Part shown: positions 1-64,000 of the stretch, one piece after another
How the letters are laid out: each line of letters begins with the position of its first letter
Position numbering within the stretch: position 1 is the first letter of the stretch
DNA from: a virus
Strand: one strand, 5' to 3'
DNA: 64,000 nt
Virus record (IMG/VR): IMGVR_UViG_3300027733_000034
Span: 67,533-131,532 of that record
Translations under genes and position numbers: made by a program
The notes under the pieces: model-generated
The model's input: only the letters and a program-made list of their open reading frames with translations
The model's database searches: none
What the model was told of the DNA's origin: nothing

Positions 1-668
1 AAATCATCATAATATTTTGAATCTCCGGATTTAAAATTAATACTAATTATACCAGTTTGTCTTGGTATATTTTTAATTAAAAAAGAAATATTAAAATGTT
101 TTGTAGAAGAATTAAAAGTCAAACAAGGATCTTCTAAAGCATAATTGTAGGTACTCCAATCGGTGCCTGGTTCTTTTAATATAAGCACTAGTTGGTCCAA
201 TAAAACTGTTTTTGTATCATTGGTATTACAATCAAAAATTTTTACATGAATGTTGAGATAAAAACGAGAACTAAAATTAATATTAAGAGCTGATGGTGTT
301 AAAATTACGTGATATATTAAGTTATTAACATCATCAAACCAGTACCCAGGTCGAGTGTTAAACGCAGCATATCCAGGTACTTGGCCAGAGTGGGGAGTAA
401 ACTGGCTGTAACGATTAAAAGATTGTATAGAATTGTTTTCTATCACAATTTTTTCAAAAAAACAACCACTTTCTGTTTCCACAAAAAGACAATCATAAAA
501 AGTATCAAATCTCCTAATAGAATTAGAAGTTAATTCACTATAAAAAGAAGAATATTGAGAATATTTTACATATACTCCAGATAATACATTATTTGCAGTG
601 TCTTTGGCTCCGTTTGGAGATCTTAACCACAATTCTCCTGGAAGATTGGCTTGTTCTACAAAATTCAT
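1..668 (-). CDS. Hypothetical protein, probably virion/baseplate-associated (3' end runs off the window)
   Basis: Translated by hand: ATG at 668 overlaps the TGA of the upstream ORF (ATGA); MNFVEQANLPGELWLRSPNG... stays open to base 1; co-oriented with tail genes. Confidence 0.75.
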   Translation of the reverse strand, partial: MNFVEQANLPGELWLRSPNGAKDTANNVLSGVYVKYSQYSSFYSELTSNSIRRFDTFYDCLFVETESGCFFEKIVIENNSIQSFNRYSQFTPHSGQVPGYAAFNTRPGYWFDDVNNLIYHVILTPSALNINFSSRFYLNIHVKIFDCNTNDTKTVLLDQLVLILKEPGTDWSTYNYALEDPCLTFNSSTKHFNISFLIKNIPRQTGIISINFKSGDSKYYDD

Positions 669-1339
669 ACAATATTTACAGATTGATCTAAATTATTTTG
701 TGTGTCAAAGGCTGGTATAACTTTAACAATTGATCTGGGAGTGGATATTAATTGTTGTCGAAGAGTTGGAATATTATTATTCTTCCATTTTACCAAAACC
801 GGACTCAAATAAGATGGTTCAAATGTTTGAAAATTGTAAATAATTGAGTCATCTATTCCGAACATTTTAGTAGAGACTAAATGAACGTCTTCAAAAAATT
901 TAGCACTTATTTCTGTTGGATTACTAGCTAAAATAGCTGTGTTTAAATTTAAAAATATATTATATATTTGAAAACTATCTTGTCTGAGTGCGGGGTCTTG
1001 AGTCCATACACATTTTACAGAAATGTTAATAGAAGTTTTATTACCATCTTTTATATTAAAAAGATGTTTTATAGGATAATTTCGAGGATCACCCAAATCT
1101 TCAGATATGGGTGCAGAAGAATCAGCAGTTTTTGTTGTAAAAAACATTTTTTGAATATGGGGTGGAGTTTCGTCACCAAAATCATATTCAATTCTGATTA
1201 ATTTTTTACCACTATCACTATTTTTAGAAGAGTATAAAAGAGACGGGTCTATAGTAAGCATTAACGGACTTACTCCTTCTATAGTTATACCACTAGAAGA
1301 TAAAGATTCTAATAAAGTTACAGAAGATTCAAAAAACAT
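665..1339 (-). CDS. Hypothetical virion protein with PKD-like YDFGD motif
   Basis: 224-aa ORF in the tail cluster; IEYDFGD resembles the PKD W/YDFGDG motif. Confidence 0.55.
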   Translation of the reverse strand: MFFESSVTLLESLSSSGITIEGVSPLMLTIDPSLLYSSKNSDSGKKLIRIEYDFGDETPPHIQKMFFTTKTADSSAPISEDLGDPRNYPIKHLFNIKDGNKTSINISVKCVWTQDPALRQDSFQIYNIFLNLNTAILASNPTEISAKFFEDVHLVSTKMFGIDDSIIYNFQTFEPSYLSPVLVKWKNNNIPTLRQQLISTPRSIVKVIPAFDTQNNLDQSVNIV

Positions 1340-1348
1340 AAATTATTT

Positions 1349-3823
1349 TTAAACTAACCAACTAGTTATATCTGCTGGGTGTCTTGTTTGTATGTTAACG
1401 GGACCAGACCAATAGCTACTAGGATAACTGCATATCATATAAACTTTATTATATTTGTCTTTGATTAACCAACCTACAACATGATTAATACCAGTCACAG
1501 CCTGAGCATCTACCACGTTTGGTACAGGAACTCTTGCAAAATTTGTAACAGAATCTTTTGCTCCAGTCCATTGTTCTGTGGTTAAAGCGCGCCAGCCTGC
1601 CAAATATAAATAACCATCTGTTCCTATAAAAGCAGAATTTGTGGGATTACTATCTATGCCATATTTTATTAATTTGGCTGGAGTAATGCCTGCTAAAGAA
1701 GTTACTACAGTTGGAGTATTTCTCCAGGTAGTGTCTCCTAGACCCAAAGGACCATAACCATTATATCCCCAGGTGTATACTGTACCATTAGAAGTATATG
1801 CAAGACAATGAGTATAACTACCAGTTCCATAAATTGCCATATCTACAATACCAGATGTAAATGTGGCTATTTTCATGAAAAGATTTCTATTAGTATTATT
1901 ACCCACACCCAATTGACCGTAATCATTTAGTCCAACAGCATATACAGAATTGTCTGCTGTATAAACATACAAAGATTCATAACAAGAGGTGCTCTTTCTA
2001 AAAATTTTAGTAATATTATTAAATGGTGTACCTGGTAAATTGCCATTATTATTTAAACTTTTCTGAGCCACTACAAGCGTATTAGTTGTTTGGGCTGGAG
2101 AACCCGTGCCATTGCTGAACTGACCGTAATAATTTCCACCAGATGACCACAAGGTTCCATCAGTTTTAAGTACATGTAAGCAGGTGCGAGTCATTACTAC
2201 TTGTTTTACTCCACTTTCAAATCCAGTAGGAGTTTTAATATTTTGCCAGTAATCCCAAGTACCATGTCCTAATTCTCCGTAATAATTAGTACCCCATGTA
2301 TATAATTTACCACTAGAGTCTATGGCGGCTGTATTTGGCCAATCATAACTACCATGACTAGATGTTTCAAAATCTACTATAAATGATGAAATGGCTATTT
2401 TTTGAAAATAATAATTCCAATTACCTAGAGCATCTACTCCTATAAACCACAAGGTACCATCATCAAACAGCACCATAGAATGAGCTCTGGTAGTTATCAT
2501 CTTTATAACTTTGGTATTTGCAGGAAGTGTAAAGTTATAAAATCCATCAAATGGAATTTGCATAGGGGGCCATATGCTAGCATTATCATCTTTAGAAAAG
2601 AATCGATTATTGCCCCACATTATTACTCGATTGTCAGAAGTTACTACATTGGCTGTCCAGTGACTAGTGTGATTTTCGCCAAAAAATGCAACAGTTTTGG
2701 GTATACTGCTATAAGAAGTAATTTTTGTACCGTCTGCAAAGGTTATTCCACTAAGAGCACTTAAATTACTTGTAACAGTTAAAGATCCGCTAATAGTTTG
2801 TATAGAACTTTGTGGTTGATTGGTTTTTATTACATTAATTGCAGATAACTGGTTGCTGTTGTTGACTACAATGGTTTCTCCGTCGACGTTTGCTGCAACT
2901 GTAGAGCCATTTAAACAAACTCCTTGGCTAAAATTATAACCTAAACTTATTTTGTTTAAATTATTAAGTTTTATGGATGTATTATCGATGTTTGGAGTTA
3001 CAACTTTGTCTGTACTGACACTCATTCCAGTACCAAAAGTGGTTATAGAAGATATCTGACCATTTATAATTTTAATGGTGTTATTGTCTACTGCAGCTGA
3101 AATTGAGGTATATCCGGAACTAATGGTAGAATTGATGGTAAGTCCAGCTGATGGAATAAATCTAAATCGGCTAGCGGATGTCAATTCTACTAAATTAGAT
3201 ACCGGATTTATTTGAATAGAATTGTTGTCTACATTTAAATTTACACCATAGCAGATTGTTTGTGTTCCACTTGAGGGATCAAAACTAGTTGCTAAATAAG
3301 AAGATTGCAAACCAGAATTGGATGCAAAACAATAAGAGTTTCTGCTAAATGTTGGCGGGTGTCCTACCATGGCACACAAAGCATCAGTAATGGTTGCCAA
3401 GTTGACAGACATTCTTCCGTCATTGGCTATGCTTATAGTATTTGGATCTGTATAAACTTTTACTACAGTTCCATTCACCTGTAGCCCATCTGTAAAAGTA
3501 TAATTACCACCTCCACCACCTCCACCTACGCCAGCATTATTAATACTTCCAGATATAGTTAAATTGCCATGGATACAAGTGTTACCGTATATATCAGCTC
3601 CAAGAACATTTCCGCACGCCACAATTCCGGTGTAATTGCTTTTAAAAAATCCAGCAGAAGCACTGAGAGGAGCAATTGCACTTAAAGTACCGTTCAAAAC
3701 AAACGGTCCCTGGAAAGGAGCTTCTGGACTTGCTATTGGGTCGTGTCCAGCATCTGGATTATCACTGCTAGAGTAAGTGTGATGATTTTGGCGATGGTAC
3801 TTAGAATGAAAACGGTTACTCAT
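1349..3823 (-). CDS. Tail fibre/receptor-binding protein with shaft repeats and C-terminal RCC1/BLIP-II beta-propeller
   Basis: Repeats TDPNTISIA, VDNNSIQIN, VDNNTIKII, IDNTSIKLN, VDGETIVVN; RCC1 repeats LYTWGTNYYGELGHG, VYAVGLNDYGQLGVG, VYTWGYNGYGPLGLG. Confidence 0.75.
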   Translation of the reverse strand: MSNRFHSKYHRQNHHTYSSSDNPDAGHDPIASPEAPFQGPFVLNGTLSAIAPLSASAGFFKSNYTGIVACGNVLGADIYGNTCIHGNLTISGSINNAGVGGGGGGGNYTFTDGLQVNGTVVKVYTDPNTISIANDGRMSVNLATITDALCAMVGHPPTFSRNSYCFASNSGLQSSYLATSFDPSSGTQTICYGVNLNVDNNSIQINPVSNLVELTSASRFRFIPSAGLTINSTISSGYTSISAAVDNNTIKIINGQISSITTFGTGMSVSTDKVVTPNIDNTSIKLNNLNKISLGYNFSQGVCLNGSTVAANVDGETIVVNNSNQLSAINVIKTNQPQSSIQTISGSLTVTSNLSALSGITFADGTKITSYSSIPKTVAFFGENHTSHWTANVVTSDNRVIMWGNNRFFSKDDNASIWPPMQIPFDGFYNFTLPANTKVIKMITTRAHSMVLFDDGTLWFIGVDALGNWNYYFQKIAISSFIVDFETSSHGSYDWPNTAAIDSSGKLYTWGTNYYGELGHGTWDYWQNIKTPTGFESGVKQVVMTRTCLHVLKTDGTLWSSGGNYYGQFSNGTGSPAQTTNTLVVAQKSLNNNGNLPGTPFNNITKIFRKSTSCYESLYVYTADNSVYAVGLNDYGQLGVGNNTNRNLFMKIATFTSGIVDMAIYGTGSYTHCLAYTSNGTVYTWGYNGYGPLGLGDTTWRNTPTVVTSLAGITPAKLIKYGIDSNPTNSAFIGTDGYLYLAGWRALTTEQWTGAKDSVTNFARVPVPNVVDAQAVTGINHVVGWLIKDKYNKVYMICSYPSSYWSGPVNIQTRHPADITSWLV

Positions 3824-3849
3824 AACAAATGTGGGATGTAATATTTACC

Positions 3850-6800
3850 TTATTCGTCCAAGGGATTAGGTGTGCTGTTACAGCAATCAGAACTAGCGTT
3901 GTTCCAGGTTTTAGTCCATCCTTCACTAGAATCATAATTTATAGGAAAAGAAGATTCCAATTCTCGATAGGTGATGGGATTTACATTACATATTCTTATG
4001 GATGGTAGGGATAGATTGTAACAAGACATAGCATTCCAAGACCAACAAAATCCCTGTGGGCATATTACAGATACACCAGCTCCTTCTACTTTAAAATCAG
4101 GTAAGAAAAGAGGTGAAATATCTAAAAATTGTTTGATAGATAATATAGAGTCGTAAATTTTGTCTATTTCTCTATTTAAAATTTGAGGAAGATGAAATTC
4201 ATTTACACCCACAGAGACGGTGTCTTTCTCTACATCTTTGTGTAAGGATGGTTGTTCTGTAATTGATACCGGTATCTGAGCATAATAGGTAACTATTCCA
4301 ACGGAAAGTCTTTCTGTAACTTTAGAAAATTTTCCATTAAGATTATTTCTGAAAGTTTTTATATTCTGAGAAATTCTCTTCAAAGATTTATTGTAAGAAA
4401 TATCTGAAGCAAAATCGTCTTTTTTTAATAATATTTGTTCTTCAGACCACATATTTGTCGGCAAACCTTGGCCAATACGAAACAAATCTACCACATCTTG
4501 AATTTTTACAATAGCTTGTGGAATAGCCATTAATAAATTACGGTAGGAAGATTTTTTAATGGTTAGGGGATTATATGTAAGAGGAGAAGTTCCTATATAC
4601 ACTCCAAGAGCACTATATTTAAACAATAAACCACCTCTACCATTAGAAGCAATGATGTATAAAAATTCACCAGCTTCGTCCAAAGTCATTTTGGTTATAA
4701 CTGCATTTGGATAATAGATACTAATTTCTGATAAAGATTTTACATATAACGGGGAAGGAGATGAAATATCAAAAACATATAAATTATGGTTTTCAGAAAT
4801 CGTATAACACATTCCGTCAAAATGAGTGGCTAGATATTCTGGTCTATCTGTTTCAAATTTTTCTGTATAATAGGTGTGAATCCAATTTAGATCACTAGTA
4901 AATTCTTTGACACATTTATTATTATAATCCAAAACAAATACATTGTTTTCAGACAAAGATAAATCTGATGGAGCAGAAAATCTACTAGAATCATTTCGTC
5001 CACCAAATCCTCCGACATTGATAGATATATTAATGGTTTGTGATTCTATGTCTATATTTAAACTATAAAGTTTATTAGATGGTGGGTCTAATATATACAT
5101 TATTCCATTTTCATCCACTTCCATGTTAGTTGGTCTTACAAATTGATTTACAAAAGATGGAGTATTGGTGAATATTATTTCTTGTGGTTTATAGTTTTTA
5201 TTTAAAAACATTCTAACATTAAAATAATCATCTAAAACATATAGATAATCTCCAGAAGAAGAAATATCTATTATGTTATTAAAGAACTGCACAGTACTAT
5301 CTTTATAAACATTATTATTTATATAACTAAATGTAGTTGGAGACGCATAATATTTGCCACCAAAATATTTGTTATGCCAGCGAATACCAAATCCTTTTTT
5401 TGTAGCATTGCATCCAAGCCATCCATAATAAACGGTTGGAAAATCACTATTGATGGATTGAGTGCTGTCTTGAAGTTTGGTTAAATTGTCACTTAATCTT
5501 TTTAAAGAAGTGTTAAAGATATCTGCTACTCCCCATTCATTGGGTTGGATGTGAGTTTGCTCTCGAGTCCATGGCAAATCTATAATCTCCTCATTAAGAT
5601 CTCTTAAATGAGTTTGATTATATTCTGACCATTTGGATTTAATTATGATTGGTTCGGCTAAGGTGCCTATTTTAGTAGCTCCATCTTGATAGACAGCTTC
5701 ATAATCTATAAAATATGTCCCAGGCTGGGTGTATGTGTGTTCTGCTAATCCTCCTTTGTAGGAAATTACACCATCTGTGGCGTTTTCACCAAAATATGTT
5801 CTATAAAAAAGAATATTATTATCATCTACTTCCGCTGGTGAGGTATATGCAACTGATATTGGAGCTCCGGTGATGGATATAAAATTTGAAACAAAAATAG
5901 AGGGAGATACTGCGGTGGCAAATGCTGTGAATGTTCTCCATCTATTATCCCCACTTAATGGATAAATTCTTTGACTAAATACTGGATTCCATAAATCACC
6001 TCCTTGTGGCCAAACTCCGGATGAATAATTACTGAAAGTAGAGCTTGGAATTGTGAATGGAATATTAGTACTGTATAAAGATATGCTCAATCTGTTGATT
6101 TGCTCTTCTGTTAGATAACCAGGTTCATAGGGATCTCCTATTTGTAAATTAATTGTTTGAGTTCCAGTGGTTGCTGGAACTGTTACTAAATAAGAATCTG
6201 GCCAAAGTGTACTTTTAAGAGCATAGGTAGCAGTTCCTCCACTAACTGGAATTACTGGTGAGGTAGAATCCGCAGCACTTATAAATTGTGTCAAAGAAAT
6301 ATATCTCTTATAATCTAAATCTATCTTAGTTGAATCTAGAGTATAAGAAAAAAGAACACCTGTATTAAAGTTTACTAGTGTTGGATTTTTTTCAAAAGAA
6401 TTTACACCAGTTGTGGATGGTAAAACAGAACTTGCAGTAAGGTTAAAATTATACATCCTTAATTCTCCACCCACACTAGACGGTTTAACATACTGAAAAG
6501 GTGTAGTCTGCGGATACATCTGTCCATATGCTGTTAAAGATATAGTTAGACCGTCATTTGAGAGAAACTCTGGAGTATACGGTAGAGATATTAGAGTTGC
6601 TGAAGGGGATTTTAGTGTGGATAAAAAGGTTTTTTGAGATCCAATACTATAGTCGTACTCTGTCATTATCTTGTTGGCACTGACATAAAAATTTTGACTA
6701 CTAGATTTCTTATTATTATATGCCGTAGGAGCATTTGCTAATGTATAATTGCTAGCACTTAGCAAAACTGCCCTTGTTCCACTCCAACAATACTCTGGGT

Positions 6801-9666
6801 ATGTAATAAATTTTAATGGAGTATAAAATTCAGATGAATTTGGGGTATAAATCGTAGCAGTTGTTGCTATATTATGATATGCTGGAATTTTAAAATCTAC
6901 ATTTTCTATTAAATTGGGATCTTGCCATCCTACCGCATAGGCACTTAAGGCACATAATGTAACTATGGTAGTATTAATATTTGCAGAAGTAATTGCAAAA
7001 TTTAAAGTGGGATGTTTGCCGTAAAGTGATGAAATTAATAGAGTGTGTCCAGTGTTGTCAGAAACACTCCATACATAAGTAGTGCTTAAAGATACGTCAG
7101 ATGTGCTATAAGAAGACAGAGAAAATACATTTGTGTTGTCATTTGGTCTGGTCAGAATGTATTGATTTAAAGTGGTGTCTAATATGGTTGCAGATATAGA
7201 GTTATATCCGGTATATGATATAGTAAAATCTGAATTCAAAAGATCCCTGGACGGAAATTCATCTACATAAAAACTATAATTGGTTTTGAATAAATTATTT
7301 TGAGAATGACACATTAAAACCATTTCCACTTCATTAACATCTGGTAATTGTGTTGAGTATCCCGGAGTCACCTCTACAAAAATAGAACTAAGTTGAGTTG
7401 CTGGTAGTATGGTTCCGTAACTATATGGAGTGAGAGAACCGCCGCTTCCGTAGTAATATACACTAATTGGTGTTAACTCTGGTTGTAATATGGATGCATA
7501 TTTCCAAGACCAGGACAAAGAGGTGCCAGTCGGAAACTGATACACTTTGCCGTGATAAGGTACTAACGCAGATAAACCTATGGTTCTAATTTTATTTAAA
7601 TTGTTAAAAATTTTATTAGGTCCTATAAGAAATCTTTTTTCATCAAACGGATTTTGAATGGCAGAGTTGGATTGTAAGGTGGTTACTTCATTATACTTCT
7701 GAGAAGATAGTTGAATGGTAATGGTATTCAATCCAAAGTCACTAAATCTTACATAAGATGTTTGCGCAGAAAATAAAATTGGTACATTAGCAGATAAGGA
7801 TTTAATAATGTTTCCACTGAGGTCTAAAGAACTTAATGTAGCACCTAAACCAGATGGTGAATAACTCCAAGTAATATAAGAATTTCTTAAATCTCTAGTA
7901 GGCCATTGAGGTGCTGCTGTCAACATATTACAAGATACCTCAAAAGTGGCGCCAGTTTGATTGATTGGATTTAAAAATATAGGAGATCCGGTATAACTTT
8001 GAGTTTGGTTTTTTGCTATAGTTATTACTGTAGGCAATTTAGAAGTAATCCAACCACCAGCAGAACTTAATGTAGATCTCAATACTAAAGTAGCCTCTCC
8101 ATAGGGAGTGTGTGGATAATCTATGGTTAAGTCTACTCCAGATAATACCGGAACCCATGGAGAAAATTTTAAATTATATGGGTCTTTGTTTGGTCCGTAA
8201 TATACATTAATAGCACTTAGGTCTAATAAAAAAGAATCAGATAATAATTCATATTTTATATATTCTTTTACATTATTATTTTTAAGATCATATTTTAGCA
8301 ATCCGTAATCTGAACTTATAAAAGAAGATAAAACAACGGTTTGAGAATTTGCAGAAACTGCTGATGTAATTAAGCTAAAAGTTAAATAACATGAATCTGT
8401 TAAATTATTAAATCCAAGTTTTGGAGCTGATAAAGATAACTGATAAGAATAGTAATGAGGAGGATACTTAGTAATTGTTTGTATACTCTTGTTAGCAACT
8501 GTCGGTGAAATTGGAACATTTAAATCATAACCAAGAGAATTAATATAAAAGGCACTAAGAGTAGAATTTACAGTTTCTAAAGAATATAATAAAATTGGAC
8601 TATCGGATATAAAATCTAATCCAAGGAAAGATCCGGGTCTTCCGGTTACATCACTATATATTGTTTTATTAACATAATGATACCGGCTATAATAATTAAC
8701 TGTAGAGGAAGACAGATCTACTACTGCACTTAATATGCAATTGCTTGCATCTCCAAGATTAGAGATAGTGTCACCCAAGGCTCTAAATTGTAGTAATTGA
8801 AATGCCTGACGATTGCTAGATAAACTTTGATTATTAAGAATATAAGAACTTTTAAAAGAATGAGGAAGTTCAGGGTGGGTATCTATACGATCTTGGCCAA
8901 GAGTCAAAACACCGTCATACGCAGAATATGTTACAGAATATGTTACACACGGAGAATCTGGTCTTATCTTCGACTTAATAGTGGTATCTTCCAAAGCCCG
9001 AACAGAATTATACGGGTTGTTGATAGGTGAAAAAATAATGACGGGATAGTTAATTCGTTGTCTGCAAGAACTTAAGCTAAAAACATAAGAAGTATCGGAT
9101 GTAGTTGGAAGAGGACTGAATGTGGGTCCGTTGTTTAAAAAATCATAATGTTGGCTATATGCCAATGCCTCTGAAGCAGAGGATTTAAAAAAATAGGTAG
9201 TGTGATCTGTTACTACTGCAGAAGTGGTTAGGGTCCAAGAACTAATATTTTTAACTAAAGAAACTGGTTTGAGAAATAATCTAGAAGGATAAAGAGAATA
9301 GGCATATTCTCTTTTAAAAGCAGCTTCTGCTCCCGGGTTAATATTTACGTAAAAATAATTAAACTGATGACCTATATTATATTTTGTGCGGTGACTAGAT
9401 AAATCCCATACAAAGGATGCTCCTGTGTCTGTATTAATTATATATTGACTAGTTTGATTGGAAAAAAAGTAAGATGCTTTGTCGTAATAAACTGTATTAA
9501 CATTTTCTACTTCGTTGATAGGCACGTTGCTGAGCCTGAGTAAATTTTCAGCTGGAAGTTCTCCAAGTCGTGGTTCTATAAGTTGAGAACTAGGAGAAAT
9601 TCTGTAGGTTTCTGTGGGCCAGGTACCTAATTTTTCAATTAAAAAAGCGGAGTCAGCAGCTGCCAT
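3850..9666 (-). CDS. Giant (1938 aa) virion/baseplate protein with PKD-like and NHL-repeat beta-propeller regions
   Basis: Ser/Thr-rich beta-type sequence; TYFGE...HTYTQPGTYFI (PKD-like); FVRPTNMEVDENG.MYILD and FSAPSDLSL.ENNVFVLDYNN (NHL repeats); downstream of gp6. Confidence 0.65.
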   Translation of the reverse strand: MAAADSAFLIEKLGTWPTETYRISPSSQLIEPRLGELPAENLLRLSNVPINEVENVNTVYYDKASYFFSNQTSQYIINTDTGASFVWDLSSHRTKYNIGHQFNYFYVNINPGAEAAFKREYAYSLYPSRLFLKPVSLVKNISSWTLTTSAVVTDHTTYFFKSSASEALAYSQHYDFLNNGPTFSPLPTTSDTSYVFSLSSCRQRINYPVIIFSPINNPYNSVRALEDTTIKSKIRPDSPCVTYSVTYSAYDGVLTLGQDRIDTHPELPHSFKSSYILNNQSLSSNRQAFQLLQFRALGDTISNLGDASNCILSAVVDLSSSTVNYYSRYHYVNKTIYSDVTGRPGSFLGLDFISDSPILLYSLETVNSTLSAFYINSLGYDLNVPISPTVANKSIQTITKYPPHYYSYQLSLSAPKLGFNNLTDSCYLTFSLITSAVSANSQTVVLSSFISSDYGLLKYDLKNNNVKEYIKYELLSDSFLLDLSAINVYYGPNKDPYNLKFSPWVPVLSGVDLTIDYPHTPYGEATLVLRSTLSSAGGWITSKLPTVITIAKNQTQSYTGSPIFLNPINQTGATFEVSCNMLTAAPQWPTRDLRNSYITWSYSPSGLGATLSSLDLSGNIIKSLSANVPILFSAQTSYVRFSDFGLNTITIQLSSQKYNEVTTLQSNSAIQNPFDEKRFLIGPNKIFNNLNKIRTIGLSALVPYHGKVYQFPTGTSLSWSWKYASILQPELTPISVYYYGSGGSLTPYSYGTILPATQLSSIFVEVTPGYSTQLPDVNEVEMVLMCHSQNNLFKTNYSFYVDEFPSRDLLNSDFTISYTGYNSISATILDTTLNQYILTRPNDNTNVFSLSSYSTSDVSLSTTYVWSVSDNTGHTLLISSLYGKHPTLNFAITSANINTTIVTLCALSAYAVGWQDPNLIENVDFKIPAYHNIATTATIYTPNSSEFYTPLKFITYPEYCWSGTRAVLLSASNYTLANAPTAYNNKKSSSQNFYVSANKIMTEYDYSIGSQKTFLSTLKSPSATLISLPYTPEFLSNDGLTISLTAYGQMYPQTTPFQYVKPSSVGGELRMYNFNLTASSVLPSTTGVNSFEKNPTLVNFNTGVLFSYTLDSTKIDLDYKRYISLTQFISAADSTSPVIPVSGGTATYALKSTLWPDSYLVTVPATTGTQTINLQIGDPYEPGYLTEEQINRLSISLYSTNIPFTIPSSTFSNYSSGVWPQGGDLWNPVFSQRIYPLSGDNRWRTFTAFATAVSPSIFVSNFISITGAPISVAYTSPAEVDDNNILFYRTYFGENATDGVISYKGGLAEHTYTQPGTYFIDYEAVYQDGATKIGTLAEPIIIKSKWSEYNQTHLRDLNEEIIDLPWTREQTHIQPNEWGVADIFNTSLKRLSDNLTKLQDSTQSINSDFPTVYYGWLGCNATKKGFGIRWHNKYFGGKYYASPTTFSYINNNVYKDSTVQFFNNIIDISSSGDYLYVLDDYFNVRMFLNKNYKPQEIIFTNTPSFVNQFVRPTNMEVDENGIMYILDPPSNKLYSLNIDIESQTINISINVGGFGGRNDSSRFSAPSDLSLSENNVFVLDYNNKCVKEFTSDLNWIHTYYTEKFETDRPEYLATHFDGMCYTISENHNLYVFDISSPSPLYVKSLSEISIYYPNAVITKMTLDEAGEFLYIIASNGRGGLLFKYSALGVYIGTSPLTYNPLTIKKSSYRNLLMAIPQAIVKIQDVVDLFRIGQGLPTNMWSEEQILLKKDDFASDISYNKSLKRISQNIKTFRNNLNGKFSKVTERLSVGIVTYYAQIPVSITEQPSLHKDVEKDTVSVGVNEFHLPQILNREIDKIYDSILSIKQFLDISPLFLPDFKVEGAGVSVICPQGFCWSWNAMSCYNLSLPSIRICNVNPITYRELESSFPINYDSSEGWTKTWNNASSDCCNSTPNPLDE

Positions 9667-9689
9667 GGCAATAATACTTAGAATGAAAT

Positions 9690-12600
9690 TTAATAGTTCA
9701 ACAAATTTAATCCCTTGTATAATTCATAGGTTAATAGAGTCTCGTATATTCCCTCATTACCCTGCCATTCTTCCTTGGAAGAAGTGTTGTAATTAATGGT
9801 GGTAAATGGATTTTCCCAATCTATTATTCCCTCAAGAGTTTTTCCTTCACTTAAGGTAATATATTTGTAAAATTCATAATATTCAGTCCAATTTTGCGGC
9901 AAATTAAGATATGATGCTAACATATTGGTTGAATAAAGTGTAAAATTATTAATATTTCCAGTATAAATGAGTTGGTATTCATCTATACTTTTATTTTTTA
10001 ATATAACAGGTTCACCGGCAGAAATTCCCATAGAAGAGGTGTATATTGGACCTTTGTTGAACGCTTCTATTTGCTGCCCAGGAATACTTTTGAAAAAATA
10101 CTTTCTCGAATCTTTAGCACCTCGAAGTCTACTTTGATTAATGCTAATTAAATTCATTAATCTTTTTATAGACTCAGGATAGGTAAACAAAAAATCATCT
10201 GTGTTTAAATCTACCATTTGAGATAAACTATATAGCTGATCTATATTGCAAGTATCTATGTCTACATTATTACTGGTAAAATTGGCAATTTTTTCATATA
10301 TGTCCGTGCCCAAATCACCGGCTTTATTTCCTAAAATACTAGCAAAAAAATCATCAAATAAAACAGGGCTGTCCTGTAAAATTGGCATAAAGGCTAATTT
10401 TTTCATATAAGAAGCCATATCAAAGTCTTCATTTATCTTGGCTAATCCATAGGCATAAGAATTATCTGCATAAAAATCTAATGGTCTAGATATTCCCGAA
10501 ACGGAAAAATATTTTGTAGATTTTTCTATAGAAGAAAGATACTTTAACCCAAATTTGTTCGTCCATCTAAATCCAGACCAATCTCCATTAGCCTGTAAAG
10601 ATTTATTACCTCTGCCATATGCTAATGCATTTTTATTATTTGCATCTAAATAATGTACAAAACCTTGAGGATTGATGACAAAGCTATCCACAATAGACAC
10701 ACTGTCGTTGTCTAAAAGATATACGCAATTTTCTATAGAATTAATAACATAAATTTTTCCAGCCAAATCTGAACATATGCCCTCTAATACATGGGTTTCT
10801 GCGTTTAAATATGAATTAGCTGTAAACAATTCAACAGTTTGAGTCGAATATAATTCGTTACCGGATATATCATTTGTTACTGTTATCTTGGATACAGATC
10901 GATAATCATGAGTAAACCATAGGTTTTGGTTATTGTCTATAGTTAAATTATTAATGTTTTGATAAGGTCCGAATCGAGAAAGTCCGCCAGGGGCACTAGA
11001 CAATAGGGTTAAAGTAGAATTACGCCTTTCTATATAACCTAAATTGTCGCCTTGATTAAACGGTAAAGATATCCAAACATTTCGATTGTTATCACAAACA
11101 ATCTCTGAAGGAGTGGATAAAGCTGGTAAAGATATAGCATATAATATAGAAAAATCATCTGCTTTATATTGAACAATAAAACTGCTCAAAGGATTTGAAT
11201 AGCAAATAAAAATATTGTCATTTATATCAATATCTAAAAATGTCGGTTCTATGAATATTTCATCAGTCAAAAAACTGGTTAATGTTGGAAAGTAACTTTC
11301 TGCACACAACCATGGAACAAAACTGCTTAAACTGCTGGAAGAAGAAAAAACAAATGAAGATGGGTTTATGGCTGTTAAGAAATTACCATAACTATCTAGT
11401 TTTATAGATGTCACTGAGTCACTTAACGTTAACCATATATTTTGTTGGCTATCTAAACTCATTGCTATAGGATATGTGGTTGTTCCGGTTATTCCTAAAT
11501 TTGTGGTAACTAAATCATTTATATCTATAGCACTTAATATATCTCCTTTAGAATCTATTCTATATAAATAACTAAGTTCAGAGTCTAACATCCAAGCTTG
11601 GTAGTATGGATATGGTAACGCAGCAATGCTGTATATTCCATGAAAACCACTCAGTCCATTAGTTACCACTGGCATTTCAAAGGATTGTTGAACAATCGGA
11701 GGTACTATCAAGGATGATAATAAATTGACTCTACTGTATTGAGCGACAGTTACAGAGCCGTTTTCTGGGTTAGAAAGCCATAATAGAGGATTAAAAAAGT
11801 TTGCAGTCAATGGTGGCATTGCTGCGGATAAATGAGCTGTAATGCAAACACCTAAAGTATTAACGTTTTCTGCATCAAATTGTCCTTTATAATATCCAGG
11901 AGTTTTATAGTTAGAGTAATCTGTCCAGTTAAAATACGGTTCTGGGTCAAATGTAGCACTCAAACCAATCAGACCCACTTCTATAGGAAAATTGTCTTCG
12001 TTTTTTAATGGAAAACTATGAACAAAATAAGAAGAATCTGAAGGAAATTTAAAATTATTTTCTGATAACCACGGATCGTCTAAAGTTATCGGAGAATATG
12101 TAGCATTGACTATGATAGGTACCTTGGATGTAGACCAACGAGGATTTGCATGTTCTCTGATTCCGTTTTCGGTTATTTTTAAAATATCTGGAGTTTTCCA
12201 AGTCTGAACATACGGGCAAACCGCAACAGCTTTGCTATTAGCATAGCTAGGTAAAAAATTTAAAGATTCTGTTTGTAGTGTATAATCTTTAGAATTGTCT
12301 GTTAACAATGTAGCCAGTATGGTTGTATAATCTGAAGAAGAAGATGCAACATCCATATTATACAAATCATCTGAGAAATAAAACTCAGCATATCCACTGA
12401 CTCCAGCGACATAAGATCCGGTAGGATTTAATTTACCCGCAGAATTAGAGTGTAATATGGTATCTATAGTTTTTATAGTTTGGATTTGATTACCATTTAA
12501 ATCATAAAAACGAGTCTCGGGTCTGAGAAAATTCCATTTAGTACCAGAACCTGGATTACTAGAGCGAGAAAATAAAGTTGATAATTGTATAAAATGATCT

Positions 12601-12965
12601 TTAGTGTCGGGAGAAGTAATAACCAATTTAAACGGATAAGCATTTAAAAATCCTGCGTGAGTGGGCGGCGGTACTCTTTCAAAATATATAGATTCATTTA
12701 GAGAGAGGGTAATCGTAATAGTTTGAATACTTTGAGATTCTACAGCATCACCACTAGGACCATATGCTACTAATTTAACCTGAAAAGAGCCAGCAGAAGA
12801 ATATGTATGGGTTGGATATAATAAAGAACTGGAAGATCCGTCTCCAAAATACCAAGTAACCTTTGTATCTTTGGTAATCGGATATATGGTAGGAAAAAAA
12901 GAAATTGGAGTTATTCCTACATACCCGGTAGAAGAACTTACAGAAAAATTTACGAAAGATATCAT
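9690..12965 (-). CDS. Baseplate-associated protein: N-terminal PKD domain, central beta-propeller
   Basis: TWYFGDGSSS...PTHTYSSAGSFQVKL (PKD); repeated D..NN.W/F blades (LDSQQNIWL, CDNNRNVWI, IDNNQNLWF); directly follows gp6. Confidence 0.7.
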   Translation of the reverse strand: MISFVNFSVSSSTGYVGITPISFFPTIYPITKDTKVTWYFGDGSSSSLLYPTHTYSSAGSFQVKLVAYGPSGDAVESQSIQTITITLSLNESIYFERVPPPTHAGFLNAYPFKLVITSPDTKDHFIQLSTLFSRSSNPGSGTKWNFLRPETRFYDLNGNQIQTIKTIDTILHSNSAGKLNPTGSYVAGVSGYAEFYFSDDLYNMDVASSSSDYTTILATLLTDNSKDYTLQTESLNFLPSYANSKAVAVCPYVQTWKTPDILKITENGIREHANPRWSTSKVPIIVNATYSPITLDDPWLSENNFKFPSDSSYFVHSFPLKNEDNFPIEVGLIGLSATFDPEPYFNWTDYSNYKTPGYYKGQFDAENVNTLGVCITAHLSAAMPPLTANFFNPLLWLSNPENGSVTVAQYSRVNLLSSLIVPPIVQQSFEMPVVTNGLSGFHGIYSIAALPYPYYQAWMLDSELSYLYRIDSKGDILSAIDINDLVTTNLGITGTTTYPIAMSLDSQQNIWLTLSDSVTSIKLDSYGNFLTAINPSSFVFSSSSSLSSFVPWLCAESYFPTLTSFLTDEIFIEPTFLDIDINDNIFICYSNPLSSFIVQYKADDFSILYAISLPALSTPSEIVCDNNRNVWISLPFNQGDNLGYIERRNSTLTLLSSAPGGLSRFGPYQNINNLTIDNNQNLWFTHDYRSVSKITVTNDISGNELYSTQTVELFTANSYLNAETHVLEGICSDLAGKIYVINSIENCVYLLDNDSVSIVDSFVINPQGFVHYLDANNKNALAYGRGNKSLQANGDWSGFRWTNKFGLKYLSSIEKSTKYFSVSGISRPLDFYADNSYAYGLAKINEDFDMASYMKKLAFMPILQDSPVLFDDFFASILGNKAGDLGTDIYEKIANFTSNNVDIDTCNIDQLYSLSQMVDLNTDDFLFTYPESIKRLMNLISINQSRLRGAKDSRKYFFKSIPGQQIEAFNKGPIYTSSMGISAGEPVILKNKSIDEYQLIYTGNINNFTLYSTNMLASYLNLPQNWTEYYEFYKYITLSEGKTLEGIIDWENPFTTINYNTSSKEEWQGNEGIYETLLTYELYKGLNLLNY

Positions 12966-12967
12966 AA

Positions 12968-14737
12968 TTAAAAGTCTGCTATTTTTACAGAATAAGAAAG
13001 ATCCACTACTTCAATGCGATCGGCTAAATAAGCAACATTATTGAGCAATGGATATTTAAAATCATCTAAATATATTGTTTGAGTATAAACATTTATATCA
13101 TTTGTAGGATATTTGGAATTCCATACTAAAAATGATAATTGTCTGGAAACTGTGTCGGTATCTTTACGATAACTATCTATATAGTCTACTCCATCTATTC
13201 CAATAATATACGTAGTCAATTGATGAGTATTAATATCATATCCGAGAACTGCTGCGGCAAAATAGTTTTTAATTAAATTAACCACATCAAATTTAATAGA
13301 AGCACTAGACCTACGTGTATTTGGATTTTTGTGTATTCTTAAAGTTGTCTGAAGAATATCTGTAGTAGTAACTGGTTTGTATAAATCTTTTAAATAAAAA
13401 TCAAACAACATATATTCAGGATCCGTAGGAACAATTTGGATTCCAAGACCTTTGTATCTATTAACTTCTTTTAAAATTATTTCTTTTTGAGCAGATAATA
13501 AATATTTTTGAGAATTTTTTGGAATACTGTATATGTAAACATTGTTAAAATTGCACGAATTGGCAAATTTAACTTGATTCAACAAAATTTGGGTTTCTAA
13601 TTGAGGTTTGCTTAAACCTATAGAATATAAATATTTTAAATGAGTATTTAAATAGGTGTCATTATCAATAGCTTTTGAATCTTTAATAATATTAGAAAAA
13701 TTATTATTAACAAAATAATTGTAATCATCTGTTGTTATTAATCTTTGTTGACTTCTAAAAGATTTTGGGGCCTTTTTTCTTATAGATTCAACTGATTCTT
13801 CATCACTATATTGAGAGGAAGGAAATAAATTGTCTAAAGACAGGAAATTAAGTTTATCAAAAGTAAAATAGGTGCCAAAAATAGATTTAGTTTGATTAAA
13901 AATTGTACTAAATTGTCTAGAGTTGAATGGAACAAAAGTATTATTTCTTAAAGCATGTGGTCCAATGGTGTTACTACCTGGGTTTATTTTTAAAAAATAA
14001 ATAGCCACTTGATCTCCAGCATCTAATTTTTGACCGTTAATATCATCACCAAATAAAATTTCATACCTTTTATTAGCATTATATCTTACTTCATACACTT
14101 TAGCAGTGGCAGAATATTGAGTTAAATTTTCCACTCTGGTCCATTTTTTCCAAGTTTGAGTGTCTTTTAATACATAAACATCTATGGTAAGGTGATCAAT
14201 AAAAACATCATCTCCCGTTGCTATATACACCACTTCATTTTCAATTCCCAAAGCAGAATGGATATCATATTCTTGTATAGAACCTTCTCTCAGCATATAA
14301 GTGTGATTTACGTCTGCAATGGTTTCTGTTCCAGCTGTTTGTTTTGTAAAACCTATATCTTGAGTCAAGGTAAAAATAGTACCACCAACTGATGTGTAAC
14401 TATAGCGGGGTATTATATAAGAATTTGCAGAGAGATCACTAGAAGCGGTGATAGTAAAGGGAACTGATTGAGAAGTTTTGCCTATCGGATTGTAGTTTAA
14501 AATTTTAACAATTCGATTCATGTTTTCATATATTTGAGCTTCGGAAAACATACTCTCAGAAGAGGTTTTGCTGTTGTAAAATTGTAAACTACCAAAAGCC
14601 ATACTGATAATATCAATTATGGCAGAAATATTAGATCCTTGAAAATTTTGATCAGTAAAAACTTGACTATTGTTGAGTTTATCAACAATTTTATTGCGCA
14701 ATTCTAATGCATCAAAAGCTAAAAATTGATTATCCAT
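12968..14737 (-). CDS. Baseplate wedge subunit (T4 gp6-like)
   Basis: FTDQNFQGSNISAIID, YEILFGDDINGQK, ESVESIRKKAP..F.SQQR.IT..DY motifs; next to gp25. Confidence 0.88.
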   Translation of the reverse strand: MDNQFLAFDALELRNKIVDKLNNSQVFTDQNFQGSNISAIIDIISMAFGSLQFYNSKTSSESMFSEAQIYENMNRIVKILNYNPIGKTSQSVPFTITASSDLSANSYIIPRYSYTSVGGTIFTLTQDIGFTKQTAGTETIADVNHTYMLREGSIQEYDIHSALGIENEVVYIATGDDVFIDHLTIDVYVLKDTQTWKKWTRVENLTQYSATAKVYEVRYNANKRYEILFGDDINGQKLDAGDQVAIYFLKINPGSNTIGPHALRNNTFVPFNSRQFSTIFNQTKSIFGTYFTFDKLNFLSLDNLFPSSQYSDEESVESIRKKAPKSFRSQQRLITTDDYNYFVNNNFSNIIKDSKAIDNDTYLNTHLKYLYSIGLSKPQLETQILLNQVKFANSCNFNNVYIYSIPKNSQKYLLSAQKEIILKEVNRYKGLGIQIVPTDPEYMLFDFYLKDLYKPVTTTDILQTTLRIHKNPNTRRSSASIKFDVVNLIKNYFAAAVLGYDINTHQLTTYIIGIDGVDYIDSYRKDTDTVSRQLSFLVWNSKYPTNDINVYTQTIYLDDFKYPLLNNVAYLADRIEVVDLSYSVKIADF

Positions 14738-15260
14738 ATACTGTAATATTGTTTACCCCTGAATAGTGTTGTGTATTAAATCTAAACTCTAATTTATCTA
14801 ACAAACCAGATTGTTTGACTCTGTAATTAATAGATATTTCGTAACTATATTCCTCTTTATTGGGTTTAATGTATAATTTAAGCAATTCTATGCGAGGTTC
14901 AAATGTACCTATAGAACGTACTATATCATTGCCTATAATGTTGGCATTAGATTCTGTTACTGCTTCAAATAAAAATCTGTCAAGAGATCCGAAAAAATTG
15001 GGTGATAAAACTTTCCAACCTTGCTTACAGGAAAAAATGTTGTAAATAGAATTTGAAATAGCTTTTTTATCATGGTCTACTTCAAAATCTGCAGAAAAAA
15101 CTGGATTTAAACCGTTTCCTATGTTCTGGGATATTTTTAAATCTAGGTGCAAATCTGTATAAGTATAACTAGAGGCAGATTTGTTGTATTGGTCTGTGGG
15201 AGCAGAACCACTATTAGTAATCTTGGGTTTAACTATATTATCTAAATAAATAGCGGCCAT
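14730..15260 (-). CDS. Baseplate wedge/sheath initiator (gp25-like)
   Basis: YTDLHLDL, AISNSIYNIF...GWK..P.F..L..LFE, FEPRIEL (GPW/gp25 pattern). Confidence 0.88.
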   Translation of the reverse strand: MAAIYLDNIVKPKITNSGSAPTDQYNKSASSYTYTDLHLDLKISQNIGNGLNPVFSADFEVDHDKKAISNSIYNIFSCKQGWKVLSPNFFGSLDRFLFEAVTESNANIIGNDIVRSIGTFEPRIELLKLYIKPNKEEYSYEISINYRVKQSGLLDKLEFRFNTQHYSGVNNITVYG

Positions 15261-15296
15261 GGTGATAAATATTTATGCCTAAAATCTCTATAATGT

Positions 15297-15875
15297 ATGA
15301 ATAACAAATTTAACAAATTTCAAAATTTATTTGAAACAGCATTTTCTCACTTTTCCAATGGAGGATTTAGAGAGGGCACTCCTATTGTGTTAAAACCTAG
15401 TTTTTTGAAGTGTGATTATTATAAAAAACATTATAGTGGCCATGAGGCTTTCTCTAATTTTTTGAAAGAACTTATTAATAATGAAGTTATGTTCTTTATT
15501 AAAAGAGTTGTTAGTCGTGGATCCATGCAAAATGTGAAGGATGCTAACGATAACGAAGGAGCTGGTGATGTATATCTTAGCTTGCACACAGACCCTCGCA
15601 CAGTTCAGTGGCCTACTGAATATAATGAGTTTACTATTCCAGGAGATTTTGATTTATTAGACATTAAAGATTATGGAATTAATCTCCCTCCAGTACAAGG
15701 AGTTCCTAATAGGTATGAATTGCCTTTGAATGGAGATATCAAAGTGTTCAAAATGGAAACAAAGGTAGATAATCGTTCTGAAGATGATTTCTTGCCAGTA
15801 AAAAATACAACTTTGGCACACACAAGTAAACCAGGTGCACCAAAGTTGGTTAAAATTACCTCTAAAAAGAAGTAA
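15297..15875 (+). CDS. Hypothetical protein (late; possible internal head protein)
   Basis: 192-aa ORF filling the gap; TAAATA upstream; N-terminal FQNLFE. Confidence 0.6.
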   Translation: MNNKFNKFQNLFETAFSHFSNGGFREGTPIVLKPSFLKCDYYKKHYSGHEAFSNFLKELINNEVMFFIKRVVSRGSMQNVKDANDNEGAGDVYLSLHTDPRTVQWPTEYNEFTIPGDFDLLDIKDYGINLPPVQGVPNRYELPLNGDIKVFKMETKVDNRSEDDFLPVKNTTLAHTSKPGAPKLVKITSKKK

Positions 15876-15876
15876 T

Positions 15877-16809
15877 TTATTTTAAATCATTTTCCAGAGC
15901 AATTATACAACAAAAGAAATTAATTTCTTTGTCTAAAACTGTTGCATCTCTATACATATATTCTCCGAGATTTAACATTAAAGATTTTTTGACATTGTCT
16001 TTAAAATCTGAGCGATAAATGTATTCAAATAATTCTTTCATCAAACTTTGAAAGTCACCATTAAAAGATTTTTCTGCTTCAATAATCTTCTTACGAATTT
16101 CTAAGCTAGAAGTCTTTGCTGTCAAATCTTTAAATATAGAAGACGCAAAATTTGATATTTGATTATCTTCTTTAATGATTAATTGACCAGAGACCGAATA
16201 TTTTTGTAAATCATTAATGATTCGACGAATGTCAGGACTGTTCTTTTCTATAAGACTTAACAATGCTGACTTTTGATCATCTGCTACAGAAACTCCTTCA
16301 CCTCTAAGGATATCTATGCTTCGCTGTACAATACCTTTAAGATTAGGTTGAAGCTTAAATAAGATGCATCTTGAACGAATGGGTTCAATAATCTTGTTGA
16401 TGTAATTTGCTGTAAGGAGAAAGCGTGTGGTGTCTGTAAATTCATCCATTACATTCCGTAGAATACGCAAAGAATCTCCAGTCAATCCGTCTGCTTCGTC
16501 TAGAATCACTACTTTTTTCTTTCCGTCTAAAGATCGAGTTTGAGCAAATGAAATAACTTTGTTACGAATGGTGTCAATACCATTTTCATCACTAGCATTA
16601 ATATAAAGATACTGACACTTTAATACATGTTTGACTAGAATCTTAACTGAGGTGGTTTTACCGATACCAGCACTACCGTGAAACAAAAGATGAGGAGTAT
16701 CTTCATTGATAGACAACAAATGATTTTTAATTTCTTGTTCTAAAACAAGATCTTCAAATTTTTGTGGTCTATATTTTTCACACCATAAATTTTTATAATG
16801 ATTGTTCAT
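15877..16809 (-). CDS. Clamp loader ATPase subunit (T4 gp44/RFC-like)
   Basis: LWCEKYRP, Walker A GSAGIGKTT, INASDENGIDTIR, LDEAD, SRC. Confidence 0.95.
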   Translation of the reverse strand: MNNHYKNLWCEKYRPQKFEDLVLEQEIKNHLLSINEDTPHLLFHGSAGIGKTTSVKILVKHVLKCQYLYINASDENGIDTIRNKVISFAQTRSLDGKKKVVILDEADGLTGDSLRILRNVMDEFTDTTRFLLTANYINKIIEPIRSRCILFKLQPNLKGIVQRSIDILRGEGVSVADDQKSALLSLIEKNSPDIRRIINDLQKYSVSGQLIIKEDNQISNFASSIFKDLTAKTSSLEIRKKIIEAEKSFNGDFQSLMKELFEYIYRSDFKDNVKKSLMLNLGEYMYRDATVLDKEINFFCCIIALENDLK

Positions 16810-16811
16810 AA

Positions 16812-17258
16812 TTATTTTCCTGATTGACCGAAGCCGTTAGCTCCTCGATCGGTTTCTTCTACTTCTTCTGACCACTGCGGTTCAAGAGATATCAACGGAA
16901 AGTAAGCTATTTGAGCTACTCTATCTCCCTTTAACACCTTATGATCTGTATTAGAAAAATTATATAATTTAACTCCCAGATCTCCGCGATAACCATTGTC
17001 AATCACTCCAAGATGAGGTTGTATACCATGTTTAAAGCCCATACCAGATCGCGGAAGAATTAAATACCAAATATTTTCTGGTACTTTTGCTACTTGTATT
17101 CCAGTTGGGACAACTCCATCTCCCTTGGAAGGAATAGTAACATCCTCTACAGCAAATAGATCATAACCTGTATCATTAGAATTATTTCTACGCGGAAGAA
17201 GAGCCTCGGGATGAGTTTTCTTAAAGTGAATTTCAGATAGAAAAGGATAATTAGTCAT
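16812..17258 (-). CDS. dut: dUTPase (trimeric)
   Basis: GYDL, PRSG, GVIDNGYRG, GDRVAQ, RGANGFG; start moved to ATG 17258, just downstream of a sigma70-type promoter. Confidence 0.95.
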   Translation of the reverse strand: MTNYPFLSEIHFKKTHPEALLPRRNNSNDTGYDLFAVEDVTIPSKGDGVVPTGIQVAKVPENIWYLILPRSGMGFKHGIQPHLGVIDNGYRGDLGVKLYNFSNTDHKVLKGDRVAQIAYFPLISLEPQWSEEVEETDRGANGFGQSGK

Positions 17259-17264
17259 ATAAGT

Positions 17265-17293
17265 ATTATAGCTCTGGATTAAAAAATATTCAA
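17265..17293 (-). promoter_or_regulatory. sigma70-type promoter TTGAAT-17-TATAAT for dUTPase/clamp loader
   Basis: Near-consensus -35/-10 with 17-nt spacer; the -10 ends 6 nt before the ATG. Confidence 0.7.
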
Positions 17294-17294
17294 C

Positions 17295-17762
17295 ATGGAA
17301 TGCCGTAACGAAATTGATAGTATTATACAAGACCTTAGAGCAGATAGTATTACGTCTGCTTTATTAATTCCTTCCAATCCTGTAGAAAAGGTGGATGATG
17401 AAAATGTTAATGAGTATGTATATAAAAAAACCTCAGAGGTGATTCAAGCTGGTTTAGAGGCTATTACTAGTCTTAAAAATTCTATTGCTATGGGAGCTGA
17501 TTCTAAAGAAATTGCTGCTATGGCTCAGTTGATAGGAGCCACAACCAAGGCTATTGATTCGATGAATAAAATTAATCTACAACAAAAACAAGCCACTGTA
17601 GATGTAAAACTTAAAGAGATGGATATTGCTGGAAAGAAAGATATTGTTTCCAGACTTCCAGCTTCTAATAATATTCTTATAGCCACTAGAGATGAGGTAA
17701 TTTCTCAAATGATTGGTAGTAAATCTTCAAAAACCAGAGGAGATATGTTGCTAGACAGCTAA
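17295..17762 (+). CDS. Probable terminase small subunit (gp16-like)
   Basis: Helical KEIAAMAQLIGATTKAIDSMNKI and C-terminal NNILIATRDEVISQM resemble the gp16 NN.F.GST.EL pattern; TAAGTA upstream. Confidence 0.55.
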   Translation: MECRNEIDSIIQDLRADSITSALLIPSNPVEKVDDENVNEYVYKKTSEVIQAGLEAITSLKNSIAMGADSKEIAAMAQLIGATTKAIDSMNKINLQQKQATVDVKLKEMDIAGKKDIVSRLPASNNILIATRDEVISQMIGSKSSKTRGDMLLDS

Positions 17763-18236
17763 AGATTTCTTATCTTCTGGTAACTTAATACCTCTTTCTT
17801 GTCCTACTTCTTTCATCTTGGCTAAATATTGGCTCATAGTAACTGGTCTTTTTCCTTTGTGTTGAAAATTGTTACTTCTATGGATCAAATCATTGTATAC
17901 ATTCCAAAAAACGTCTTCTGGAACATCGTGTAAATCTATATCTTTGTCTTCTGCTGTAAATTCAAGTTTGTGATTATCTAAAAAATCTAAAAAATCTTCA
18001 AATTTTTGAACACTTTCCATTGAAGTATTTTTATAACCTAATTTAGTCATTGAAGTCCAATTGGTTATTCGACCAAAATTTTCCTGAGAAGGATTATTAA
18101 ATAAACATTTTTTAACATGTTCTATTTTTTGGTCCACATCTTTAATATCTTTAGCTTCTACTCTAGCTATTTGCCAAAGAGTATTAAACTTATTAATTTT
18201 ATTATTTGCTTCAGTATAAAAATTTAAAAAATTCAT
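17751..18236 (-). CDS. Hypothetical protein, possible internal head protein
   Basis: N-terminus MNFLNFYTEA resembles the T4 capsid-targeting sequence; TAAGTA 7 nt upstream. Confidence 0.6.
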   Translation of the reverse strand: MNFLNFYTEANNKINKFNTLWQIARVEAKDIKDVDQKIEHVKKCLFNNPSQENFGRITNWTSMTKLGYKNTSMESVQKFEDFLDFLDNHKLEFTAEDKDIDLHDVPEDVFWNVYNDLIHRSNNFQHKGKRPVTMSQYLAKMKEVGQERGIKLPEDKKSLAV

Positions 18237-18249
18237 ATAAGATTACTTA

Positions 18250-18777
18250 TTAAACAAAGAAGTAAGGCACATCTCTTTTAGTCCAAGAAGCTTTTACCAT
18301 TTTTTTTCCAAATTTAAACTCTCTCTTGGCTTTGTTGTAATAATTCTGATAACCCAGGACTGGATTACCTGGTACAATACATTCCGGAAATGAAACTGCA
18401 AAACATTGTGGATGCTCTGTAAGGCTAGAAGAAGACAGCTCCGGGGGATTATTTTTACTCCATTCTATAAACTCCCAGGTAAAATGTGGTTTGCCAAATC
18501 GATATAATCTTTCTTGATATAAACCACTCAAATGGTCTAAGGTCCAAGTAAAATTATTCATATTTTGCCTCACCCATTTGGTCATTGGATGATTATAATG
18601 TCCATGTTTACGTGGTTGGCCTTTTTGAGTGCGAGGACAATCTGCTTCTGCTAATCGTTCTAGAGAATATGCAGCTGCTAACAACTGAGAACCTTCTATA
18701 ATAATCTTGTTAATATGAAGATCTTGATAATATTGAGCTGCTTTTTGTGGATCTAGATCAAGAATGAATAAGTTCAT
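18250..18777 (-). CDS. Pyrimidine-dimer DNA glycosylase/DenV-family protein
   Basis: MNLFILD.DP..AA....D.H..K...E..QLL, HYNHPMTKWVR, PV.GYQNYY, WTKRDVP. Confidence 0.75.
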   Translation of the reverse strand: MNLFILDLDPQKAAQYYQDLHINKIIIEGSQLLAAAYSLERLAEADCPRTQKGQPRKHGHYNHPMTKWVRQNMNNFTWTLDHLSGLYQERLYRFGKPHFTWEFIEWSKNNPPELSSSSLTEHPQCFAVSFPECIVPGNPVLGYQNYYNKAKREFKFGKKMVKASWTKRDVPYFFV

Positions 18778-19309
18778 GAAGGTATTTTAGTACAATATTC
18801 TTTCTTTCGTCACGACTTCCTTTAACTATTGTTACATTTTTATATTTTAACAATTCCTCTGACATATAATGATCTATTTCTCTCTGATATTCTGTATCAA
18901 CCTTACGGATTCCGTCATTTTCCATCTCAAATTCAATAGGAACATAGAAGATCTGTGTATATAAAGGAACGAAGAACTCCATCATGCAACTTACAGAATG
19001 CCAACATTCTGAATCAACCTGATTTTTAAGTCTTGCTGCAATCATATAAGCCCATCCATCTACCACACATCGGTCCGCAAACCAATTTTCTTCTGCAAAT
19101 CGACTAACATGACTGGCTTGTACTACATATTGTACAAAATTTCCGCCTTTGTCATTTAATTCTTCGCCCAATTTGAATAATTTACGAGCATTACTAGTAT
19201 TAAAAATAGGTTTAAGACCGTAAACATCTAAAAGATCATCAGCTATATCTTTTAAAACAGTGGTTTTACCGGTTCCGTGAGCTCCACAAAAAGCAAATCT
19301 TAAATTCAT
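18758..19309 (-). CDS. P-loop nucleotide kinase (AAA_28/NadR-Ttd14-like)
   Basis: GAHGTGKTT, ADRCVVDGWAY, IFYVPIEF..E.DGIR. Confidence 0.8.
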   Translation of the reverse strand: MNLRFAFCGAHGTGKTTVLKDIADDLLDVYGLKPIFNTSNARKLFKLGEELNDKGGNFVQYVVQASHVSRFAEENWFADRCVVDGWAYMIAARLKNQVDSECWHSVSCMMEFFVPLYTQIFYVPIEFEMENDGIRKVDTEYQREIDHYMSEELLKYKNVTIVKGSRDERKNIVLKYLHELIHS

Positions 19310-19346
19310 ATGTCTATAATAAGACAAAAATATGGGAAATCAAAGC

Positions 19347-19383
19347 AAAAAAAACACTCCCACCTTTTGAGTGGGAGTGTTTT
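19347..19383 (-). terminator. Rho-independent terminator after the major capsid gene
   Basis: Perfect 13-bp inverted repeat AAAACACTCCCAC-7 nt-GTGGGAGTGTTTT running into a U-tract on the minus strand. Confidence 0.85.
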
Positions 19384-19400
19384 AAGAACTATCCTAAGGC

Positions 19401-20852
19401 TTACATGTAGATTCTGGCATTACCGGCTACATTGTCTGTGCTAAGACCCTTAACGATGATTACATGGTAGTACAAAGAAGCACCGAAGATGTAATCTACA
19501 ACTCCGTAACGGGTCATTAACCCTACGCGAGGTGCGAAATCTGTCGGTCCAACTGTACGTTGAATCATCACAGGGATGTACGGACAATAGACGATACCTG
19601 TATCGTAATACTCGGTACCTTTGTAACCTAATAAAGCATATTCAATACCTGTTCCTGCTGCATTACGGCTACCTAGGTTCTGAGCTTCGGTACGTGTGTC
19701 GCGGTAGATTGTAAAGCGGCCACCAACTGTACCAACTTTGGCAATGCCTGTTGGTTGTGTGTTGACGTTTCCGTTTACTGGCATCCACTGAAACTCAGGG
19801 AGCATCTCCAAAATCGCACAAACACGTGGTGTTGCAACAATGAAGTTTGCGGAACCACGGCGGTTACGAATGGCGATACGATTAGCTTCAACGATGACCT
19901 TGGCGTAGAAGTCACGATTACGTTCTCCCATCCAACGAGCATCAGCAGAAGCTGCATACCAGAAGCTATACCCAGTACCTTTACCTGCATTAAGAGACAA
20001 CTGAATCATGCGAACAATCATTTCACGGTCGATTTCGGCCTGAATTTCATACGACATAGCGTTTGTCAATTCAGAATCGATATCCAATCCGTTCATGTTC
20101 TTCAAATCCTGTTCCAATTCAACGGACCAGCGAGCTGCGAGGCGGCGTGTACCGGCTTCAACTGCGATCTTGCTGAATTCAACAGTTACTTGAGGAATGT
20201 TCCCAGTTAATTCAAACTGACTCAAGATAGCGGCTACACCCTGATCTTCTGCATTCCATGACCAATCGGAGGTAACTCCGGAAAGACCAGCGGAAGAAGT
20301 GCCAGTGAAACGTGTATCCAAATATTGATAACCAATTTCATTCGGTCCGGCAACGCGAGGAATTCCATTGGAACCCACACCTGTACCAGCACCGGGAGAA
20401 TTGACACCATCAATACCGTTTGTACCTAGAGCAGCATTTTCATATCTATAACGCATTGCAAATGCCATACCAACCGGACCATTCATAGGTTGAACTCCAA
20501 CGATTTCGTTGGTGATCAACTCAGGGAAAGTACGGCGGACCATAGGAATCAATACTTTAGGCATACGGGCATCACCACTAGCGTACCAATCAGACCCAGC
20601 GGGTCCTACTTGGCCACCGTAGTTGCCTGTTGCATTACCACCGAAAACACCACCGGAGGCGGTATTTCCAGTTTCATTTAAACACCACTTCTCTTGGTTT
20701 TCCATCAAGATGGCAGTAGCCAAACGGCTATGATCATTCTCAATTGGAGCTACCTTTGCGCTAGAGAAATCAAGCACTGGGGCCCATTTTTCTAGCAACT
20801 GAGTTGCGCGGTTACGATCGATATATCCTGGAGCGGAGCTAACATTACTCAT
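19401..20852 (-). CDS. Major capsid protein (T4 gp23-like)
   Basis: LLEKWAPVL, ILMENQE, VGVQPMNGPVG, SVELEQDLK...GLD...EL, YCPYIP, PRVGLMTRYG. Confidence 0.97.
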   Translation of the reverse strand: MSNVSSAPGYIDRNRATQLLEKWAPVLDFSSAKVAPIENDHSRLATAILMENQEKWCLNETGNTASGGVFGGNATGNYGGQVGPAGSDWYASGDARMPKVLIPMVRRTFPELITNEIVGVQPMNGPVGMAFAMRYRYENAALGTNGIDGVNSPGAGTGVGSNGIPRVAGPNEIGYQYLDTRFTGTSSAGLSGVTSDWSWNAEDQGVAAILSQFELTGNIPQVTVEFSKIAVEAGTRRLAARWSVELEQDLKNMNGLDIDSELTNAMSYEIQAEIDREMIVRMIQLSLNAGKGTGYSFWYAASADARWMGERNRDFYAKVIVEANRIAIRNRRGSANFIVATPRVCAILEMLPEFQWMPVNGNVNTQPTGIAKVGTVGGRFTIYRDTRTEAQNLGSRNAAGTGIEYALLGYKGTEYYDTGIVYCPYIPVMIQRTVGPTDFAPRVGLMTRYGVVDYIFGASLYYHVIIVKGLSTDNVAGNARIYM

Positions 20853-20870
20853 ATATTTTAATTAACTTTC

Positions 20871-20876
20871 TATTTA
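20871..20876 (-). promoter_or_regulatory. Putative gp55-dependent late promoter core TAAATA upstream of the capsid gene
   Basis: TAA(A/G)TA recurs upstream of most structural genes; related to the T4 late promoter TATAAATA. Confidence 0.6.
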
Positions 20877-20922
20877 CTGTGATATAATTTCGAGAAAAAC
20901 GTCATGTAATTCTCCAACTAAA

Positions 20923-21816
20923 TTATTTACCGAAGGACTTCAAGCCCTCCATGTAAAGGTTTACTGCAGGGTCAGCAGGTTGAGCTGATTCTACAAGAGT
21001 TTGTACAGGTCTAACAACCTTAGCATCTTTGGTAATTGCAGACTTTGTTGCAACTGTGGCTAGATTGTTAGCTGCAGAGCGATCATTTCTTTCAAACATA
21101 TCAACAACATAATTGAAGTTTTCATTGATATATTCTGGAGACTTATCACTCAAAATTTTGGTAAGAAATTCTTTCTTTGCGGAAGACATTCCTTTAGATT
21201 TCTGTTCAATAAACAAAGAAGCTTTTGTTTGTTTAACGGTTTCATTTAACTCAATGTTTTCTTTATAAGACTCATTGAGTTTTGCTTGAAGCTCATCAAT
21301 TTTAGATTTACCATTGATAACAACTTTTTTGAAATCTTCATTTAAAGAAGAAGGATCAAAGGAAATAATTTTCTTAATTTGTTCTAATTGATTACGAGCT
21401 GAGGTATTAGCAACAGCTTCACTCAATTGTTCCTTAGGAATCAATTTATCCAAATACAAATCTAAATAATTGCTCATTTCACTTACAATCTTATTGCTGA
21501 AAGTTTGAGCCTTTTCATTTACAGCCTTGGTGTAGTAATTAACTACTTTTTTGAGTTTTTCTGTGTGATTGATGTTGATCGCTTCAACCACTTCTTGGAG
21601 CTTAGAGGAATGATCTTTATCAATAGCCTCTATTAATGTTTTTAATTTAGCGGCGTGGTCAGTGTCCTGTTCATTTAAGGCTTTTTCCACTTCAAGTCCA
21701 ATGCGAGTAGAAACTTTCTCATTAACGGCAGCTTCAAATGCTTCTGCAATGGCTGTTGCTGCTTCCTCGTTAAGAGTATTTCCTTCAATGTTTTCTAGAA
21801 TAGCTGATATATTCAT
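20923..21816 (-). CDS. Prohead scaffolding protein (gp22-like)
   Basis: Coiled-coil; AFEAAVNEKV, NYLDLY; position immediately before gp23. Confidence 0.85.
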   Translation of the reverse strand: MNISAILENIEGNTLNEEAATAIAEAFEAAVNEKVSTRIGLEVEKALNEQDTDHAAKLKTLIEAIDKDHSSKLQEVVEAININHTEKLKKVVNYYTKAVNEKAQTFSNKIVSEMSNYLDLYLDKLIPKEQLSEAVANTSARNQLEQIKKIISFDPSSLNEDFKKVVINGKSKIDELQAKLNESYKENIELNETVKQTKASLFIEQKSKGMSSAKKEFLTKILSDKSPEYINENFNYVVDMFERNDRSAANNLATVATKSAITKDAKVVRPVQTLVESAQPADPAVNLYMEGLKSFGK

Positions 21817-21831
21817 ATTACAGGTATAAAT

Positions 21832-22071
21832 TTACTTATTCTTTTGGTATGCCCCTTTAGTAGCTTTTTTGCCCTTCATTTTAGCAAAAAATTCAGAAGC
21901 TTTATCTTTTTTGGATTTTTTTTCTGTTTTACCAGACATTTTATCGGCTTCTTTTTTAATTTTACCTTTGAGCTTGGCCTCTACAATAGTAGCTAGTGTA
22001 GAATTTGCAAAAGCAAATTGCTTTTCACAAAGCTGAGCTATGAATTTAGAAATAAGTTGTTTTTCTGTCAT
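21832..22071 (-). CDS. Small prohead core-like protein (gp67/68-like position)
   Basis: Start at MTEKQ after TAAATA; lies between protease and scaffold; basic C-terminus. Confidence 0.55.
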   Translation of the reverse strand: MTEKQLISKFIAQLCEKQFAFANSTLATIVEAKLKGKIKKEADKMSGKTEKKSKKDKASEFFAKMKGKKATKGAYQKNK

Positions 22072-22084
22072 AATTTGAATATAT

Positions 22085-22774
22085 TTATCTTGAATGGTTT
22101 TTAATTGCATTAATAAAAGCAATTACATGTTCTTTGAGAAATTGATTTTTATTTTTAGTAGGCAAAGAACTAATGCTCTTTTCAAATTGTTCATAATAAG
22201 GAGAAAATTCTCCGTTGTTACCAATAGTCCATTGCTTAGATTCTAAAATGCCATTCACGAAGGCAGTGGGAACCGATGGGTCCGCGACCACATCTACAGC
22301 AACTAGTCTAAAGTCGGCTACTCTATTCATTCCATTTTTCTCACTTACGAGTCTGCCTAAAGATCTACTAGAAACTCCTAATTTTACTCCTTGCAGAATT
22401 AAACCCTTCACCAAATTTCCTAATGGCATCCCTTCACCGTGAAGAATTTTGCTCTTGCCTTCAAAAATATTACCATTTTGTTTGAGGTCTGTTACTATAT
22501 GACAAACTCTTTCTAAATTAATTTCTGGGGATTGAGGATGGTTAAGTTCTCCAGTGGATCTGTTGTTATCAATCATTTCAACTCTGTAACGATCCACTTC
22601 TTTTACCATTTCTTCTAATGGATAAATTCTTTTATTTTTATTAGCTTCATTTGCCATCAAAAATGGTCCCTTAATAAACATATTAGAGGGAGAATTCTTG
22701 TTTTGTTCTTCCAACAAATAATTTACTTCATAAGTTGGTTCTTCTACTAGCAAACGGTAAACGTTATTACTCAT
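22085..22774 (-). CDS. Prohead protease (gp21-like)
   Basis: IKGPFL, NKNKRIYP, GELNHP, LGVSSRSLG, DVVADPSVPTAFVNGILE. Confidence 0.95.
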   Translation of the reverse strand: MSNNVYRLLVEEPTYEVNYLLEEQNKNSPSNMFIKGPFLMANEANKNKRIYPLEEMVKEVDRYRVEMIDNNRSTGELNHPQSPEINLERVCHIVTDLKQNGNIFEGKSKILHGEGMPLGNLVKGLILQGVKLGVSSRSLGRLVSEKNGMNRVADFRLVAVDVVADPSVPTAFVNGILESKQWTIGNNGEFSPYYEQFEKSISSLPTKNKNQFLKEHVIAFINAIKNHSR

Positions 22775-22791
22775 ATAAAAATTATAATTAA

Positions 22792-22799
22792 TATTTATA
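22792..22799 (-). promoter_or_regulatory. T4-type late promoter TATAAATA
   Basis: Exact T4 late consensus 17 nt upstream of the protease ATG. Confidence 0.7.
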
Positions 22800-22827
22800 C
22801 CAAGTGACGGCTTATTCAAAAACTAGT

Positions 22828-23292
22828 TTAAGATCTATTTAGATCTTTCTCAGTCATCACTATAAAAATATATCCATGTCTATCACACCATTTACGAGCT
22901 GCCGCCCATTTAGCAGTATTTGTAACATATTGAGTGTGTTCAAATAAAATAGTTTTTTTGCTTTTTTTGGCAGTTATTTTAGGAGCTTCACAAAATTTTT
23001 CTGGTTTAATTTCTATTAATAATTTTTTAATAGAATTATCAGCTTGTTTAAGAGCTACAACTAGATCAACAAAATACCTGTGCATTTTATTATCTAGAGG
23101 AGACATGTAAGGTATTATTACGGATTCAGACCCCCAGGAAATAACTTTTTCATTATTATCCATCCATCGATAGGCTTTTAATTCCAGACTAGATCTAAAA
23201 TAAATGGGATAAGATCCTCTATATTTTTCTGGTTTAGTTGGTATAAATTTACCTTGATTAAATTCAGAATTTTTATTGAGAGATTTTCTCAT
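22828..23292 (-). CDS. Head completion nuclease (gp4-like, TnsA-type)
   Basis: QGKFIP..PEKY.G, RSSLEL, WGSESVIIPY, HRYFVD, IEIKP, N.AKW.AA. Confidence 0.92.
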   Translation of the reverse strand: MRKSLNKNSEFNQGKFIPTKPEKYRGSYPIYFRSSLELKAYRWMDNNEKVISWGSESVIIPYMSPLDNKMHRYFVDLVVALKQADNSIKKLLIEIKPEKFCEAPKITAKKSKKTILFEHTQYVTNTAKWAAARKWCDRHGYIFIVMTEKDLNRS

Positions 23293-23295
23293 ATA

Positions 23296-24453
23296 TTACC
23301 CAATAAAGAATGGAATGGGTTCTCTGTCAATTAAGTCTGATGTTATCTCAACTTCTAATTTATCTCTTTCTGCTATACCCTGACTCATCAGGTCTGTATA
23401 ATTTATAGTTTGTCCTCCAAACAGAGCCGCTCCTGTATATTTTCCTCTAGCATGAGCAACTGCCATTTTAGTTAGAGCCATCACGTATTTGTAAACCCAT
23501 AATTGACTGACTATATGTTTAATTGGCTTTTGAAGTTTACATTTAACTAATCCATAATATACAGAGTTCTGTGTTGGTTCTGGAATAATTTTCAATATTT
23601 GATCTTCTGGATAAAATCTTAAATATGGAGTCAAAGCTAATGTTTTTTCTCTAAGATCTATCCAACCCTTCAAAGCTTGCCATGTTACTAAGTCATAACC
23701 AACATTACCTAATAAATGTCCAAAGTAAGCTTGTTGAGCTATGGCATGTTCTATAGTGAACAGAGTGTTTATGCCGGTGTTGCTACCTTCTATAAAAGAA
23801 GAAACATCAACAACTCTGCGATAGTTATTAAAATCAAAATCCCAACCAGTAAATCCACTATAACCATTCGGCACAGAGGTTAAAGATACTGTATTAGAAA
23901 CTTCTGCTGCAGTTTTGCCATTTAATATTACTACTTTATATTTTCCAACAGTAGGAACAAAAGAAAAAGAAATACGAACACTGTTTGTATCTATCGGTGT
24001 CACTGGAGCTATTACCAATCGATTGTTAGATGTATCATACACCGCTGGTATAACTGTGTCAGAATTTAAATTATGTGTAATAACAAATGTGTTATTTATA
24101 CCATCTCCAACTACACAGTCATACTCAGTTGCTCCACCAGTAGTTACTTGTGTAGGATCTTCATATGCTGTGGATAAATCTGGTGAAATATTAATCAATC
24201 TTCCGATAGGAAGTCCAACTCCAGTAATATAAAGATCAGATCTGAATATTAAAAATTCTTCAGTCATTCCAGCAAATTTAGTAAAATATTCACTAGCAAC
24301 ATTTATTATTTCATAGAGTTGCTCATCGGCTATCTCTATTTGAACCAATGGATATCCCAACATACGTTTAACCCTAAGGGCAAGCATGTCATAACTTGAG
24401 ATATTATTATTAAAAGTGGTACTTCCTCTAAAGTTGTCTGGTAAAACACCCAT
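23296..24453 (-). CDS. Neck protein (gp13-like) with an inserted beta-domain
   Basis: LGYPLVQIEIADEQL, WVYKYVMALTK....RGKY...LFGG..IN, P.PFFIG. Confidence 0.85.
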   Translation of the reverse strand: MGVLPDNFRGSTTFNNNISSYDMLALRVKRMLGYPLVQIEIADEQLYEIINVASEYFTKFAGMTEEFLIFRSDLYITGVGLPIGRLINISPDLSTAYEDPTQVTTGGATEYDCVVGDGINNTFVITHNLNSDTVIPAVYDTSNNRLVIAPVTPIDTNSVRISFSFVPTVGKYKVVILNGKTAAEVSNTVSLTSVPNGYSGFTGWDFDFNNYRRVVDVSSFIEGSNTGINTLFTIEHAIAQQAYFGHLLGNVGYDLVTWQALKGWIDLREKTLALTPYLRFYPEDQILKIIPEPTQNSVYYGLVKCKLQKPIKHIVSQLWVYKYVMALTKMAVAHARGKYTGAALFGGQTINYTDLMSQGIAERDKLEVEITSDLIDREPIPFFIG

Positions 24454-24461
24454 GTCTCTAC

Positions 24462-26321
24462 TTATCCCGCAGGTGTAGTAGGTACTTCAGTAGTTGTAGG
24501 AGTTGCTCCTAGTTCTGGTGCAGCGCCTTCACCTGCTGCTGGAATTGTAGGAGTAGTTTCTGGTGTACTTCCTCCAAATTCTGGAATATTAGAACCTCCT
24601 ATTCCTGATTCACCCCCGCTGCCGCTTCCAGCAGGAACTCCACCACTAGCGGCTTGTTGAGCCATTTCTATCTGTTCTCTCCAATTTGGACCAGCATTAG
24701 CAATCTGAGAAAGCTCCCATTTAAAAGCGGCTTCTTTGCGTAGCCATTCCATATTTTCACTAATCTTAGCATCACTATATTGTAGATAATGTCGCTGAGC
24801 AAATATATCAGAAATTCCTTCACTTTGAGCCATACTACCATAATTTTTCTGCTTGAGTTCAAATAATTGCTGTTCTCTGATAGCAAAATAATTTGAAGGG
24901 GCATTAAAATTTAAATTTATATAAGATTCGTGTAATTTATAATCTTTCCACCAACCTTTAATTTTAAGATGAGATATAAAGGCGTCTTTAAATCCAGAAG
25001 CAAACTGATTTTGCAAACGTATGATAAATTTTGCGAATTTTAATTCTTCGCGTAAAATTTCAGAACCATCTTTATAAGATTCATTAGGATTCAGTCGAGA
25101 AAGAGGCACTTTTAAACTCTTATAAAGTTTATTTACAAAATAAACTAAATCATCTAATTTTCCAAGATTATCTCCACCGGGCAATACTGATACATCGGAC
25201 CCAGTTTCTCCAGTACGTTTAGCAAACCAATAACTATCTAACATGGATTGAGGATTGTAGGAATTTGCTATACCTCCTTTACTTCCATCAAACACTTGTT
25301 TAGACCAATATTGTTGTTTAAGTTGTTCTAAATAAGCGGTAGCTTTAGCTGGAGGCATATTTCCAACATCAATAACAAATTTAAGCCTTTCCGGAGCTCT
25401 GACCAGGCGATAAATAATAATTGCATCTTCTAGTAAAGAAAGAAGTTTGTAGGCTCTTCTACAATTTTCTATAAATGGCATTTTAACAGTCAGATCTTCG
25501 TTCCAAATGCCAGAATTAATATAGGTAATTTGATTACCTTGTAGAGTCAAAATTTGATTCTGCAAATTATTTGCAGAAGAAATATTACTTTGACCTTGTG
25601 AAAGAGCTGATGCTGGATTTTTCTGTAAACTAATTGGTTTTTGAAATATAAAATTTTCAATAACATTGTTTTGTACATTATCATATACTGGATTGATAAT
25701 CTCTGATGGAATGGCCAATGCTCCAATAATTCCGTAGCTTGTATCTTCTTTATAGATAATATTTTCAAAGAAAATTTCTCCTTCTATAAGAAAATGTCTG
25801 CAGTACCCCCATCCTTTATGTTCTAAATCATAAATGTTAATGAATTTTTCAAATTCTTTTTGTATTTCAGTTTTTTCTTCAGAACTAAGATCTGCAAATG
25901 GAGAAAAATTTAAATGTACTATTTTTTCATTCTCGTCTTTGACTATAAACTCATCACATATTTCATCTAGACAATCAGACACTTCTGAAAAAGAAGCCAT
26001 ACGACGATATTCAGATATTCTGCGAATTTTATCTGTATCTACATGAGCATATATGTAATTGTGATAAGGATTCTGAGAACCAAATGTATTTCCTCTATTA
26101 GAATCACCATACACAGAGGTCATTGCCGGACCAGTAATGACAGACTGCTTTAAGAGTCTCATTTCTGTCTTCTTAGAAAGTCTGTCAAATAATTCGTATT
26201 TGGTATTACCTTGATTGACATCTAATCCGGCAGAGATATAAGGAAGTCTCTGCAAAACATTAGCTATAAAATTATTAGAGGCACCTGAACCTCGAGGAGA
26301 ATTGGAGAGAACATCTGGCAT
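24462..26321 (-). CDS. Portal protein (gp20-like)
   Basis: LLEDAIIIYRLVRAPER..F.IDVGNMP..KA..Y, LPGGDNLG, LYKSLKVP.SRL, REELKFAKFI.RL. Confidence 0.96.
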   Translation of the reverse strand: MPDVLSNSPRGSGASNNFIANVLQRLPYISAGLDVNQGNTKYELFDRLSKKTEMRLLKQSVITGPAMTSVYGDSNRGNTFGSQNPYHNYIYAHVDTDKIRRISEYRRMASFSEVSDCLDEICDEFIVKDENEKIVHLNFSPFADLSSEEKTEIQKEFEKFINIYDLEHKGWGYCRHFLIEGEIFFENIIYKEDTSYGIIGALAIPSEIINPVYDNVQNNVIENFIFQKPISLQKNPASALSQGQSNISSANNLQNQILTLQGNQITYINSGIWNEDLTVKMPFIENCRRAYKLLSLLEDAIIIYRLVRAPERLKFVIDVGNMPPAKATAYLEQLKQQYWSKQVFDGSKGGIANSYNPQSMLDSYWFAKRTGETGSDVSVLPGGDNLGKLDDLVYFVNKLYKSLKVPLSRLNPNESYKDGSEILREELKFAKFIIRLQNQFASGFKDAFISHLKIKGWWKDYKLHESYINLNFNAPSNYFAIREQQLFELKQKNYGSMAQSEGISDIFAQRHYLQYSDAKISENMEWLRKEAAFKWELSQIANAGPNWREQIEMAQQAASGGVPAGSGSGGESGIGGSNIPEFGGSTPETTPTIPAAGEGAAPELGATPTTTEVPTTPAG

Positions 26322-26370
26322 ATGATTTTATATTTAGGTAAAATTGTAACTTAACACTACATTATTTCTA

Positions 26371-27453
26371 TTAAGTAACATGTAATTTATAGGAATTTAA
26401 TTTTCCATATCCGGCTTCATTTTCTACAATGATATCAACAAATCCGGGAAGAGCTGGAATTTCCGGAAAACTAAATTCTATATGTTGATCATCTATTGCA
26501 TTGAAAGTAGTAGATACCGCTTTGAAAGGAGTATATACAGATGATAATTTTGTAGAACTAATGAATGGTGAAAATGTGGTAATGTTATTAAACATTAATA
26601 GGTTCGAGGCACTTAAATATACATTAAGAGGTTGAATGAGATATTTTCCGTATATATCAAATGTTGTGGATGATACATTTGGTGTAAAAATTTCTTGAGG
26701 AAATACTGCTTTAATAAATGGACAAGCAGAAATGGAAAAATATTCTGTTTCTGGGTATTTAAGTAAAGTATCTCCATCTCGTAGGTGTGAGGTGGCACTA
26801 TAATCACTATCTATATAAAATATCTTCTTGTAAGGTTCATCAAATTTCTTAAACATCCAACCCTTTATAGTAAAAGAGGTATCTGCTGTAACCATGAAAT
26901 TTTGGGAGGCATTTAATTCTTTAGGATATGAAGTGTTTACAATTCCACTCCAAAGTACTTCTGATCTAATTTCAAATTGAGTACTAGAATTTTCTAGTCC
27001 GGGAAATTTCCAAGAAATAACTATATAAGGATCACAATATGGTACAAAATTACTGATAATTTGATCCATATGTTCCTGATATTTTGTAACTATTGACATA
27101 TTGACAGTTACATCAACTGGTATGGGTTGAGGAATTCTCTTTAAAAATACTTCAGACTTGGGTTGATCCACTGGAAGTATAAATCCGTTATTTTTATTAA
27201 AAACTCTACTCTTATCTCTGGAAATAGTTCCAAAACTTACAGCTATGACCGGAAGTTGCATTGCACCTGGACCCGGTGCAACCAAAGAGGCATATACTCG
27301 TTGTTTGGGAGAATATACAAAATTAACATTTTTTTCACTACCAGGTATATAAGTGTTCTTGTTATCGTATCCTTTAATAATGATATCATTGAAAGCAGCA
27401 ACAAATTGCTCCATCATGGTTTTTAATTCAAAGTTAAAAGTATAATTTCTCAT
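26371..27453 (-). CDS. Tail terminator/sheath stabiliser (gp15-like) with C-terminal Ig/IPT-like extension
   Basis: F...FNDIII, YSPKQR, LPVIAV, PIPVDV.VNMSI.TK..E.MDQI, FTIKGWMF. Confidence 0.75.
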   Translation of the reverse strand: MRNYTFNFELKTMMEQFVAAFNDIIIKGYDNKNTYIPGSEKNVNFVYSPKQRVYASLVAPGPGAMQLPVIAVSFGTISRDKSRVFNKNNGFILPVDQPKSEVFLKRIPQPIPVDVTVNMSIVTKYQEHMDQIISNFVPYCDPYIVISWKFPGLENSSTQFEIRSEVLWSGIVNTSYPKELNASQNFMVTADTSFTIKGWMFKKFDEPYKKIFYIDSDYSATSHLRDGDTLLKYPETEYFSISACPFIKAVFPQEIFTPNVSSTTFDIYGKYLIQPLNVYLSASNLLMFNNITTFSPFISSTKLSSVYTPFKAVSTTFNAIDDQHIEFSFPEIPALPGFVDIIVENEAGYGKLNSYKLHVT

Positions 27454-27481
27454 TATTAAAGGATACTTAGTTCCGGAAACA

Positions 27482-29146
27482 TTACATGAAACGTTCTAAG
27501 AAGTATTTTGGTAAATGTTTTTTATTACTTGTTACCGCCTTAACTGCCGCGCCGTCTAAAATATAGGTTACTGAATGATCTTTAATTGACCTCGTGCATC
27601 GACCACTCATTTGAATCAGTGTATCTAACATCTTCATACCATAATATTGAGGATTTTTATCGAATTGTTTCTTAATTCTTTTAGAACCTAACGGCAAATA
27701 CGGAGCCTTTATAATGATTTGAAATCTACCAAGATCATCATCCAGGCTTACTCCTGTGTCTAATGAAGGGCTAACCAAAATAGTATCTTCATCTACTCGA
27801 GACTTGTGCTCTTTGATAATATCTTCATTAGAAACTCCGGTATCTCTAAATAAAAATCTATTGTTTTTATTAAATTTTCGTTTAACCTGCTCAGTAATGG
27901 CTGTGGTATGGGTGTGTATCAATCCTTTCTCTCCTTTATGTGATTCACATATCTTAGAAACCATCTCTAACACCTTAGGAAGATTGACTTCTAGGGTCTT
28001 AAATGATAGGCTATACTTCGAAGAACAATAGATAGGAGATTTTGATGCTTCGAAAACTGAATCGGTATCAATAAACTCATAGTCTTTCTCTGAAATACCT
28101 ATACTTTTAGCATATTCTTGTACATTGCTGATGGTTGCAGACATTAAAAGCACATGATCTGCCATTTCAAACAATTCTTTTGCTAAAGGTTTGATGTCAA
28201 AAGGTACAAATGTAACTTCTTTAGCATCTTTACTTTCTACTAGATATTGACAAGATTGCCAATTCAAAACTACATCCATAACTGCATTATAAAGACTGGT
28301 CAATTTACCCAGTCTTTGTTGTTGTTTAAACAACAAACTTTCAAATCCATTTTTATTTGACATTAAAGATACTTTTTGTTTTACATCTGCCACCAGATCT
28401 TTTAATTGCAAATATATATCATGAACCCATAGTCCGGCTTCTTCACTATCATCTGAAATTACCTTCTTGAATACAATTTCTTCTGCTGCTAATTGAGCAT
28501 AATTTAATGTCACGGAGTATTGACCCACTAATTCACTTTCAATTTTATCTGCTTCATCAAATATAACAAACTGTCTACGTTGTAAAAATTTAGGCATATT
28601 AAAATATGCTCTATAATTCAATATAGGATCATTTGAAATTAAAGCATTTTTTCGAACCTTGTAATAAGGACATCTATCTTCTTCAAAACATTCTTGTTTT
28701 AATTTAGAGCTAAACAAACAAGGAGCAAAATCTACTGTTACATTGGGATCTACTGCACAATTATAATTATTTTTACCCTTCGCAGCAATGGCTTCTGGAA
28801 ATAATTCTAGGTATTGATTCTGTAAAGATCTAGTTACGGTTAATATTGCTGATCCATAAGATGATCCAGACAAGAAGGTTTCCTTGTGAAGATATTCACC
28901 GTTTTGATCTCTTTTGAATGCTTTATAACTATCTAAAAGAGATCGCCTGGTTTCATCTATTTTATTAGAGGACCTTGCTATCGCCGTGGCTATATGAGAT
29001 TTTCCTGATCCCGTAGGTAGTCTAGCTATAACAAATTTTTTACCAGATGAAAATTTCTTATAAATTTTCTCTAAGGCATCAATTTGCTGTGGTCTGGGTG
29101 TTGGGCCCGGAAAGTTGTTCAAAAAGTTTGATATATTTGTTTTCAA
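27482..29146 (-). CDS. DinG/Rad3-like SF2 helicase with probable Fe-S cluster
   Basis: PRPQQ, LPTGSGKS, FDEAD, MSAT, QMSGR..R; four Cys (NC..APC..C..CPYY); TTG start. Confidence 0.88.
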   Translation of the reverse strand: MKTNISNFLNNFPGPTPRPQQIDALEKIYKKFSSGKKFVIARLPTGSGKSHIATAIARSSNKIDETRRSLLDSYKAFKRDQNGEYLHKETFLSGSSYGSAILTVTRSLQNQYLELFPEAIAAKGKNNYNCAVDPNVTVDFAPCLFSSKLKQECFEEDRCPYYKVRKNALISNDPILNYRAYFNMPKFLQRRQFVIFDEADKIESELVGQYSVTLNYAQLAAEEIVFKKVISDDSEEAGLWVHDIYLQLKDLVADVKQKVSLMSNKNGFESLLFKQQQRLGKLTSLYNAVMDVVLNWQSCQYLVESKDAKEVTFVPFDIKPLAKELFEMADHVLLMSATISNVQEYAKSIGISEKDYEFIDTDSVFEASKSPIYCSSKYSLSFKTLEVNLPKVLEMVSKICESHKGEKGLIHTHTTAITEQVKRKFNKNNRFLFRDTGVSNEDIIKEHKSRVDEDTILVSPSLDTGVSLDDDLGRFQIIIKAPYLPLGSKRIKKQFDKNPQYYGMKMLDTLIQMSGRCTRSIKDHSVTYILDGAAVKAVTSNKKHLPKYFLERFM

Positions 29147-29375
29147 TTTCTTTTAATATATCTAAATTTAAATTTTTTTGCACGCAGGAACATGGAGTAT
29201 GTGTAAAATTTTCTGTTTGTATTCCTCTAAATCCTCTCCCGTAACATTTATTACAATTTTTACTAGAATTTTTTTTAAGAGGCAAGTATCCGAGTCCTAT
29301 ATTTTTGAGATCTTCTTCTAAAAGATTACAAAAAGTACCAGAAAATACATTAAAACAAATGTGGATGTTATTCAT
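29079..29375 (-). CDS. Small Zn-finger protein
   Basis: CNKCYGRG...PCSC. Confidence 0.6.
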   Translation of the reverse strand: MNNIHICFNVFSGTFCNLLEEDLKNIGLGYLPLKKNSSKNCNKCYGRGFRGIQTENFTHTPCSCVQKNLNLDILKEIENKYIKLFEQLSGPNTQTTAN

Positions 29376-29727
29376 GACAGGTTATGGTTAAAATATTATC
29401 CCAGTATTTGTTTTTAACACCTACTGAGGGATATACTTTTAAATAATTTTCTACTTCCGGTGCTAATTTTGATAGAGTCTTAATTCTATAATCAAAATAC
29501 ACTAAATTATCCTCTGAATGAGTTTCTATAGCAAACGGAATGGGAATTTCTATCTTATCTTTATCTCTTTTCAATGTATTAATGATAAAAATAAGATAAA
29601 AATTTTTCTGATAAAAAAGAATTAACTGGCCCTGTTTAAAAGTTTTATTATTTAACTCAAAAGAAACCTGTCTCTGTAGTAGAGATTTACAAGTTTCTTC
29701 TAGTGAGGGGTTTTCTGCTATTATCAT
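29368..29727 (-). CDS. Hypothetical protein
   Basis: 119-aa ORF overlapping both neighbours in an operon. Confidence 0.65.
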   Translation of the reverse strand: MIIAENPSLEETCKSLLQRQVSFELNNKTFKQGQLILFYQKNFYLIFIINTLKRDKDKIEIPIPFAIETHSEDNLVYFDYRIKTLSKLAPEVENYLKVYPSVGVKNKYWDNILTITCHE

Positions 29728-30113
29728 AAATTCATAAATGCAGCTTTTTGAGAAGCTGACATAGTCACTAGATTCTCTTTAAAGTACTCCCAAAACAATT
29801 CTGGAGGTGAAGATGGAATAACTTTAATCAATTCTATTCCCTCTGATGGAATTGCTCTCCAATTTTGCATAAAAAGATCAAACACAATGATTAATCCTTT
29901 GGATGCTGGATTGTAAGGAGCACCTTGACCAGGTGGTTTAAAATTAAAAACAGAACGTCCGATATCTGAATCTAGAATATTTGGATCTAGTGTCGCTAAC
30001 ATTCTACGAGTAGTTGGAGAATCTGGCTTGGGATTGCGTCTGTTAAATTTAAATTCTGCTACATTAGAAGTTAATAAAGAAGCTAAGCCGGAACCGGAAA
30101 TGACAGAAGACAT
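29724..30113 (-). CDS. Hypothetical protein, WYL_2/SH3-like beta-barrel
   Basis: V.EFKF....TRRMLATL...VFDL...NWRAI pattern of conserved T4-like small proteins. Confidence 0.55.
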   Translation of the reverse strand: MSSVISGSGLASLLTSNVAEFKFNRRNPKPDSPTTRRMLATLDPNILDSDIGRSVFNFKPPGQGAPYNPASKGLIIVFDLFMQNWRAIPSEGIELIKVIPSSPPELFWEYFKENLVTMSASQKAAFMNL

Positions 30114-30115
30114 AT

Positions 30116-30499
30116 TTATTCAGTTAAAGTACAAACTCCAAAAATGCGATCTTCATTTAAGAAAGCAATATTTCTTAAACCATTTAGGTTATTAACCTTT
30201 AGTCCTCGATCATTTGGAAAGATGACAAAATCTCCTACCTTAACAGTTTCACACTTAGGTCCTGCTAGTATTACTCGAGCAACTCGCCAGGTATATTCTA
30301 CAGCATTAATAGGAATCCATAAATTCCCTCTCTTAATCTCTGTACCTTCATCATTAATGTCTGCGAATTGAACCATTAAGATGTTATCTAACACTTGGGT
30401 TAGTTGCCATCCTTCTAATTCAAAACTTTTACCAGCATAGTGTTCAATTTGAACTTTTCCTCCAATGCGATCTTCTAAGTCTACGGGTCTATCAATCAT
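30116..30499 (-). CDS. groES: GroES-like co-chaperonin
   Basis: DNILMV, RGNLWIP, ARVILAGP...VKVGDFVIF, FLNEDRIFGV. Confidence 0.8.
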   Translation of the reverse strand: MIDRPVDLEDRIGGKVQIEHYAGKSFELEGWQLTQVLDNILMVQFADINDEGTEIKRGNLWIPINAVEYTWRVARVILAGPKCETVKVGDFVIFPNDRGLKVNNLNGLRNIAFLNEDRIFGVCTLTE

Positions 30500-30501
30500 A
30501 A

Positions 30502-30894
30502 TTATTTTTTGTTTAAGTGTTCCAACGCTGAATTGTATATATGCAATTCTCTTACCGAGATCTCCATATTATTAGCCAATGTTTCTATATTATCAACCTC
30601 ATCTACTTTATTTGTTTGAGTAGTTTTTTTAATATAATTTATTTTTTTACTAATACGGGGCAATAATGTTCTATAAATTTTACCAGCTAACAGTCCTTCT
30701 TTGGCTATTAATGTTTTATATGTCCAACGATTAAAAGTGACATTTACTATTTGAGCCAATGAAGGATCTATCATTGATAACCATCTATTGGTTATAAAAA
30801 TAGATGGAATATCATTTTCATCTGGTTGTACTGAATTCTTCTTAAGAATCCAATTTAAAAAAGGAAATAAATTGTCTTTGTAATTGGGTTTCAT
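30502..30894 (-). CDS. Possible clamp loader small subunit (gp62-like)
   Basis: FITNRWLSM....IVN, LLPR..K..YIKK, LANNMEIS.RE resemble gp62. Confidence 0.5.
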   Translation of the reverse strand: MKPNYKDNLFPFLNWILKKNSVQPDENDIPSIFITNRWLSMIDPSLAQIVNVTFNRWTYKTLIAKEGLLAGKIYRTLLPRISKKINYIKKTTQTNKVDEVDNIETLANNMEISVRELHIYNSALEHLNKK

Positions 30895-31484
30895 TAAATA
30901 ACTTTTGTAGTAGCAATGAAGCAATCATTTAATATCTGATCAAAAATATTTGCTACATCAAACACCAATTCTTCAACAAATTCTTCTGTCAAAAATAAAG
31001 AAAATGCAAAACTTGGAGCTTTAGACCCTGCTGAAATATTAAGTCCTAAATGACCTAATGCAACACTATCTGTAACCTTAGTAATACTCACACTGGCTTT
31101 ACCAAATTCTTCTGCATTGTTTTCACCCATGCCTTTCTTACGAAGCATTAGATCATCACCCTTAACTTCTACATCAAACAAACCATACTTGTCTGTACGA
31201 AATAGATTAGCAATTTCCTGAACAAACAAACGCTGAAAGAATACCGCTCCAATAGCATTCATATTTGGAATCTCCCAACAAAAACTCAAAGCATCATCTG
31301 AATAAATGAAATCTTCTGAAAGTTTGTCTTCTAAATCAATTAGATTGGCTTTGACATCCATGTTACCTCTGGTGGTATAAAGAACTCCAAGAGGAGAATA
31401 TTGTTTGCGATATACTTTATATCCAAAACGGCTGTGAATAAAGGAGCCGTCATAATCTGCATCTGCGTATACTATTGATCTCAT
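30894..31484 (-). CDS. DUF366-like protein (class II aaRS/biotin-lipoate ligase-like fold)
   Basis: YDGSFI, G.MDV..LIDLED, IYSDDAL.F..E, AVFFQRL, GDDL, K.SVSI, HLGLNI. Confidence 0.7.
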   Translation of the reverse strand: MRSIVYADADYDGSFIHSRFGYKVYRKQYSPLGVLYTTRGNMDVKANLIDLEDKLSEDFIYSDDALSFCWEIPNMNAIGAVFFQRLFVQEIANLFRTDKYGLFDVEVKGDDLMLRKKGMGENNAEEFGKASVSITKVTDSVALGHLGLNISAGSKAPSFAFSLFLTEEFVEELVFDVANIFDQILNDCFIATTKVI

Positions 31485-31500
31485 AGGTTAAATTTAACTG

Positions 31501-32190
31501 TTAATTGTTTTTAATCCCGTATTTTTGAATAAATCTTTGAGCACTGGTATTCCATTCTGGTGTATTCATACTATCACCCAGTCCGTGATGTACTACTCTA
31601 ATAGGCAACACTCCACATTTTACTTTTTTAGAATTACAATCTAGACAAAATGTGATATCATAATGATGGAATGTAAAATCCTCATCAAATTTGGCTCCTT
31701 TAGAAGTTGTTGCTTCTACATCTACAGCCAAAAATAATCCATCCATTACCAAGGCTCTTGAATTGGTGGGACCAAAAGAAGTTGTCCATACTCGATTTTC
31801 TGAAGTATGTGCCACTTCACCTACATGAGTAGACCAATCTGACATTAAATGCCATGCTGGTGGTTTGCTCAAATCTACAGTTGTTGCTCCAGCAAGTCCG
31901 GTAACATCATATGGAGAATTTAGAAGTTTTTCTACTAAAAAAACATCTTCTAATTCCACATCATCATGCACAAACAACAAAATATCATTTTTATGTTTGT
32001 CGTTGTATAAAAACTCATTATAAAGTTCAGGAAGACCTCTTTTGTTGTCTTTTACAACATAAAAATCAAATTCTTTGGTGCTTCTTAATATGTTTTGTTT
32101 TTCTAAGGATTTAAAAATAGGTTTTTGTTGCCATTCTTCTAATGTTTTTGCCTCCGTGGCAGAAACTACATATACTCTTTTGTTCTTCAT
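31501..32190 (-). CDS. GT-A (GT2-like) glycosyltransferase
   Basis: LPELYN, LLFVHDDV (DxD-type), GLAG, MDGLFLAV, FDEDF.FHHYD..FC, HHGLG. Confidence 0.8.
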   Translation of the reverse strand: MKNKRVYVVSATEAKTLEEWQQKPIFKSLEKQNILRSTKEFDFYVVKDNKRGLPELYNEFLYNDKHKNDILLFVHDDVELEDVFLVEKLLNSPYDVTGLAGATTVDLSKPPAWHLMSDWSTHVGEVAHTSENRVWTTSFGPTNSRALVMDGLFLAVDVEATTSKGAKFDEDFTFHHYDITFCLDCNSKKVKCGVLPIRVVHHGLGDSMNTPEWNTSAQRFIQKYGIKNN

Positions 32191-32825
32191 ATAAAATACG
32201 GGTTTGTGTAATTAAAATTGTTTATTTTTTTAAATTGATTACCTTTAAATTCAAAAATAATACCATCTTCTTCTACGTGATGAGAATCTTTAAATTGCGT
32301 AGAAGAAAAAGAATCTGAATTCATCCACAAAGAACTTCCAGCTTTAACAAGATATATGGTTTGATCCCAAACTATCCAACTAGTAAGTAATCCTTGATAG
32401 TTGGAATACGTTTCTACTATATTATAGGTCCTTATTAAATCATAAGGTATTAATTGAGTGTCTACCTCAAATCCTAAATTTTTATTAAGTTCTTCAAAAT
32501 TTGTTATAATGCCATTATGAGCTACATAACAATTATCTTCTTTAAAGGGATGGGAAGTGTTTGCAGACCAGTTAGTTTCTGTGCTATTGGTAGGAGCTCG
32601 TGAATGAAAAAGAAAATAATTGAACTCATTACGGCTTTGATTTTTTTTCCAAATTAAAGAATCTCTGTCTTTCTCTGTAAAAGGATTTTTTTGTTTGTAT
32701 ATAAAATTTGATCCTGTATTGGTATTTAATGCCAATAAACTAGATGAATAACTACCTCTAGGTAAATTAAGTTTGTAAAGATTAAAGGCTTTTTCTAGGT
32801 CTGAAGATCCTGCTATTCCACACAT
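32187..32825 (-). CDS. Class II (Ntn) glutamine amidotransferase, stand-alone
   Basis: N-terminal MCGIAG, HSRAPT, HPF, HNGIITN, VDT; directly downstream of queC. Confidence 0.88.
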   Translation of the reverse strand: MCGIAGSSDLEKAFNLYKLNLPRGSYSSSLLALNTNTGSNFIYKQKNPFTEKDRDSLIWKKNQSRNEFNYFLFHSRAPTNSTETNWSANTSHPFKEDNCYVAHNGIITNFEELNKNLGFEVDTQLIPYDLIRTYNIVETYSNYQGLLTSWIVWDQTIYLVKAGSSLWMNSDSFSSTQFKDSHHVEEDGIIFEFKGNQFKKINNFNYTNPYFI

Positions 32826-32826
32826 T

Positions 32827-33564
32827 TTATTTAATTTCTACACAATTATACTTCACCCAATCAATTTTTCTACTGTAATTAATTGGATCTATTAATTTTG
32901 CTTGAATAAATCCTGCTAAACGAGCTGAACAACTAGGACATTCACCACATGCTTGTAAGTGTTCTGTATAACAGGTGCGAGTTTTAGTAAAGTCTACTCC
33001 CAATTCTACTCCGTATTCTATAATTTCTTTCTTGGTCTTTTCTATCAAAGGAGCTTCTATTTTAATTTGATTTCTCCTATTTAAAGACAAAATGGTATTT
33101 AATCTATTACGAAAACCCGGAGTACAATCCCAAAAACCCGATGTGTCATCTGCCTTCGCCGCTCCATATAAAACTGTATCTGCATTACAACTCTCTGCCA
33201 TTCCAACTGCTAATGATAAAAATATCATATTGCGATTAGGTACATAAGCATCATTTTGAGGATCTCCAATCACCTCTTTCATTTTAGGGACCGCTATATC
33301 TGTCTGTGTCAAGGCTGATTTAAATCCAATACTTTTGAGAGGAACTTCTATTTTCTGGAATCCGATAGATTTTTGTTCTTTATCAAAAAGAGAAACAATA
33401 GTATTTGAAGCAACCGCTATTTCTGTAGCATTACGTTGACCGTAATCTATTAAAAGAGCTGTTATTTTATCATAATTTCTCATTGCATGATACAAAACCA
33501 CGGTACTATCCATACCACCACTAAATAAAACTACACAAGATTTAGGAGAATTTGAAGTATCCAT
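32827..33564 (-). CDS. queC: 7-cyano-7-deazaguanine synthase QueC
   Basis: SGGMDS, DYGQR, YVPNRNMIFLS, TCY...CGECPSC..R. Confidence 0.93.
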   Translation of the reverse strand: MDTSNSPKSCVVLFSGGMDSTVVLYHAMRNYDKITALLIDYGQRNATEIAVASNTIVSLFDKEQKSIGFQKIEVPLKSIGFKSALTQTDIAVPKMKEVIGDPQNDAYVPNRNMIFLSLAVGMAESCNADTVLYGAAKADDTSGFWDCTPGFRNRLNTILSLNRRNQIKIEAPLIEKTKKEIIEYGVELGVDFTKTRTCYTEHLQACGECPSCSARLAGFIQAKLIDPINYSRKIDWVKYNCVEIK

Positions 33565-33576
33565 GTGATAAATAAT

Positions 33577-33604
33577 ATTATAATGAAAAAATCTGGTAAG
33601 ACAA
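33577..33604 (-). promoter_or_regulatory. sigma70-type promoter TTGTCT-16-TATAAT for the queC operon
   Basis: Perfect -10 ending 12 nt before the queC ATG; plausible -35. Confidence 0.55.
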
Positions 33605-34161
33605 CAATAAAAAAGAAAAACTCCGCTTCCAAGCAAAGAATTGGTGGAGAAGTCAAACGTATTCTTAAAGCCAATATTAAAGGAGAAGAATGTGGATGTG
33701 AAGAAGGATATATTCCATTTGCCAAAAGTTTTATTACATTTTTAGTCAAAGAAGCTGATGAAGCTCCTGTGGGAGATGCAAAAACTCCGGAACAATTCAC
33801 TCCGGATCAAAATCAAAAAGATTTTGAAGGTTCATTGGAGCAGGGAACTGATGCTGGTAAATTTGATACACAAGGAACAGATCCAGCTATTACTGCAAAT
33901 GCTATTACTGCAGTTAAAGAATGGAGTGAAAAGTTGGCAGAATTTGCTAGTTTCATGAATAATCCAGATAGCCAATCTTTGCACAAAATCCTAGCTGCAG
34001 AAGACAGACCCGGTTCCCTCCTGCGTGGAGTAACTCGCAAAGCATCTGATAGTATTACGCGTATTGCTGGAGAAATTGAAAAGTTAAAAGAAGTTCTTAA
34101 CGGATTTATTATTATGGCTCCAAAGAAAGAACGAGATGCAGAACAGCTTAAAATGGGTTAG
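33583..34161 (+). CDS. Hypothetical protein (late; possible internal head protein)
   Basis: TAAATA 8 nt upstream; basic N-terminus followed by SFITFLVKEADE. Confidence 0.6.
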   Translation: MKKSGKTTIKKKNSASKQRIGGEVKRILKANIKGEECGCEEGYIPFAKSFITFLVKEADEAPVGDAKTPEQFTPDQNQKDFEGSLEQGTDAGKFDTQGTDPAITANAITAVKEWSEKLAEFASFMNNPDSQSLHKILAAEDRPGSLLRGVTRKASDSITRIAGEIEKLKEVLNGFIIMAPKKERDAEQLKMG

Positions 34162-35126
34162 ATTTGAAACAACGAATTTAAAATTAAATCATAAGGTATT
34201 TCGTCGATTCCTTCTTTTACAGCCCATTCATTGAAATCTTTAAATGGACTATCGGAAGGCCAGCGGAATACCTTTTGTTTTTGCATTAATAGCCTATGTA
34301 TCTTCTCCTTGGCTGCTTGATCTTTTTTAGGGTTATCCAATACCCAGATCTTTTCATGAAATGCAAATTCACTGAGTTGTTTTTCTTGAGTATTTGTAAG
34401 ATCCAATCCAGCCAAACATACCCCATTTTTAACAAACATGGAGTCTATAGGCCCTTCAAATATGAATATATACTCTAAATTGGTATCTATTCGATCTATG
34501 CCAAAAACTGTTTTTTCATAACCAACTTTATTAAGGTATCGAGGATCAGAACCATCTAAAGCTCTTGTTTGATAAAACGGTATCTTTCCGTTTCTGTCAT
34601 AAAACGGAATACAAAGTCTATTTTTATGAAAAAAATCTGTAAAACTAATATAAAAATTTTTACATTTATTAATAGCAGTATTAATTCGTCTCTGTTCAAT
34701 ATATTCTAAAACTTTTATAAAATCTGAATTGCTTTTATAATAATCTTGCTGTTGTTTATCATTTAAATTTATAGAATCAAATGGCAATGCGGGTTTTTCT
34801 TTACGCGTAACAGAAGCACTTCTGTTTACATCCAATTCAATTGAATTATCTCCGGTTTGAGCCTCTTGTTCAATTTCTTCCCTAGTAAGCCCGGAAGATA
34901 ATTGTATGTAAGTGAAAGCATTCCAACTTTTACCATCTCCACAATGAAAACAATAAAAAGAGTTGGTTGAAGGATAGAAAAATAATCTTCTTTTCTTCAA
35001 CCAACTCTTTCCTTCCCTACAAATATTGCAGGAAGCATTATAATTTCCGTCAAACTTTCTAAATGTAGGTTCCCCGGCGTATGTGTAAAATTTACTTAAA
35101 ACATAATGTCCAGGTAACTGCTTCAT
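34158..35126 (-). CDS. DNA primase (gp61-like)
   Basis: Zn finger CNIC...CFHC, RLCIPF, QTRAL, TOPRIM FEGPIDSMF, VLDN, KDFNE. Confidence 0.93.
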   Translation of the reverse strand: MKQLPGHYVLSKFYTYAGEPTFRKFDGNYNASCNICREGKSWLKKRRLFFYPSTNSFYCFHCGDGKSWNAFTYIQLSSGLTREEIEQEAQTGDNSIELDVNRSASVTRKEKPALPFDSINLNDKQQQDYYKSNSDFIKVLEYIEQRRINTAINKCKNFYISFTDFFHKNRLCIPFYDRNGKIPFYQTRALDGSDPRYLNKVGYEKTVFGIDRIDTNLEYIFIFEGPIDSMFVKNGVCLAGLDLTNTQEKQLSEFAFHEKIWVLDNPKKDQAAKEKIHRLLMQKQKVFRWPSDSPFKDFNEWAVKEGIDEIPYDLILNSLFQI

Positions 35127-35153
35127 TTAAGAAGTATATCTGATATTTAAAAA

Positions 35154-36083
35154 TTACTCACGACTGTTTGATTTAAAAATATCTGAATAAGCTTTCATCA
35201 TATCAAAATTCTCATATTGAGAACCGAATTCTGGTCGTTCTCCCCATTCTGAAGCGTATTTATTGATGGTATCTTCTGCTCCGTAGTCTCTTTCGTCACC
35301 TTCTCTGTCAAAGGTATCTACTTCTCCAGAACCTTCTCCTTCTTCTTGTTCTGGTTCTTTTTCTTCCACAGCGACATAACCGTCTCCTTCTTTCTTCAAT
35401 AATCCCTTAGAAGTTAATTCTTTTAATTTTGAAGTTATAAAACGTTCATCTTCTGCCTTATCGTCCTGTACAGCGGCTGCTCTGCCAGCTATATATTTGA
35501 CAATTTCTTCTTCTGTGGACGGAGTTTCTCCACCATCTTTTACATACTCAAAGACTTTCTTGGTCCAATAATCAGATAGAGGATCTTCTGGAATGTCCAT
35601 TGAAGGTTTTGAAGATTTTTCTGGTTCCTCAGAAGGTTCTTCCAGTACTTCTTCATCCCCAGAAGATTCTTCATCAGGAACAATTTCAGGAACTTCATCA
35701 GATTCAAATTCTTCTGGTTGTTCACCTTTGCCATCAGTAATTTCAGATGGTTTCTCTGGTTGGTAACCAAAGTCATAAATGGCCTGACCCAAGGTGCGGG
35801 TCCAGTATTTGGCTGCTGTGCCACCAAATCCCTTACGCTTCAAAAAGGTGTCTAATAATCTTTGTATTTCAGAATAATCTAAAGTTCTATCTCCATTATC
35901 AGTAAGAAATTCCCCCAAAAATGTCAACATTTCTGCTCCGGTATATTTTCCGGCTTGGGTGACTTTTGCCCTCCCCACGAATGATGGAGTTTTGATAGGA
36001 GACTTAGGAATACCAACTGTACCTCTTTTAGGTGCAGCCATTTCTTCTAGATAATTTTCACAAAATGTATTAAACAAACTCAT
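35154..36083 (-). CDS. Acidic hypothetical protein (possible internal head protein)
   Basis: MSLFNTFCENYLEEMA start, Glu-rich linkers, TAAATA upstream. Confidence 0.6.
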   Translation of the reverse strand: MSLFNTFCENYLEEMAAPKRGTVGIPKSPIKTPSFVGRAKVTQAGKYTGAEMLTFLGEFLTDNGDRTLDYSEIQRLLDTFLKRKGFGGTAAKYWTRTLGQAIYDFGYQPEKPSEITDGKGEQPEEFESDEVPEIVPDEESSGDEEVLEEPSEEPEKSSKPSMDIPEDPLSDYWTKKVFEYVKDGGETPSTEEEIVKYIAGRAAAVQDDKAEDERFITSKLKELTSKGLLKKEGDGYVAVEEKEPEQEEGEGSGEVDTFDREGDERDYGAEDTINKYASEWGERPEFGSQYENFDMMKAYSDIFKSNSRE

Positions 36084-36092
36084 ATATTTTAT

Positions 36093-36731
36093 TTATGGTG
36101 TCCAGAGGTCTGAAATAAGACTTTCTTCTTCGCCATATATAGTTCCTTTTTCTGTAATATACATAGATGTCAAGGCAATTCTCTGTTCTGGGCTACCATA
36201 AATTTCAATAAGAGCTGCTGAATCTCCTTTTGGAAAAATCCTGCCATCTCCTTGATGATAAGATTGTTGAAACACTTTAAAAATATTGTCAATTTCCTCT
36301 CTGTACACCGGATCTGTGTCTCGTACACCATCTTCTACAATTTTTACCGGGGATGTCTTAGAAATCGGTAAGAAAAAAACAATATCAAATAGCCTAAGAG
36401 TTTCTCTTACTAAAATTCTACTATTATCTAAAAATTTTTCAGATACCATTTCATTAAGATGTAACCAAGAAGAGTATGCAAGGTTGTCTAGAACACATCT
36501 ATCAAATATAACATTATCAGATTTAGAATATTGAGTTGCTTGGTCAACTAAAAAATCTAAGATAAGTTGTTGTGATTCTTCTGTACCAAATTTATTAATT
36601 GAAATATTCTTTTCCTTGACCAGGTCTCTATATGTTTTTTCTGGAGAAGAAAACATAGGCCATTTAACTAAAAAGTCCTTAATATAAGTGCTTTTACCAA
36701 TACATTGAGTTCCTATTACAGCTATTTTCAT
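36093..36731 (-). CDS. P-loop nucleotide kinase (AAA_28-like), paralogue of 18758..19309
   Basis: GTQCIGKST, FDRCVLDNLAY, VFFLPI, DGVRDTD. Confidence 0.8.
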   Translation of the reverse strand: MKIAVIGTQCIGKSTYIKDFLVKWPMFSSPEKTYRDLVKEKNISINKFGTEESQQLILDFLVDQATQYSKSDNVIFDRCVLDNLAYSSWLHLNEMVSEKFLDNSRILVRETLRLFDIVFFLPISKTSPVKIVEDGVRDTDPVYREEIDNIFKVFQQSYHQGDGRIFPKGDSAALIEIYGSPEQRIALTSMYITEKGTIYGEEESLISDLWTP

Positions 36732-36995
36732 TTAATTAGTTTTTAAGATTTCTGGAAAAAATTTAATTACCTCTGAAGTGGATTCTTCCCATTGTTTTTT
36801 AGTGTCTTCAAAAACAAAAATATTTTTTAAATAAACACTTTGATTTTGGTGTCTCAGAGAAAATGCTAATCCTATCATTTTTTTCATATCTTCAGCATAT
36901 CCTTCATGATTAGCATCAACACAACTAGTAAACAGTAAAGCTTCTAAAATTAACTGCAACTCTTCTTCCGTGACATTTATGGTTTTTTGAGACAT
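36732..36995 (-). CDS. Hypothetical protein
   Basis: 87-aa ORF abutting its neighbour. Confidence 0.6.
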   Translation of the reverse strand: MSQKTINVTEEELQLILEALLFTSCVDANHEGYAEDMKKMIGLAFSLRHQNQSVYLKNIFVFEDTKKQWEESTSEVIKFFPEILKTN

Positions 36996-37027
36996 GTCAC
37001 ATCATACCTTCTATAAATTAAAAATCA

Positions 37028-37759
37028 CTAAGAAATATCCACGGATAAGTCTCCGGTAGAATTTACTGCTATCATATCTGATAGTTCATCTTGAATCTTC
37101 CTAGCAGAATCTAACGCTAAAGTTAAATTACCTTCTTGACTTAAATCTAAATTAGTTAAATTATTTAACTCTTCTGGAATTTTTTTCATTTTATCTCCGA
37201 TAAATGGATCAAGTTTGGTGATATCCGCTGCTGGAGTCAGTAATGCTTTAACTATTAATTGTATTAATAGGGGTCTAGAAGCAAAATTTAATTTACCAGT
37301 TAAGTCTTCTAGATTTACCTCTATATTAGACTTGTTACCTATTTTAACTAAAGAGGAAACTAGAGGAATTATTTTTCGGCAATCCTCTTCGCTGGGCATT
37401 TCATCCTTATATCTGGATATTTCTGCAATTTTGTGGGAAATATCTTGAACTAACCCTGAATCTCCCTTTTCTTCTGCGCTGTCTTTAAAAGCTTCAACAT
37501 CAACAAAAAAAGCCGCCACCGCTAACCTAGTCAATTCTATGGTAATATGTGCATCTTCTGGTGGAAGGGCTGAAGGAGTTGTTGTTTGTTGAGCTACTTG
37601 AGGAGGCACCTCGTTAACATCAGTTGGAGCTGGAGAAGTTGCTAGATCTTCACCAATAATTTGTTTTAATAAATCATTGAATGAAGATTTCTTTAAAGAA
37701 TTTTTTGATAAAAATAAATTCTCTTGTATTAATGATTCTAAAAATTTTTGGGAACGCAT
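37028..37759 (-). CDS. Hypothetical protein (late; possible internal head protein)
   Basis: TAAGTA upstream; FLESLIQE and FNDLLKQIIGE N-terminal motifs. Confidence 0.6.
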   Translation of the reverse strand: MRSQKFLESLIQENLFLSKNSLKKSSFNDLLKQIIGEDLATSPAPTDVNEVPPQVAQQTTTPSALPPEDAHITIELTRLAVAAFFVDVEAFKDSAEEKGDSGLVQDISHKIAEISRYKDEMPSEEDCRKIIPLVSSLVKIGNKSNIEVNLEDLTGKLNFASRPLLIQLIVKALLTPAADITKLDPFIGDKMKKIPEELNNLTNLDLSQEGNLTLALDSARKIQDELSDMIAVNSTGDLSVDIS

Positions 37760-37767
37760 ACAATTAC

Positions 37768-38034
37768 TTATTGTACTTTAAGTTTTTCCATATAATGTTG
37801 ACCATTTTCTTTCATCACTTCAAAAATTTTGTATACTTTTTCTACAAAATCTGGTTGAGCTTCATCATCTATGTTAGACACATATCTATCTAGTATCAAA
37901 TACATTAAAGCTGCAACCCAGACTGGATCAAAATCATGAGCATTTGTATCTTTAATGGCTGGAAGCCATTCTTGATCTTTTTCAGAAAAAATGCGTATTA
38001 CTTGGAATAAAACTTCTTGGTTATTTTCAATCAT
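37768..38034 (-). CDS. Hypothetical protein
   Basis: 88-aa ORF in operon. Confidence 0.6.
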   Translation of the reverse strand: MIENNQEVLFQVIRIFSEKDQEWLPAIKDTNAHDFDPVWVAALMYLILDRYVSNIDDEAQPDFVEKVYKIFEVMKENGQHYMEKLKVQ

Positions 38035-38917
38035 TGGAAAGGTAATTTAAAAATTCTTGTCTATCAAAAAGGTTATCCAGATCATCATATGGACATTCAT
38101 ATAATCTTCTGCCCACCCAATCATAATCTTCAAAGTATGAGTCCACCATATGCCTAAAAGAAGGTTTAGAGGATGGTTTAATATTAACATGACACAAATG
38201 TCCAAAGACATTTGGTGAATTTGCTATCCATCCTACAGCAGCTTTCTTATTAAAAGCAGCAGCTGCGTGTTGAATGACAGAATCAATCAATATTAATTTA
38301 TCTGCTAAAAATGTGTAACAAAATAAATTGCGTAAATTGTCTGTTACTTGTGTAACATTTTCTAATTTGGGTTGATTCTCTCTGCGTACATGTAAAATTT
38401 TATTAAATTTGTCTTTAGAAGAATTAACTATATCTTGAGCTACAGAAATTGGTAAATCTCTAGCCCAAGAATAATCATAATCTTGATTATCACCCCCGCC
38501 ATTAGATTGTATAAGCATAACTGGTCCCTGTTTATTAATTATCTTTGCCGCATTATACAATTCTCTCTGAGTCAAAAATATTTTTGGAATAAGAGTTACA
38601 CTAGGAATATTAAAAGTATCACACCAAATGTCTATCAAATGTTTGGATTTATTGATAAAATCACCAGAATTATAAGGATCATGTTTTAAAATAATAGAAT
38701 CTTTATCTTTTACAAAATCATCATAAAAATATGCATACAAACCACTTTTATACACTCTGTAAATAGAAGTATTGTGTAAAAATACTTCTGGATATGGTGT
38801 AACTACTATTATTTTTCTATCAGGGTAAAAGTTTTTGATAGATTCAACCACAGCTGTAGCAAGTACACTTTTACCAGCTCCACCATCTATATGAAAAATT
38901 ACGTACTTGTTACTCAT
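38027..38917 (-). CDS. GT-B glycosyltransferase (GT9/heptosyltransferase-like)
   Basis: GGAGKSV.ATAV...IK..YP...I.V, IDSVIQHAAAAF. Confidence 0.7.
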   Translation of the reverse strand: MSNKYVIFHIDGGAGKSVLATAVVESIKNFYPDRKIIVVTPYPEVFLHNTSIYRVYKSGLYAYFYDDFVKDKDSIILKHDPYNSGDFINKSKHLIDIWCDTFNIPSVTLIPKIFLTQRELYNAAKIINKQGPVMLIQSNGGGDNQDYDYSWARDLPISVAQDIVNSSKDKFNKILHVRRENQPKLENVTQVTDNLRNLFCYTFLADKLILIDSVIQHAAAAFNKKAAVGWIANSPNVFGHLCHVNIKPSSKPSFRHMVDSYFEDYDWVGRRLYECPYDDLDNLFDRQEFLNYLSND

Positions 38918-39395
38918 TTTGTGTTATTTTAAGAAGTTTAATGACAAATTCAACTTCTTCACCGGTAGAATTTGAACAATGTAAATTTTTATACATAATA
39001 TTAGAAGTATTAAAATTTAAATCATCTGATATTTTGTGAAAATATTTTTTTCCCATTAATTTTAAAAAAATTTTATTTATATGTTTGATTAAAATATCTT
39101 TATCTTCTATAAGGTTTAATAAATTACTATCTATTATAAAATCTTTTTGTAAGGTAAAAATTTTTATGTTTAACTGTTTAAAAATAATTGTAATATCATT
39201 AATAATAGAAGAAATTTCTTTTTCAACAAAATATTTAAAATATTTTTCCTTTCCAGTAATTTTTTTATTCTTTAAAAGATCCCATTCTTGTAAATTTTTA
39301 AATATTTTAAATAAAAATTCATTACCAAATTTGTAAAAAGGAAAAATTATAACTCTTTGTGGAAGAAAGACTATTAATGATTCCTTTACCGTCAT
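38910..39395 (-). CDS. Hypothetical Lys/Ile/Phe-rich protein
   Basis: 161-aa ORF in extremely AT-rich DNA, overlapping both neighbours. Confidence 0.5.
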   Translation of the reverse strand: MTVKESLIVFLPQRVIIFPFYKFGNEFLFKIFKNLQEWDLLKNKKITGKEKYFKYFVEKEISSIINDITIIFKQLNIKIFTLQKDFIIDSNLLNLIEDKDILIKHINKIFLKLMGKKYFHKISDDLNFNTSNIMYKNLHCSNSTGEEVEFVIKLLKITQNE

Positions 39396-39925
39396 TACTC
39401 TATTATAGCGTCAATTATAGCTTCCTCAACCATTTCTGGGGGTAAAATTAAAGAAGCTTCTTTTATAAGGTCTTCTACCTGTTCTAGTTTAACTTGTAAA
39501 TTTTTCTTAAAATTATAAGATTCTAAGAAATTTTCTTTTGTTTTTTCTTTTATATTAGAAGATTCTTGTAAAATTAAAGTTTCTAACAAGGGTTCGCAGC
39601 TATGTGATATGATTCCCACTAATCTTTTGTAAAATCTATCTAACGGAGATTTATAACCTTCTTTTGTAGTCGGTTCTTTAATTTTGCTTATTAAATAATT
39701 TAACAACACAGTACTTTCTGCCTGGGTGCTGGTTTTATTTAAAAATTCCGGACCTCTTACATGTATTGATCCGTATGGATTATAAATACATCCACCTCCT
39801 AAAGATGTATTTCCGCAGTACATACATCCAGTAGGGGTCATATGTACGTGAGTATGTGTAGGTGAATACAAGCAACCCAAACCAAAATATTCTGATTCAC
39901 AGTAAATGCAATGAGATTTATACAT
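39395..39925 (-). CDS. Hypothetical protein with two Cys/His repeats
   Basis: CIYCESEYFGLGCLYSP..THVH and CMYCGNTSLGGGCIYNP..SIHV. Confidence 0.65.
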   Translation of the reverse strand: MYKSHCIYCESEYFGLGCLYSPTHTHVHMTPTGCMYCGNTSLGGGCIYNPYGSIHVRGPEFLNKTSTQAESTVLLNYLISKIKEPTTKEGYKSPLDRFYKRLVGIISHSCEPLLETLILQESSNIKEKTKENFLESYNFKKNLQVKLEQVEDLIKEASLILPPEMVEEAIIDAIIE

Positions 39926-40355
39926 AATTATAATTAACTTCTTCTTTTATTAAATTTTTAGGAGCTTTTCCTATACGTACATTGATTATCCCATTATAAT
40001 AATCTTCTCTAAACATAGCCCCTCTTAATATCTGAGTTTCTATCTCATAATAGGCCATTTCCCACTTACAGGTACAGGTTTTTAAAATAAGAAAATTAAA
40101 ATTTTCTTTACCCAAACGTTCTATATCTGCATTTAATTTTTCAGAAGAACTTGTATAGGTTTTCCAGTCAGATTCTTTAATAGTTAATCTTTTGCGAAGT
40201 TTGCCTTTAAGAGGTTTAAGTCTTCGTTTAGACATACATTGTTTTTTACCAACATATATTTTATTTTCTATTTTGTTGGTTATTTCATATATAAACCCAA
40301 AAGTTTCTTCTGTTAAAATAACTCCGGGTACTACACTCCAATGACCAGTATCCAT
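39918..40355 (-). CDS. GIY-YIG nuclease (T4 endonuclease II/DenA-like)
   Basis: FGFIYEITN...K.YVGKK, ESDWKTYTSSS..L..D, Y.E, YYNG.I. Confidence 0.8.
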   Translation of the reverse strand: MDTGHWSVVPGVILTEETFGFIYEITNKIENKIYVGKKQCMSKRRLKPLKGKLRKRLTIKESDWKTYTSSSEKLNADIERLGKENFNFLILKTCTCKWEMAYYEIETQILRGAMFREDYYNGIINVRIGKAPKNLIKEEVNYNYV

Positions 40356-40567
40356 TATAAACCTCCAGTTTTGGGAAAATTTCTTTTAAAAACCTTAGGT
40401 AATTTTTTCTTCTTAGAACGTTTTACACCCCCTCCAGTTATAGCCATAGCCGTTTTAACATCTGGATCTGTCATTAAATTTCCAGTATTACCAAAAGCTC
40501 CAGGAGTACCAGCAACATTCATATCTTCTAATATTTTTGTAACCAATGGTTGAAAATTTAAATTCAT
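40355..40567 (-). CDS. Small hypothetical protein (late)
   Basis: TAAATA/TAAGTA upstream; FQPLVTKILED; basic tail. Confidence 0.55.
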   Translation of the reverse strand: MNLNFQPLVTKILEDMNVAGTPGAFGNTGNLMTDPDVKTAMAITGGGVKRSKKKKLPKVFKRNFPKTGGL

Positions 40568-40589
40568 AATAGATAATACTTATTTATTT

Positions 40590-40991
40590 ATGTGGGATCT
40601 AGACAAATACAATACCGAATTAAAAGAAGATACCCGTATTGATGAAATCAATCTTCTTCAAAAACAATTAATGCTTCCTGGTATTAAACACAAATGGGTA
40701 GCTCGTTTAATATTTGCCAAGAGACATCTAAATTCTTTGAATAAAAAGAAAAAATTAACTTATGTAGCAGTTTTAGCTTCTCTTGAAAGTCAAAATGCAA
40801 TTCCTCCAGGACTTTCTAAAACTACTTTAGAGAAAAAAATAGAATCTTCAGATTCAGTTCAAAATATTATTCAAGATATTGAAGACACAGAGTTGATTAT
40901 AGAATATCTAGAAAAGGTAGAAACCATCCTTAGATCTATGACCTATGATATGCGCAATATTACAGAAATAACTAAACTAGAAACTACCTAA
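40590..40991 (+). CDS. uvsY: Recombination mediator UvsY-like
   Basis: D..IDE.NL....L..P..KHKW, YLEKV..I....YD..N; precedes UvsW. Confidence 0.75.
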   Translation: MWDLDKYNTELKEDTRIDEINLLQKQLMLPGIKHKWVARLIFAKRHLNSLNKKKKLTYVAVLASLESQNAIPPGLSKTTLEKKIESSDSVQNIIQDIEDTELIIEYLEKVETILRSMTYDMRNITEITKLETT

Positions 40992-42430
40992 TGAACACAG
41001 TGGAGTTAATTTTATCTGTCAATGGCAAGGGAGCTCAAATTAAAGGAGATATTTCCTATATTAATTTAATCAGAGAATATTTTTCAGTACCCAATCCATC
41101 TTATAAAAGAGCTCCATATGCTTCTTCAAGAATATATAGTATAACTCCTCAGGGTAAATTTAAAATTGGTTTGGTGGGTTTAATATTGAAGTATTGTTAT
41201 TCCAATCATATTAAGTGTGAAGTTCAAAAGGAATTATTAATCAAATATAATCCTCTTATAGATTCACCGGAAGTAGTTTGTCTCAACAAGACATATAGGG
41301 ATTATCAAGAGAAGTCTATCTTTAGGGCTTTACAACACGGCAGAGGTGTTGTTGTTATTCCAACCGCTGGTGGAAAAACACTAATCATGGCTGGTTTGAT
41401 TAAAAGTTTTATTCAAAAAGAAAAAAATATTAATAAAATCCTAGTAATAGTACCCTCTATCCAATTAGTAGAGCAAACTGCAGAAGATTTTATTTCTTAC
41501 GGACTGACTGGAGTACATAAGTGGTGTGGTGGATCTCCATATAACCCTGAAGCTCTTATTACAGTGGCTGGGTCTCAGATATTAATGTCAGAGAAGTCAG
41601 ATCTTTCTGTATTAGCAGATGTGGAATTATTGTTGATGGATGAGGTACATCAAACCAAAAGGGGTAATTGTATCAATGATATATTAAAATTTGTAAACAC
41701 TAATCATCGTTTTGGATTTACAGGAACTCTTCCTTCTACTAAAATTGATGAATGGAATATTATAGGTGAATTTGGACCCATCGTATACGAAGAGAAGACA
41801 CATTCTTTAAAAGAACAGTCATATGTATCTAATTTTAAAATTATTATTTTAAATATTAAACATACCAACCCTCCAATTTTTGATATAGATATACAAGAAC
41901 CAGCCGAGGCCTATCGTCAAGAAATGGAATTTTTATTTTCTAATTTTAGACGCAATGAAATTATTGTAAATTTAGCAATGAGGTTGCAAGAAAATACCTT
42001 AATAATGGTGGATCGTATTGAACATGGAGAAACTCTATACAGACTTCTAGACCAAATGTACATTTTGAGAGAAATACCTAGGAGACCTGTATATTTTATT
42101 CAAGGTTCTACTGAAATGGAAGAGAGAGAAAAGATTCGCTCTTTGATGGAAGACAGGCGTGATGTGATTGTAGTAGCCATCTCTAAAATTTTCAGCACTG
42201 GAATCAACATTCCCAATCTTCATAATATAATTTTTGCTTCCATAGGAAAAGCTAAAATTAAAATTATGCAATCTATTGGTCGAGTATTACGATTACATCC
42301 GACCAAGACTCTTGCTTCTATATTTGATATAGCAGATAATACTAGATATGGTAAAAAACACCTAGAAGCAAGAAAAAAAATGTACACTTTAGAAAAATAT
42401 GAATACTCCGAAAAAGAAATCTCCGCGTAA
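40991..42430 (+). CDS. uvsW: UvsW-like SF2 DNA helicase
   Basis: RDYQ, PTAGGKT, DEVH, FGFTGT, FSTGINIPNLH, QSIGR.LR. Confidence 0.93.
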   Translation: MNTVELILSVNGKGAQIKGDISYINLIREYFSVPNPSYKRAPYASSRIYSITPQGKFKIGLVGLILKYCYSNHIKCEVQKELLIKYNPLIDSPEVVCLNKTYRDYQEKSIFRALQHGRGVVVIPTAGGKTLIMAGLIKSFIQKEKNINKILVIVPSIQLVEQTAEDFISYGLTGVHKWCGGSPYNPEALITVAGSQILMSEKSDLSVLADVELLLMDEVHQTKRGNCINDILKFVNTNHRFGFTGTLPSTKIDEWNIIGEFGPIVYEEKTHSLKEQSYVSNFKIIILNIKHTNPPIFDIDIQEPAEAYRQEMEFLFSNFRRNEIIVNLAMRLQENTLIMVDRIEHGETLYRLLDQMYILREIPRRPVYFIQGSTEMEEREKIRSLMEDRRDVIVVAISKIFSTGINIPNLHNIIFASIGKAKIKIMQSIGRVLRLHPTKTLASIFDIADNTRYGKKHLEARKKMYTLEKYEYSEKEISA

Positions 42431-43037
42431 AAGAAAAGAAGATGATTTTGAAAATATCATCTATACAGAAGAAGAAGCAGAAATGTTAGGATTTTCTTCA
42501 ACAAATCCAAAAGCAGAAAATGATGATGAAGAAGATAAAGATTTGTTTGAAATTAAAGATGAAGAAGATGAAGAAGAAGAGGAAATTGAAGTCAAACCTA
42601 CATACACCAAGAAAAAAGCAGATAAAGAAAAATTTTATGTAAATCCTCAAGAATTTGATGAAGAAATAGCAGTTTATTATAAAACCGGTAACATGTCAGA
42701 TAATTTGGCTTTAATGGTTAGTAAAATTGCAAATAAATTAAGTTATGCCCCTAACTTTATCAATTATACATTTAGAGAAGAAATGGTAGGTGATGGTATC
42801 ATTAGAATGTTTAAGGCATTAACTTCTCAAAAATATGATAGAGAGAAAGGATCTAATCCGTTTTCATATTTTACCAGAGTTGCATTCAATGCTTTTCGTA
42901 ATCGAATTAAAAAAGAAAAACACTTAAGAGATACACACGAAAAATACCAAGAAAATCTTTTGCTTTTCTCGGAAAATTATAATACTATTGTAAAGAATAA
43001 TCAATTACGTATTCAGAAAGATCGCGATGTCTATTAG
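42399..43037 (+). CDS. Late-transcription sigma factor (gp55-like) with acidic N-terminal extension
   Basis: YVN, LSYAPNFINYTFREEMVGDG, NPFSYFT..FNAF..RIKKEK. Confidence 0.93.
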   Translation: MNTPKKKSPRKRKEDDFENIIYTEEEAEMLGFSSTNPKAENDDEEDKDLFEIKDEEDEEEEEIEVKPTYTKKKADKEKFYVNPQEFDEEIAVYYKTGNMSDNLALMVSKIANKLSYAPNFINYTFREEMVGDGIIRMFKALTSQKYDREKGSNPFSYFTRVAFNAFRNRIKKEKHLRDTHEKYQENLLLFSENYNTIVKNNQLRIQKDRDVY

Positions 43038-44091
43038 AAAAAAAATTAAATCAAGAAATATAGGTTTCTTCTCTGATATCCATATGGGTCTGGGGAGAGA
43101 TAGTGTTATCTGGCAGGAAAATATTTTAAAATTTGCTGAATGGGCTAAAAGTATCTATGAAAAAAGAGATATTACAGAAATTATAATTCCAGGTGACATC
43201 TTTCACAATAGAAGTGAAATTTCAGTTAACACATTAGCAACTGCTGCAGCTTTTTTTCAAATTTTTAAAGATTTTAATTTATATATTTCCACTGGAAATC
43301 ATGATTGCCATTTTAAAAATTCATCGGATATAAATTCCATTTCAATTCTTAAGGGATGGACCAACATTACTTTGGTTGATGAGGAACCTGTAGTATTTGA
43401 CACTCCAGTAAATAAAACTTTATCCTTAATACCTTGGGGAATAAATGTAGAAGATATACCAGAAACAGATATTTGTGTTGGACACTTTGAAATTAATTCA
43501 TTTAAAATGAATGTTCAAAAAATTTGTGATCACGGGGTAAATTCTTCAGATCTCTTAGACAGATCTCCATATATTATATCTGGCCATTTTCATCACAAAG
43601 ATCATCGAAAATATGAAAGAGGTAATGTATTGTATCTTGGCAGTCCTTACCAACAAAATTTTGCCGACTCTGGGTCTGAAAGAGGAATTTATATTTTCGA
43701 TTTAAAAACCAATGAATTTGAATTTATAGTTAATAATATCTCACCACAACATTGGAAAGTTTCTTTACAAAAAATCTTGGACAAAACTTTAACCAGTCAA
43801 CATTTAAAAAATATTATTCCTAATAATATGATTAGTTTGGTAATTGATACCAAACATGCTTCTGAGAAAATTTCTTTATTAGCATCTAAATTACAAAGTC
43901 TCAAACCTAAATTTTTTAGAATTGATTATCAAACTGTGGACAATAATTTATCTTCCACAGAAGGTGAACAAAATTATAATAGTATAGATATTCCGAAAAG
44001 TTTACAAGATTTTGTAAACACTTTAGAAATCTCAAATAAAGAAGACACTATTAGTTATCTTTCTGATCTTTACACCAAATTAACAGCATGA
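43027..44091 (+). CDS. Recombination nuclease gp47 (Mre11/SbcD-like)
   Basis: SDIH.G, GDIFH, GNHD, GHFE, SGHFH, YLGSPYQ. Confidence 0.93.
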   Translation: MSIRKKIKSRNIGFFSDIHMGLGRDSVIWQENILKFAEWAKSIYEKRDITEIIIPGDIFHNRSEISVNTLATAAAFFQIFKDFNLYISTGNHDCHFKNSSDINSISILKGWTNITLVDEEPVVFDTPVNKTLSLIPWGINVEDIPETDICVGHFEINSFKMNVQKICDHGVNSSDLLDRSPYIISGHFHHKDHRKYERGNVLYLGSPYQQNFADSGSERGIYIFDLKTNEFEFIVNNISPQHWKVSLQKILDKTLTSQHLKNIIPNNMISLVIDTKHASEKISLLASKLQSLKPKFFRIDYQTVDNNLSSTEGEQNYNSIDIPKSLQDFVNTLEISNKEDTISYLSDLYTKLTA

Positions 44092-44843
44092 ACGAAAAAA
44101 TTTCAATTGGAATTATTGACATATATTCCCAAGAAACTCTCAATAAATGTCTAGAAGCAATTCCCAATTCTTTAAAAGAAAATATTGTAGTTATTTCCAA
44201 TACAGATAATAAAATTCCTAATAGTATTAAAAGTATTAAATTTGGTAGAGCCGTTTCCCTGGCTTCTATGAGAAATATTTTTCTTACATCAGAAAGGAGT
44301 AAAGGTGGTAAAAATTATTTTTTTATTATCAATTCAAATTTAATTTGTATTAAAGAAGATTTTTTTGAACATGTAATTAAAACTGCTTCAGTCTTTGGTA
44401 CCTGGGTTATGTTTGGTCCTAACAAGAAAGTTATATCGTTGGAGGAAGACAATCATAAAATTTCTTTAGATCTTGGTTATACAATGAATCCAGATTTTAT
44501 TTTTCTACATTCCGGAATCATTAAAAATGTAGGATTTTTTAATGAACAAATACCTAGTAATGAATCTTTAGATGTTTTAGATTATATTATCAGATGTCAT
44601 AAACTTGGAGTATGTACCCCAATGCCACACGCCCCAAGTGTTAATTATGGTTTATATGTTATGGAAGAAGAGGTTTTAAAAATTAAATTTTCAGATGAAC
44701 AAAAAATAACCAATATGAGTTATGGAATGTTTTATCATTTACATAAATTTATTCCAGATCCTAAGGAATTTCCTATTAAGAGCCAAGATGAACTTTTTAG
44801 TATTGTAGAAACTCTTCAACAAAAATATTCAAAACCTTTATAA
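44088..44843 (+). CDS. Degenerate GT2-like protein (DxD replaced by NSN)
   Basis: Aligns by eye with the next ORF: YFFIINSN vs YFFLMEDD, VGFFNE vs VGLMDE. Confidence 0.55.
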   Translation: MNEKISIGIIDIYSQETLNKCLEAIPNSLKENIVVISNTDNKIPNSIKSIKFGRAVSLASMRNIFLTSERSKGGKNYFFIINSNLICIKEDFFEHVIKTASVFGTWVMFGPNKKVISLEEDNHKISLDLGYTMNPDFIFLHSGIIKNVGFFNEQIPSNESLDVLDYIIRCHKLGVCTPMPHAPSVNYGLYVMEEEVLKIKFSDEQKITNMSYGMFYHLHKFIPDPKEFPIKSQDELFSIVETLQQKYSKPL

Positions 44844-45634
44844 TGAAAAAAATTGGATTAGGTATAACAACTTATAAAAGACCAGATTATTTTTTAAAAG
44901 TAATTAATAGTATACCTTTAAAAGATTCTGGTATAGAGGTGGTAGTGGTAAATGATGGTACTCCATATGAGGACATTCATCATGTTTTTAATCATATTCA
45001 ACATCCAGTTAACAAAGGTGTGGGTATATCAAAAAATAGTGCCTTAAAATTCTTATTAGAACAAAAATGTGATTACTTCTTTTTGATGGAAGATGATATA
45101 ATCATTAAAGATCCTGCAGTATTTGAACAGTATATCAAAATGCATGTAGATACCGGTATACATCATTTTAATTATAGTCAGCATGGTTTAATGAACAAGT
45201 ATCCAGGTTCCGATACCCCTTCACCAAAAACAGTTATTCAATATAAAAATAGTAAAGTAGCTCTGTATCCTCACTGTGTAGGAGCTTTTAGTTTTTATAC
45301 TAAAGAGTGTTTGGAAAAAGTAGGATTAATGGACGAAAAATTTTACAACGCCACAGAACATTTAGAGCATACCTACAGAATCATTCAAAATAAAATGCAT
45401 CCTTCATTCTGGTGGTTTGCAGACCTACCAAATGCTAATGATTTTCTGACGGACATACCGTGGACTCAAGAATCTAGTACTATATCATCTCATTATAATC
45501 ATCATAACACTGTGATAAAATCTCTTCAATATTTTTATGAAAAACATAAAGTAGATTTATTACAAATTCCACAAAGTAATCTAGAAGAAATTAAATTAAA
45601 TCTCAAAGAAATTTATAAATTATGGAAAATCTAA
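44843..45634 (+). CDS. GT2 glycosyltransferase
   Basis: ITTYKRP, VVVNDG, N.GV..SKN, FLMEDD, VGLMDEKF. Confidence 0.88.
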   Translation: MKKIGLGITTYKRPDYFLKVINSIPLKDSGIEVVVVNDGTPYEDIHHVFNHIQHPVNKGVGISKNSALKFLLEQKCDYFFLMEDDIIIKDPAVFEQYIKMHVDTGIHHFNYSQHGLMNKYPGSDTPSPKTVIQYKNSKVALYPHCVGAFSFYTKECLEKVGLMDEKFYNATEHLEHTYRIIQNKMHPSFWWFADLPNANDFLTDIPWTQESSTISSHYNHHNTVIKSLQYFYEKHKVDLLQIPQSNLEEIKLNLKEIYKLWKI

Positions 45635-46353
45635 CCCTAGCATCATGTTCTTATAACACTCCAGAAGTAACATTAACAATGTTGCGATCTTTTTTTAAAC
45701 ATCACAATGTTACAAATGTTTTAATATGTGAAAATTCTACTAATAACGAAACAGTCGATTTTTTAGTCAAAGAAAATGTTCCATTTATTAGAAATCAAAA
45801 AGGATTACATTCTCCTTCTGTAGATATTCTTTTAAATATGTGTACTACAGACTATATGTTGCTTGTGGATACTGATATTGTCTTTCTTAAAAACCATCAA
45901 GACATATTTGATCAATTTGTTAATATGGACTTAACTCTTTTTGGTGAAGTGTGTGGAAGTCGCGGAGGTAAGTCCTTATACAACAGAGTACATCCATGGC
46001 ATTGTTTGATTAATGTTAAACACATTAATCAACACAATATTAAATTTCATGACCATATTAGGCTTTCAGACAGAACCTCACCAAAGATTTATGATGTAGG
46101 GGCTAGTTTCTTTGAAGATATCAGAAAGGCTGGTTTAAAGGTGGGTAATGCTAAATTAGAAGACATTTATTTTAAACATTATGAAGGAATGTCTTGGAGA
46201 ACTAAAAAATTTGGAAATTTAGATGGAAATATTGACATTGATCCAACAGCCACTCACAACAATTCAGAAATGTTAAAATACGGTCAATTTATAGAACGTA
46301 TATACCAGGCGGAAATTCCAAGTTATAAAGATATTAAAATAAATGCAAGATAA
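45622..46353 (+). CDS. GT-A glycosyltransferase
   Basis: SYNTPE, ICENS, YMLLVDTDIVF, YDVG, HYEGMSW. Confidence 0.75.
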   Translation: MENLTLASCSYNTPEVTLTMLRSFFKHHNVTNVLICENSTNNETVDFLVKENVPFIRNQKGLHSPSVDILLNMCTTDYMLLVDTDIVFLKNHQDIFDQFVNMDLTLFGEVCGSRGGKSLYNRVHPWHCLINVKHINQHNIKFHDHIRLSDRTSPKIYDVGASFFEDIRKAGLKVGNAKLEDIYFKHYEGMSWRTKKFGNLDGNIDIDPTATHNNSEMLKYGQFIERIYQAEIPSYKDIKINAR

Positions 46354-47089
46354 TATTATTTTTGCTATAGTTGTTCATAGTAAACAAATTATAGAGTTAT
46401 TTGAATCTTCACAGAGATACAAAGATCTTAAAAATTATGTTTATATTTTAGTAGGCATACATAATGAAGATTATACTTCAGATAAAATTATCCAATGTGA
46501 TCGTTTAATGGATAATATAGAAGATAATAAAAATTATTTAGCATATACTGGATGGTATGCAGTTGCCAACAATTTAAATTTAATTGGAAAACAATTTAAA
46601 TACATTTATTTTCTCGAATATGATACCAACATTACAGAACCATCAGATTTAAAAACCATGATCTTTAATATATTTGAAGGAGATAAAAAGGTATATGGAT
46701 TTCATGCGTTTGAATTACATTCTTGTTTCCTAGATAATAGCATATTTAATAGTTTAATGGTTTCTTTTCTAAAAGAAAAGGGTTATCGTTCAGTTAGAGG
46801 CAACAATAACAATTGGATGGCTACTAATAATATGGTTTTTGAAAGAAATTTTTTAGTAGATTTTTTCAATGATGAAATGACAATTGATTTTTTAAAATAC
46901 TTAAAAAATGATAAAATGTCCGGACACAATTTAGAGAGATATTTAAGTGTATATTGTTTTTTAAAAAATGTTCAATTTGATTTTGTAAATCCTAATTGTT
47001 TTAAACACGAAGCAATGGATAGTCATAACACACAGGGAAGAAATAATGTATATGAAGGATTTAAAACTGTTAATAAAATTTCCGACTAG
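46343..47089 (+). CDS. Putative GT-A-like glycosyltransferase
   Basis: YTGWY, FLEYD, GHNLERYLS; island context. Confidence 0.5.
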   Translation: MQDNIIFAIVVHSKQIIELFESSQRYKDLKNYVYILVGIHNEDYTSDKIIQCDRLMDNIEDNKNYLAYTGWYAVANNLNLIGKQFKYIYFLEYDTNITEPSDLKTMIFNIFEGDKKVYGFHAFELHSCFLDNSIFNSLMVSFLKEKGYRSVRGNNNNWMATNNMVFERNFLVDFFNDEMTIDFLKYLKNDKMSGHNLERYLSVYCFLKNVQFDFVNPNCFKHEAMDSHNTQGRNNVYEGFKTVNKISD

Positions 47090-47717
47090 AAGTAGACCAT
47101 CAAAATTTTTTAATATTTTAGACAAATATTATCTTTTATTAAAAAATCTTAATGTTGAATTTGTTATATCTTGTGACACAGATGATATAACAATGAACAA
47201 TGAAGAAGTTATTGATAAATTAAATTCTTATCCCTATTTAAGATATTATTTTGAAAATAACAAATCAAAAATAGAAGCCATAAACAATAATCTAAAAGAT
47301 AAAAATTTTGATATTTTGTTATTGGCTTCAGATGATATGTTGCCAGTACAAAAGGGTTATGATGAAGTTATTCGAGCCAAAATGATGGAAACGTTCCCAG
47401 ATACGGACGGAGTATTATGGTTTGATGATGATTTTCAAGGATCCAATCTAAACACTTTATGTATTCTTGGTAAAAAATACTATGACAGATTTGGTTACAT
47501 TTATCATCCAGATTATAAATCATTATATAGTGACACAGAATTTACTTTAGTAAGTCAGCAATTGAATAAAGTAAAATATTTTAATCAAATTTTAATAAAA
47601 CATATTCAATATTCTATAGTTAAAGAATCTCCAGATGAATTATATAAGAAAAATGATAGTTTAGAACAAGAAGATAGAATGGTTTTTGAAAAACGCAGAT
47701 TAAACAATTTTAAATGA
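47052..47717 (+). CDS. GT2-like glycosyltransferase
   Basis: KFPTRSRP, SCDTDD, KIEAIN, LLASDDM, GYIYHPDY.S.Y.D.EF. Confidence 0.8.
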   Translation: MKDLKLLIKFPTRSRPSKFFNILDKYYLLLKNLNVEFVISCDTDDITMNNEEVIDKLNSYPYLRYYFENNKSKIEAINNNLKDKNFDILLLASDDMLPVQKGYDEVIRAKMMETFPDTDGVLWFDDDFQGSNLNTLCILGKKYYDRFGYIYHPDYKSLYSDTEFTLVSQQLNKVKYFNQILIKHIQYSIVKESPDELYKKNDSLEQEDRMVFEKRRLNNFK

Positions 47718-48439
47718 AAACAATACTAATATCTTTTGCCAATAATGAAAAATGGTATAGATCTCAAAATGTTCTTAATCAAAGTGCTGTAAAATTTGGA
47801 ATTAAACATTATATTTCTTATAATTCATCAAATTTGGATAAAGAATTTTCTGAAAAATACTCCCATTTATTAACACCAACCACTAGAGGATATGGATACT
47901 GGATGTGGAAATCAGCCATTTTGGAACAAACTTTTAACATAGCAAATGACAACGACATTATTTTGTACATTGATAGTGGCAATCAAATTGTTAGCAATTT
48001 GGATTATATTATATCCGTATGTAATCAAAAAGAGGTAGTATTATTTGATAATAGAGATGGTAATCCCCATGGAATACCACATATAAATCAAGATTGGACT
48101 AAGAGAGATTGTTTTACTCTAATGGATTGTGATGAAGAAAAATATTACAAAGCACCACAAATTGATGCTTCTTATCTTTTCTTTAAAAAAACACTTTTTA
48201 CACAGTCTTTAATAAAAGAATTTAAAACATTTTCTGAAAATGAAAATATTATTTCAGATTTACCCAATATTACAAAACCAAATTTGTCCACTTTTAGTGA
48301 TCATAGACACGACCAATCTATTATGTCCTTACTAGCTGTAAAACATAATATAGAATTATTACCGGAACCGTCTGAGTGGGGTAATCATCTCAAGAGACCA
48401 TATCCCCAGTTGTTCTGGCATCATAGAGGAGTGTTTTAA
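47714..48439 (+). CDS. GT-A nucleotide-sugar transferase (HRHDQS type)
   Basis: GYGYWMWK, LYIDSG, HRHDQSIMSLL. Confidence 0.75.
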   Translation: MKTILISFANNEKWYRSQNVLNQSAVKFGIKHYISYNSSNLDKEFSEKYSHLLTPTTRGYGYWMWKSAILEQTFNIANDNDIILYIDSGNQIVSNLDYIISVCNQKEVVLFDNRDGNPHGIPHINQDWTKRDCFTLMDCDEEKYYKAPQIDASYLFFKKTLFTQSLIKEFKTFSENENIISDLPNITKPNLSTFSDHRHDQSIMSLLAVKHNIELLPEPSEWGNHLKRPYPQLFWHHRGVF

Positions 48440-49281
48440 TGAAATTTTTAATTATACAGGAAAACGGTCGGCATGAAATTAGTAAACATTTAAGAGAATG
48501 CAACAGCATGCAAAGAGCTCTTGTTTACAATGGAGCAGAATGTGATGTATGGGGATTGGGTCATGAAAATTTTAACATTACCCCATCTTATGAAAAATAT
48601 GATGCAATCATTAACTTAGAAAATTATGATACCGGATGGATGCCTAATTTATCACATGTTAAATCTCCTTTAAAATTTCTCTGGGCTATAGATAGTCACT
48701 GTAGAGGACAGGATTATTATGACATGGTTTTTAATGAAGGAAAATATAACTATATTTTACAAGCCACAAAATATTTTTGTAAAGATAAAAGTCTGTGGTT
48801 TCCAAATTGCTATGATGATGATTTTTTGTTTCCTACAGAGAATGAAAAGAAACATTTGATAGGTTTTTGTGGCAATGTAGTTAATAGAGGATCTTTATTG
48901 CAACACCTAGCCTCTATTATGCCTTTTAAAATAGACATAGATGTCCGCGGAGAAGAGATGATTAATGTTATAAAATCATACAAGATTCATTTTAATAAAA
49001 ATATTAGTGTGGATGTAAATTATAGAAATTTTGAAACCATGGGATGTGGAACATTATTACTGACGGATCACAATGAACAATATTCAGAACTTGGATTTAA
49101 ACCCGAAACTAATGTATTTGTTTATAAAAATATAGAAGAAGCAGTTGAAATTATTAACTATTTAAAAGATAAAGAAGATGTTATTTCAGAAGTGGCGACA
49201 AAGGGTCAAGAATTTGTTAAATCTAAACACACTTTTAGGAATAGAGCAAAACATTTAATTAAATTTATTAATTCTCTGTAA
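48439..49281 (+). CDS. GT-B glycosyltransferase (Glyco_trans_1_2/CgeB-like)
   Basis: IGFCG, KIHFN, NYRNFETMGCG..LLT, HTFRNR. Confidence 0.85.
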   Translation: MKFLIIQENGRHEISKHLRECNSMQRALVYNGAECDVWGLGHENFNITPSYEKYDAIINLENYDTGWMPNLSHVKSPLKFLWAIDSHCRGQDYYDMVFNEGKYNYILQATKYFCKDKSLWFPNCYDDDFLFPTENEKKHLIGFCGNVVNRGSLLQHLASIMPFKIDIDVRGEEMINVIKSYKIHFNKNISVDVNYRNFETMGCGTLLLTDHNEQYSELGFKPETNVFVYKNIEEAVEIINYLKDKEDVISEVATKGQEFVKSKHTFRNRAKHLIKFINSL

Positions 49282-49282
49282 T

Positions 49283-50059
49283 ATGGAAATTAACATCAAC
49301 TTTTTTGTTATTGCTTATGATTTATTGTTAGACAAAGTTGTGCAACAATTATCAGAAGATGAACTTAATAAGTTAACCAGTTATACTGTACAAAAACGGA
49401 TTCCAAAGCAAATAAGTGCAAAGATAAATAATAGAATTAATGAATGGGAATTGCCGTGGAATGATTACTTTTATCAAACTAATCAGTGTTATGAGTATGG
49501 AGCTATGGTTCATTTATTTAAAAACAAAGAATTAATAGAAAATTTGACACATATAGGAATGCTTCACTATGATGTTATTTTTAATAAAAACTCAATTAAT
49601 AATATTCTTTTAGAATTGACAAAAAATCCAGATACTATTTTTTATCAAATGATAAGACCGAGAGAACAACTTTCTTTATCAAAATATGAGGTGTTTAAGT
49701 TGTGTGAATTTATGGAAGAAAGAATGGATATAATGATAGACGGGTCCATTGCGTGGAATGATGGATGGATAAGTGAAGCACTGAGTTTAACACCTAAATA
49801 TATTTTTGAAAAATTTGCTCTTTTCCTGTATAAACATCATTTAGAAATTAAAGACATCTTAAAAACTAATAGATGGAATATCATGGATCATTGTCCACAT
49901 CGCATGTGTGGAATTTTGGAAAGAATGTGGGGTTTTTATCTGGTATCACGTGACTTACCACTAAGGCAACTAGATATTATACATGACTGGGATTCTTACC
50001 AACATAAACACATGGAAACTAATGGTTCCGGAGCTTCTACTTTATGTCATTTCATATAA
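49283..50059 (+). CDS. Putative GT-A glycosyltransferase (DUF4422-like)
   Basis: YEYG..VH, HIGMLHYD, RMCGILER.WG. Confidence 0.55.
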   Translation: MEININFFVIAYDLLLDKVVQQLSEDELNKLTSYTVQKRIPKQISAKINNRINEWELPWNDYFYQTNQCYEYGAMVHLFKNKELIENLTHIGMLHYDVIFNKNSINNILLELTKNPDTIFYQMIRPREQLSLSKYEVFKLCEFMEERMDIMIDGSIAWNDGWISEALSLTPKYIFEKFALFLYKHHLEIKDILKTNRWNIMDHCPHRMCGILERMWGFYLVSRDLPLRQLDIIHDWDSYQHKHMETNGSGASTLCHFI

Positions 50060-50832
50060 ACAATATTTTAAATGCAGCTAATTATGAAGATATTTGTGAT
50101 TATTCTATTGTGCCACCTTATGGAAAATATTTTAACCCAGAAATCTTAACAAGAGATGCTACTATTTTTTGTAAAACAGATTTTATAGGATATCTTTTTA
50201 ATAACATTAAAGACTCTAAACAAAAATACAATTTAATTACTCATCACAGTGACTATCCCATTGATGAATCTCGTTGGAATTTAAAACCTTCTTGTATTAA
50301 GAAATGGTTTGCTATAAATCCAACAGTAGAACATTCAGATCTCATTGCCATACCATTAGGTCTTAAAACTCATAAAGGAGATTATCTAGAATCTAAATAT
50401 ATGACGTGTTGGTTTGCAGAAAACTTTAGGCCCTTAAAGGAAAATTTTAAATCAAATACAGTATACTGCAATTGGAATATAACCAATATAAATCGCAAAG
50501 AAATCTTAAATGTACTTAAAATCAATAAAATTAATTACATACAAGATGCCAATTTACCTTTTAATGAATACATTAAAAGAATGTCACAAAGCAAATTTGT
50601 AATTTCTCCTCCCGGAAACGGAATAGACTGTCACCGAACTTGGGAAGCTTTATATGTTGGTTGTATTCCAATTGTGTTAAAAAATCATATCTATAAAGAT
50701 TGGAATTTACCTATCTTACAGGTTAATGATTTTGGTGAAATAACTCAAGAGTTGCTCTCAGAATATCAGAGTCTAGAATTTGACAACAAAATGCTGATTA
50801 TAGATTACTGGAAACAATTGATAAAAAGTTGA
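50044..50832 (+). CDS. Exostosin (GT47)-like glycosyltransferase
   Basis: IPLGL, SKFVISPPGNGIDCHRTWEALYVGCIPIV. Confidence 0.8.
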   Translation: MSFHINNILNAANYEDICDYSIVPPYGKYFNPEILTRDATIFCKTDFIGYLFNNIKDSKQKYNLITHHSDYPIDESRWNLKPSCIKKWFAINPTVEHSDLIAIPLGLKTHKGDYLESKYMTCWFAENFRPLKENFKSNTVYCNWNITNINRKEILNVLKINKINYIQDANLPFNEYIKRMSQSKFVISPPGNGIDCHRTWEALYVGCIPIVLKNHIYKDWNLPILQVNDFGEITQELLSEYQSLEFDNKMLIIDYWKQLIKS

Positions 50833-50864
50833 ATAATATTTTTATAACTATAAAATAATAAATT

Positions 50865-51467
50865 ATGTATAATATTGACGAAGATGTATTAAATAAGTTG
50901 CTTTCTTTTTGTGATTTGAAAGGATTTGCCCCCGGAGCCTTTTTATACAATTCTAATGATAATAGTAAAAATCAACAATTAAAGTGTATAGCAGATATTT
51001 TTGATAAAATAAAACCAAAATATGTACTTGAAACCGGCACAGAGTCTGCCATGTTTTGCTATTTTGTTAAATGTTTAGTACCAGATATAAAAGTCGTAAC
51101 ATTTGGCATGAATGACGGGCATAATCCTACTGGAGATCATCGTTCTCAGAAGTGTACAACCTATTTGAATCAAATTTTTAATAATTATATCGAGTATATA
51201 GAAGGTGATAGTGCTCTAACCTTAACTGCATTTAATACCAAAGAACAAATTGATTTTGCTTGGATTGATGGATGTCATGATTATAATTTTGTAATGTCAG
51301 ATCTAACAAACTGTCTTCGGTTGGGTATTAAACATATTTGTCTTGATGATTATTCGATGTTTTCAGATGTGCGTAGTGCGGTGAATGAATTTGTTAACAC
51401 AAATTCTTACAGAATTCAATGTGTAACAGATGAAGAACGTGGTATTTGTTATATAACAAATGAATAG
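50865..51467 (+). CDS. Class I SAM methyltransferase (Methyltransf_24-like)
   Basis: VLETGT, IEGDS, DFAWIDGCHDY..V..D, LDDY. Confidence 0.82.
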   Translation: MYNIDEDVLNKLLSFCDLKGFAPGAFLYNSNDNSKNQQLKCIADIFDKIKPKYVLETGTESAMFCYFVKCLVPDIKVVTFGMNDGHNPTGDHRSQKCTTYLNQIFNNYIEYIEGDSALTLTAFNTKEQIDFAWIDGCHDYNFVMSDLTNCLRLGIKHICLDDYSMFSDVRSAVNEFVNTNSYRIQCVTDEERGICYITNE

Positions 51468-52560
51468 CCGTTTAAAAATTTGTATTGTAGGAAGTTGTAA
51501 TTTACAACAATTTCCTTTAATTGATTATGGAGGCATAGAATCTTCTGTAGAACATCTATGTTCTGGTTTACATTCCCATTTTAAAGATGAAATAAATTTT
51601 AATGTTATAGTACCTAAAATAGAAAAAAATCAAGAATTGACTTCTCGGTACAATTTTAAAATTATTGAAACAAATTATATAGGATGCAGCAACTCTGGAA
51701 TACATCCTATTAATTTTGCTCTGGAAGCTAGAGAAATAATTCAATCTTCTTCCTCTAAGCCAGATATAATTTGGTCTCAAGGGGATTGGTCTGCAAAAGG
51801 TCTTTATGATTTAGGTATACCTATAATTTCAACTATTCAAGATAGTGGTCCGTGGGTTGAGGGAAAGTACATTTTTCATAAAAATGTTTATTATAGATTT
51901 GTATCAAAATTTTTATATGATTTGGTTTTAGAAGACTCTGAAAAAAGAGAAGATGTAAGAAATATTAAATCAAAAAGTTTCTGGGCTCATACTGGATTGG
52001 ATGATTCCGAATTTATCTTTGAACCTTGCAAAGAAAATTACATACTCTGGGTAGCTGGTTTACATTGGGGAATTGAAGGAAAGGGATTAGATGTCTTTAT
52101 AGAATTGGCAAAGCAATTACCAGAAGAAAATTTTATAGCCTATGGAACGGGTAATGAAGATGTTGCTAATTACCTGAAAAAAGTAGCCACAGAATTACCA
52201 AATTTAGAATTTAGAGGCAAATTAATGAGAGGAGAAGAGCATAAAAATGCATTTAAGAATGCAAAATTTTTTGTAATGTTCACCAGGATTCCAGAAGCTT
52301 TCGGAAGAACCAATATAGAAGCTCTTTCCAAAGGTACACCAGTTTTGGGATCTTTGTATGGTTCAGTACCAGAATTAATATCTGATAAAAATGCTGGAAT
52401 TAGTTCAAATAGCTTAGAAGATTTGATTAAAGTTATTAAAGACAATAAAATAGATCATAAAAAATGTTATGATTATGCTCTGAAAAATTTTCATGTTAAT
52501 CAAGAAATAGAATTCTTGATTAAAAAATCCAAACAAATATTAAACTATGAGAGTATTTAA
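51460..52560 (+). CDS. GT4 glycosyltransferase
   Basis: P..YGGIE, KGLD, EAFGRTNIEALSKGTPV. Confidence 0.88.
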   Translation: MNSRLKICIVGSCNLQQFPLIDYGGIESSVEHLCSGLHSHFKDEINFNVIVPKIEKNQELTSRYNFKIIETNYIGCSNSGIHPINFALEAREIIQSSSSKPDIIWSQGDWSAKGLYDLGIPIISTIQDSGPWVEGKYIFHKNVYYRFVSKFLYDLVLEDSEKREDVRNIKSKSFWAHTGLDDSEFIFEPCKENYILWVAGLHWGIEGKGLDVFIELAKQLPEENFIAYGTGNEDVANYLKKVATELPNLEFRGKLMRGEEHKNAFKNAKFFVMFTRIPEAFGRTNIEALSKGTPVLGSLYGSVPELISDKNAGISSNSLEDLIKVIKDNKIDHKKCYDYALKNFHVNQEIEFLIKKSKQILNYESI

Positions 52561-53086
52561 AACTAGAAATGATTTATTAGATAAACTTCCTAAAAATTTA
52601 AAAATAGCCGAATTAGGAGTTTTTAAGGGAGAATTTGCTCAAGAAATTTATAGAAGAATGATTCCTAGGGAATTAAATTTAGTGGATATCTGGTTGGGAG
52701 AATTTGGTTCTGGTGATAAAGACGGAAATAATCACACAGTTGTTAGTAACATGGAGGAGGTGTTTTTTAATCTTAGAGACACTTATAAATTTTTTAGCAA
52801 TGTAAATGTAATACGAAGTGATACAGAAAATTTTTTAAATTCATGTGCGGATAATTCTTATGATATGATTTATGTGGATGCGGATCATTCCTATGAAGCA
52901 GTCTCTAGAGATTTAGAACTATCATTCTTGAAAATTAAAAATTCTGGAATTTTATCAGGACACGATTATATTAAGAACACTCAAATAGAGGCTGCTGTTA
53001 ATAATTTCTGTCATCAATATAAACAAGATATTGTAGCAATAACCGAAGATGGTTGTCCTACTTTTGTTATACAAGTAACTAAATAA
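52547..53086 (+). CDS. Class I SAM methyltransferase (Methyltransf_24-like)
   Basis: ELGVFKG, VDIW, DMIYVDADHSYE.V..D, GILSGHDY. Confidence 0.88.
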   Translation: MRVFKTRNDLLDKLPKNLKIAELGVFKGEFAQEIYRRMIPRELNLVDIWLGEFGSGDKDGNNHTVVSNMEEVFFNLRDTYKFFSNVNVIRSDTENFLNSCADNSYDMIYVDADHSYEAVSRDLELSFLKIKNSGILSGHDYIKNTQIEAAVNNFCHQYKQDIVAITEDGCPTFVIQVTK

Positions 53087-54034
53087 ATGAAAAATATTTT
53101 ATTCCATTCCAATCAACTTTGTATCAGAGGTACAGAAGTGGCTATGTATGACTATGCTCATTATAATGAAACATTGTTAAATAATAAATCCTATATTGTT
53201 TCCAGAAAAGACAGTGACTTAGGAGCTCTTAAAAAATTTGAAGATAGATTTGAAGTATTTTTATATAATGACTTTGAAGAAATAGAAGATATTATTAAAG
53301 ACAAAAAAATAGATTATACCTATTTAACAAAAGCTGGAGATATAGATGGCAGAGTCTCTAAAAGTTCTAAAAATTTAATACATGCAGTATTTCAGCATTA
53401 TAATCCACACGGAGACAAATATGTTTACATATCAAAATGGCTATCTCAAAAAATGGCCAATGATCCTAATAACTATATTCCTTATATAGTAACATTACCC
53501 GAACCTCAAAAAAATGATCTGCGTAAAAAATTAAACATACCCGAAGAAGCCACTATTATTGGAAGACATGGAGGATTTGAAGAATTTAACATAGGATTGG
53601 CTATACAGGCTGTATATGACGTAGTAAATAAAAGAGAAGACATTTATTTTGTTTTTATGAATACTCGAGAATTTTGTAAACATAAACAAATTTTTTTTAT
53701 TAACCCCACTTACAATCTTCAAAACAAATCCAATTATATTAACATGTGTGATGGTATGATTCATGCTAGACAATTTGGTGAATCTTTTGGATTGGCTATT
53801 GCAGAATTTTTATTTTTAAACAAACCAGTAATAAGCTGTAGACAAGGAATAGACTCTGCACATTTAGATATGTTAGGAGATAAGGGTTTATGGTACTCTA
53901 CCCATCAAGAGTGTTTTGATATTTTATTAAATTTTGACAGACAATATCATAAAGCTATAAATTACAAAGAATTAGTTTTAGAATTTACTCCTGAAAATGT
54001 AATGAAACGATTTAATAATTTGTTCTTATCGTAG
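53087..54034 (+). CDS. GT4-like (GT-B) glycosyltransferase
   Basis: RGTEVAMYDYAHYNE, GRHGG, HAR..GESFGLAIAEF...NKPVI. Confidence 0.85.
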   Translation: MKNILFHSNQLCIRGTEVAMYDYAHYNETLLNNKSYIVSRKDSDLGALKKFEDRFEVFLYNDFEEIEDIIKDKKIDYTYLTKAGDIDGRVSKSSKNLIHAVFQHYNPHGDKYVYISKWLSQKMANDPNNYIPYIVTLPEPQKNDLRKKLNIPEEATIIGRHGGFEEFNIGLAIQAVYDVVNKREDIYFVFMNTREFCKHKQIFFINPTYNLQNKSNYINMCDGMIHARQFGESFGLAIAEFLFLNKPVISCRQGIDSAHLDMLGDKGLWYSTHQECFDILLNFDRQYHKAINYKELVLEFTPENVMKRFNNLFLS

Positions 54035-54078
54035 TTTATCTTTCTTGATATTTTTAAATTGTCTAGGATACTATACTA

Positions 54079-55896
54079 GTGAAGCGAGTAATTTTTAAAT
54101 CTGTAAAAATACAAAATTTTCTCTCTGTAGGAGAAACACCTCTAACATTAAATTTTCAAAGTGGTATCTCTATTATAACTGGAGAAAATAGAGACAAAGG
54201 AGGGAGGAATGGTGTAGGTAAAAGCACTATTGTAGAATCTTTATATTGGTGTCTGTTTGGTAACACCATGAGAGAAATTAAAAGAGAGAGAATAGTTCAT
54301 AGACAGTCAGATGGCAATTGTTGTGTAGTGTTAGAATTTGATGTAGTCTCATCGAATAAAGTAAATGCATACACTTTAATAAGGACCATCTCTCCAAATT
54401 CTGTAAAATTGTATTGCAATGAAGAGGATATTACCCTCTCCTCAATGCCTAAAACGGATGAAAAGGTTAAAGAACTCATAGGAGCCAATGAAGAAGTGTT
54501 TCGTAACGCAGTCATTATGGCTGCTAATAACACCTTGCCTTTCATGGCTCAAAAGAAAGTAGATAAGAGAAAATTTGTAGAAGGCATATTACAGTTAGGT
54601 ATTTTTAGTGAAATGCTTTTACAGATCCGGCTGGATCATAATGATTTAAAAAAAGAAAATGATCTTTGTAGTACAAAATTTATAGAAAAACAGAAAAATT
54701 TAGAAATTTACAATAAACAATTTCAAAAAACAGAAAATGTTAAAATTGAAAAAATAGATAATTTAAAAACCAAAATATCTATAAATAAAGAAAAAATAGA
54801 AACTGAATCTAAATTAGATTTAAATGCTTTGGAACAAGAAAAAAATGACTTGTTAAATTCAATTTCTAAAAAAGAACAAAAAATTAAAAAATTAGAAGAA
54901 TTATCTTTAGATTGTTCTGGATCATCAGACTTTCTGAAAAAACAAGAAAATTTGTCTTCATTTAAAATTGCTCAATTAAAAAAAGAATTAGAGGCATTAA
55001 AAGAAAAAACTCAAACATGTCCTACCTGTAAGAGATCTTATGAAGACCATGATAAAAAACACATAGAAGAATTGTGTAATGATATTGATGTAAAAATTAA
55101 AACAGAAGAAGAATCTAAAAAATTATTAACAGCAGATATTAAGCAAAAAAATAAAGATTGCAAAGATATAGTAGAAGCAATCAAAACATTAAACACACAA
55201 ATTAAAAAAGATTCAGACAGTATACATAATTTTTCTATAATTTCTAAAGAAATCAAACACTTAACAGACATAAACAATTCTCTTCAAAAAGAAATTGAAG
55301 AAATTCAAAATTCTAAAAATGAATTTGAAAGTTTAATATCAAATATTAAAGAAGAAATTGCTGAAGAAGAAACTAAATTGGAAGATTTACAAAAAAGAAT
55401 TTCAGTTCTAGAGGTGGCAAAGTATGTAGTATCAGAAGAAGGGGTGAAGACCTACATTATCAAGAAAATGTTAGTCATTCTCAATTCTAGATTAAATCAT
55501 TATTTGCAAATTTTAGAAGCTCCGTGTAAATGTGAATTCAATGAAGTGTTTGAAGAAACCATTCATGATGAGTATGGAAAAGAAAGCTCTTATTTTAACT
55601 ATAGTGCCGGAGAACAAAAACGAATAGATCTAGCTATTCTTTTTATGTTTCAAGATTTGTTAAGACAGCAAACAGGTACATCCTTTTCCTTGAGTATGTA
55701 TGATGAATTATTTGATTCTGCTATAGACGAGAAAGGTGTAGATAAAATTTTAGACATTTTAAAAGATAGAGTTGAAAAATTTCAAGAAAACATTTATATT
55801 ATCTCACACAACACTCATACCTCTAAATCAGGTGTGGATCAGATTATTCTTTTAGAAAAACACAACGGAGAAACAAAATTAATTGAACAAATTTAA
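54079..55896 (+). CDS. Recombination ATPase gp46 (Rad50/SbcC-like)
   Basis: NFLSVG, NGVGKST, Zn hook CPTC, YSAGE..RIDLA, YDELFD, ISH; GTG start. Confidence 0.95.
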   Translation: MKRVIFKSVKIQNFLSVGETPLTLNFQSGISIITGENRDKGGRNGVGKSTIVESLYWCLFGNTMREIKRERIVHRQSDGNCCVVLEFDVVSSNKVNAYTLIRTISPNSVKLYCNEEDITLSSMPKTDEKVKELIGANEEVFRNAVIMAANNTLPFMAQKKVDKRKFVEGILQLGIFSEMLLQIRLDHNDLKKENDLCSTKFIEKQKNLEIYNKQFQKTENVKIEKIDNLKTKISINKEKIETESKLDLNALEQEKNDLLNSISKKEQKIKKLEELSLDCSGSSDFLKKQENLSSFKIAQLKKELEALKEKTQTCPTCKRSYEDHDKKHIEELCNDIDVKIKTEEESKKLLTADIKQKNKDCKDIVEAIKTLNTQIKKDSDSIHNFSIISKEIKHLTDINNSLQKEIEEIQNSKNEFESLISNIKEEIAEEETKLEDLQKRISVLEVAKYVVSEEGVKTYIIKKMLVILNSRLNHYLQILEAPCKCEFNEVFEETIHDEYGKESSYFNYSAGEQKRIDLAILFMFQDLLRQQTGTSFSLSMYDELFDSAIDEKGVDKILDILKDRVEKFQENIYIISHNTHTSKSGVDQIILLEKHNGETKLIEQI

Positions 55897-55900
55897 TATT

Positions 55901-56653
55901 ATGACAGAAAACAATTATCTATTGATTAGTGATGATGGTCCAGGATTTCACACCATTGAAGGAGAAGGCCGATTAATCGGAAAACCCAGTATCTTCTTAC
56001 GTTTATTTGGATGCAATTTGACATGTAAAGGATGGGCTACTCCTGATTCTCCCTGGGGTTGTGATTCCTTTATCTCATGGTCCAAGAAAAACAAATGGAC
56101 ATTTGAAGATATCTTTAAATTTTATGAAGAAAATGGTCTTGTTGAGAAGCTTTTAAGAGGAGATATCTGGAAATTGACTGGCGGAGAACCTTTCTTACGC
56201 CAAGAACCACTATTAGATTTTGTAGAAGAATTTGTCAGTCGTTATAAACAAATTCCAACTATTGATTTTGAAACCAATGGCACCATTAAACCTAATGATA
56301 CTTGGTATGATACCTACGAAGCATCCTTTACAGTATCACCGAAGTTATCTAGTAATGGAGATCCAAAAGAAAGAAGGTATCAACCAGAAGTTTTAGATTG
56401 GCATGCTAAACACAATTCTTGTTTTAAGTTTGTAGTTAATTCTAAAGAAGACATGGATGAATTGTTTGAAAATTACATTAATTCTAAAGAATTTTATATT
56501 AATCCAAGCAATGTATGGCTTATGGTATGTGCAGGTTCCCGAAAAGAACATGTAGAGAGAGCAGCATATGTAGCAGAGTTAGCCAAGGAACATGGTTTTA
56601 ATTTTTCACCAAGACTTCAGTTAGTAATTTGGGATAAAGCTCTTCGTGTATAA
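55901..56653 (+). CDS. queE: 7-carboxy-7-deazaguanine synthase QueE (radical SAM)
   Basis: TIEGEG..G.P..FLRL.GCNL.C...CDS, TGGEP, ETNGT, SPKL, KFVV, SPRLQ..IW. Confidence 0.9.
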   Translation: MTENNYLLISDDGPGFHTIEGEGRLIGKPSIFLRLFGCNLTCKGWATPDSPWGCDSFISWSKKNKWTFEDIFKFYEENGLVEKLLRGDIWKLTGGEPFLRQEPLLDFVEEFVSRYKQIPTIDFETNGTIKPNDTWYDTYEASFTVSPKLSSNGDPKERRYQPEVLDWHAKHNSCFKFVVNSKEDMDELFENYINSKEFYINPSNVWLMVCAGSRKEHVERAAYVAELAKEHGFNFSPRLQLVIWDKALRV

Positions 56654-56685
56654 GTGATTTTTTATTATCTTAACTATATATTTCA

Positions 56686-57996
56686 ATGGCCTTAAAAATT
56701 AAAAATCAAACAGATGTAATATCTAAAGATTCTATCATTTATCAGTACAATGTAATCTTAGGAGGCATACCCAATTTGCCAGTAGGTGTTCCTAAACAAT
56801 TTTTACCAGTTTATCGTTATATACTATTGACCCCTATTCATGTTCCAGCAGCTCCGGCAGTAGAAATGCCGGAAGCATCTACTCCAAGAGCATTAAATTA
56901 TTATGCAGATTACGGTGGTTGTGGATTCTGGAGAATGGTTTGGCCAGAAGTTGCTTTAAATGCTTATCAAAAAGCTAGTATTTCTGGTTTAACTAGCATG
57001 GTTTTAGATATAAGGTTTTATCAAGGTATTAAATCTATTAGATTCCAACGCCAAGCAACACCAATTCAAGAACAATTCATTGTCGAATTGAAAAAATCTC
57101 AAAAAGATATGGGCTACCGCATGCTGTATGAGGTAGATGATATTGTTTTTAGGAATGATATTCCTGATTACAATAGATGCAAAGAAGCCTTTGCCTCCAA
57201 AGAAACCGAAGACACTATCCTGCGTATATTAAGTCACATGGATGAAATGACCGTTACTTGTCAATTCATGAAAGATTATTATATGGAGAAGACTGGACTC
57301 AAAAATATTACAGTCATTCCCAATTATGCCCCGAAGTCTTGGTTAGGTAGGCTTTACAATCCAGAAAGAATTGCTAGATTATATGATCAACATAAAAAGA
57401 GACCTCGTATTTTGTATTCTGGGTCTGGAACTCATGTAGATATGATCAACAAAACTGGTTTCAAGGATGATTTTGAACATGTGGTTCAGGAAATTATTAA
57501 AGCTCGTAAAAAGTTTAAATTTGTTTGGAAGGGTACCTATCCGTTAGCAGTCAAACCCTTTATCGATAATGGAGAAATGGAATTTTTAGGATGGACTCCT
57601 CTTTTTGATTTGCCTCAAGCTCAATATGATGCTGGTTGTAATGCTACTTTTGCTCCTTTACAGGATAATATCTTTAATAAATCTAAGAGTAATATTAAAA
57701 TGATTGAATCTGGTGCTCTTGGTATGCCAGGAGTCTTCCAAGACCTGTGTACCTACGGGGATGCAGAGGTAAAATTCAAATCTGGCACAGATCTTATCAA
57801 TCAATTAGAATATATTACGTCTGATTTTGATAGATATATGAAATTGTCTTCTAATCTTTATCAGTTTACAGATAAATTATGGCTAGAAGATCATTTAGAC
57901 TGCTATGAAGCTATATATTTTACACCCTGGGGCAGCAAAGAGCGCCAACTCAAGTCTCCAGAGCTCATTAGATTGAATCCAGATCAAAAATTGTAG
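56686..57996 (+). CDS. GT-B glycosyltransferase adjacent to DNA polymerase
   Basis: GCGFWRMVWP, YEVDD, TVT, VIPN, APL.DN.FN.SKS.IK..E.GA.G.P. Confidence 0.78.
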   Translation: MALKIKNQTDVISKDSIIYQYNVILGGIPNLPVGVPKQFLPVYRYILLTPIHVPAAPAVEMPEASTPRALNYYADYGGCGFWRMVWPEVALNAYQKASISGLTSMVLDIRFYQGIKSIRFQRQATPIQEQFIVELKKSQKDMGYRMLYEVDDIVFRNDIPDYNRCKEAFASKETEDTILRILSHMDEMTVTCQFMKDYYMEKTGLKNITVIPNYAPKSWLGRLYNPERIARLYDQHKKRPRILYSGSGTHVDMINKTGFKDDFEHVVQEIIKARKKFKFVWKGTYPLAVKPFIDNGEMEFLGWTPLFDLPQAQYDAGCNATFAPLQDNIFNKSKSNIKMIESGALGMPGVFQDLCTYGDAEVKFKSGTDLINQLEYITSDFDRYMKLSSNLYQFTDKLWLEDHLDCYEAIYFTPWGSKERQLKSPELIRLNPDQKL

Positions 57997-58039
57997 AAAT
58001 TAACTTGATTTCCTCACTAAAAACTGAGAAAATATAAGC

Positions 58040-60610
58040 ATGTATCGAAATGTCTTTTATGATTCTGCTAGACAAGCTGTCCATTTATGGACTTGGGATG
58101 AAAATGGTAAGAGAATTAAGATAGAATCTAGCTATGAACCATATCTTTATGTAGAATCTATGACAGGAGTAGACGCTATTTCTATTTTTAATACACCTTT
58201 AAAGAAAATTAAGTTCAAAAATCAGTTTGATCGCAACCGTTTCGTTAATGAAACACCAATTAAGCGCCTATTTCATAACCTAAGTTGTGAACAAGACTTT
58301 CTTTTAACCACATTTAAGGATGAATTACACAAACCAGAGGCATTACATCGCTCTCTGAAGGTCTTTTGGCTGGATATTGAGACGTATAGTCCAGATAGAA
58401 TGCCGGATCCACACAATCCAGAGGACCCAATCAATCTAATCACCCTATGTGATTCACTTTCCAACCATTATTACTCGTGGGGCACAGGTCCTTACAAACC
58501 AAAAGACAGCAATGTTACCTATGTTCAGTGTAAAAGTGAGCGGGATCTATTACAAAAGTTCCTAAATTTTTGGTCATCAGACCATCCAGATGTGTTAGCT
58601 ACCTGGAATGGAGAGGGATTTGATGTTCCTTACATCATGAATCGACTAGGGAATCTCTTAGGAGAAGAGGAAACAAGCAGAATGTCACCAGTCAATTCTA
58701 TCTACTATAGGGAAAACGTAGCGATGAATAAGTTCGGGAAGATGATTAATAGATGGTACATCCGAGGCGTTAGTAACATTGATTATATGGAAGTGTATAA
58801 GACATTTTCCCGTGGAGATAGAGAATCTTATTCATTGAATTACATCGGCGAACATGAATTAGGTGAAGGGAAAACAGATGTAGGTGGTCAAAACCTAGCA
58901 AGTCTATCAGAAGAAAATTGGGAATTGTTTGTAGATTACAACATTCAGGACGTTAAATTGCTGGTTAAATTGGATGAAAAGCTTAAATTCATTAAATTGA
59001 TTAGAGCCCTTTCCTATAAAGGATTCATCCCATTTGAACAATCATTGGGTAAGGTGTCTATGATCACAGGAGCAGTGGCTCATCAAGCAGTAATACAGGG
59101 TTATAGAATTCCTACCTTCAAGAATGATGGCTTGAGAGATGAATATGTAGGTGGATATGTACACGAACCAGAAAGAGGTTTAAGTAATGCCGTAGTCAGT
59201 TATGATGCAAACAGTTTGTATCCAAATACAATCATCACTCTTAACATTTCACCAGAAACTAAAATAGGTCGCATTATTGAAGTGGTTGGTGGAGAGTATA
59301 CTATTCGTCTAGCAAACGAAAAAACCATAACCATAGACAAAGAAAAGTTTGATAGGCTTGTCCAAAAAGAACAATTAGCCATATCAAAGTATAATGTCCT
59401 CTATACTCAAAAGTTTAAAGGTGTTGTACCTAATTTAATTAACAGAGTTTACGGAGAACGTGTTTCTATTCGAGCAATGGTATCTAAATTAATGGATCAA
59501 GTTAATGAAACATCGAATCCAAATTCTAAAATAGAACTAGAAGCAGAGATTTTAAACCTAGACACTATTCAAAATGTGTTAAAGTTAATCCTAAACTCTA
59601 TCTATGGAGTCTTTGCTCAGAAATATTCTCCTCTATTTGACATTGAACACTCTGCTAGCATTACATTGACAGGCCAAGCAGTAGCAAAACAAGCATCAGA
59701 GATCGCATATCAATTTGCAAAAGACAAAGGAGTTACAGAAGATAAGAAAAAAATATACATTTATGGGGACACGGATAGCTGTTACTTTAGTATTGCTCCA
59801 ATTTTGTCCAAATTAAATGCTAAACTTTTAGAAAACAATAAGCTTACATCTAAAGCTCGAGAGGTTTTGGCGGAGATTGATGTATACCTCAATGCTAGAA
59901 TTATTGAATGGGCAGCAGCAGAACTCAAATCTACAGATCCGCGCTTTGTATTTAAGCAAGAAGCTGTGTGTGATGTAGCATTCTTTCAAGAAAAAAAGAG
60001 ATATATCCTACATGTTATAGAACAAGAAGGCAAGATTCCTAAGAAACCTTTCAAGTATGTAGGAGTAGAGGTGGCCCGCTCCACTATTTCTCGGCCAGTT
60101 AAAAATTTAATCATGCAAGTGATTGAAAATGCGATGTTAGCTCAAGATAAAAAGAAAGCAGATGAAATCTTTCGCAAGGCTTATGATGAATTTTGTACTT
60201 TTAAAATAGAAGATGCTTCGATTCGCAGTAAAATTTCAGATTATGAAAAGTATGAGGCTCGGATAGGAGAGATGGGACAGACTGGTAAAGGTACACCTAT
60301 TGGACCTAAAGCTGGTATTAGTTATAACAATCTTCTTAAGAAATTAAAATTGGAACACAAGTATGAACCAATTGGTAGTGGAAGAAAGATCAAATACTTT
60401 TATACTTCACGTAACAATTACAATTATAAAGTGATGGGATTTAATGAAAGTTATCCTCCAGAACTGAAAGAAGTAGTTGGATTGAATTACCAATTTATGT
60501 TTGAAAAAATACTTGCACCACCTATTCAACGGTTCTATGATGGAGTAGGTTGGATTCTACCAACACCAGGCAGAGAAGTTCAAACAGATTTATTTGATCT
60601 TTTCCAATAA
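58040..60610 (+). CDS. Family B DNA polymerase (gp43-like)
   Basis: Exonuclease LDIET, WNGEGFD, YNIQD; polymerase YDANSLYP, K.ILNS.YG, YGDTDS, KKRY; no intein seen. Confidence 0.97.
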   Translation: MYRNVFYDSARQAVHLWTWDENGKRIKIESSYEPYLYVESMTGVDAISIFNTPLKKIKFKNQFDRNRFVNETPIKRLFHNLSCEQDFLLTTFKDELHKPEALHRSLKVFWLDIETYSPDRMPDPHNPEDPINLITLCDSLSNHYYSWGTGPYKPKDSNVTYVQCKSERDLLQKFLNFWSSDHPDVLATWNGEGFDVPYIMNRLGNLLGEEETSRMSPVNSIYYRENVAMNKFGKMINRWYIRGVSNIDYMEVYKTFSRGDRESYSLNYIGEHELGEGKTDVGGQNLASLSEENWELFVDYNIQDVKLLVKLDEKLKFIKLIRALSYKGFIPFEQSLGKVSMITGAVAHQAVIQGYRIPTFKNDGLRDEYVGGYVHEPERGLSNAVVSYDANSLYPNTIITLNISPETKIGRIIEVVGGEYTIRLANEKTITIDKEKFDRLVQKEQLAISKYNVLYTQKFKGVVPNLINRVYGERVSIRAMVSKLMDQVNETSNPNSKIELEAEILNLDTIQNVLKLILNSIYGVFAQKYSPLFDIEHSASITLTGQAVAKQASEIAYQFAKDKGVTEDKKKIYIYGDTDSCYFSIAPILSKLNAKLLENNKLTSKAREVLAEIDVYLNARIIEWAAAELKSTDPRFVFKQEAVCDVAFFQEKKRYILHVIEQEGKIPKKPFKYVGVEVARSTISRPVKNLIMQVIENAMLAQDKKKADEIFRKAYDEFCTFKIEDASIRSKISDYEKYEARIGEMGQTGKGTPIGPKAGISYNNLLKKLKLEHKYEPIGSGRKIKYFYTSRNNYNYKVMGFNESYPPELKEVVGLNYQFMFEKILAPPIQRFYDGVGWILPTPGREVQTDLFDLFQ

Positions 60611-60617
60611 TATTTTT

Positions 60618-61466
60618 ATGAAAAAACCATTAATTGCTCACGAAGCTCCTTATATGATTATGAGAGAGGTACAGCAAATGACAGACTATGATTACTGTCT
60701 CGTACATCTCTTGGAAGAAGATCCCAAATACCTAGAATACTTTAGAGAAGCTAAAGAAAAGGGACGATACATCATTATGGATTGTAGCTTGTTTGAACTT
60801 GGACATGCGTTTAATCCAGAATTGTATTACAATTGGATTAAAGAAATTCAGCCAGATGAATACATTGTTCCAGATGTATGGCAAGATTATGAAGACAATC
60901 TAAGATCGTTTAAAGCATTTTCAGAATTATTTGACCTTACTAAATTAAAAGGCAAACGCATAGGTGTCTTACAAGGAAGAACCTATAGAGAATTTATAAA
61001 CGCATATCAATTTATGGAAAAAGAATGTGATAAAATTGCTGTAAGTTTTGGATATGATTATTTTTGGGATAACCATTCAGAAGATTGGAAAGATAATCCT
61101 TATTGGAAAAACACAGAATATACACTAGAGTTTGAAAAAACAGTAGCCAAACCAACCTCATATGCTAGTGGAAGAAATCATTTGATAAAAAGTTTAATCT
61201 CTAGTGGAGTGTGGAATAAAAACAAACCACATCATTTATTAGGTTGTGGTATTCCTATAGAATTTAAAACACATTTTGAAGGAGTGGAAAGCATTGATAC
61301 ATCTCATCCAGTTATGACTGGATTTTTCGGTAAATCTTATAAAAATATAGAATCAACTTACAGCAAAATTCATAACAAGATGGTAGATGTATATGATGCA
61401 GAAGTTGACCTTGTTCAAAGAATCTTAATTAAAGAAAATATAGAACTTTTTTCCACACTACTATGA
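60618..61466 (+). CDS. TGT-fold deazaguanine transglycosylase (DpdA-like)
   Basis: IMDCSLFE, PDVWQD, GVLQG, HHLLG, SIDTS motifs in TGT/DpdA order; que genes nearby. Confidence 0.68.
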   Translation: MKKPLIAHEAPYMIMREVQQMTDYDYCLVHLLEEDPKYLEYFREAKEKGRYIIMDCSLFELGHAFNPELYYNWIKEIQPDEYIVPDVWQDYEDNLRSFKAFSELFDLTKLKGKRIGVLQGRTYREFINAYQFMEKECDKIAVSFGYDYFWDNHSEDWKDNPYWKNTEYTLEFEKTVAKPTSYASGRNHLIKSLISSGVWNKNKPHHLLGCGIPIEFKTHFEGVESIDTSHPVMTGFFGKSYKNIESTYSKIHNKMVDVYDAEVDLVQRILIKENIELFSTLL

Positions 61467-62224
61467 AAGTAACCTTACAAGCAATAACCCAGCCATTAGT
61501 TCGCACCGAAGATAACTTACGATTCTTAACAGCTGAAGAATTTATCGTGTATTGTGCTCGCGTATCCAATCCAGACAACCAATTAAATTTAGATACAGCT
61601 CCAAAGTTGTTAAAATATTGTATAGATCATGAACATTGGTCTATCTTTGAACAGTGTTCGGTGACATTTGAAATTCAAACCAGCAGAGATATCTCTGCTC
61701 AAATTATTAGACACAAAAGTTTTGCCTTTCAAGAATTTAGCCAAAGATACAGCCCTGCGTTTGGATTAGAATCTTTTGATGTTCGCAAACAAGCTGATAA
61801 AAATAGACAATCTAGTACAGAAATTTTAGACTTAGAGCCACAAGAAAATGAAAGAATACGTAAACATTTGTTAGATAGTGTAGAATTATATACCTGGATG
61901 TTAGAAAAGGGTGCGGCTAGAGAAAGTGCTCGAAAGGTACTTCCTTTATGTACTCAGACAGTCTTGTATATGACCGGTTCTGTGAGGTCTTGGATTCATT
62001 ATATATTGTTGAGAACCAAATCAGATACTCAACAAGAACATCGAGAAATTGCAGAAAAAATTAAAGAAATTTTCTTTGATATGTTTCCATTTATTGCTGA
62101 TGCATTAACTCCAGTAGATGTAGAGGCAATAGAAAATTTAACAGAAGAGATTAAAAAAACACATGAAGAAAACTTTAAAGCAAAACAAACAAAAATTAAA
62201 AAACAAAAAGTTGAAAACCAGTAA
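61463..62224 (+). CDS. thyX: Flavin-dependent thymidylate synthase
   Basis: ARVS, HWSIFE, QIIRHKSF.FQEFSQRY, ARESARKVLP, QQEHR.IA. Confidence 0.95.
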   Translation: MKVTLQAITQPLVRTEDNLRFLTAEEFIVYCARVSNPDNQLNLDTAPKLLKYCIDHEHWSIFEQCSVTFEIQTSRDISAQIIRHKSFAFQEFSQRYSPAFGLESFDVRKQADKNRQSSTEILDLEPQENERIRKHLLDSVELYTWMLEKGAARESARKVLPLCTQTVLYMTGSVRSWIHYILLRTKSDTQQEHREIAEKIKEIFFDMFPFIADALTPVDVEAIENLTEEIKKTHEENFKAKQTKIKKQKVENQ

Positions 62225-62249
62225 AATTAGTTTAGTATAAATCAATCAT

Positions 62250-62633
62250 ATGAGTGAAACCAACAATAACATCACCGTGTTCCTCGACTTCGTGGGACGC
62301 ACTATCGTCGGAGAATTGGTAGAAAAAACAGACACTACCTGGAGAGTAAAAAACCCTGTAATTTTGAATGTTGTTCCAGAAAAGGATGGACGTTTGTCTA
62401 TTCAGCTCTTTCCTACATTTTTTAAAGAATTCCTGGCAGATAAATCTGAAGCTGTAATCTTTGACTATCATACAAATCAAATTACACCCACCAGTATTTC
62501 TGCTTTAGATTTTCGCCTTCAAGCTCAGTATTTGCAAATGTTTAATCCAGCGAATACTTTTGTACCTCCACAAGGTCAGCCAACTCCTCAGCAACAAAAC
62601 AATTCTCCAGTAATTAATCTATTTGAAGAATAA
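62250..62633 (+). CDS. Hypothetical protein (possibly Sm-like fold)
   Basis: GRTIVGELV...VKNPVIL pattern; 127 aa. Confidence 0.55.
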   Translation: MSETNNNITVFLDFVGRTIVGELVEKTDTTWRVKNPVILNVVPEKDGRLSIQLFPTFFKEFLADKSEAVIFDYHTNQITPTSISALDFRLQAQYLQMFNPANTFVPPQGQPTPQQQNNSPVINLFEE

Positions 62634-62634
62634 T

Positions 62635-63768
62635 ATGTCTAAAAAGAAGCTTAGTAATCCAGATGTAGCAGCTGCGTTTAAGGTTTTAGATGATCTTAAT
62701 CCAGATGCAACATTCCTTAATGAATCAGCTCTTTCCAATATTAGTTCTTTCATTGATACTGGCTCTATGGCTCTTAATGCAATCATTAGTGGCTCCCTCA
62801 AAAAAGGGGGAGTCCCTTCTGGTCGTATTATTGGTTTTAGTGGTCCTACCTCTTGTGGTAAAACCTATATCATTAATCGTATTTTAGCTAATGCTCAAAA
62901 GGCTGGTCGCTATGTAGTTATTTTTGATACAGAAAATGCTGTAGATGATAAGGGTGCTACCAACATGGGCATGGACACCTCCAAGGTAAAATATTGTCCG
63001 GTTGAAACTGTAGAACAATGCCGTAACCAAATTAGCCAATTCTTAGATTCTGTAATTGCTAAAAAATTAAATGGTCAATTTATTATCTCCATTGATTCAC
63101 TTGGTAATCTTGTTTCTACAAAAGAAATGGCAGACGTTGCTGCAGGCAAGGAAGCCATGGACATGGGAACTAGAGCCAAGGGATTAAAGAGTATGTTAAG
63201 AGTATTAACTCATAAAGCAGCTAAAGCAGATGTACCCATTCTTTTTTCCAATCATGTCTACGACAACCCAGCTGCCATGTTTCCATCTCTGGTCAAGCAA
63301 CAGTCTGGTGGTTCTGGTCCTTTGTATATGTCTTCTGTGCTTGTACAGATGTCTGTAAAGAATGAAAAAACCAGTGGAGGGTCTTCTGGTAGCCGGGATG
63401 CAGTGGAAGATACTTCCCCGATGTCCAAGGATATTAATGGAGTAACCCTCAGAGCATTAACCACTAAAAATCGAGTAGTTCCTCCGTTTATGGAAACAGA
63501 AATGTATTTAAACTTTAAAACCGGTTTAGCAAAACATTCCGGTCTACTAGACATGGCTGTTGGCTATGGTATTGTAATTCAAAATGGAGCAACATTTGCC
63601 TTGGCAGATGGTACTAAATTAGGATATTATAAGGTATGGAGAGATAATGAAGAAATTTGGGATAAAATTCTTCCTCTTCTAGAAGACAAACTTCAACAAG
63701 AATTGCAATATAAAAAAGAAGATACTTCTCCAGAAATAGAAGAAGACGAAGAGACCACAGAAGAATAA
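62635..63768 (+). CDS. uvsX: RecA/UvsX recombinase
   Basis: IDTGS.ALN, GPTSCGKT, DTENA, IDSLG, DMGTRA, NHVY, KNR. Confidence 0.95.
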   Translation: MSKKKLSNPDVAAAFKVLDDLNPDATFLNESALSNISSFIDTGSMALNAIISGSLKKGGVPSGRIIGFSGPTSCGKTYIINRILANAQKAGRYVVIFDTENAVDDKGATNMGMDTSKVKYCPVETVEQCRNQISQFLDSVIAKKLNGQFIISIDSLGNLVSTKEMADVAAGKEAMDMGTRAKGLKSMLRVLTHKAAKADVPILFSNHVYDNPAAMFPSLVKQQSGGSGPLYMSSVLVQMSVKNEKTSGGSSGSRDAVEDTSPMSKDINGVTLRALTTKNRVVPPFMETEMYLNFKTGLAKHSGLLDMAVGYGIVIQNGATFALADGTKLGYYKVWRDNEEIWDKILPLLEDKLQQELQYKKEDTSPEIEEDEETTEE

Positions 63769-63771
63769 AAA

Positions 63772-64000
63772 ATGAGTATTTTATTAGAAAAAAGTCAATT
63801 TGAATCCACCAAAGTAATTGAATTGGGCAGCTGTGCATTTAGACAATGGAAAGCAAATTCTCATTGTAAATTTATTCATGGATATCAATTAAAAGCCAAG
63901 CTTTGGTTTGGATGTAAGGAGCTGGATGACAAGAATTGGTCTGTAGATTTTGGAGGATTGAAAGATCTTAAAAAAATTCTACAAGAACAATTTGATCACA
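63772..64000 (+). CDS. queD: 6-carboxytetrahydropterin synthase QueD (partial; runs off the window)
   Basis: Translated by hand: MSILLEKSQFESTKVIELGSCAFRQWKANSHCKFIHGYQL...LDDKNWSVDFGGLKDLK..L...FDH, with C...HG and DF..LK...DH motifs. Confidence 0.88.
   Translation, partial: MSILLEKSQFESTKVIELGSCAFRQWKANSHCKFIHGYQLKAKLWFGCKELDDKNWSVDFGGLKDLKKILQEQFDH

What the first reader, a model, noticed from the sequence alone, without database searches (positions are those of the whole stretch)
1349..14737. L-S-A/L-S-S (and L-C-A) tripeptide pervades virion proteins: candidate glycosylation sequon
Seen: counted by eye, the first ~1000 aa of the 1938-aa protein hold 8 LSA and 10 LSS, while its C-terminal ~900 aa hold none. 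A rough composition-based expectation is about one LSA. The fibre has TLSAIAPLSA, QLSAI and NLSALSG, all in its N-terminal half. The 1091-aa protein has GLSAT, HLSAA, ILSAI, LLSS and GLSG; gp6 has DLSAN and LLSAQ; gp15 has YLSAS and KLSSV. The 856-aa polymerase has no LSA or LSS. LCA appears in the same context three times (ALCAM, TLCALSA, WLCAE), hinting that the side-chain nucleophile matters. Known: some phages (e.g. mycobacteriophages) glycosylate virion proteins with their own GTs. Inference: these motifs are O-/S-glycosylation sites for the phage GT island, giving a glycan-coated baseplate and tail. A sequon-directed phage virion glycosylation system is not one I know as described.
Basis: partly seen in the sequence, partly recalled or inferred. 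Interest (0 to 1): 0.85.

Follow-up and report, generated by a model that had tools for sequence, protein, structure and literature searches.

The report
Leu-Ser-small motif in phage tail proteins
The outer tail proteins of this uncultured lake phage and its whole clade carry the tripeptide Leu-Ser-(Ala/Ser/Gly) several times too often; it is either a lineage-specific building block of their beta-rich folds or, almost as likely, a mark for the phage's own sugar-adding enzymes, and nothing yet shows a modification.

Summary
The counts are right and far above chance. LSA occurs 17 times against 2.1 expected in the four proteins. It is the most enriched of 8,000 tripeptides and survives a dipeptide-aware control. 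Codons vary, so selection acts on the protein. The motif is not virion-wide: head, sheath, neck and replication proteins are at expectation, and the gp6 and gp15 copies look like chance.

In the 1,938-aa protein the sites lie in beta-strands of a confident model of tandem Ig-like domains, mostly at columns kept in 23 homologues. In related fibres LSA heads 10-, 18- and 49-residue repeats.

The enrichment is clade-specific: 8 of 8 scanned freshwater T4-like relatives show it; T4, a cyanophage and a pelagiphage do not. The same clade always carries soluble GT-A glycosyltransferase paralogues, here at the start of the gp47/gp46 island. I found no relative without them, so the link cannot be tested.

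I rate a structural micro-motif at 0.45 and a glycosylation acceptor at 0.35. No chemistry is shown. Earlier notes of this scan (read, not re-checked) report similar motifs on other T4-like phage DNA.

The parts
3850..9666 (-). 1,938-aa baseplate or tail protein. It has no Pfam or PHROG family. All 18 LS[AS] copies lie in its N-terminal half.
   Evidence: 23 homologues found
6517..9666 (-). Residues 1-1050 of the 1,938-aa protein: a tandem array of Ig-like beta-sandwich domains that holds the motif copies.
   Evidence: AlphaFold2 model with mean pLDDT 84.6 and 49% strand. Foldseek matches to contactin, complement C3/C5 MG arrays, alpha-2-macroglobulin and S-layer Ig arrays. 11 of 18 LS[AS] lie wholly in strands.
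8725..8733 (-). LSA at residues 312-314, one of the best-kept sites: LSA in 11 of 24 aligned sequences, with Leu nearly invariant.
8062..8070 (-). LSS at residues 533-535. Leu is invariant; LS[ST] occurs in 19 of 24 sequences and LCS in 2.
7702..7710 (-). LSS at residues 653-655. The third residue (Ser655) is invariant; the middle Ser is replaced in 6 of 24 sequences.
7384..7392 (-). LSS at residues 759-761. The middle Ser760 is invariant.
6940..6957 (-). LCALSA at residues 904-909. At the first site homologues have LSA in 12 and LCA in 3 of 24 sequences.
9690..12965 (-). 1,091-aa gp7-position protein with an N-terminal PKD domain; LS[AS] 8 against 2.0 expected. Its LSA at residues 477-479 (11529-11537) is LCS or LCA in 12 of 23 homologues.
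1349..3823 (-). 824-aa tail fibre: conserved N-terminal adaptor, then a C-terminal RCC1 beta-propeller; 4 LSA against 0.31 expected.
3659..3685 (-). LSAIAPLSA at fibre residues 47-55. L47, S48, A49, L53 and S54 are invariant in the 5 aligned fibres.
12968..14737 (-). gp6-like baseplate wedge protein. Its two LSA copies are each kept in only 2 of 21 homologues and are probably chance.
44088..46353 (+). Conserved head of the glycosyltransferase island: a 251-aa GT-A-like protein, a 263-aa GT2 with an invariant EDD motif, and a 243-aa partner.
   Evidence: Pfam PF00535 at 25.4 bits against a cut-off of 23.3. Homologues in G001-G003, in G004, G005 and G007, in G020-G023 and in G009-G011 and G014.
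46343..54034 (+). Variable part of the island: CgeB-like, exostosin-like and GT4 transferases and two Methyltransf_24 proteins. All are soluble. Most have no homologue in the three complete relatives.

Best explanation
Leu-Ser-(Ala/Ser/Gly) is a lineage-specific structural micro-motif of the beta-rich outer tail proteins of this clade of freshwater T4-like phages.

Proposed arrangement (inferred, not shown):
- Leu points into the hydrophobic core.
- The small third residue packs beside it.
- The serine between them lies on the surface of a strand, or caps its end.

In the 1,938-aa and 1,091-aa proteins the motif recurs about once per Ig-like domain. In the fibres of relatives it heads short solenoid-type repeats. 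On this reading it spread by descent, internal duplication and the exchange of fibre modules, and it is kept because it is needed for folding or assembly, without any chemical modification.

Shown here: the enrichment, the position of the sites in strands, the conservation by alignment column, and membership in larger repeat consensuses. Inferred: the packing role and the absence of a modification.
For: 1. In the AlphaFold2 model of residues 1-1050 (mean pLDDT 84.6), 11 of 18 LS[AS] lie wholly inside beta-strands and the other 7 at strand or helix ends. The fold is a chain of Ig-like sandwiches.
2. The enrichment comes from conserved alignment columns. Of 67 columns with LS[AS] in any of 24 homologues, 9 are shared by 8-17 sequences. 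Sites private to one lineage number 0-4 per protein, which is about the chance level.
3. Across homologues the flanking positions are kept better than the serine: hydrophobic 87% (L 59, I 15, V 7, F 6), small 75% (S 34, A 26, T 10, G 5), Ser 49%. Which residue is invariant differs from site to site (L533, S655, S760).
4. In the 18-residue fibre repeat of relatives (50 units), LSA is only one of several near-invariant positions: S2 98%, A3 94%, G5 90%, S14 96%, G9 78%.
5. The most exposed and abundant virion proteins (head, sheath, neck) are not enriched: 4 against 3.0.
6. The GT genes sit among replication genes and share no detectable similarity with the Che8 virion glycosyltransferases.
Against: 1. 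The specificity is odd for a packing motif. In ORFs of at least 600 aa from 8 clade genomes, LSA is 2.5-5.5 times expectation. ISA, VSA and LTA are mostly 1-2 times, apart from G000 (VSA 16/5.4, about 3 times) and LTA about 2 times in G000 and G011. Beta-strands usually favour Ile, Val and Thr (general knowledge, not tested here).
2. The motif recurs in unrelated settings: Ig-like strands with no detectable internal sequence repeat (best off-diagonal hhalign probability 0.2%), and repeats of about 10, 18, 35 and 49 residues.
3. T4, cyanophage S-ShM2 and pelagiphage HTVC008M tail proteins show no such enrichment. A universal structural rule is therefore not enough, and descent within the clade must be invoked.
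The substitution spectrum suggests that the serine is exposed.
Confidence: 0.45

Rival explanations
1. Leu-Ser-(Ala/Ser/Gly) is the acceptor motif of a phage-encoded cytoplasmic O-glycosylation (occasionally S-glycosylation) system.

Proposed mechanism (inferred):
- The conserved soluble GT-A paralogues at the head of the gp47/gp46 island start a glycan on the serine of tail and fibre proteins before or during folding.
- The variable transferases and methyltransferases of the island extend and cap that glycan.
- The result is a strain-specific sugar coat on the baseplate periphery and fibres.
For: 1. The tripeptide is specific: Leu far above Ile or Val, Ser far above Thr.
2. It occurs in several unrelated structural settings.
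3. It is clade-specific. LSA is 2.5-5.5 times expectation in the large ORFs of 8 of 8 clade genomes, against 1.1-1.9 times in 3 outgroups.
4. GT2 homologues were found in 10 of 12 relatives chosen without regard to GTs. The 2 without a hit are fragments that also lack gp46. No homologue was found in S-ShM2 or HTVC008M.
5. Four further phages chosen for having the GT2 gene, with no match to the N-terminal array of the 1,938-aa protein, are again enriched: 141/64.5, 106/57.7, 139/56.5 and 72/48.7 genome-wide.
6. The island has a conserved head and a variable tail. All 13 of its ORFs lack membrane-spanning segments.
7. The serine is probably exposed. Ser and Cys alternate at several sites.
8. Precedents exist. 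TibC heptosylates serines, not threonines, of a beta-helical adhesin (passages of PMC4358343). Mycobacteriophage glycosyltransferases modify capsid and tail-tube proteins (passages of PMC11600133 and PMC12363180).
Against: 1. No chemistry is shown.
2. The association is a single phylogenetic event, with no GT-less member of the clade to compare.
3. The serine is the least conserved of the three positions.
4. Private-site turnover is at chance level rather than keeping motif density constant.
5. Major head, sheath and neck proteins are not enriched.
6. Small, mostly non-structural ORFs are not depleted of the motif (0.9-1.65 times expectation).
7. The GT genes lie in the replication module. In 59 of 80 other contigs the GT2 gene is found without gp47 or gp46, in most of them with a homologue of an AAA_28 gene nearby, which fits a DNA- or host-directed role equally well.
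8. The GT2 protein is not similar to Che8 gp108, gp109 or gp110 (E=4.4, 0.20, 3.4).
Confidence: 0.35
2. The motif is read by another clade-specific trans-acting factor, such as a fibre or baseplate assembly chaperone or an enzyme that makes a different serine/cysteine modification. The glycosyltransferase island serves DNA or host-envelope modification instead.
For: The same arguments for a trans-acting reader apply: tripeptide specificity, many structural settings and restriction to one clade. The usual reading of glycosyltransferases in aquatic T4-like phages is host O-chain or DNA modification (passages of PMC7029224). The window also carries a queC - amidotransferase - GT - DUF366 set.
Against: No candidate reader was identified. 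No conserved flanking residue suggests a known modification motif.
Confidence: 0.12
3. The enrichment is a by-product of composition or of chance, picked out after the fact.
For: LSS alone is not significant after correction. The gp6 and gp15 copies are at chance level and not conserved.
Against: LSA is the top tripeptide of 8,000 in an unbiased scan (Bonferroni 1e-6). It survives a dipeptide model. It is reproduced in all 23 homologues and in 7 other clade genomes.
Confidence: 0.03

Closest known systems
Mycobacteriophage virion O-glycosylation (Che8, Corndog, Myrna; Freeman et al. 2023). The paper itself is not held; I know it only from passages in PMC11600133 and PMC12363180.
   Same: Phage-encoded glycosyltransferases with O-methyltransferases; the proposed targets are virion proteins.
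   Different: There the capsid and tail-tube subunits are modified, and the citing passages describe no sequon. Here the head proteins, sheath and neck are not enriched and the motif is in baseplate and fibre proteins. The GT2 protein here is not similar to Che8 gp108-110 and only weakly to Myrna gp234 (27% identity over 68% of the query, E=9e-11). No modification is shown here.
Autotransporter heptosyltransferases TibC/Aah acting on TibA/AIDA-I (PMC4358343; passages read)
   Same: A soluble cytoplasmic enzyme glycosylates serines, not threonines, in repeats of a beta-helical surface protein. This is the nearest mechanistic analogue to a Ser-specific motif heading beta-solenoid fibre repeats.
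   Different: No heptosyltransferase (GT9) family was found among the 13 island ORFs. The enzymes here are GT-A and GT-B types of other families, and the substrates are phage tail proteins.
Glycosyltransferase-rich variable regions of aquatic T4-like phages (host recognition cluster of pelagimyophages, PMC7029224; passages read)
   Same: Uncultured T4-like phages with many glycosyltransferases in a hypervariable region.
   Different: That paper places them beside tail-fibre genes and proposes host O-chain modification. Here the island splits gp47 from gp46 in the replication module. HTVC008M, the cultured pelagimyophage, shows no LS[AS] enrichment (33/31.1).
Tandem Ig-like / macroglobulin-type beta-sandwich arrays (structural matches to contactin 2, complement C3/C5, alpha-2-macroglobulin and archaeal S-layers)
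   Same: The same overall architecture of the N-terminal 1,050 residues. An inward hydrophobic - outward polar - inward small pattern in a strand is ordinary for such domains (the pattern is recalled general knowledge, not tested here).
   Different: I know of no Leu-Ser-small signature for these folds. Large structural proteins of S-ShM2 and HTVC008M show no enrichment; their folds were not examined here.
Earlier notes of this scan on other T4-like phage DNA (e1-5765128, e1-5878741, e1-6027607, e1-5916656, e1-6056388)
   Same: They describe Leu/hydrophobic-Ser-Ala/Gly motifs enriched in outer virion proteins next to glycosyltransferase islands, with the same two competing readings.
   Different: They concern other genomes. 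One (e1-5878741) reports the motif equally common in relatives without the island, which could not be tested here because no GT-less relative was found. These are unchecked AI notes.

Membership tests
Phage virion glycosylation system of the Che8 type | Phage-encoded glycosyltransferases homologous to Che8 gp108-110 or Corndog gp38 | tested here: not met
   BLASTP of the conserved GT2 protein against Che8 gp110, gp109 and gp108 gave E=3.4, 0.20 and 4.4. Corndog was not compared.
Phage virion glycosylation system of the Che8 type | Glycan demonstrably attached to virion proteins | not testable with these tools
   This needs mass spectrometry or glycan staining. The phage is uncultured.
Phage virion glycosylation system of the Che8 type | Targets are the capsid and tail-tube subunits | tested here: not met
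   The major capsid protein has 0 LS[AS]. Head, sheath and neck ORFs together have 4 against 3.0 expected.
Autotransporter heptosyltransferase (TibC/Aah) system | Heptosyltransferase of the GT9 type | tested here: not met
   Pfam scans covering the 13 island ORFs list GT2, Glyco_trans_1_2, exostosin-like, GT1/GT4 and Methyltransf_24, and no GT9.
Autotransporter heptosyltransferase (TibC/Aah) system | Serine-specific acceptors in beta-solenoid repeats | tested here: inconclusive
   LSA is far more enriched than LTA, and LSA heads 18-residue repeats in related fibres. The AlphaFold2 model of such a fibre was poor (pLDDT 53.5), and no modification is known.
Bacteroidota general O-glycosylation sequon D-(S/T)-(A/I/L/V/M/T) (motif recalled from memory) | Asp directly before the acceptor Ser or Thr | tested here: not met
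   The residue before Ser is Leu in the motif and hydrophobic in 87% of homologous positions.
Glycosyltransferase family 2 (GT-A fold) | Match to PF00535 above its cut-off, and a DxD-type acidic motif | tested here: met
   25.4 bits against a cut-off of 23.3. E83, D84 and D85 are invariant in 7 aligned paralogues and orthologues. The best PDB profile match is GalT1 5hea at E=3.7e-5, covering only the N-terminal part.
T4-type baseplate wedge module | gp25 and gp6 homologues next to large wedge and fibre genes | tested here: met
   GPW_gp25 at 33.9 bits. phrog_219 (baseplate wedge subunit) at E=4.9e-46; Gp6-like_1st at 21.1 bits, below its cut-off of 27.
Tandem Ig-like beta-sandwich array | Repeated all-beta sandwich domains with structural matches to known arrays | tested here: met
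   Mean pLDDT 84.6 and 49% strand. Foldseek E-values of 1e-12 to 1e-8 to contactin, C3/C5, alpha-2-macroglobulin and S-layers, with low TM-scores as expected for a flexible chain.

The most novel reading that the evidence does not exclude
A large clade of freshwater T4-like phages glycosylates its own baseplate and fibre proteins at a three-residue sequon, Leu-Ser-(Ala/Gly/Ser), occasionally with Cys as the acceptor. Conserved soluble GT-A enzymes would start the glycan, and a fast-changing set of further transferases and methyltransferases would diversify it. This would be a programmable sugar coat on the host-recognition apparatus.
Probability: 0.35. Interest if true: 0.85.

Novelty: new variant of a known kind. 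Interest (0 to 1): 0.6.

Why it matters
If the motif is a glycosylation site, this would be the first sequon-directed glycosylation of a tailed phage outside the actinophages, to my knowledge and within the two searches I ran. It would sit on the parts that touch the host. That would give a function to the many orphan glycosyltransferases of aquatic T4-like phages, which are usually assigned to host O-antigen or DNA modification (PMC7029224). It would also add a new layer to host range and to escape from host defences or grazers.

If the motif is structural, it is still a clean clade-wide signature. It marks the outer tail proteins of these uncultured phages and can help annotate proteins that have no family. 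Either way the signal is real, it recurs in this scan, and a co-expression experiment could test it.

Tried and rejected
DNA-level repeat: rejected. The Leu, Ser and Ala codons differ between copies.

Internal sequence repeats as the source of the motif in the 1,938-aa protein: a self HMM-HMM comparison found none (best off-diagonal probability 0.2%).

A generic property of T4-type tail proteins: rejected. T4 shows 4 against 4.7; S-ShM2 and HTVC008M are at expectation.

Co-occurrence test with GT-less relatives: not possible. Every record in which the region could be seen has the GT2 gene. The Pfam-based look for GT1 and GT2 in five records was superseded by direct homology searches.

Function of the GT2 protein from solved structures: only generic GT-A matches.

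T4 late-promoter box TATAAATA as a hint to timing: 9 matches against 15 expected, and none in the island. This is uninformative.

dCMP hydroxymethylase / thymidylate synthase family in the phage's own record, as a hint to sugar-modified DNA: no match. The record is only 61% complete.

Fold of the 18-residue fibre repeat: AlphaFold2 gave an all-beta but unreliable model (pLDDT 53.5), so I ran no fold search on it.

Burial of the serines: not computable, because the structure tool returns no coordinates. I used only the substitution spectrum.

Profile search of the 1.84-billion-protein library: the job failed and I did not repeat it.

Complex prediction, the sequencing-run tools and the protein atlas were not used. 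Supplementary files of papers were not consulted.

Literature: two full-text searches for a phage tail-fibre glycosylation sequon (listings only) showed no paper describing one.

Full report
What the window is. The finding covers a minus-strand run of tail genes:
- a gp25-like protein (14730-15260);
- a gp6-like wedge protein (12968-14737);
- a 1,091-aa protein with an N-terminal PKD domain (9690-12965);
- a 1,938-aa protein with no family (3850-9666);
- an 824-aa fibre ending in an RCC1 propeller (1349-3823).
The major capsid protein is only about 34% identical to those of cyanophages. No record of the cultured-phage collection matches the 1,938-aa protein.

The observation.
- In an unbiased scan of all 8,000 tripeptides over the four proteins, LSA is the most enriched: 17 against 2.12, Bonferroni 1e-6. 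LSS is 15 against 5.0.
- With expectations built from each protein's dipeptides, LSA is still 17 against 5.9 (p=1.4e-4); LSS becomes marginal at 15 against 9.5.
- In the first 1,000 residues of the large protein, none of 20,000 shuffles reached the observed 18 LS[AS] (mean 2.7, maximum 10).
- The motif is cohesive. Of 25 Leu-Ser pairs there, 18 are followed by Ser or Ala. Of 13 L-x-A triplets, 8 have Ser in the middle.
- Codons vary between copies, so selection acts on the protein.
- The title overstates the spread. Head, sheath and neck ORFs hold 4 against 3.0, and replication and GT-module ORFs 5 against 4.8. The gp6 copies are not conserved.

Where the motif sits.
- Twenty-three homologues of the 1,938-aa protein (25-92% identity) all show the enrichment in their N-terminal 1,050 residues and almost none beyond.
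- Of 67 alignment columns that hold LS[AS] in any sequence, 9 are shared by 8-17 sequences. Lineage-private sites number 0-4 per protein, about chance.
- An AlphaFold2 model of residues 1-1050 is confident (mean pLDDT 84.6) and nearly all-beta. Foldseek matches chains of Ig-like or macroglobulin domains.
- Eleven of 18 motif copies lie wholly inside strands and the rest at strand ends, about one well-kept copy per 100 residues.
- A self HMM-HMM comparison finds no sequence repeat between the domains.
- Across homologues the first position is hydrophobic in 87%, the third small in 75%, and the middle one Ser in 49%. The middle Ser is otherwise replaced by N, T, Y, K, D or Q, which suggests a solvent-facing residue.
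- Ser and Cys alternate at some sites: residue 477 of the 1,091-aa protein is LCS or LCA in 12 of 23 homologues, and residue 904 of the large protein is LSA in 12 and LCA in 3.

The motif in relatives' fibres.
- Fibres of related contigs share the first 60 residues with the window's fibre, including the invariant LSA-x-AP-LSA.
- They then carry tandem 18-residue repeats that begin with LSA. In 50 units S2 is 98%, A3 94%, G5 90% and S14 96%.
- Other tail proteins of relatives carry LSA or LSS at the head of about 10-, about 35- and 49-residue repeats, or in beta-roll-like Asn/Gly-rich repeats.
- A model of one 18-residue-repeat fibre was all-beta but unreliable (pLDDT 53.5).

Clade specificity.
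- In ORFs of at least 600 aa, LSA is 24/6.2, 36/10.7, 20/8.1 and 18/6.7 in the window's genome and three complete relatives. It is 42/8.6, 25/9.1, 46/8.4 and 21/6.2 in four more distant T4-like phages with no match to the N-terminal array of the 1,938-aa protein.
- The controls are 9/8.0 in cyanophage S-ShM2, 7/5.5 in pelagiphage HTVC008M and 5/2.6 in T4.
- LSG behaves like LSA. LTA, ISA and VSA stay mostly at 1-2 times expectation (about 3 times for VSA in G000).

The glycosyltransferases.
- Thirteen soluble ORFs (no membrane-like segment in any of the 13) split gp47 from gp46. They include GT2, CgeB-like, exostosin-like and GT4 enzymes and two methyltransferases.
- The three complete relatives also have 9-12 kb between gp47 and gp46. 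Only its first genes, GT-A paralogues with an invariant EDD motif, are shared; the rest is mostly unrelated.
- A GT2 homologue is present in 10 of 12 relatives chosen through the tail protein or the capsid protein. The other two are fragments that also lack gp46. It is absent from S-ShM2 and HTVC008M.
- In 59 of 80 other contigs the GT2 gene is found without gp47 or gp46, in most of them with a homologue of an AAA_28 gene nearby.
- It is not similar to Che8 gp108-110 and only weakly to Myrna gp234. Solved structures give only generic GT-A matches.

Weighing the two main readings.
- For a structural motif: strand location, column conservation, a serine less conserved than its neighbours, membership in larger repeat consensuses, no enrichment on head or sheath, and GT genes placed in the replication module.
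- For a reader enzyme: the sharp preference for Leu and Ser, recurrence in unrelated structural settings, restriction to one clade that also owns clade-specific soluble GT-A genes, a probably exposed serine, and Ser/Cys exchange.
- Precedents: serine-only glycosylation of beta-helical repeats by TibC (PMC4358343, passages), and virion glycosylation by mycobacteriophage enzymes (known only through citing papers).
- The association between motif and GT genes is one evolutionary event and cannot be counted as replicated.
- My estimates are 0.45 for the structural motif, 0.35 for the glycosylation acceptor, 0.12 for another trans-acting reader and 0.03 for chance.

Novelty. Two full-text searches (listings only) showed no paper describing a glycosylation sequon on phage tail fibres. 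The field's usual reading of such glycosyltransferases is host O-chain or DNA modification (PMC7029224, passages). Earlier notes of this scan describe similar motifs on other T4-like phage DNA with the same unresolved alternatives. They are unchecked and add no independent support.

Noticed in passing
window 44088-54034; relatives G001 about 193-206 kb, G002 about 96-107 kb, G003 about 142-152 kb: The gp47/gp46 island has a conserved head of two to three tandem GT-A paralogues. The rest is mostly unrelated between the three complete relatives: 3 of the later ORFs have a homologue in G002 and 1 in G001.
   Followed up: partly
viral contigs L101-L180: In 59 of 80 contigs with a homologue of the GT2 gene, neither gp47 nor gp46 is in the fetched flanks. 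Most of these hold a homologue of window 36093-36731 (AAA_28), and many one of 55883-56653 (weak Fer4_12 match).
   Followed up: partly
window 3646-3823 (fibre residues 1-60) and L008, L011, L016, L020: The His-rich first 60 residues of the fibre are nearly invariant, while the rest of the fibre differs completely: an RCC1 propeller here and 18-residue repeats elsewhere. This looks like a fixed baseplate adaptor with exchangeable distal modules.
   Followed up: partly
whole record G000 (144 ORFs), not located within the window: Genome-wide, the tripeptides VCA (12/1.5), AMS (16/3.0), MSS (18/4.6), VAM (12/2.2) and GGG (49/20) have smaller p-values than LSA. Their location and meaning were not examined.
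   Followed up: no
window 1349-14737, LSA codons: Ser is encoded by AGT in 10 of 17 LSA copies, against 24% of all Ser codons in these genes (binomial p=0.003). This may be a codon-pair preference.
   Followed up: no
G009:C1:174124-178116: A 1,330-aa protein carries at least 14 copies of a 49-residue repeat, each with an invariant LSA followed by P-x-LSG.
   Followed up: no
window 30894-33636: QueC, a glutamine amidotransferase-like protein, a Glyco_tranf_2_5 protein and DUF366 lie in a row. Another note of the scan (e1-6144901) already flags this set.
   Followed up: no
window, both strands: The T4 late-promoter box TATAAATA occurs 9 times against about 15 expected and is not placed before the tail genes or the island.
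   Followed up: no

Follow-up and report, generated by a model that had tools for sequence, protein, structure and literature searches.

The 7-deazaguanine genes of the uncultured T4-like phage studied here probably constitute a DNA-modification system that is dispersed over the genome. The window, which is the whole stretch of 64,000 nucleotides that was analysed, belongs to a contig that is 61% complete and ends inside QueD, and it carries a tightly packed row of genes for QueC, a class II glutaminase (Gat), a glycosyltransferase (GT) and a DUF366 protein. On the basis of the identities, co-occurrence and synteny established here, it is reasonably probable that QueC, Gat and DUF366 are parts of this system together with QueE, DpdA3, QueD and an inferred FolE2, with GT acting on some other acceptor.

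Organisation of the four-gene row

All four genes lie on the minus strand. The preQ0 (7-cyano-7-deazaguanine) synthase QueC (32827..33564, 245 aa from its ATG, the ORF being extendable to 33636 from a TTG start) matches PF06508 (E 5.4e-56) and phrog_1550, and it passes the cut-off of the TIGR00364 equivalog of NCBIfam (166.5 versus 150.3 bits). It is followed by Gat, a free-standing class II (N-terminal nucleophile) glutaminase of 212 aa (32187..32825; phrog_18128, E 1.4e-13), whose GATase_6 match (E 1.6e-4, 22.1 bits) falls under the 27-bit cut-off; by GT, a glycosyltransferase of GT-A fold and 229 aa (31501..32190; PF13712, Glyco_tranf_2_5, 33.7 bits versus a cut-off of 27 bits); and by the DUF366 protein, of 196 aa and with a biotin/lipoate-ligase-like fold (30894..31484; PF04017, 67.8 bits versus a gathering cut-off of 29.9). 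These family profile matches bear out the identities given in the original prediction (QueC, class II amidotransferase, glycosyltransferase and DUF366), and the ORFs are arranged exactly as it had claimed, with 1 nt between QueC and Gat, a 4-nt overlap between Gat and GT, and 16 nt between GT and DUF366. The four-gene region had no match among isolated phages by megablast.

The proposal that these genes form one four-gene unit behind a sigma70-type promoter holds only in part. The candidate TTGTCT-16-TATAAT (33577..33604, minus strand), which is located 13 nt 5′ of the QueC ATG and agrees at 10 of 12 positions, is the top-ranked sigma70-like site in the interval 29000-35200. Such sites are, however, not enriched in this AT-rich interval (34 found versus 27.8 +/- 5.4 in shuffles), and the row extends beyond these four genes: the start codon of the following gene overlaps the stop codon of DUF366 (TAATG), and no terminator-like site was found 3′ of DUF366 on the minus strand. 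Tight gene coupling within a variable phage slot is weak evidence of a shared pathway.

A probable dispersed DNA-modification system

The row had been linked to phage 7-deazaguanine DNA modification, and this link is upheld by a DpdA3 homologue, QueE and QueD within the same window, all on the plus strand. The QueE-like radical SAM enzyme (7-carboxy-7-deazaguanine synthase; 55883..56653) matches phrog_2076 (E 6.3e-47) and, with scores under the respective cut-offs, several QueE equivalogs, while QueD (6-carboxytetrahydropterin synthase; 63772..63999; PF01242, E 9.5e-10; phrog_2389, E 3e-19) is cut by the contig end. The DpdA3-type DNA guanine transglycosylase (60594..61466, 290 aa) is missed by the PF01702 profile and was recognised by its similarity to phage DNA guanine transglycosylases, matching the annotated enzyme of phage immuto_2-6A over 94% of the protein (E 3e-52, 39.6% identity) and showing 33% identity to a CP220 protein. 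A 436-aa protein beside QueE was considered as the missing DpdA and rejected, as its similarity is to gp163, a GT-B glycosyltransferase of phage phi92; a sequence search with it against the PDB returned nothing significant. A large glycosyltransferase island is situated at 44088-54034.

The route from GTP to preQ0 (FolE, QueD, QueE, QueC) is generally regarded as complete. The complete relative G001 (227 kb) possesses the same four-gene row together with QueE, DpdA3, a full-length QueD of 153 aa and FolE2 (PF02649, E 1.1e-64), and it is from this relative that FolE2 is inferred for the phage of the window. QueF was not found in G001, nor was FolE of the PF01227 type found in the contig or five relatives. 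Among 11 related genomes that are at least 90% complete, QueC, DUF366 (at the Pfam level) and DpdA3 occur together in seven and are all three absent from the other four.

These genes might instead raise preQ0 or queuosine for host or phage tRNA and leave phage DNA unmodified, given that QueC, QueD, QueE and DUF366 are ordinary neighbours in the tRNA-queuosine pathway of bacteria and that a gene resembling a preQ0 transporter accompanies the que genes of some phages. We regard this as highly improbable, since the window encodes a DpdA3 homologue, which co-occurs with QueC and DUF366 in all seven positive near-complete genomes, and since a search for tRNA-type TGT with PF01702 (the profile that misses DpdA3) found none in the contig or five relatives. 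Furthermore, the DpdA3 subfamily has been reported from phages whose DNA guanine is completely replaced (PMC10516641).

Gat as a probable partner of QueC

Comparison of sequences and loci indicates that Gat is most likely the ammonia donor of QueC. Across 11 orthologues Cys2 is nearly invariant and both H103-N104-G105 and D122 are invariant, and we take Cys2, the HNG motif and Asp122 to be the catalytic residues by comparison with GlmS; a sequence search of Gat against the PDB gave nothing significant. Of 80 Gat loci, 63 have QueC immediately upstream, and the pair is found without GT in loci L227, L230 and L236 and in the cultured Vibrio phage 2.275.O, where the row consists of QueF, a YhhQ-like transporter, QueC, a free-standing Gat and FolE. 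As QueF uses preQ0, the QueC-Gat pair of this Vibrio phage should make preQ0, and the presence of QueF alongside QueC-Gat in other phages argues, if indirectly, for a preQ0 product and against G+. The final base is most likely dPreQ0, with dG+ and dADG as possible products. PMC10516641 links the Gat-QueC fusion found in Enterobacteria phage 9g and in Crenarchaeota to archaeosine/dG+, and by analogy with phage 9g Gat may make the amidine instead of merely feeding QueC.

The original prediction had also offered the alternative that the QueC-like protein and Gat act on a glycan or another substrate. Action of the two on a glycan is unlikely, because QueC passes its equivalog cut-off and QueC-Gat lies beside QueF and FolE in the Vibrio phage with no GT nearby. 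In a further reading, Gat would work on a glycan or an amino sugar with GT and the many other sugar enzymes of the phage, preQ0 would be made by QueC alone and the adjacency of Gat and QueC would be incidental. Such a role would fit the 4-nt Gat/GT overlap, which recurs in three of four loci from a lineage about 30% identical, the glycosyltransferase island, and a nucleotide-sugar epimerase/dehydratase-like gene that stands between Gat and GT in L161 and directly after Gat in L227; it would also fit the nearest Gat matches among isolated phages, which come from other systems and are class II glutaminase domains of a generic kind. We nevertheless consider this reading very unlikely. GT is directly adjacent to Gat in only 22 of the 80 Gat loci as against the 63 with QueC directly upstream, the QueC-Gat pair is seen without GT in L227, L230, L236 and the Vibrio phage, and none of the four deazaguanine-free genomes retaining GT has Gat (G005 having been tested directly). 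Fused Gat-QueC proteins also exist, as described in PMC10516641 and as annotated in Bacillus phages.

DUF366 and the preQ0 pathway

DUF366 most likely helps preQ0 synthesis and is not a DNA-decorating enzyme. This follows from its tracking of QueC and DpdA3 and from its position next to queC and queE. In addition to the near-complete genomes above, QueC is present in all 11 DUF366-bearing records of at least 50 kb, and a distantly related lineage, whose DNA polymerase is about 40% identical, retains both genes even though DUF366 is tens of kb from QueC. Neighbours were also sought, by a phmmer search of low sensitivity, in 80 cellular DUF366 loci that span many bacterial phyla and include some archaea: 53 of these have queC and/or queE next to DUF366, with QueC directly upstream in 39, QueE directly downstream in 37 and both in 23. 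In the remaining 27 this insensitive search revealed no QueC or QueE beside DUF366, and the four of these loci that were inspected had mostly unrelated neighbours. Operons of the form queD-queC-DUF366-queE occur in Armatimonadota, Brevinematales, Bacillota, Planctomycetota and others, and the placement of DUF366 between queC and queE in these preQ0 operons points to precursor synthesis rather than DNA decoration. A role as substitute for a missing GTP cyclohydrolase was rejected, as G001 encodes FolE2.

The ligase-like fold that had been attributed to DUF366 proved right. The predicted model (pLDDT 93.9) matches PH0223 of Pyrococcus horikoshii (PDB 2ddz) with a TM of 0.74-0.77 (E 2.4e-12, 24% identity) and biotin/lipoate ligases with a TM of about 0.5 (9-16% identity). 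All family motifs (VDxED, GDD, KxSVS and HxGxN) are retained in the protein of the window, and the lysine of KxSVS is invariant in 15 cellular members. These motifs have been lost from the DUF366-like genes of three GT-DUF366 loci and three DpdA3-GT-DUF366 loci, from each of which QueC is absent. A 58-sequence profile search detected no long fused DUF366 forms at E <= 1e-5, which is weak evidence, and tblastn against isolated phages detected no DUF366 except for a partial match (32.7%) in Microcystis phage MaAM05. Our literature search found no paper naming DUF366, PF04017 or COG2029. Should the proposed role be correct, DUF366 would be a fifth protein that accompanies QueC in phages, bacteria and archaea, and thus an unrecognised helper of one step of preQ0 synthesis.

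The glycosyltransferase

GT probably lies outside the deazaguanine pathway and is a resident enzyme for another acceptor. Its model (pLDDT 90.7) has as its best PDB match majastridin (2qgi/2nxv, TM 0.64-0.70), followed by other GT-A enzymes, some of them UDP-bound, while a sequence search against the PDB gave nothing significant; the HDD (DXD) motif is invariant in 14 orthologues, and tblastn found no GT in isolated phages.

The original prediction was that GT and the ligase-like protein add a sugar and/or an acyl group to the deazaguanine side chain, either as free base or in DNA, giving a base beyond dPreQ0, dG+, dADG and dPreQ1. Several observations fit this proposal: GT has the GT-A fold and an intact DXD motif, is translationally coupled to Gat and is flanked by QueC and DUF366; a second glycosyltransferase, the GT-B gene, adjoins QueE; and the fold of DUF366 resembles that of adenylate-forming ligases. 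GT is also within 5 kb of Gat in 74 of the 80 Gat loci, and their adjacency occurs in three gene orders and extends to proteins only about 30% identical. In the GT tree, most rows (81 of 107) have QueC or Gat as a neighbour, half of those loci having been collected with Gat as the query. The proposal is nonetheless unlikely and is not sustained by the distribution of either protein. The complete genome G005 is devoid of QueC, Gat, DUF366, QueE and DpdA3, yet it retains GT (53% identical, in the same slot and with HDD intact) and the GT-B gene, and GT likewise persists with its conserved motif in G048, G056 and G058, from which QueC, DUF366 and DpdA3 are absent. The GT of G005 was considered as a truncated remnant, which was rejected in view of its full-length ORF and intact motif. 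Furthermore, QueC, Gat and DUF366 were not seen in 33 of 80 GT loci, GT occupies two variable genome slots where homing endonucleases and other cargo are also found, and DUF366 sits inside ordinary bacterial preQ0 operons, with neither Gat nor GT seen in any of the 80 cellular loci by the low-sensitivity phmmer search.

There is no positive sign of a glycosylated deazaguanine, although GT usually adjoins Gat; given this frequent adjacency, a functional tie of GT to the deazaguanine pathway is possible. In a narrower form, restricted to phages that possess GT as well as the deazaguanine genes, GT, perhaps with the GT-B enzyme beside QueE, would attach a sugar to the 7-substituent of a deazaguanine that DpdA3 has inserted into DNA, and the relatives having GT alone would use another acceptor. 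We hold this to be quite unlikely; if true, the sugar transferred by GT would give the first glycosylated 7-deazaguanine in DNA.

Proposed course and comparison with known systems

Returning to QueC, Gat and DUF366 as parts of the dispersed system, and taking the known preQ0 pathway as a model, GTP would be converted to 7-carboxy-7-deazaguanine (CDG) by FolE2, QueD and QueE, and CDG would be converted to preQ0 by QueC using ammonia from glutamine that is putatively hydrolysed by Gat. The ligase-fold protein DUF366 would assist the QueC step, and DpdA3 would then exchange guanine of the phage DNA for the deazaguanine base, presumably preQ0. Complete guanine replacement affects restriction, CRISPR cutting and the sequencing of such genomes.

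The DpdA3 phages described in PMC10516641 have in common with the phage of the window a DpdA3 homologue (39.6% and 33% identity, as above), a T4-related myovirus background and phage-encoded QueD, QueE and QueC; the system presented here differs in its free-standing Gat and its DUF366, in having no QueF and in the use of FolE2 instead of FolE as cyclohydrolase. With the window, the DpdA3 group gains an aquatic T4-like lineage. With the Gat-QueC fusion of phage 9g and Crenarchaeota, as presented in the same source, it shares a class II glutaminase with a QueC module and conserved glutaminase residues, whereas the fusion has an N-terminal Gat in a single polypeptide and the present proteins are encoded by two ORFs, 1 nt apart, with QueC first. 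The T4 alpha- and beta-glucosyltransferases act on a modified base in DNA, on which they depend, and are of GT-B fold, in contrast to the GT of this study, which is of GT-A fold and persists without deazaguanine genes. The fold of PH0223 matches that of DUF366, and the fold of the biotin/lipoate ligases resembles it, in both cases at low sequence identity. Finally, the bacterial queD-queC-DUF366-queE operons contain a DUF366 of the same family and with the same motifs, accompanied by QueC and QueE as in the phage; the phage differs in that its genes are spread out, accompanied by Gat and coupled to a transglycosylase that acts on DNA.

Gene content and expression unit

The 131.5-kb source contig, of which the window forms the second half, derives from an uncultured virus and is estimated to be 61% complete; the virus is a T4-like myovirus, with genes for gp20 portal, gp15, prohead protease, UvsX, UvsY, B-family DNA polymerase and primase. 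Identification of ORFs combined with Pfam, PHROGs and NCBIfam searches confirmed a row of four co-oriented minus-strand genes, encoding QueC (32827-33564, above the curated QueC equivalog cut-off), the class II glutaminase Gat (32187-32825, a weak GATase_6 match), the GT-A glycosyltransferase GT (31501-32190) and DUF366 (PF04017; 30894-31484), the latter two above their Pfam cut-offs. QueC and Gat are separated by 1 nt, Gat and GT overlap by 4 nt and GT and DUF366 lie 16 nt apart. Gat commences with Met-Cys and its glutaminase residues are maintained across 11 orthologues.

The original prediction placed these four genes behind one sigma70-type promoter. The top sigma70-like site within 29000-35200 is indeed located 13 nt 5' of the QueC ATG, but such sites are not more frequent in this region than in shuffled sequence, and the unit is not confined to four genes: since the ATG of the next gene overlaps the DUF366 stop codon and no terminator-like site was found 3' of DUF366, the expression unit runs on beyond DUF366. 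A divergent 198-aa ORF of no known family (33565-34161, plus strand), retained next to primase in every close relative, leaves almost no spacer to QueC; its GTG abuts the QueC ATG, and both promoters must therefore lie within each other's coding regions.

The proposed link to the 7-deazaguanine pathway holds, as the window also encodes a QueE-like enzyme (55883-56653), a QueD truncated where the contig ends (63772-63999) and, between the DNA polymerase and ThyX, a 290-aa protein (60594-61466), all on the plus strand. The 290-aa protein belongs to the DpdA3 type of DNA guanine transglycosylase, with matches also in Campylobacter phage CP220 and relatives; a Pfam TGT search of the contig yielded no match, this protein included. 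Passages of PMC10516641 describe DpdA3 as a subfamily too distant for earlier identification and found with complete guanine replacement. The related genome G001 (227 kb, rated 100% complete, syntenic with the window) holds the identical four-gene row together with QueE, DpdA3, full-length QueD and FolE2, while QueF was not found in it. Given QueC, QueE, QueD and DpdA3 in the window and the full set with FolE2 in G001, this gene content indicates that the phage almost certainly puts a 7-deazaguanine into its own DNA.

DUF366 and preQ0 synthesis

QueC is present in all 11 DUF366-bearing related records of at least 50 kb. Of the 11 relatives with a completeness of 90% or more, seven (G001, G054, G057, G059, G061, G062 and G063) carry DpdA3 together with QueC and Pfam-level DUF366, and four (G005, G048, G056 and G058) have none of the three, these genomes being kin and the four negatives occupying about three separate places on the GT tree. 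In a distant lineage (DNA polymerase approximately 40% identical), DUF366 is located upstream of unchanged neighbours and QueC, Gat and GT follow UvsX, so positioned that DUF366 and QueC are tens of kb apart and both retained.

When a single genome of each prokaryote species was scanned by pattern, 119 relatives were obtained. The best 80 loci, which span numerous bacterial phyla and include some archaea, were searched for neighbours by phmmer using single phage proteins as queries. In these best 80 of 119, the immediate upstream neighbour in the same orientation is QueC in 39, and the immediate downstream neighbour is QueE in 37; one or other adjoins DUF366 in 53 loci and both in 23, with QueD further upstream in 16, while Gat and GT were detected in none. 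For the 27 loci without a detected QueC or QueE neighbour, the search was possibly too weak; neighbours in four that were inspected were mostly unrelated. A radical SAM gene directly upstream of DUF366 in an Archaeoglobales MAG (L106:4992-5882) was missed by the phage QueE query, and the number of loci in which DUF366 adjoins que genes is therefore probably an underestimate. A search for longer, fused forms of DUF366 with a 58-sequence profile recovered none at E <= 1e-5, weak evidence against a QueC-DUF366 fusion.

DUF366-like genes located beside GT in loci lacking QueC (three GT-DUF366 and three DpdA3-GT-DUF366 loci) have lost the signature motifs of the family, every one of which is retained in the window, and the DUF366-like copy of G048 (complete) is no longer recognised by Pfam. 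Such degenerate genes occur at L242:5669-6196, L244:5645-6178, L246:4791-5309 and L249:4385-4873, some directly after DpdA3; in L239 and L240 the gene appears as two separate matches, as if broken. We conclude that DUF366 belongs to the deazaguanine pathway and is a probable, hitherto unrecognised component of preQ0 synthesis.

The ligase-like fold originally attributed to DUF366 was borne out by its confidently predicted structure (pLDDT 93.9), which matches PH0223 (2ddz) at a TM of 0.74-0.77 and biotin and lipoate protein ligases at approximately 0.5. [quoted passage not shown] A literature search returned no paper containing DUF366 (whole word), PF04017 or COG2029, entries in supplementary tables being possible; PH0223 returned an interaction screen and 2DDZ unrelated matches only.

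Gat as a probable partner of QueC

Of 80 viral loci centred on Gat, 63 have QueC as the immediate upstream neighbour. The simplest role of Gat would be glutamine-dependent ammonia supply for QueC, because the pair co-occurs with QueF, which consumes preQ0: one complete relative at least, G059, combines QueC and Gat with a QueF that scores above the Pfam cut-off. Both G059 and G063 carry QueC, Gat and a two-domain QueF-like gene near DpdA3; given the latter gene, their final base may be a preQ1 derivative, unlike that of this phage's lineage, where a family search did not find QueF. In PMC10516641, the Gat-QueC fusion protein of phage 9g is associated with archaeosine in DNA (dG+), and by analogy dG+ is a possible product here, QueF being absent.

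The cultured Vibrio phage 2.275.O has a separate, unfused homologue that spans 99% of Gat, in the row QueF, YhhQ-like transporter, QueC, Gat and FolE (L315, 333209-337242), which does not include GT; the split pair thus also exists in an isolate, a jumbo phage. Elsewhere among isolated phages, Gat matches glutaminase domains belonging to amidoligase clusters that are unrelated. Some relatives (L161, 5642-6652; L227, 5496-6572) have an additional gene (337-359 aa), either placed between Gat and GT or, if GT is missing, immediately following Gat; a GxGGFIG motif at the N-terminus of its product marks it as a candidate nucleotide-sugar epimerase/dehydratase.

GT is maintained independently of deazaguanine

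The suggestion that GT glycosylates the deazaguanine to give a new base was not supported. In favour of a link between GT and the pathway, 74 of 80 Gat loci have GT no more than 5 kb away, in the orders QueC-Gat-GT-DUF366, QueC-GT-Gat-DUF366 and QueC..Gat-GT without DUF366, and the distant lineage shows the 4-nt Gat/GT overlap again in three of four loci. Against such a link, complete genome G005 lacks QueC, Gat, DUF366, QueE and DpdA3, yet has a full-length GT with the invariant HDD motif in the same slot and also retains the GT-B gene, while G048, G056 and G058 have GT without QueC, DUF366 or DpdA3. Among 80 GT-centred loci, Gat occurs in 38, QueC in 30 and DUF366 in 27, whereas 33 have none of these within the flanks examined; conversely, L227, L230 and L236 carry QueC-Gat without GT.

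The GT tree (108 rows from 140 matches, with sequences at least 95% identical collapsed, and omitting matches below 180 aa as well as loci scored "alone" whose flanks were short) requires only five changes for presence or absence of a deazaguanine neighbour and two for slot; about 16 of its rows form a diverse clade in which GT stands alone. The two GT slots, on the primase and UvsX sides, also accommodate a homing endonuclease, small ORFs and a gene whose N-terminal sequence suggests an epimerase/dehydratase. The GT model adopts a GT-A fold, with the UDP-binding protein majastridin as its nearest match, and does not reveal the acceptor. We conclude that GT is maintained for a job independent of deazaguanine, a second job on deazaguanine being unlikely. 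The independence of GT is qualified by the strong Gat-GT linkage; the original prediction is partly supported, being correct as to the pathway.

Further sugar-related genes are present. Approximately 13 co-oriented plus-strand genes at 44088-54034, including GT2-type and GT1/GT4-type glycosyltransferases and a methyltransferase, mostly lack counterparts in G001 and G005, where the islands carry other sugar genes, and the row resembles a hypervariable island of glycan-related genes. Directly after QueE, a 436-aa GT-B-like protein (56686-57996, plus strand) is 23% identical to gp163 of phage phi92, itself within a row of four glycosyltransferases, and has a 62.6% identical counterpart in G005, a genome devoid of deazaguanine genes. 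SegE-like GIY-YIG (39918-40355) and TnsA-like (22828-23292, inside the head-gene block) endonuclease genes, both on the minus strand, are likely mobile or homing elements.

Comparison with known phage systems

In tblastn searches of isolated phage genomes GT had no match and DUF366 only a partial one (32.7%, Microcystis phage MaAM05). The present system is a phage deazaguanine system of the DpdA3 type with three distinguishing features, namely separate genes for QueC and Gat, the use of FolE2, as seen in G001, and the presence of DUF366.
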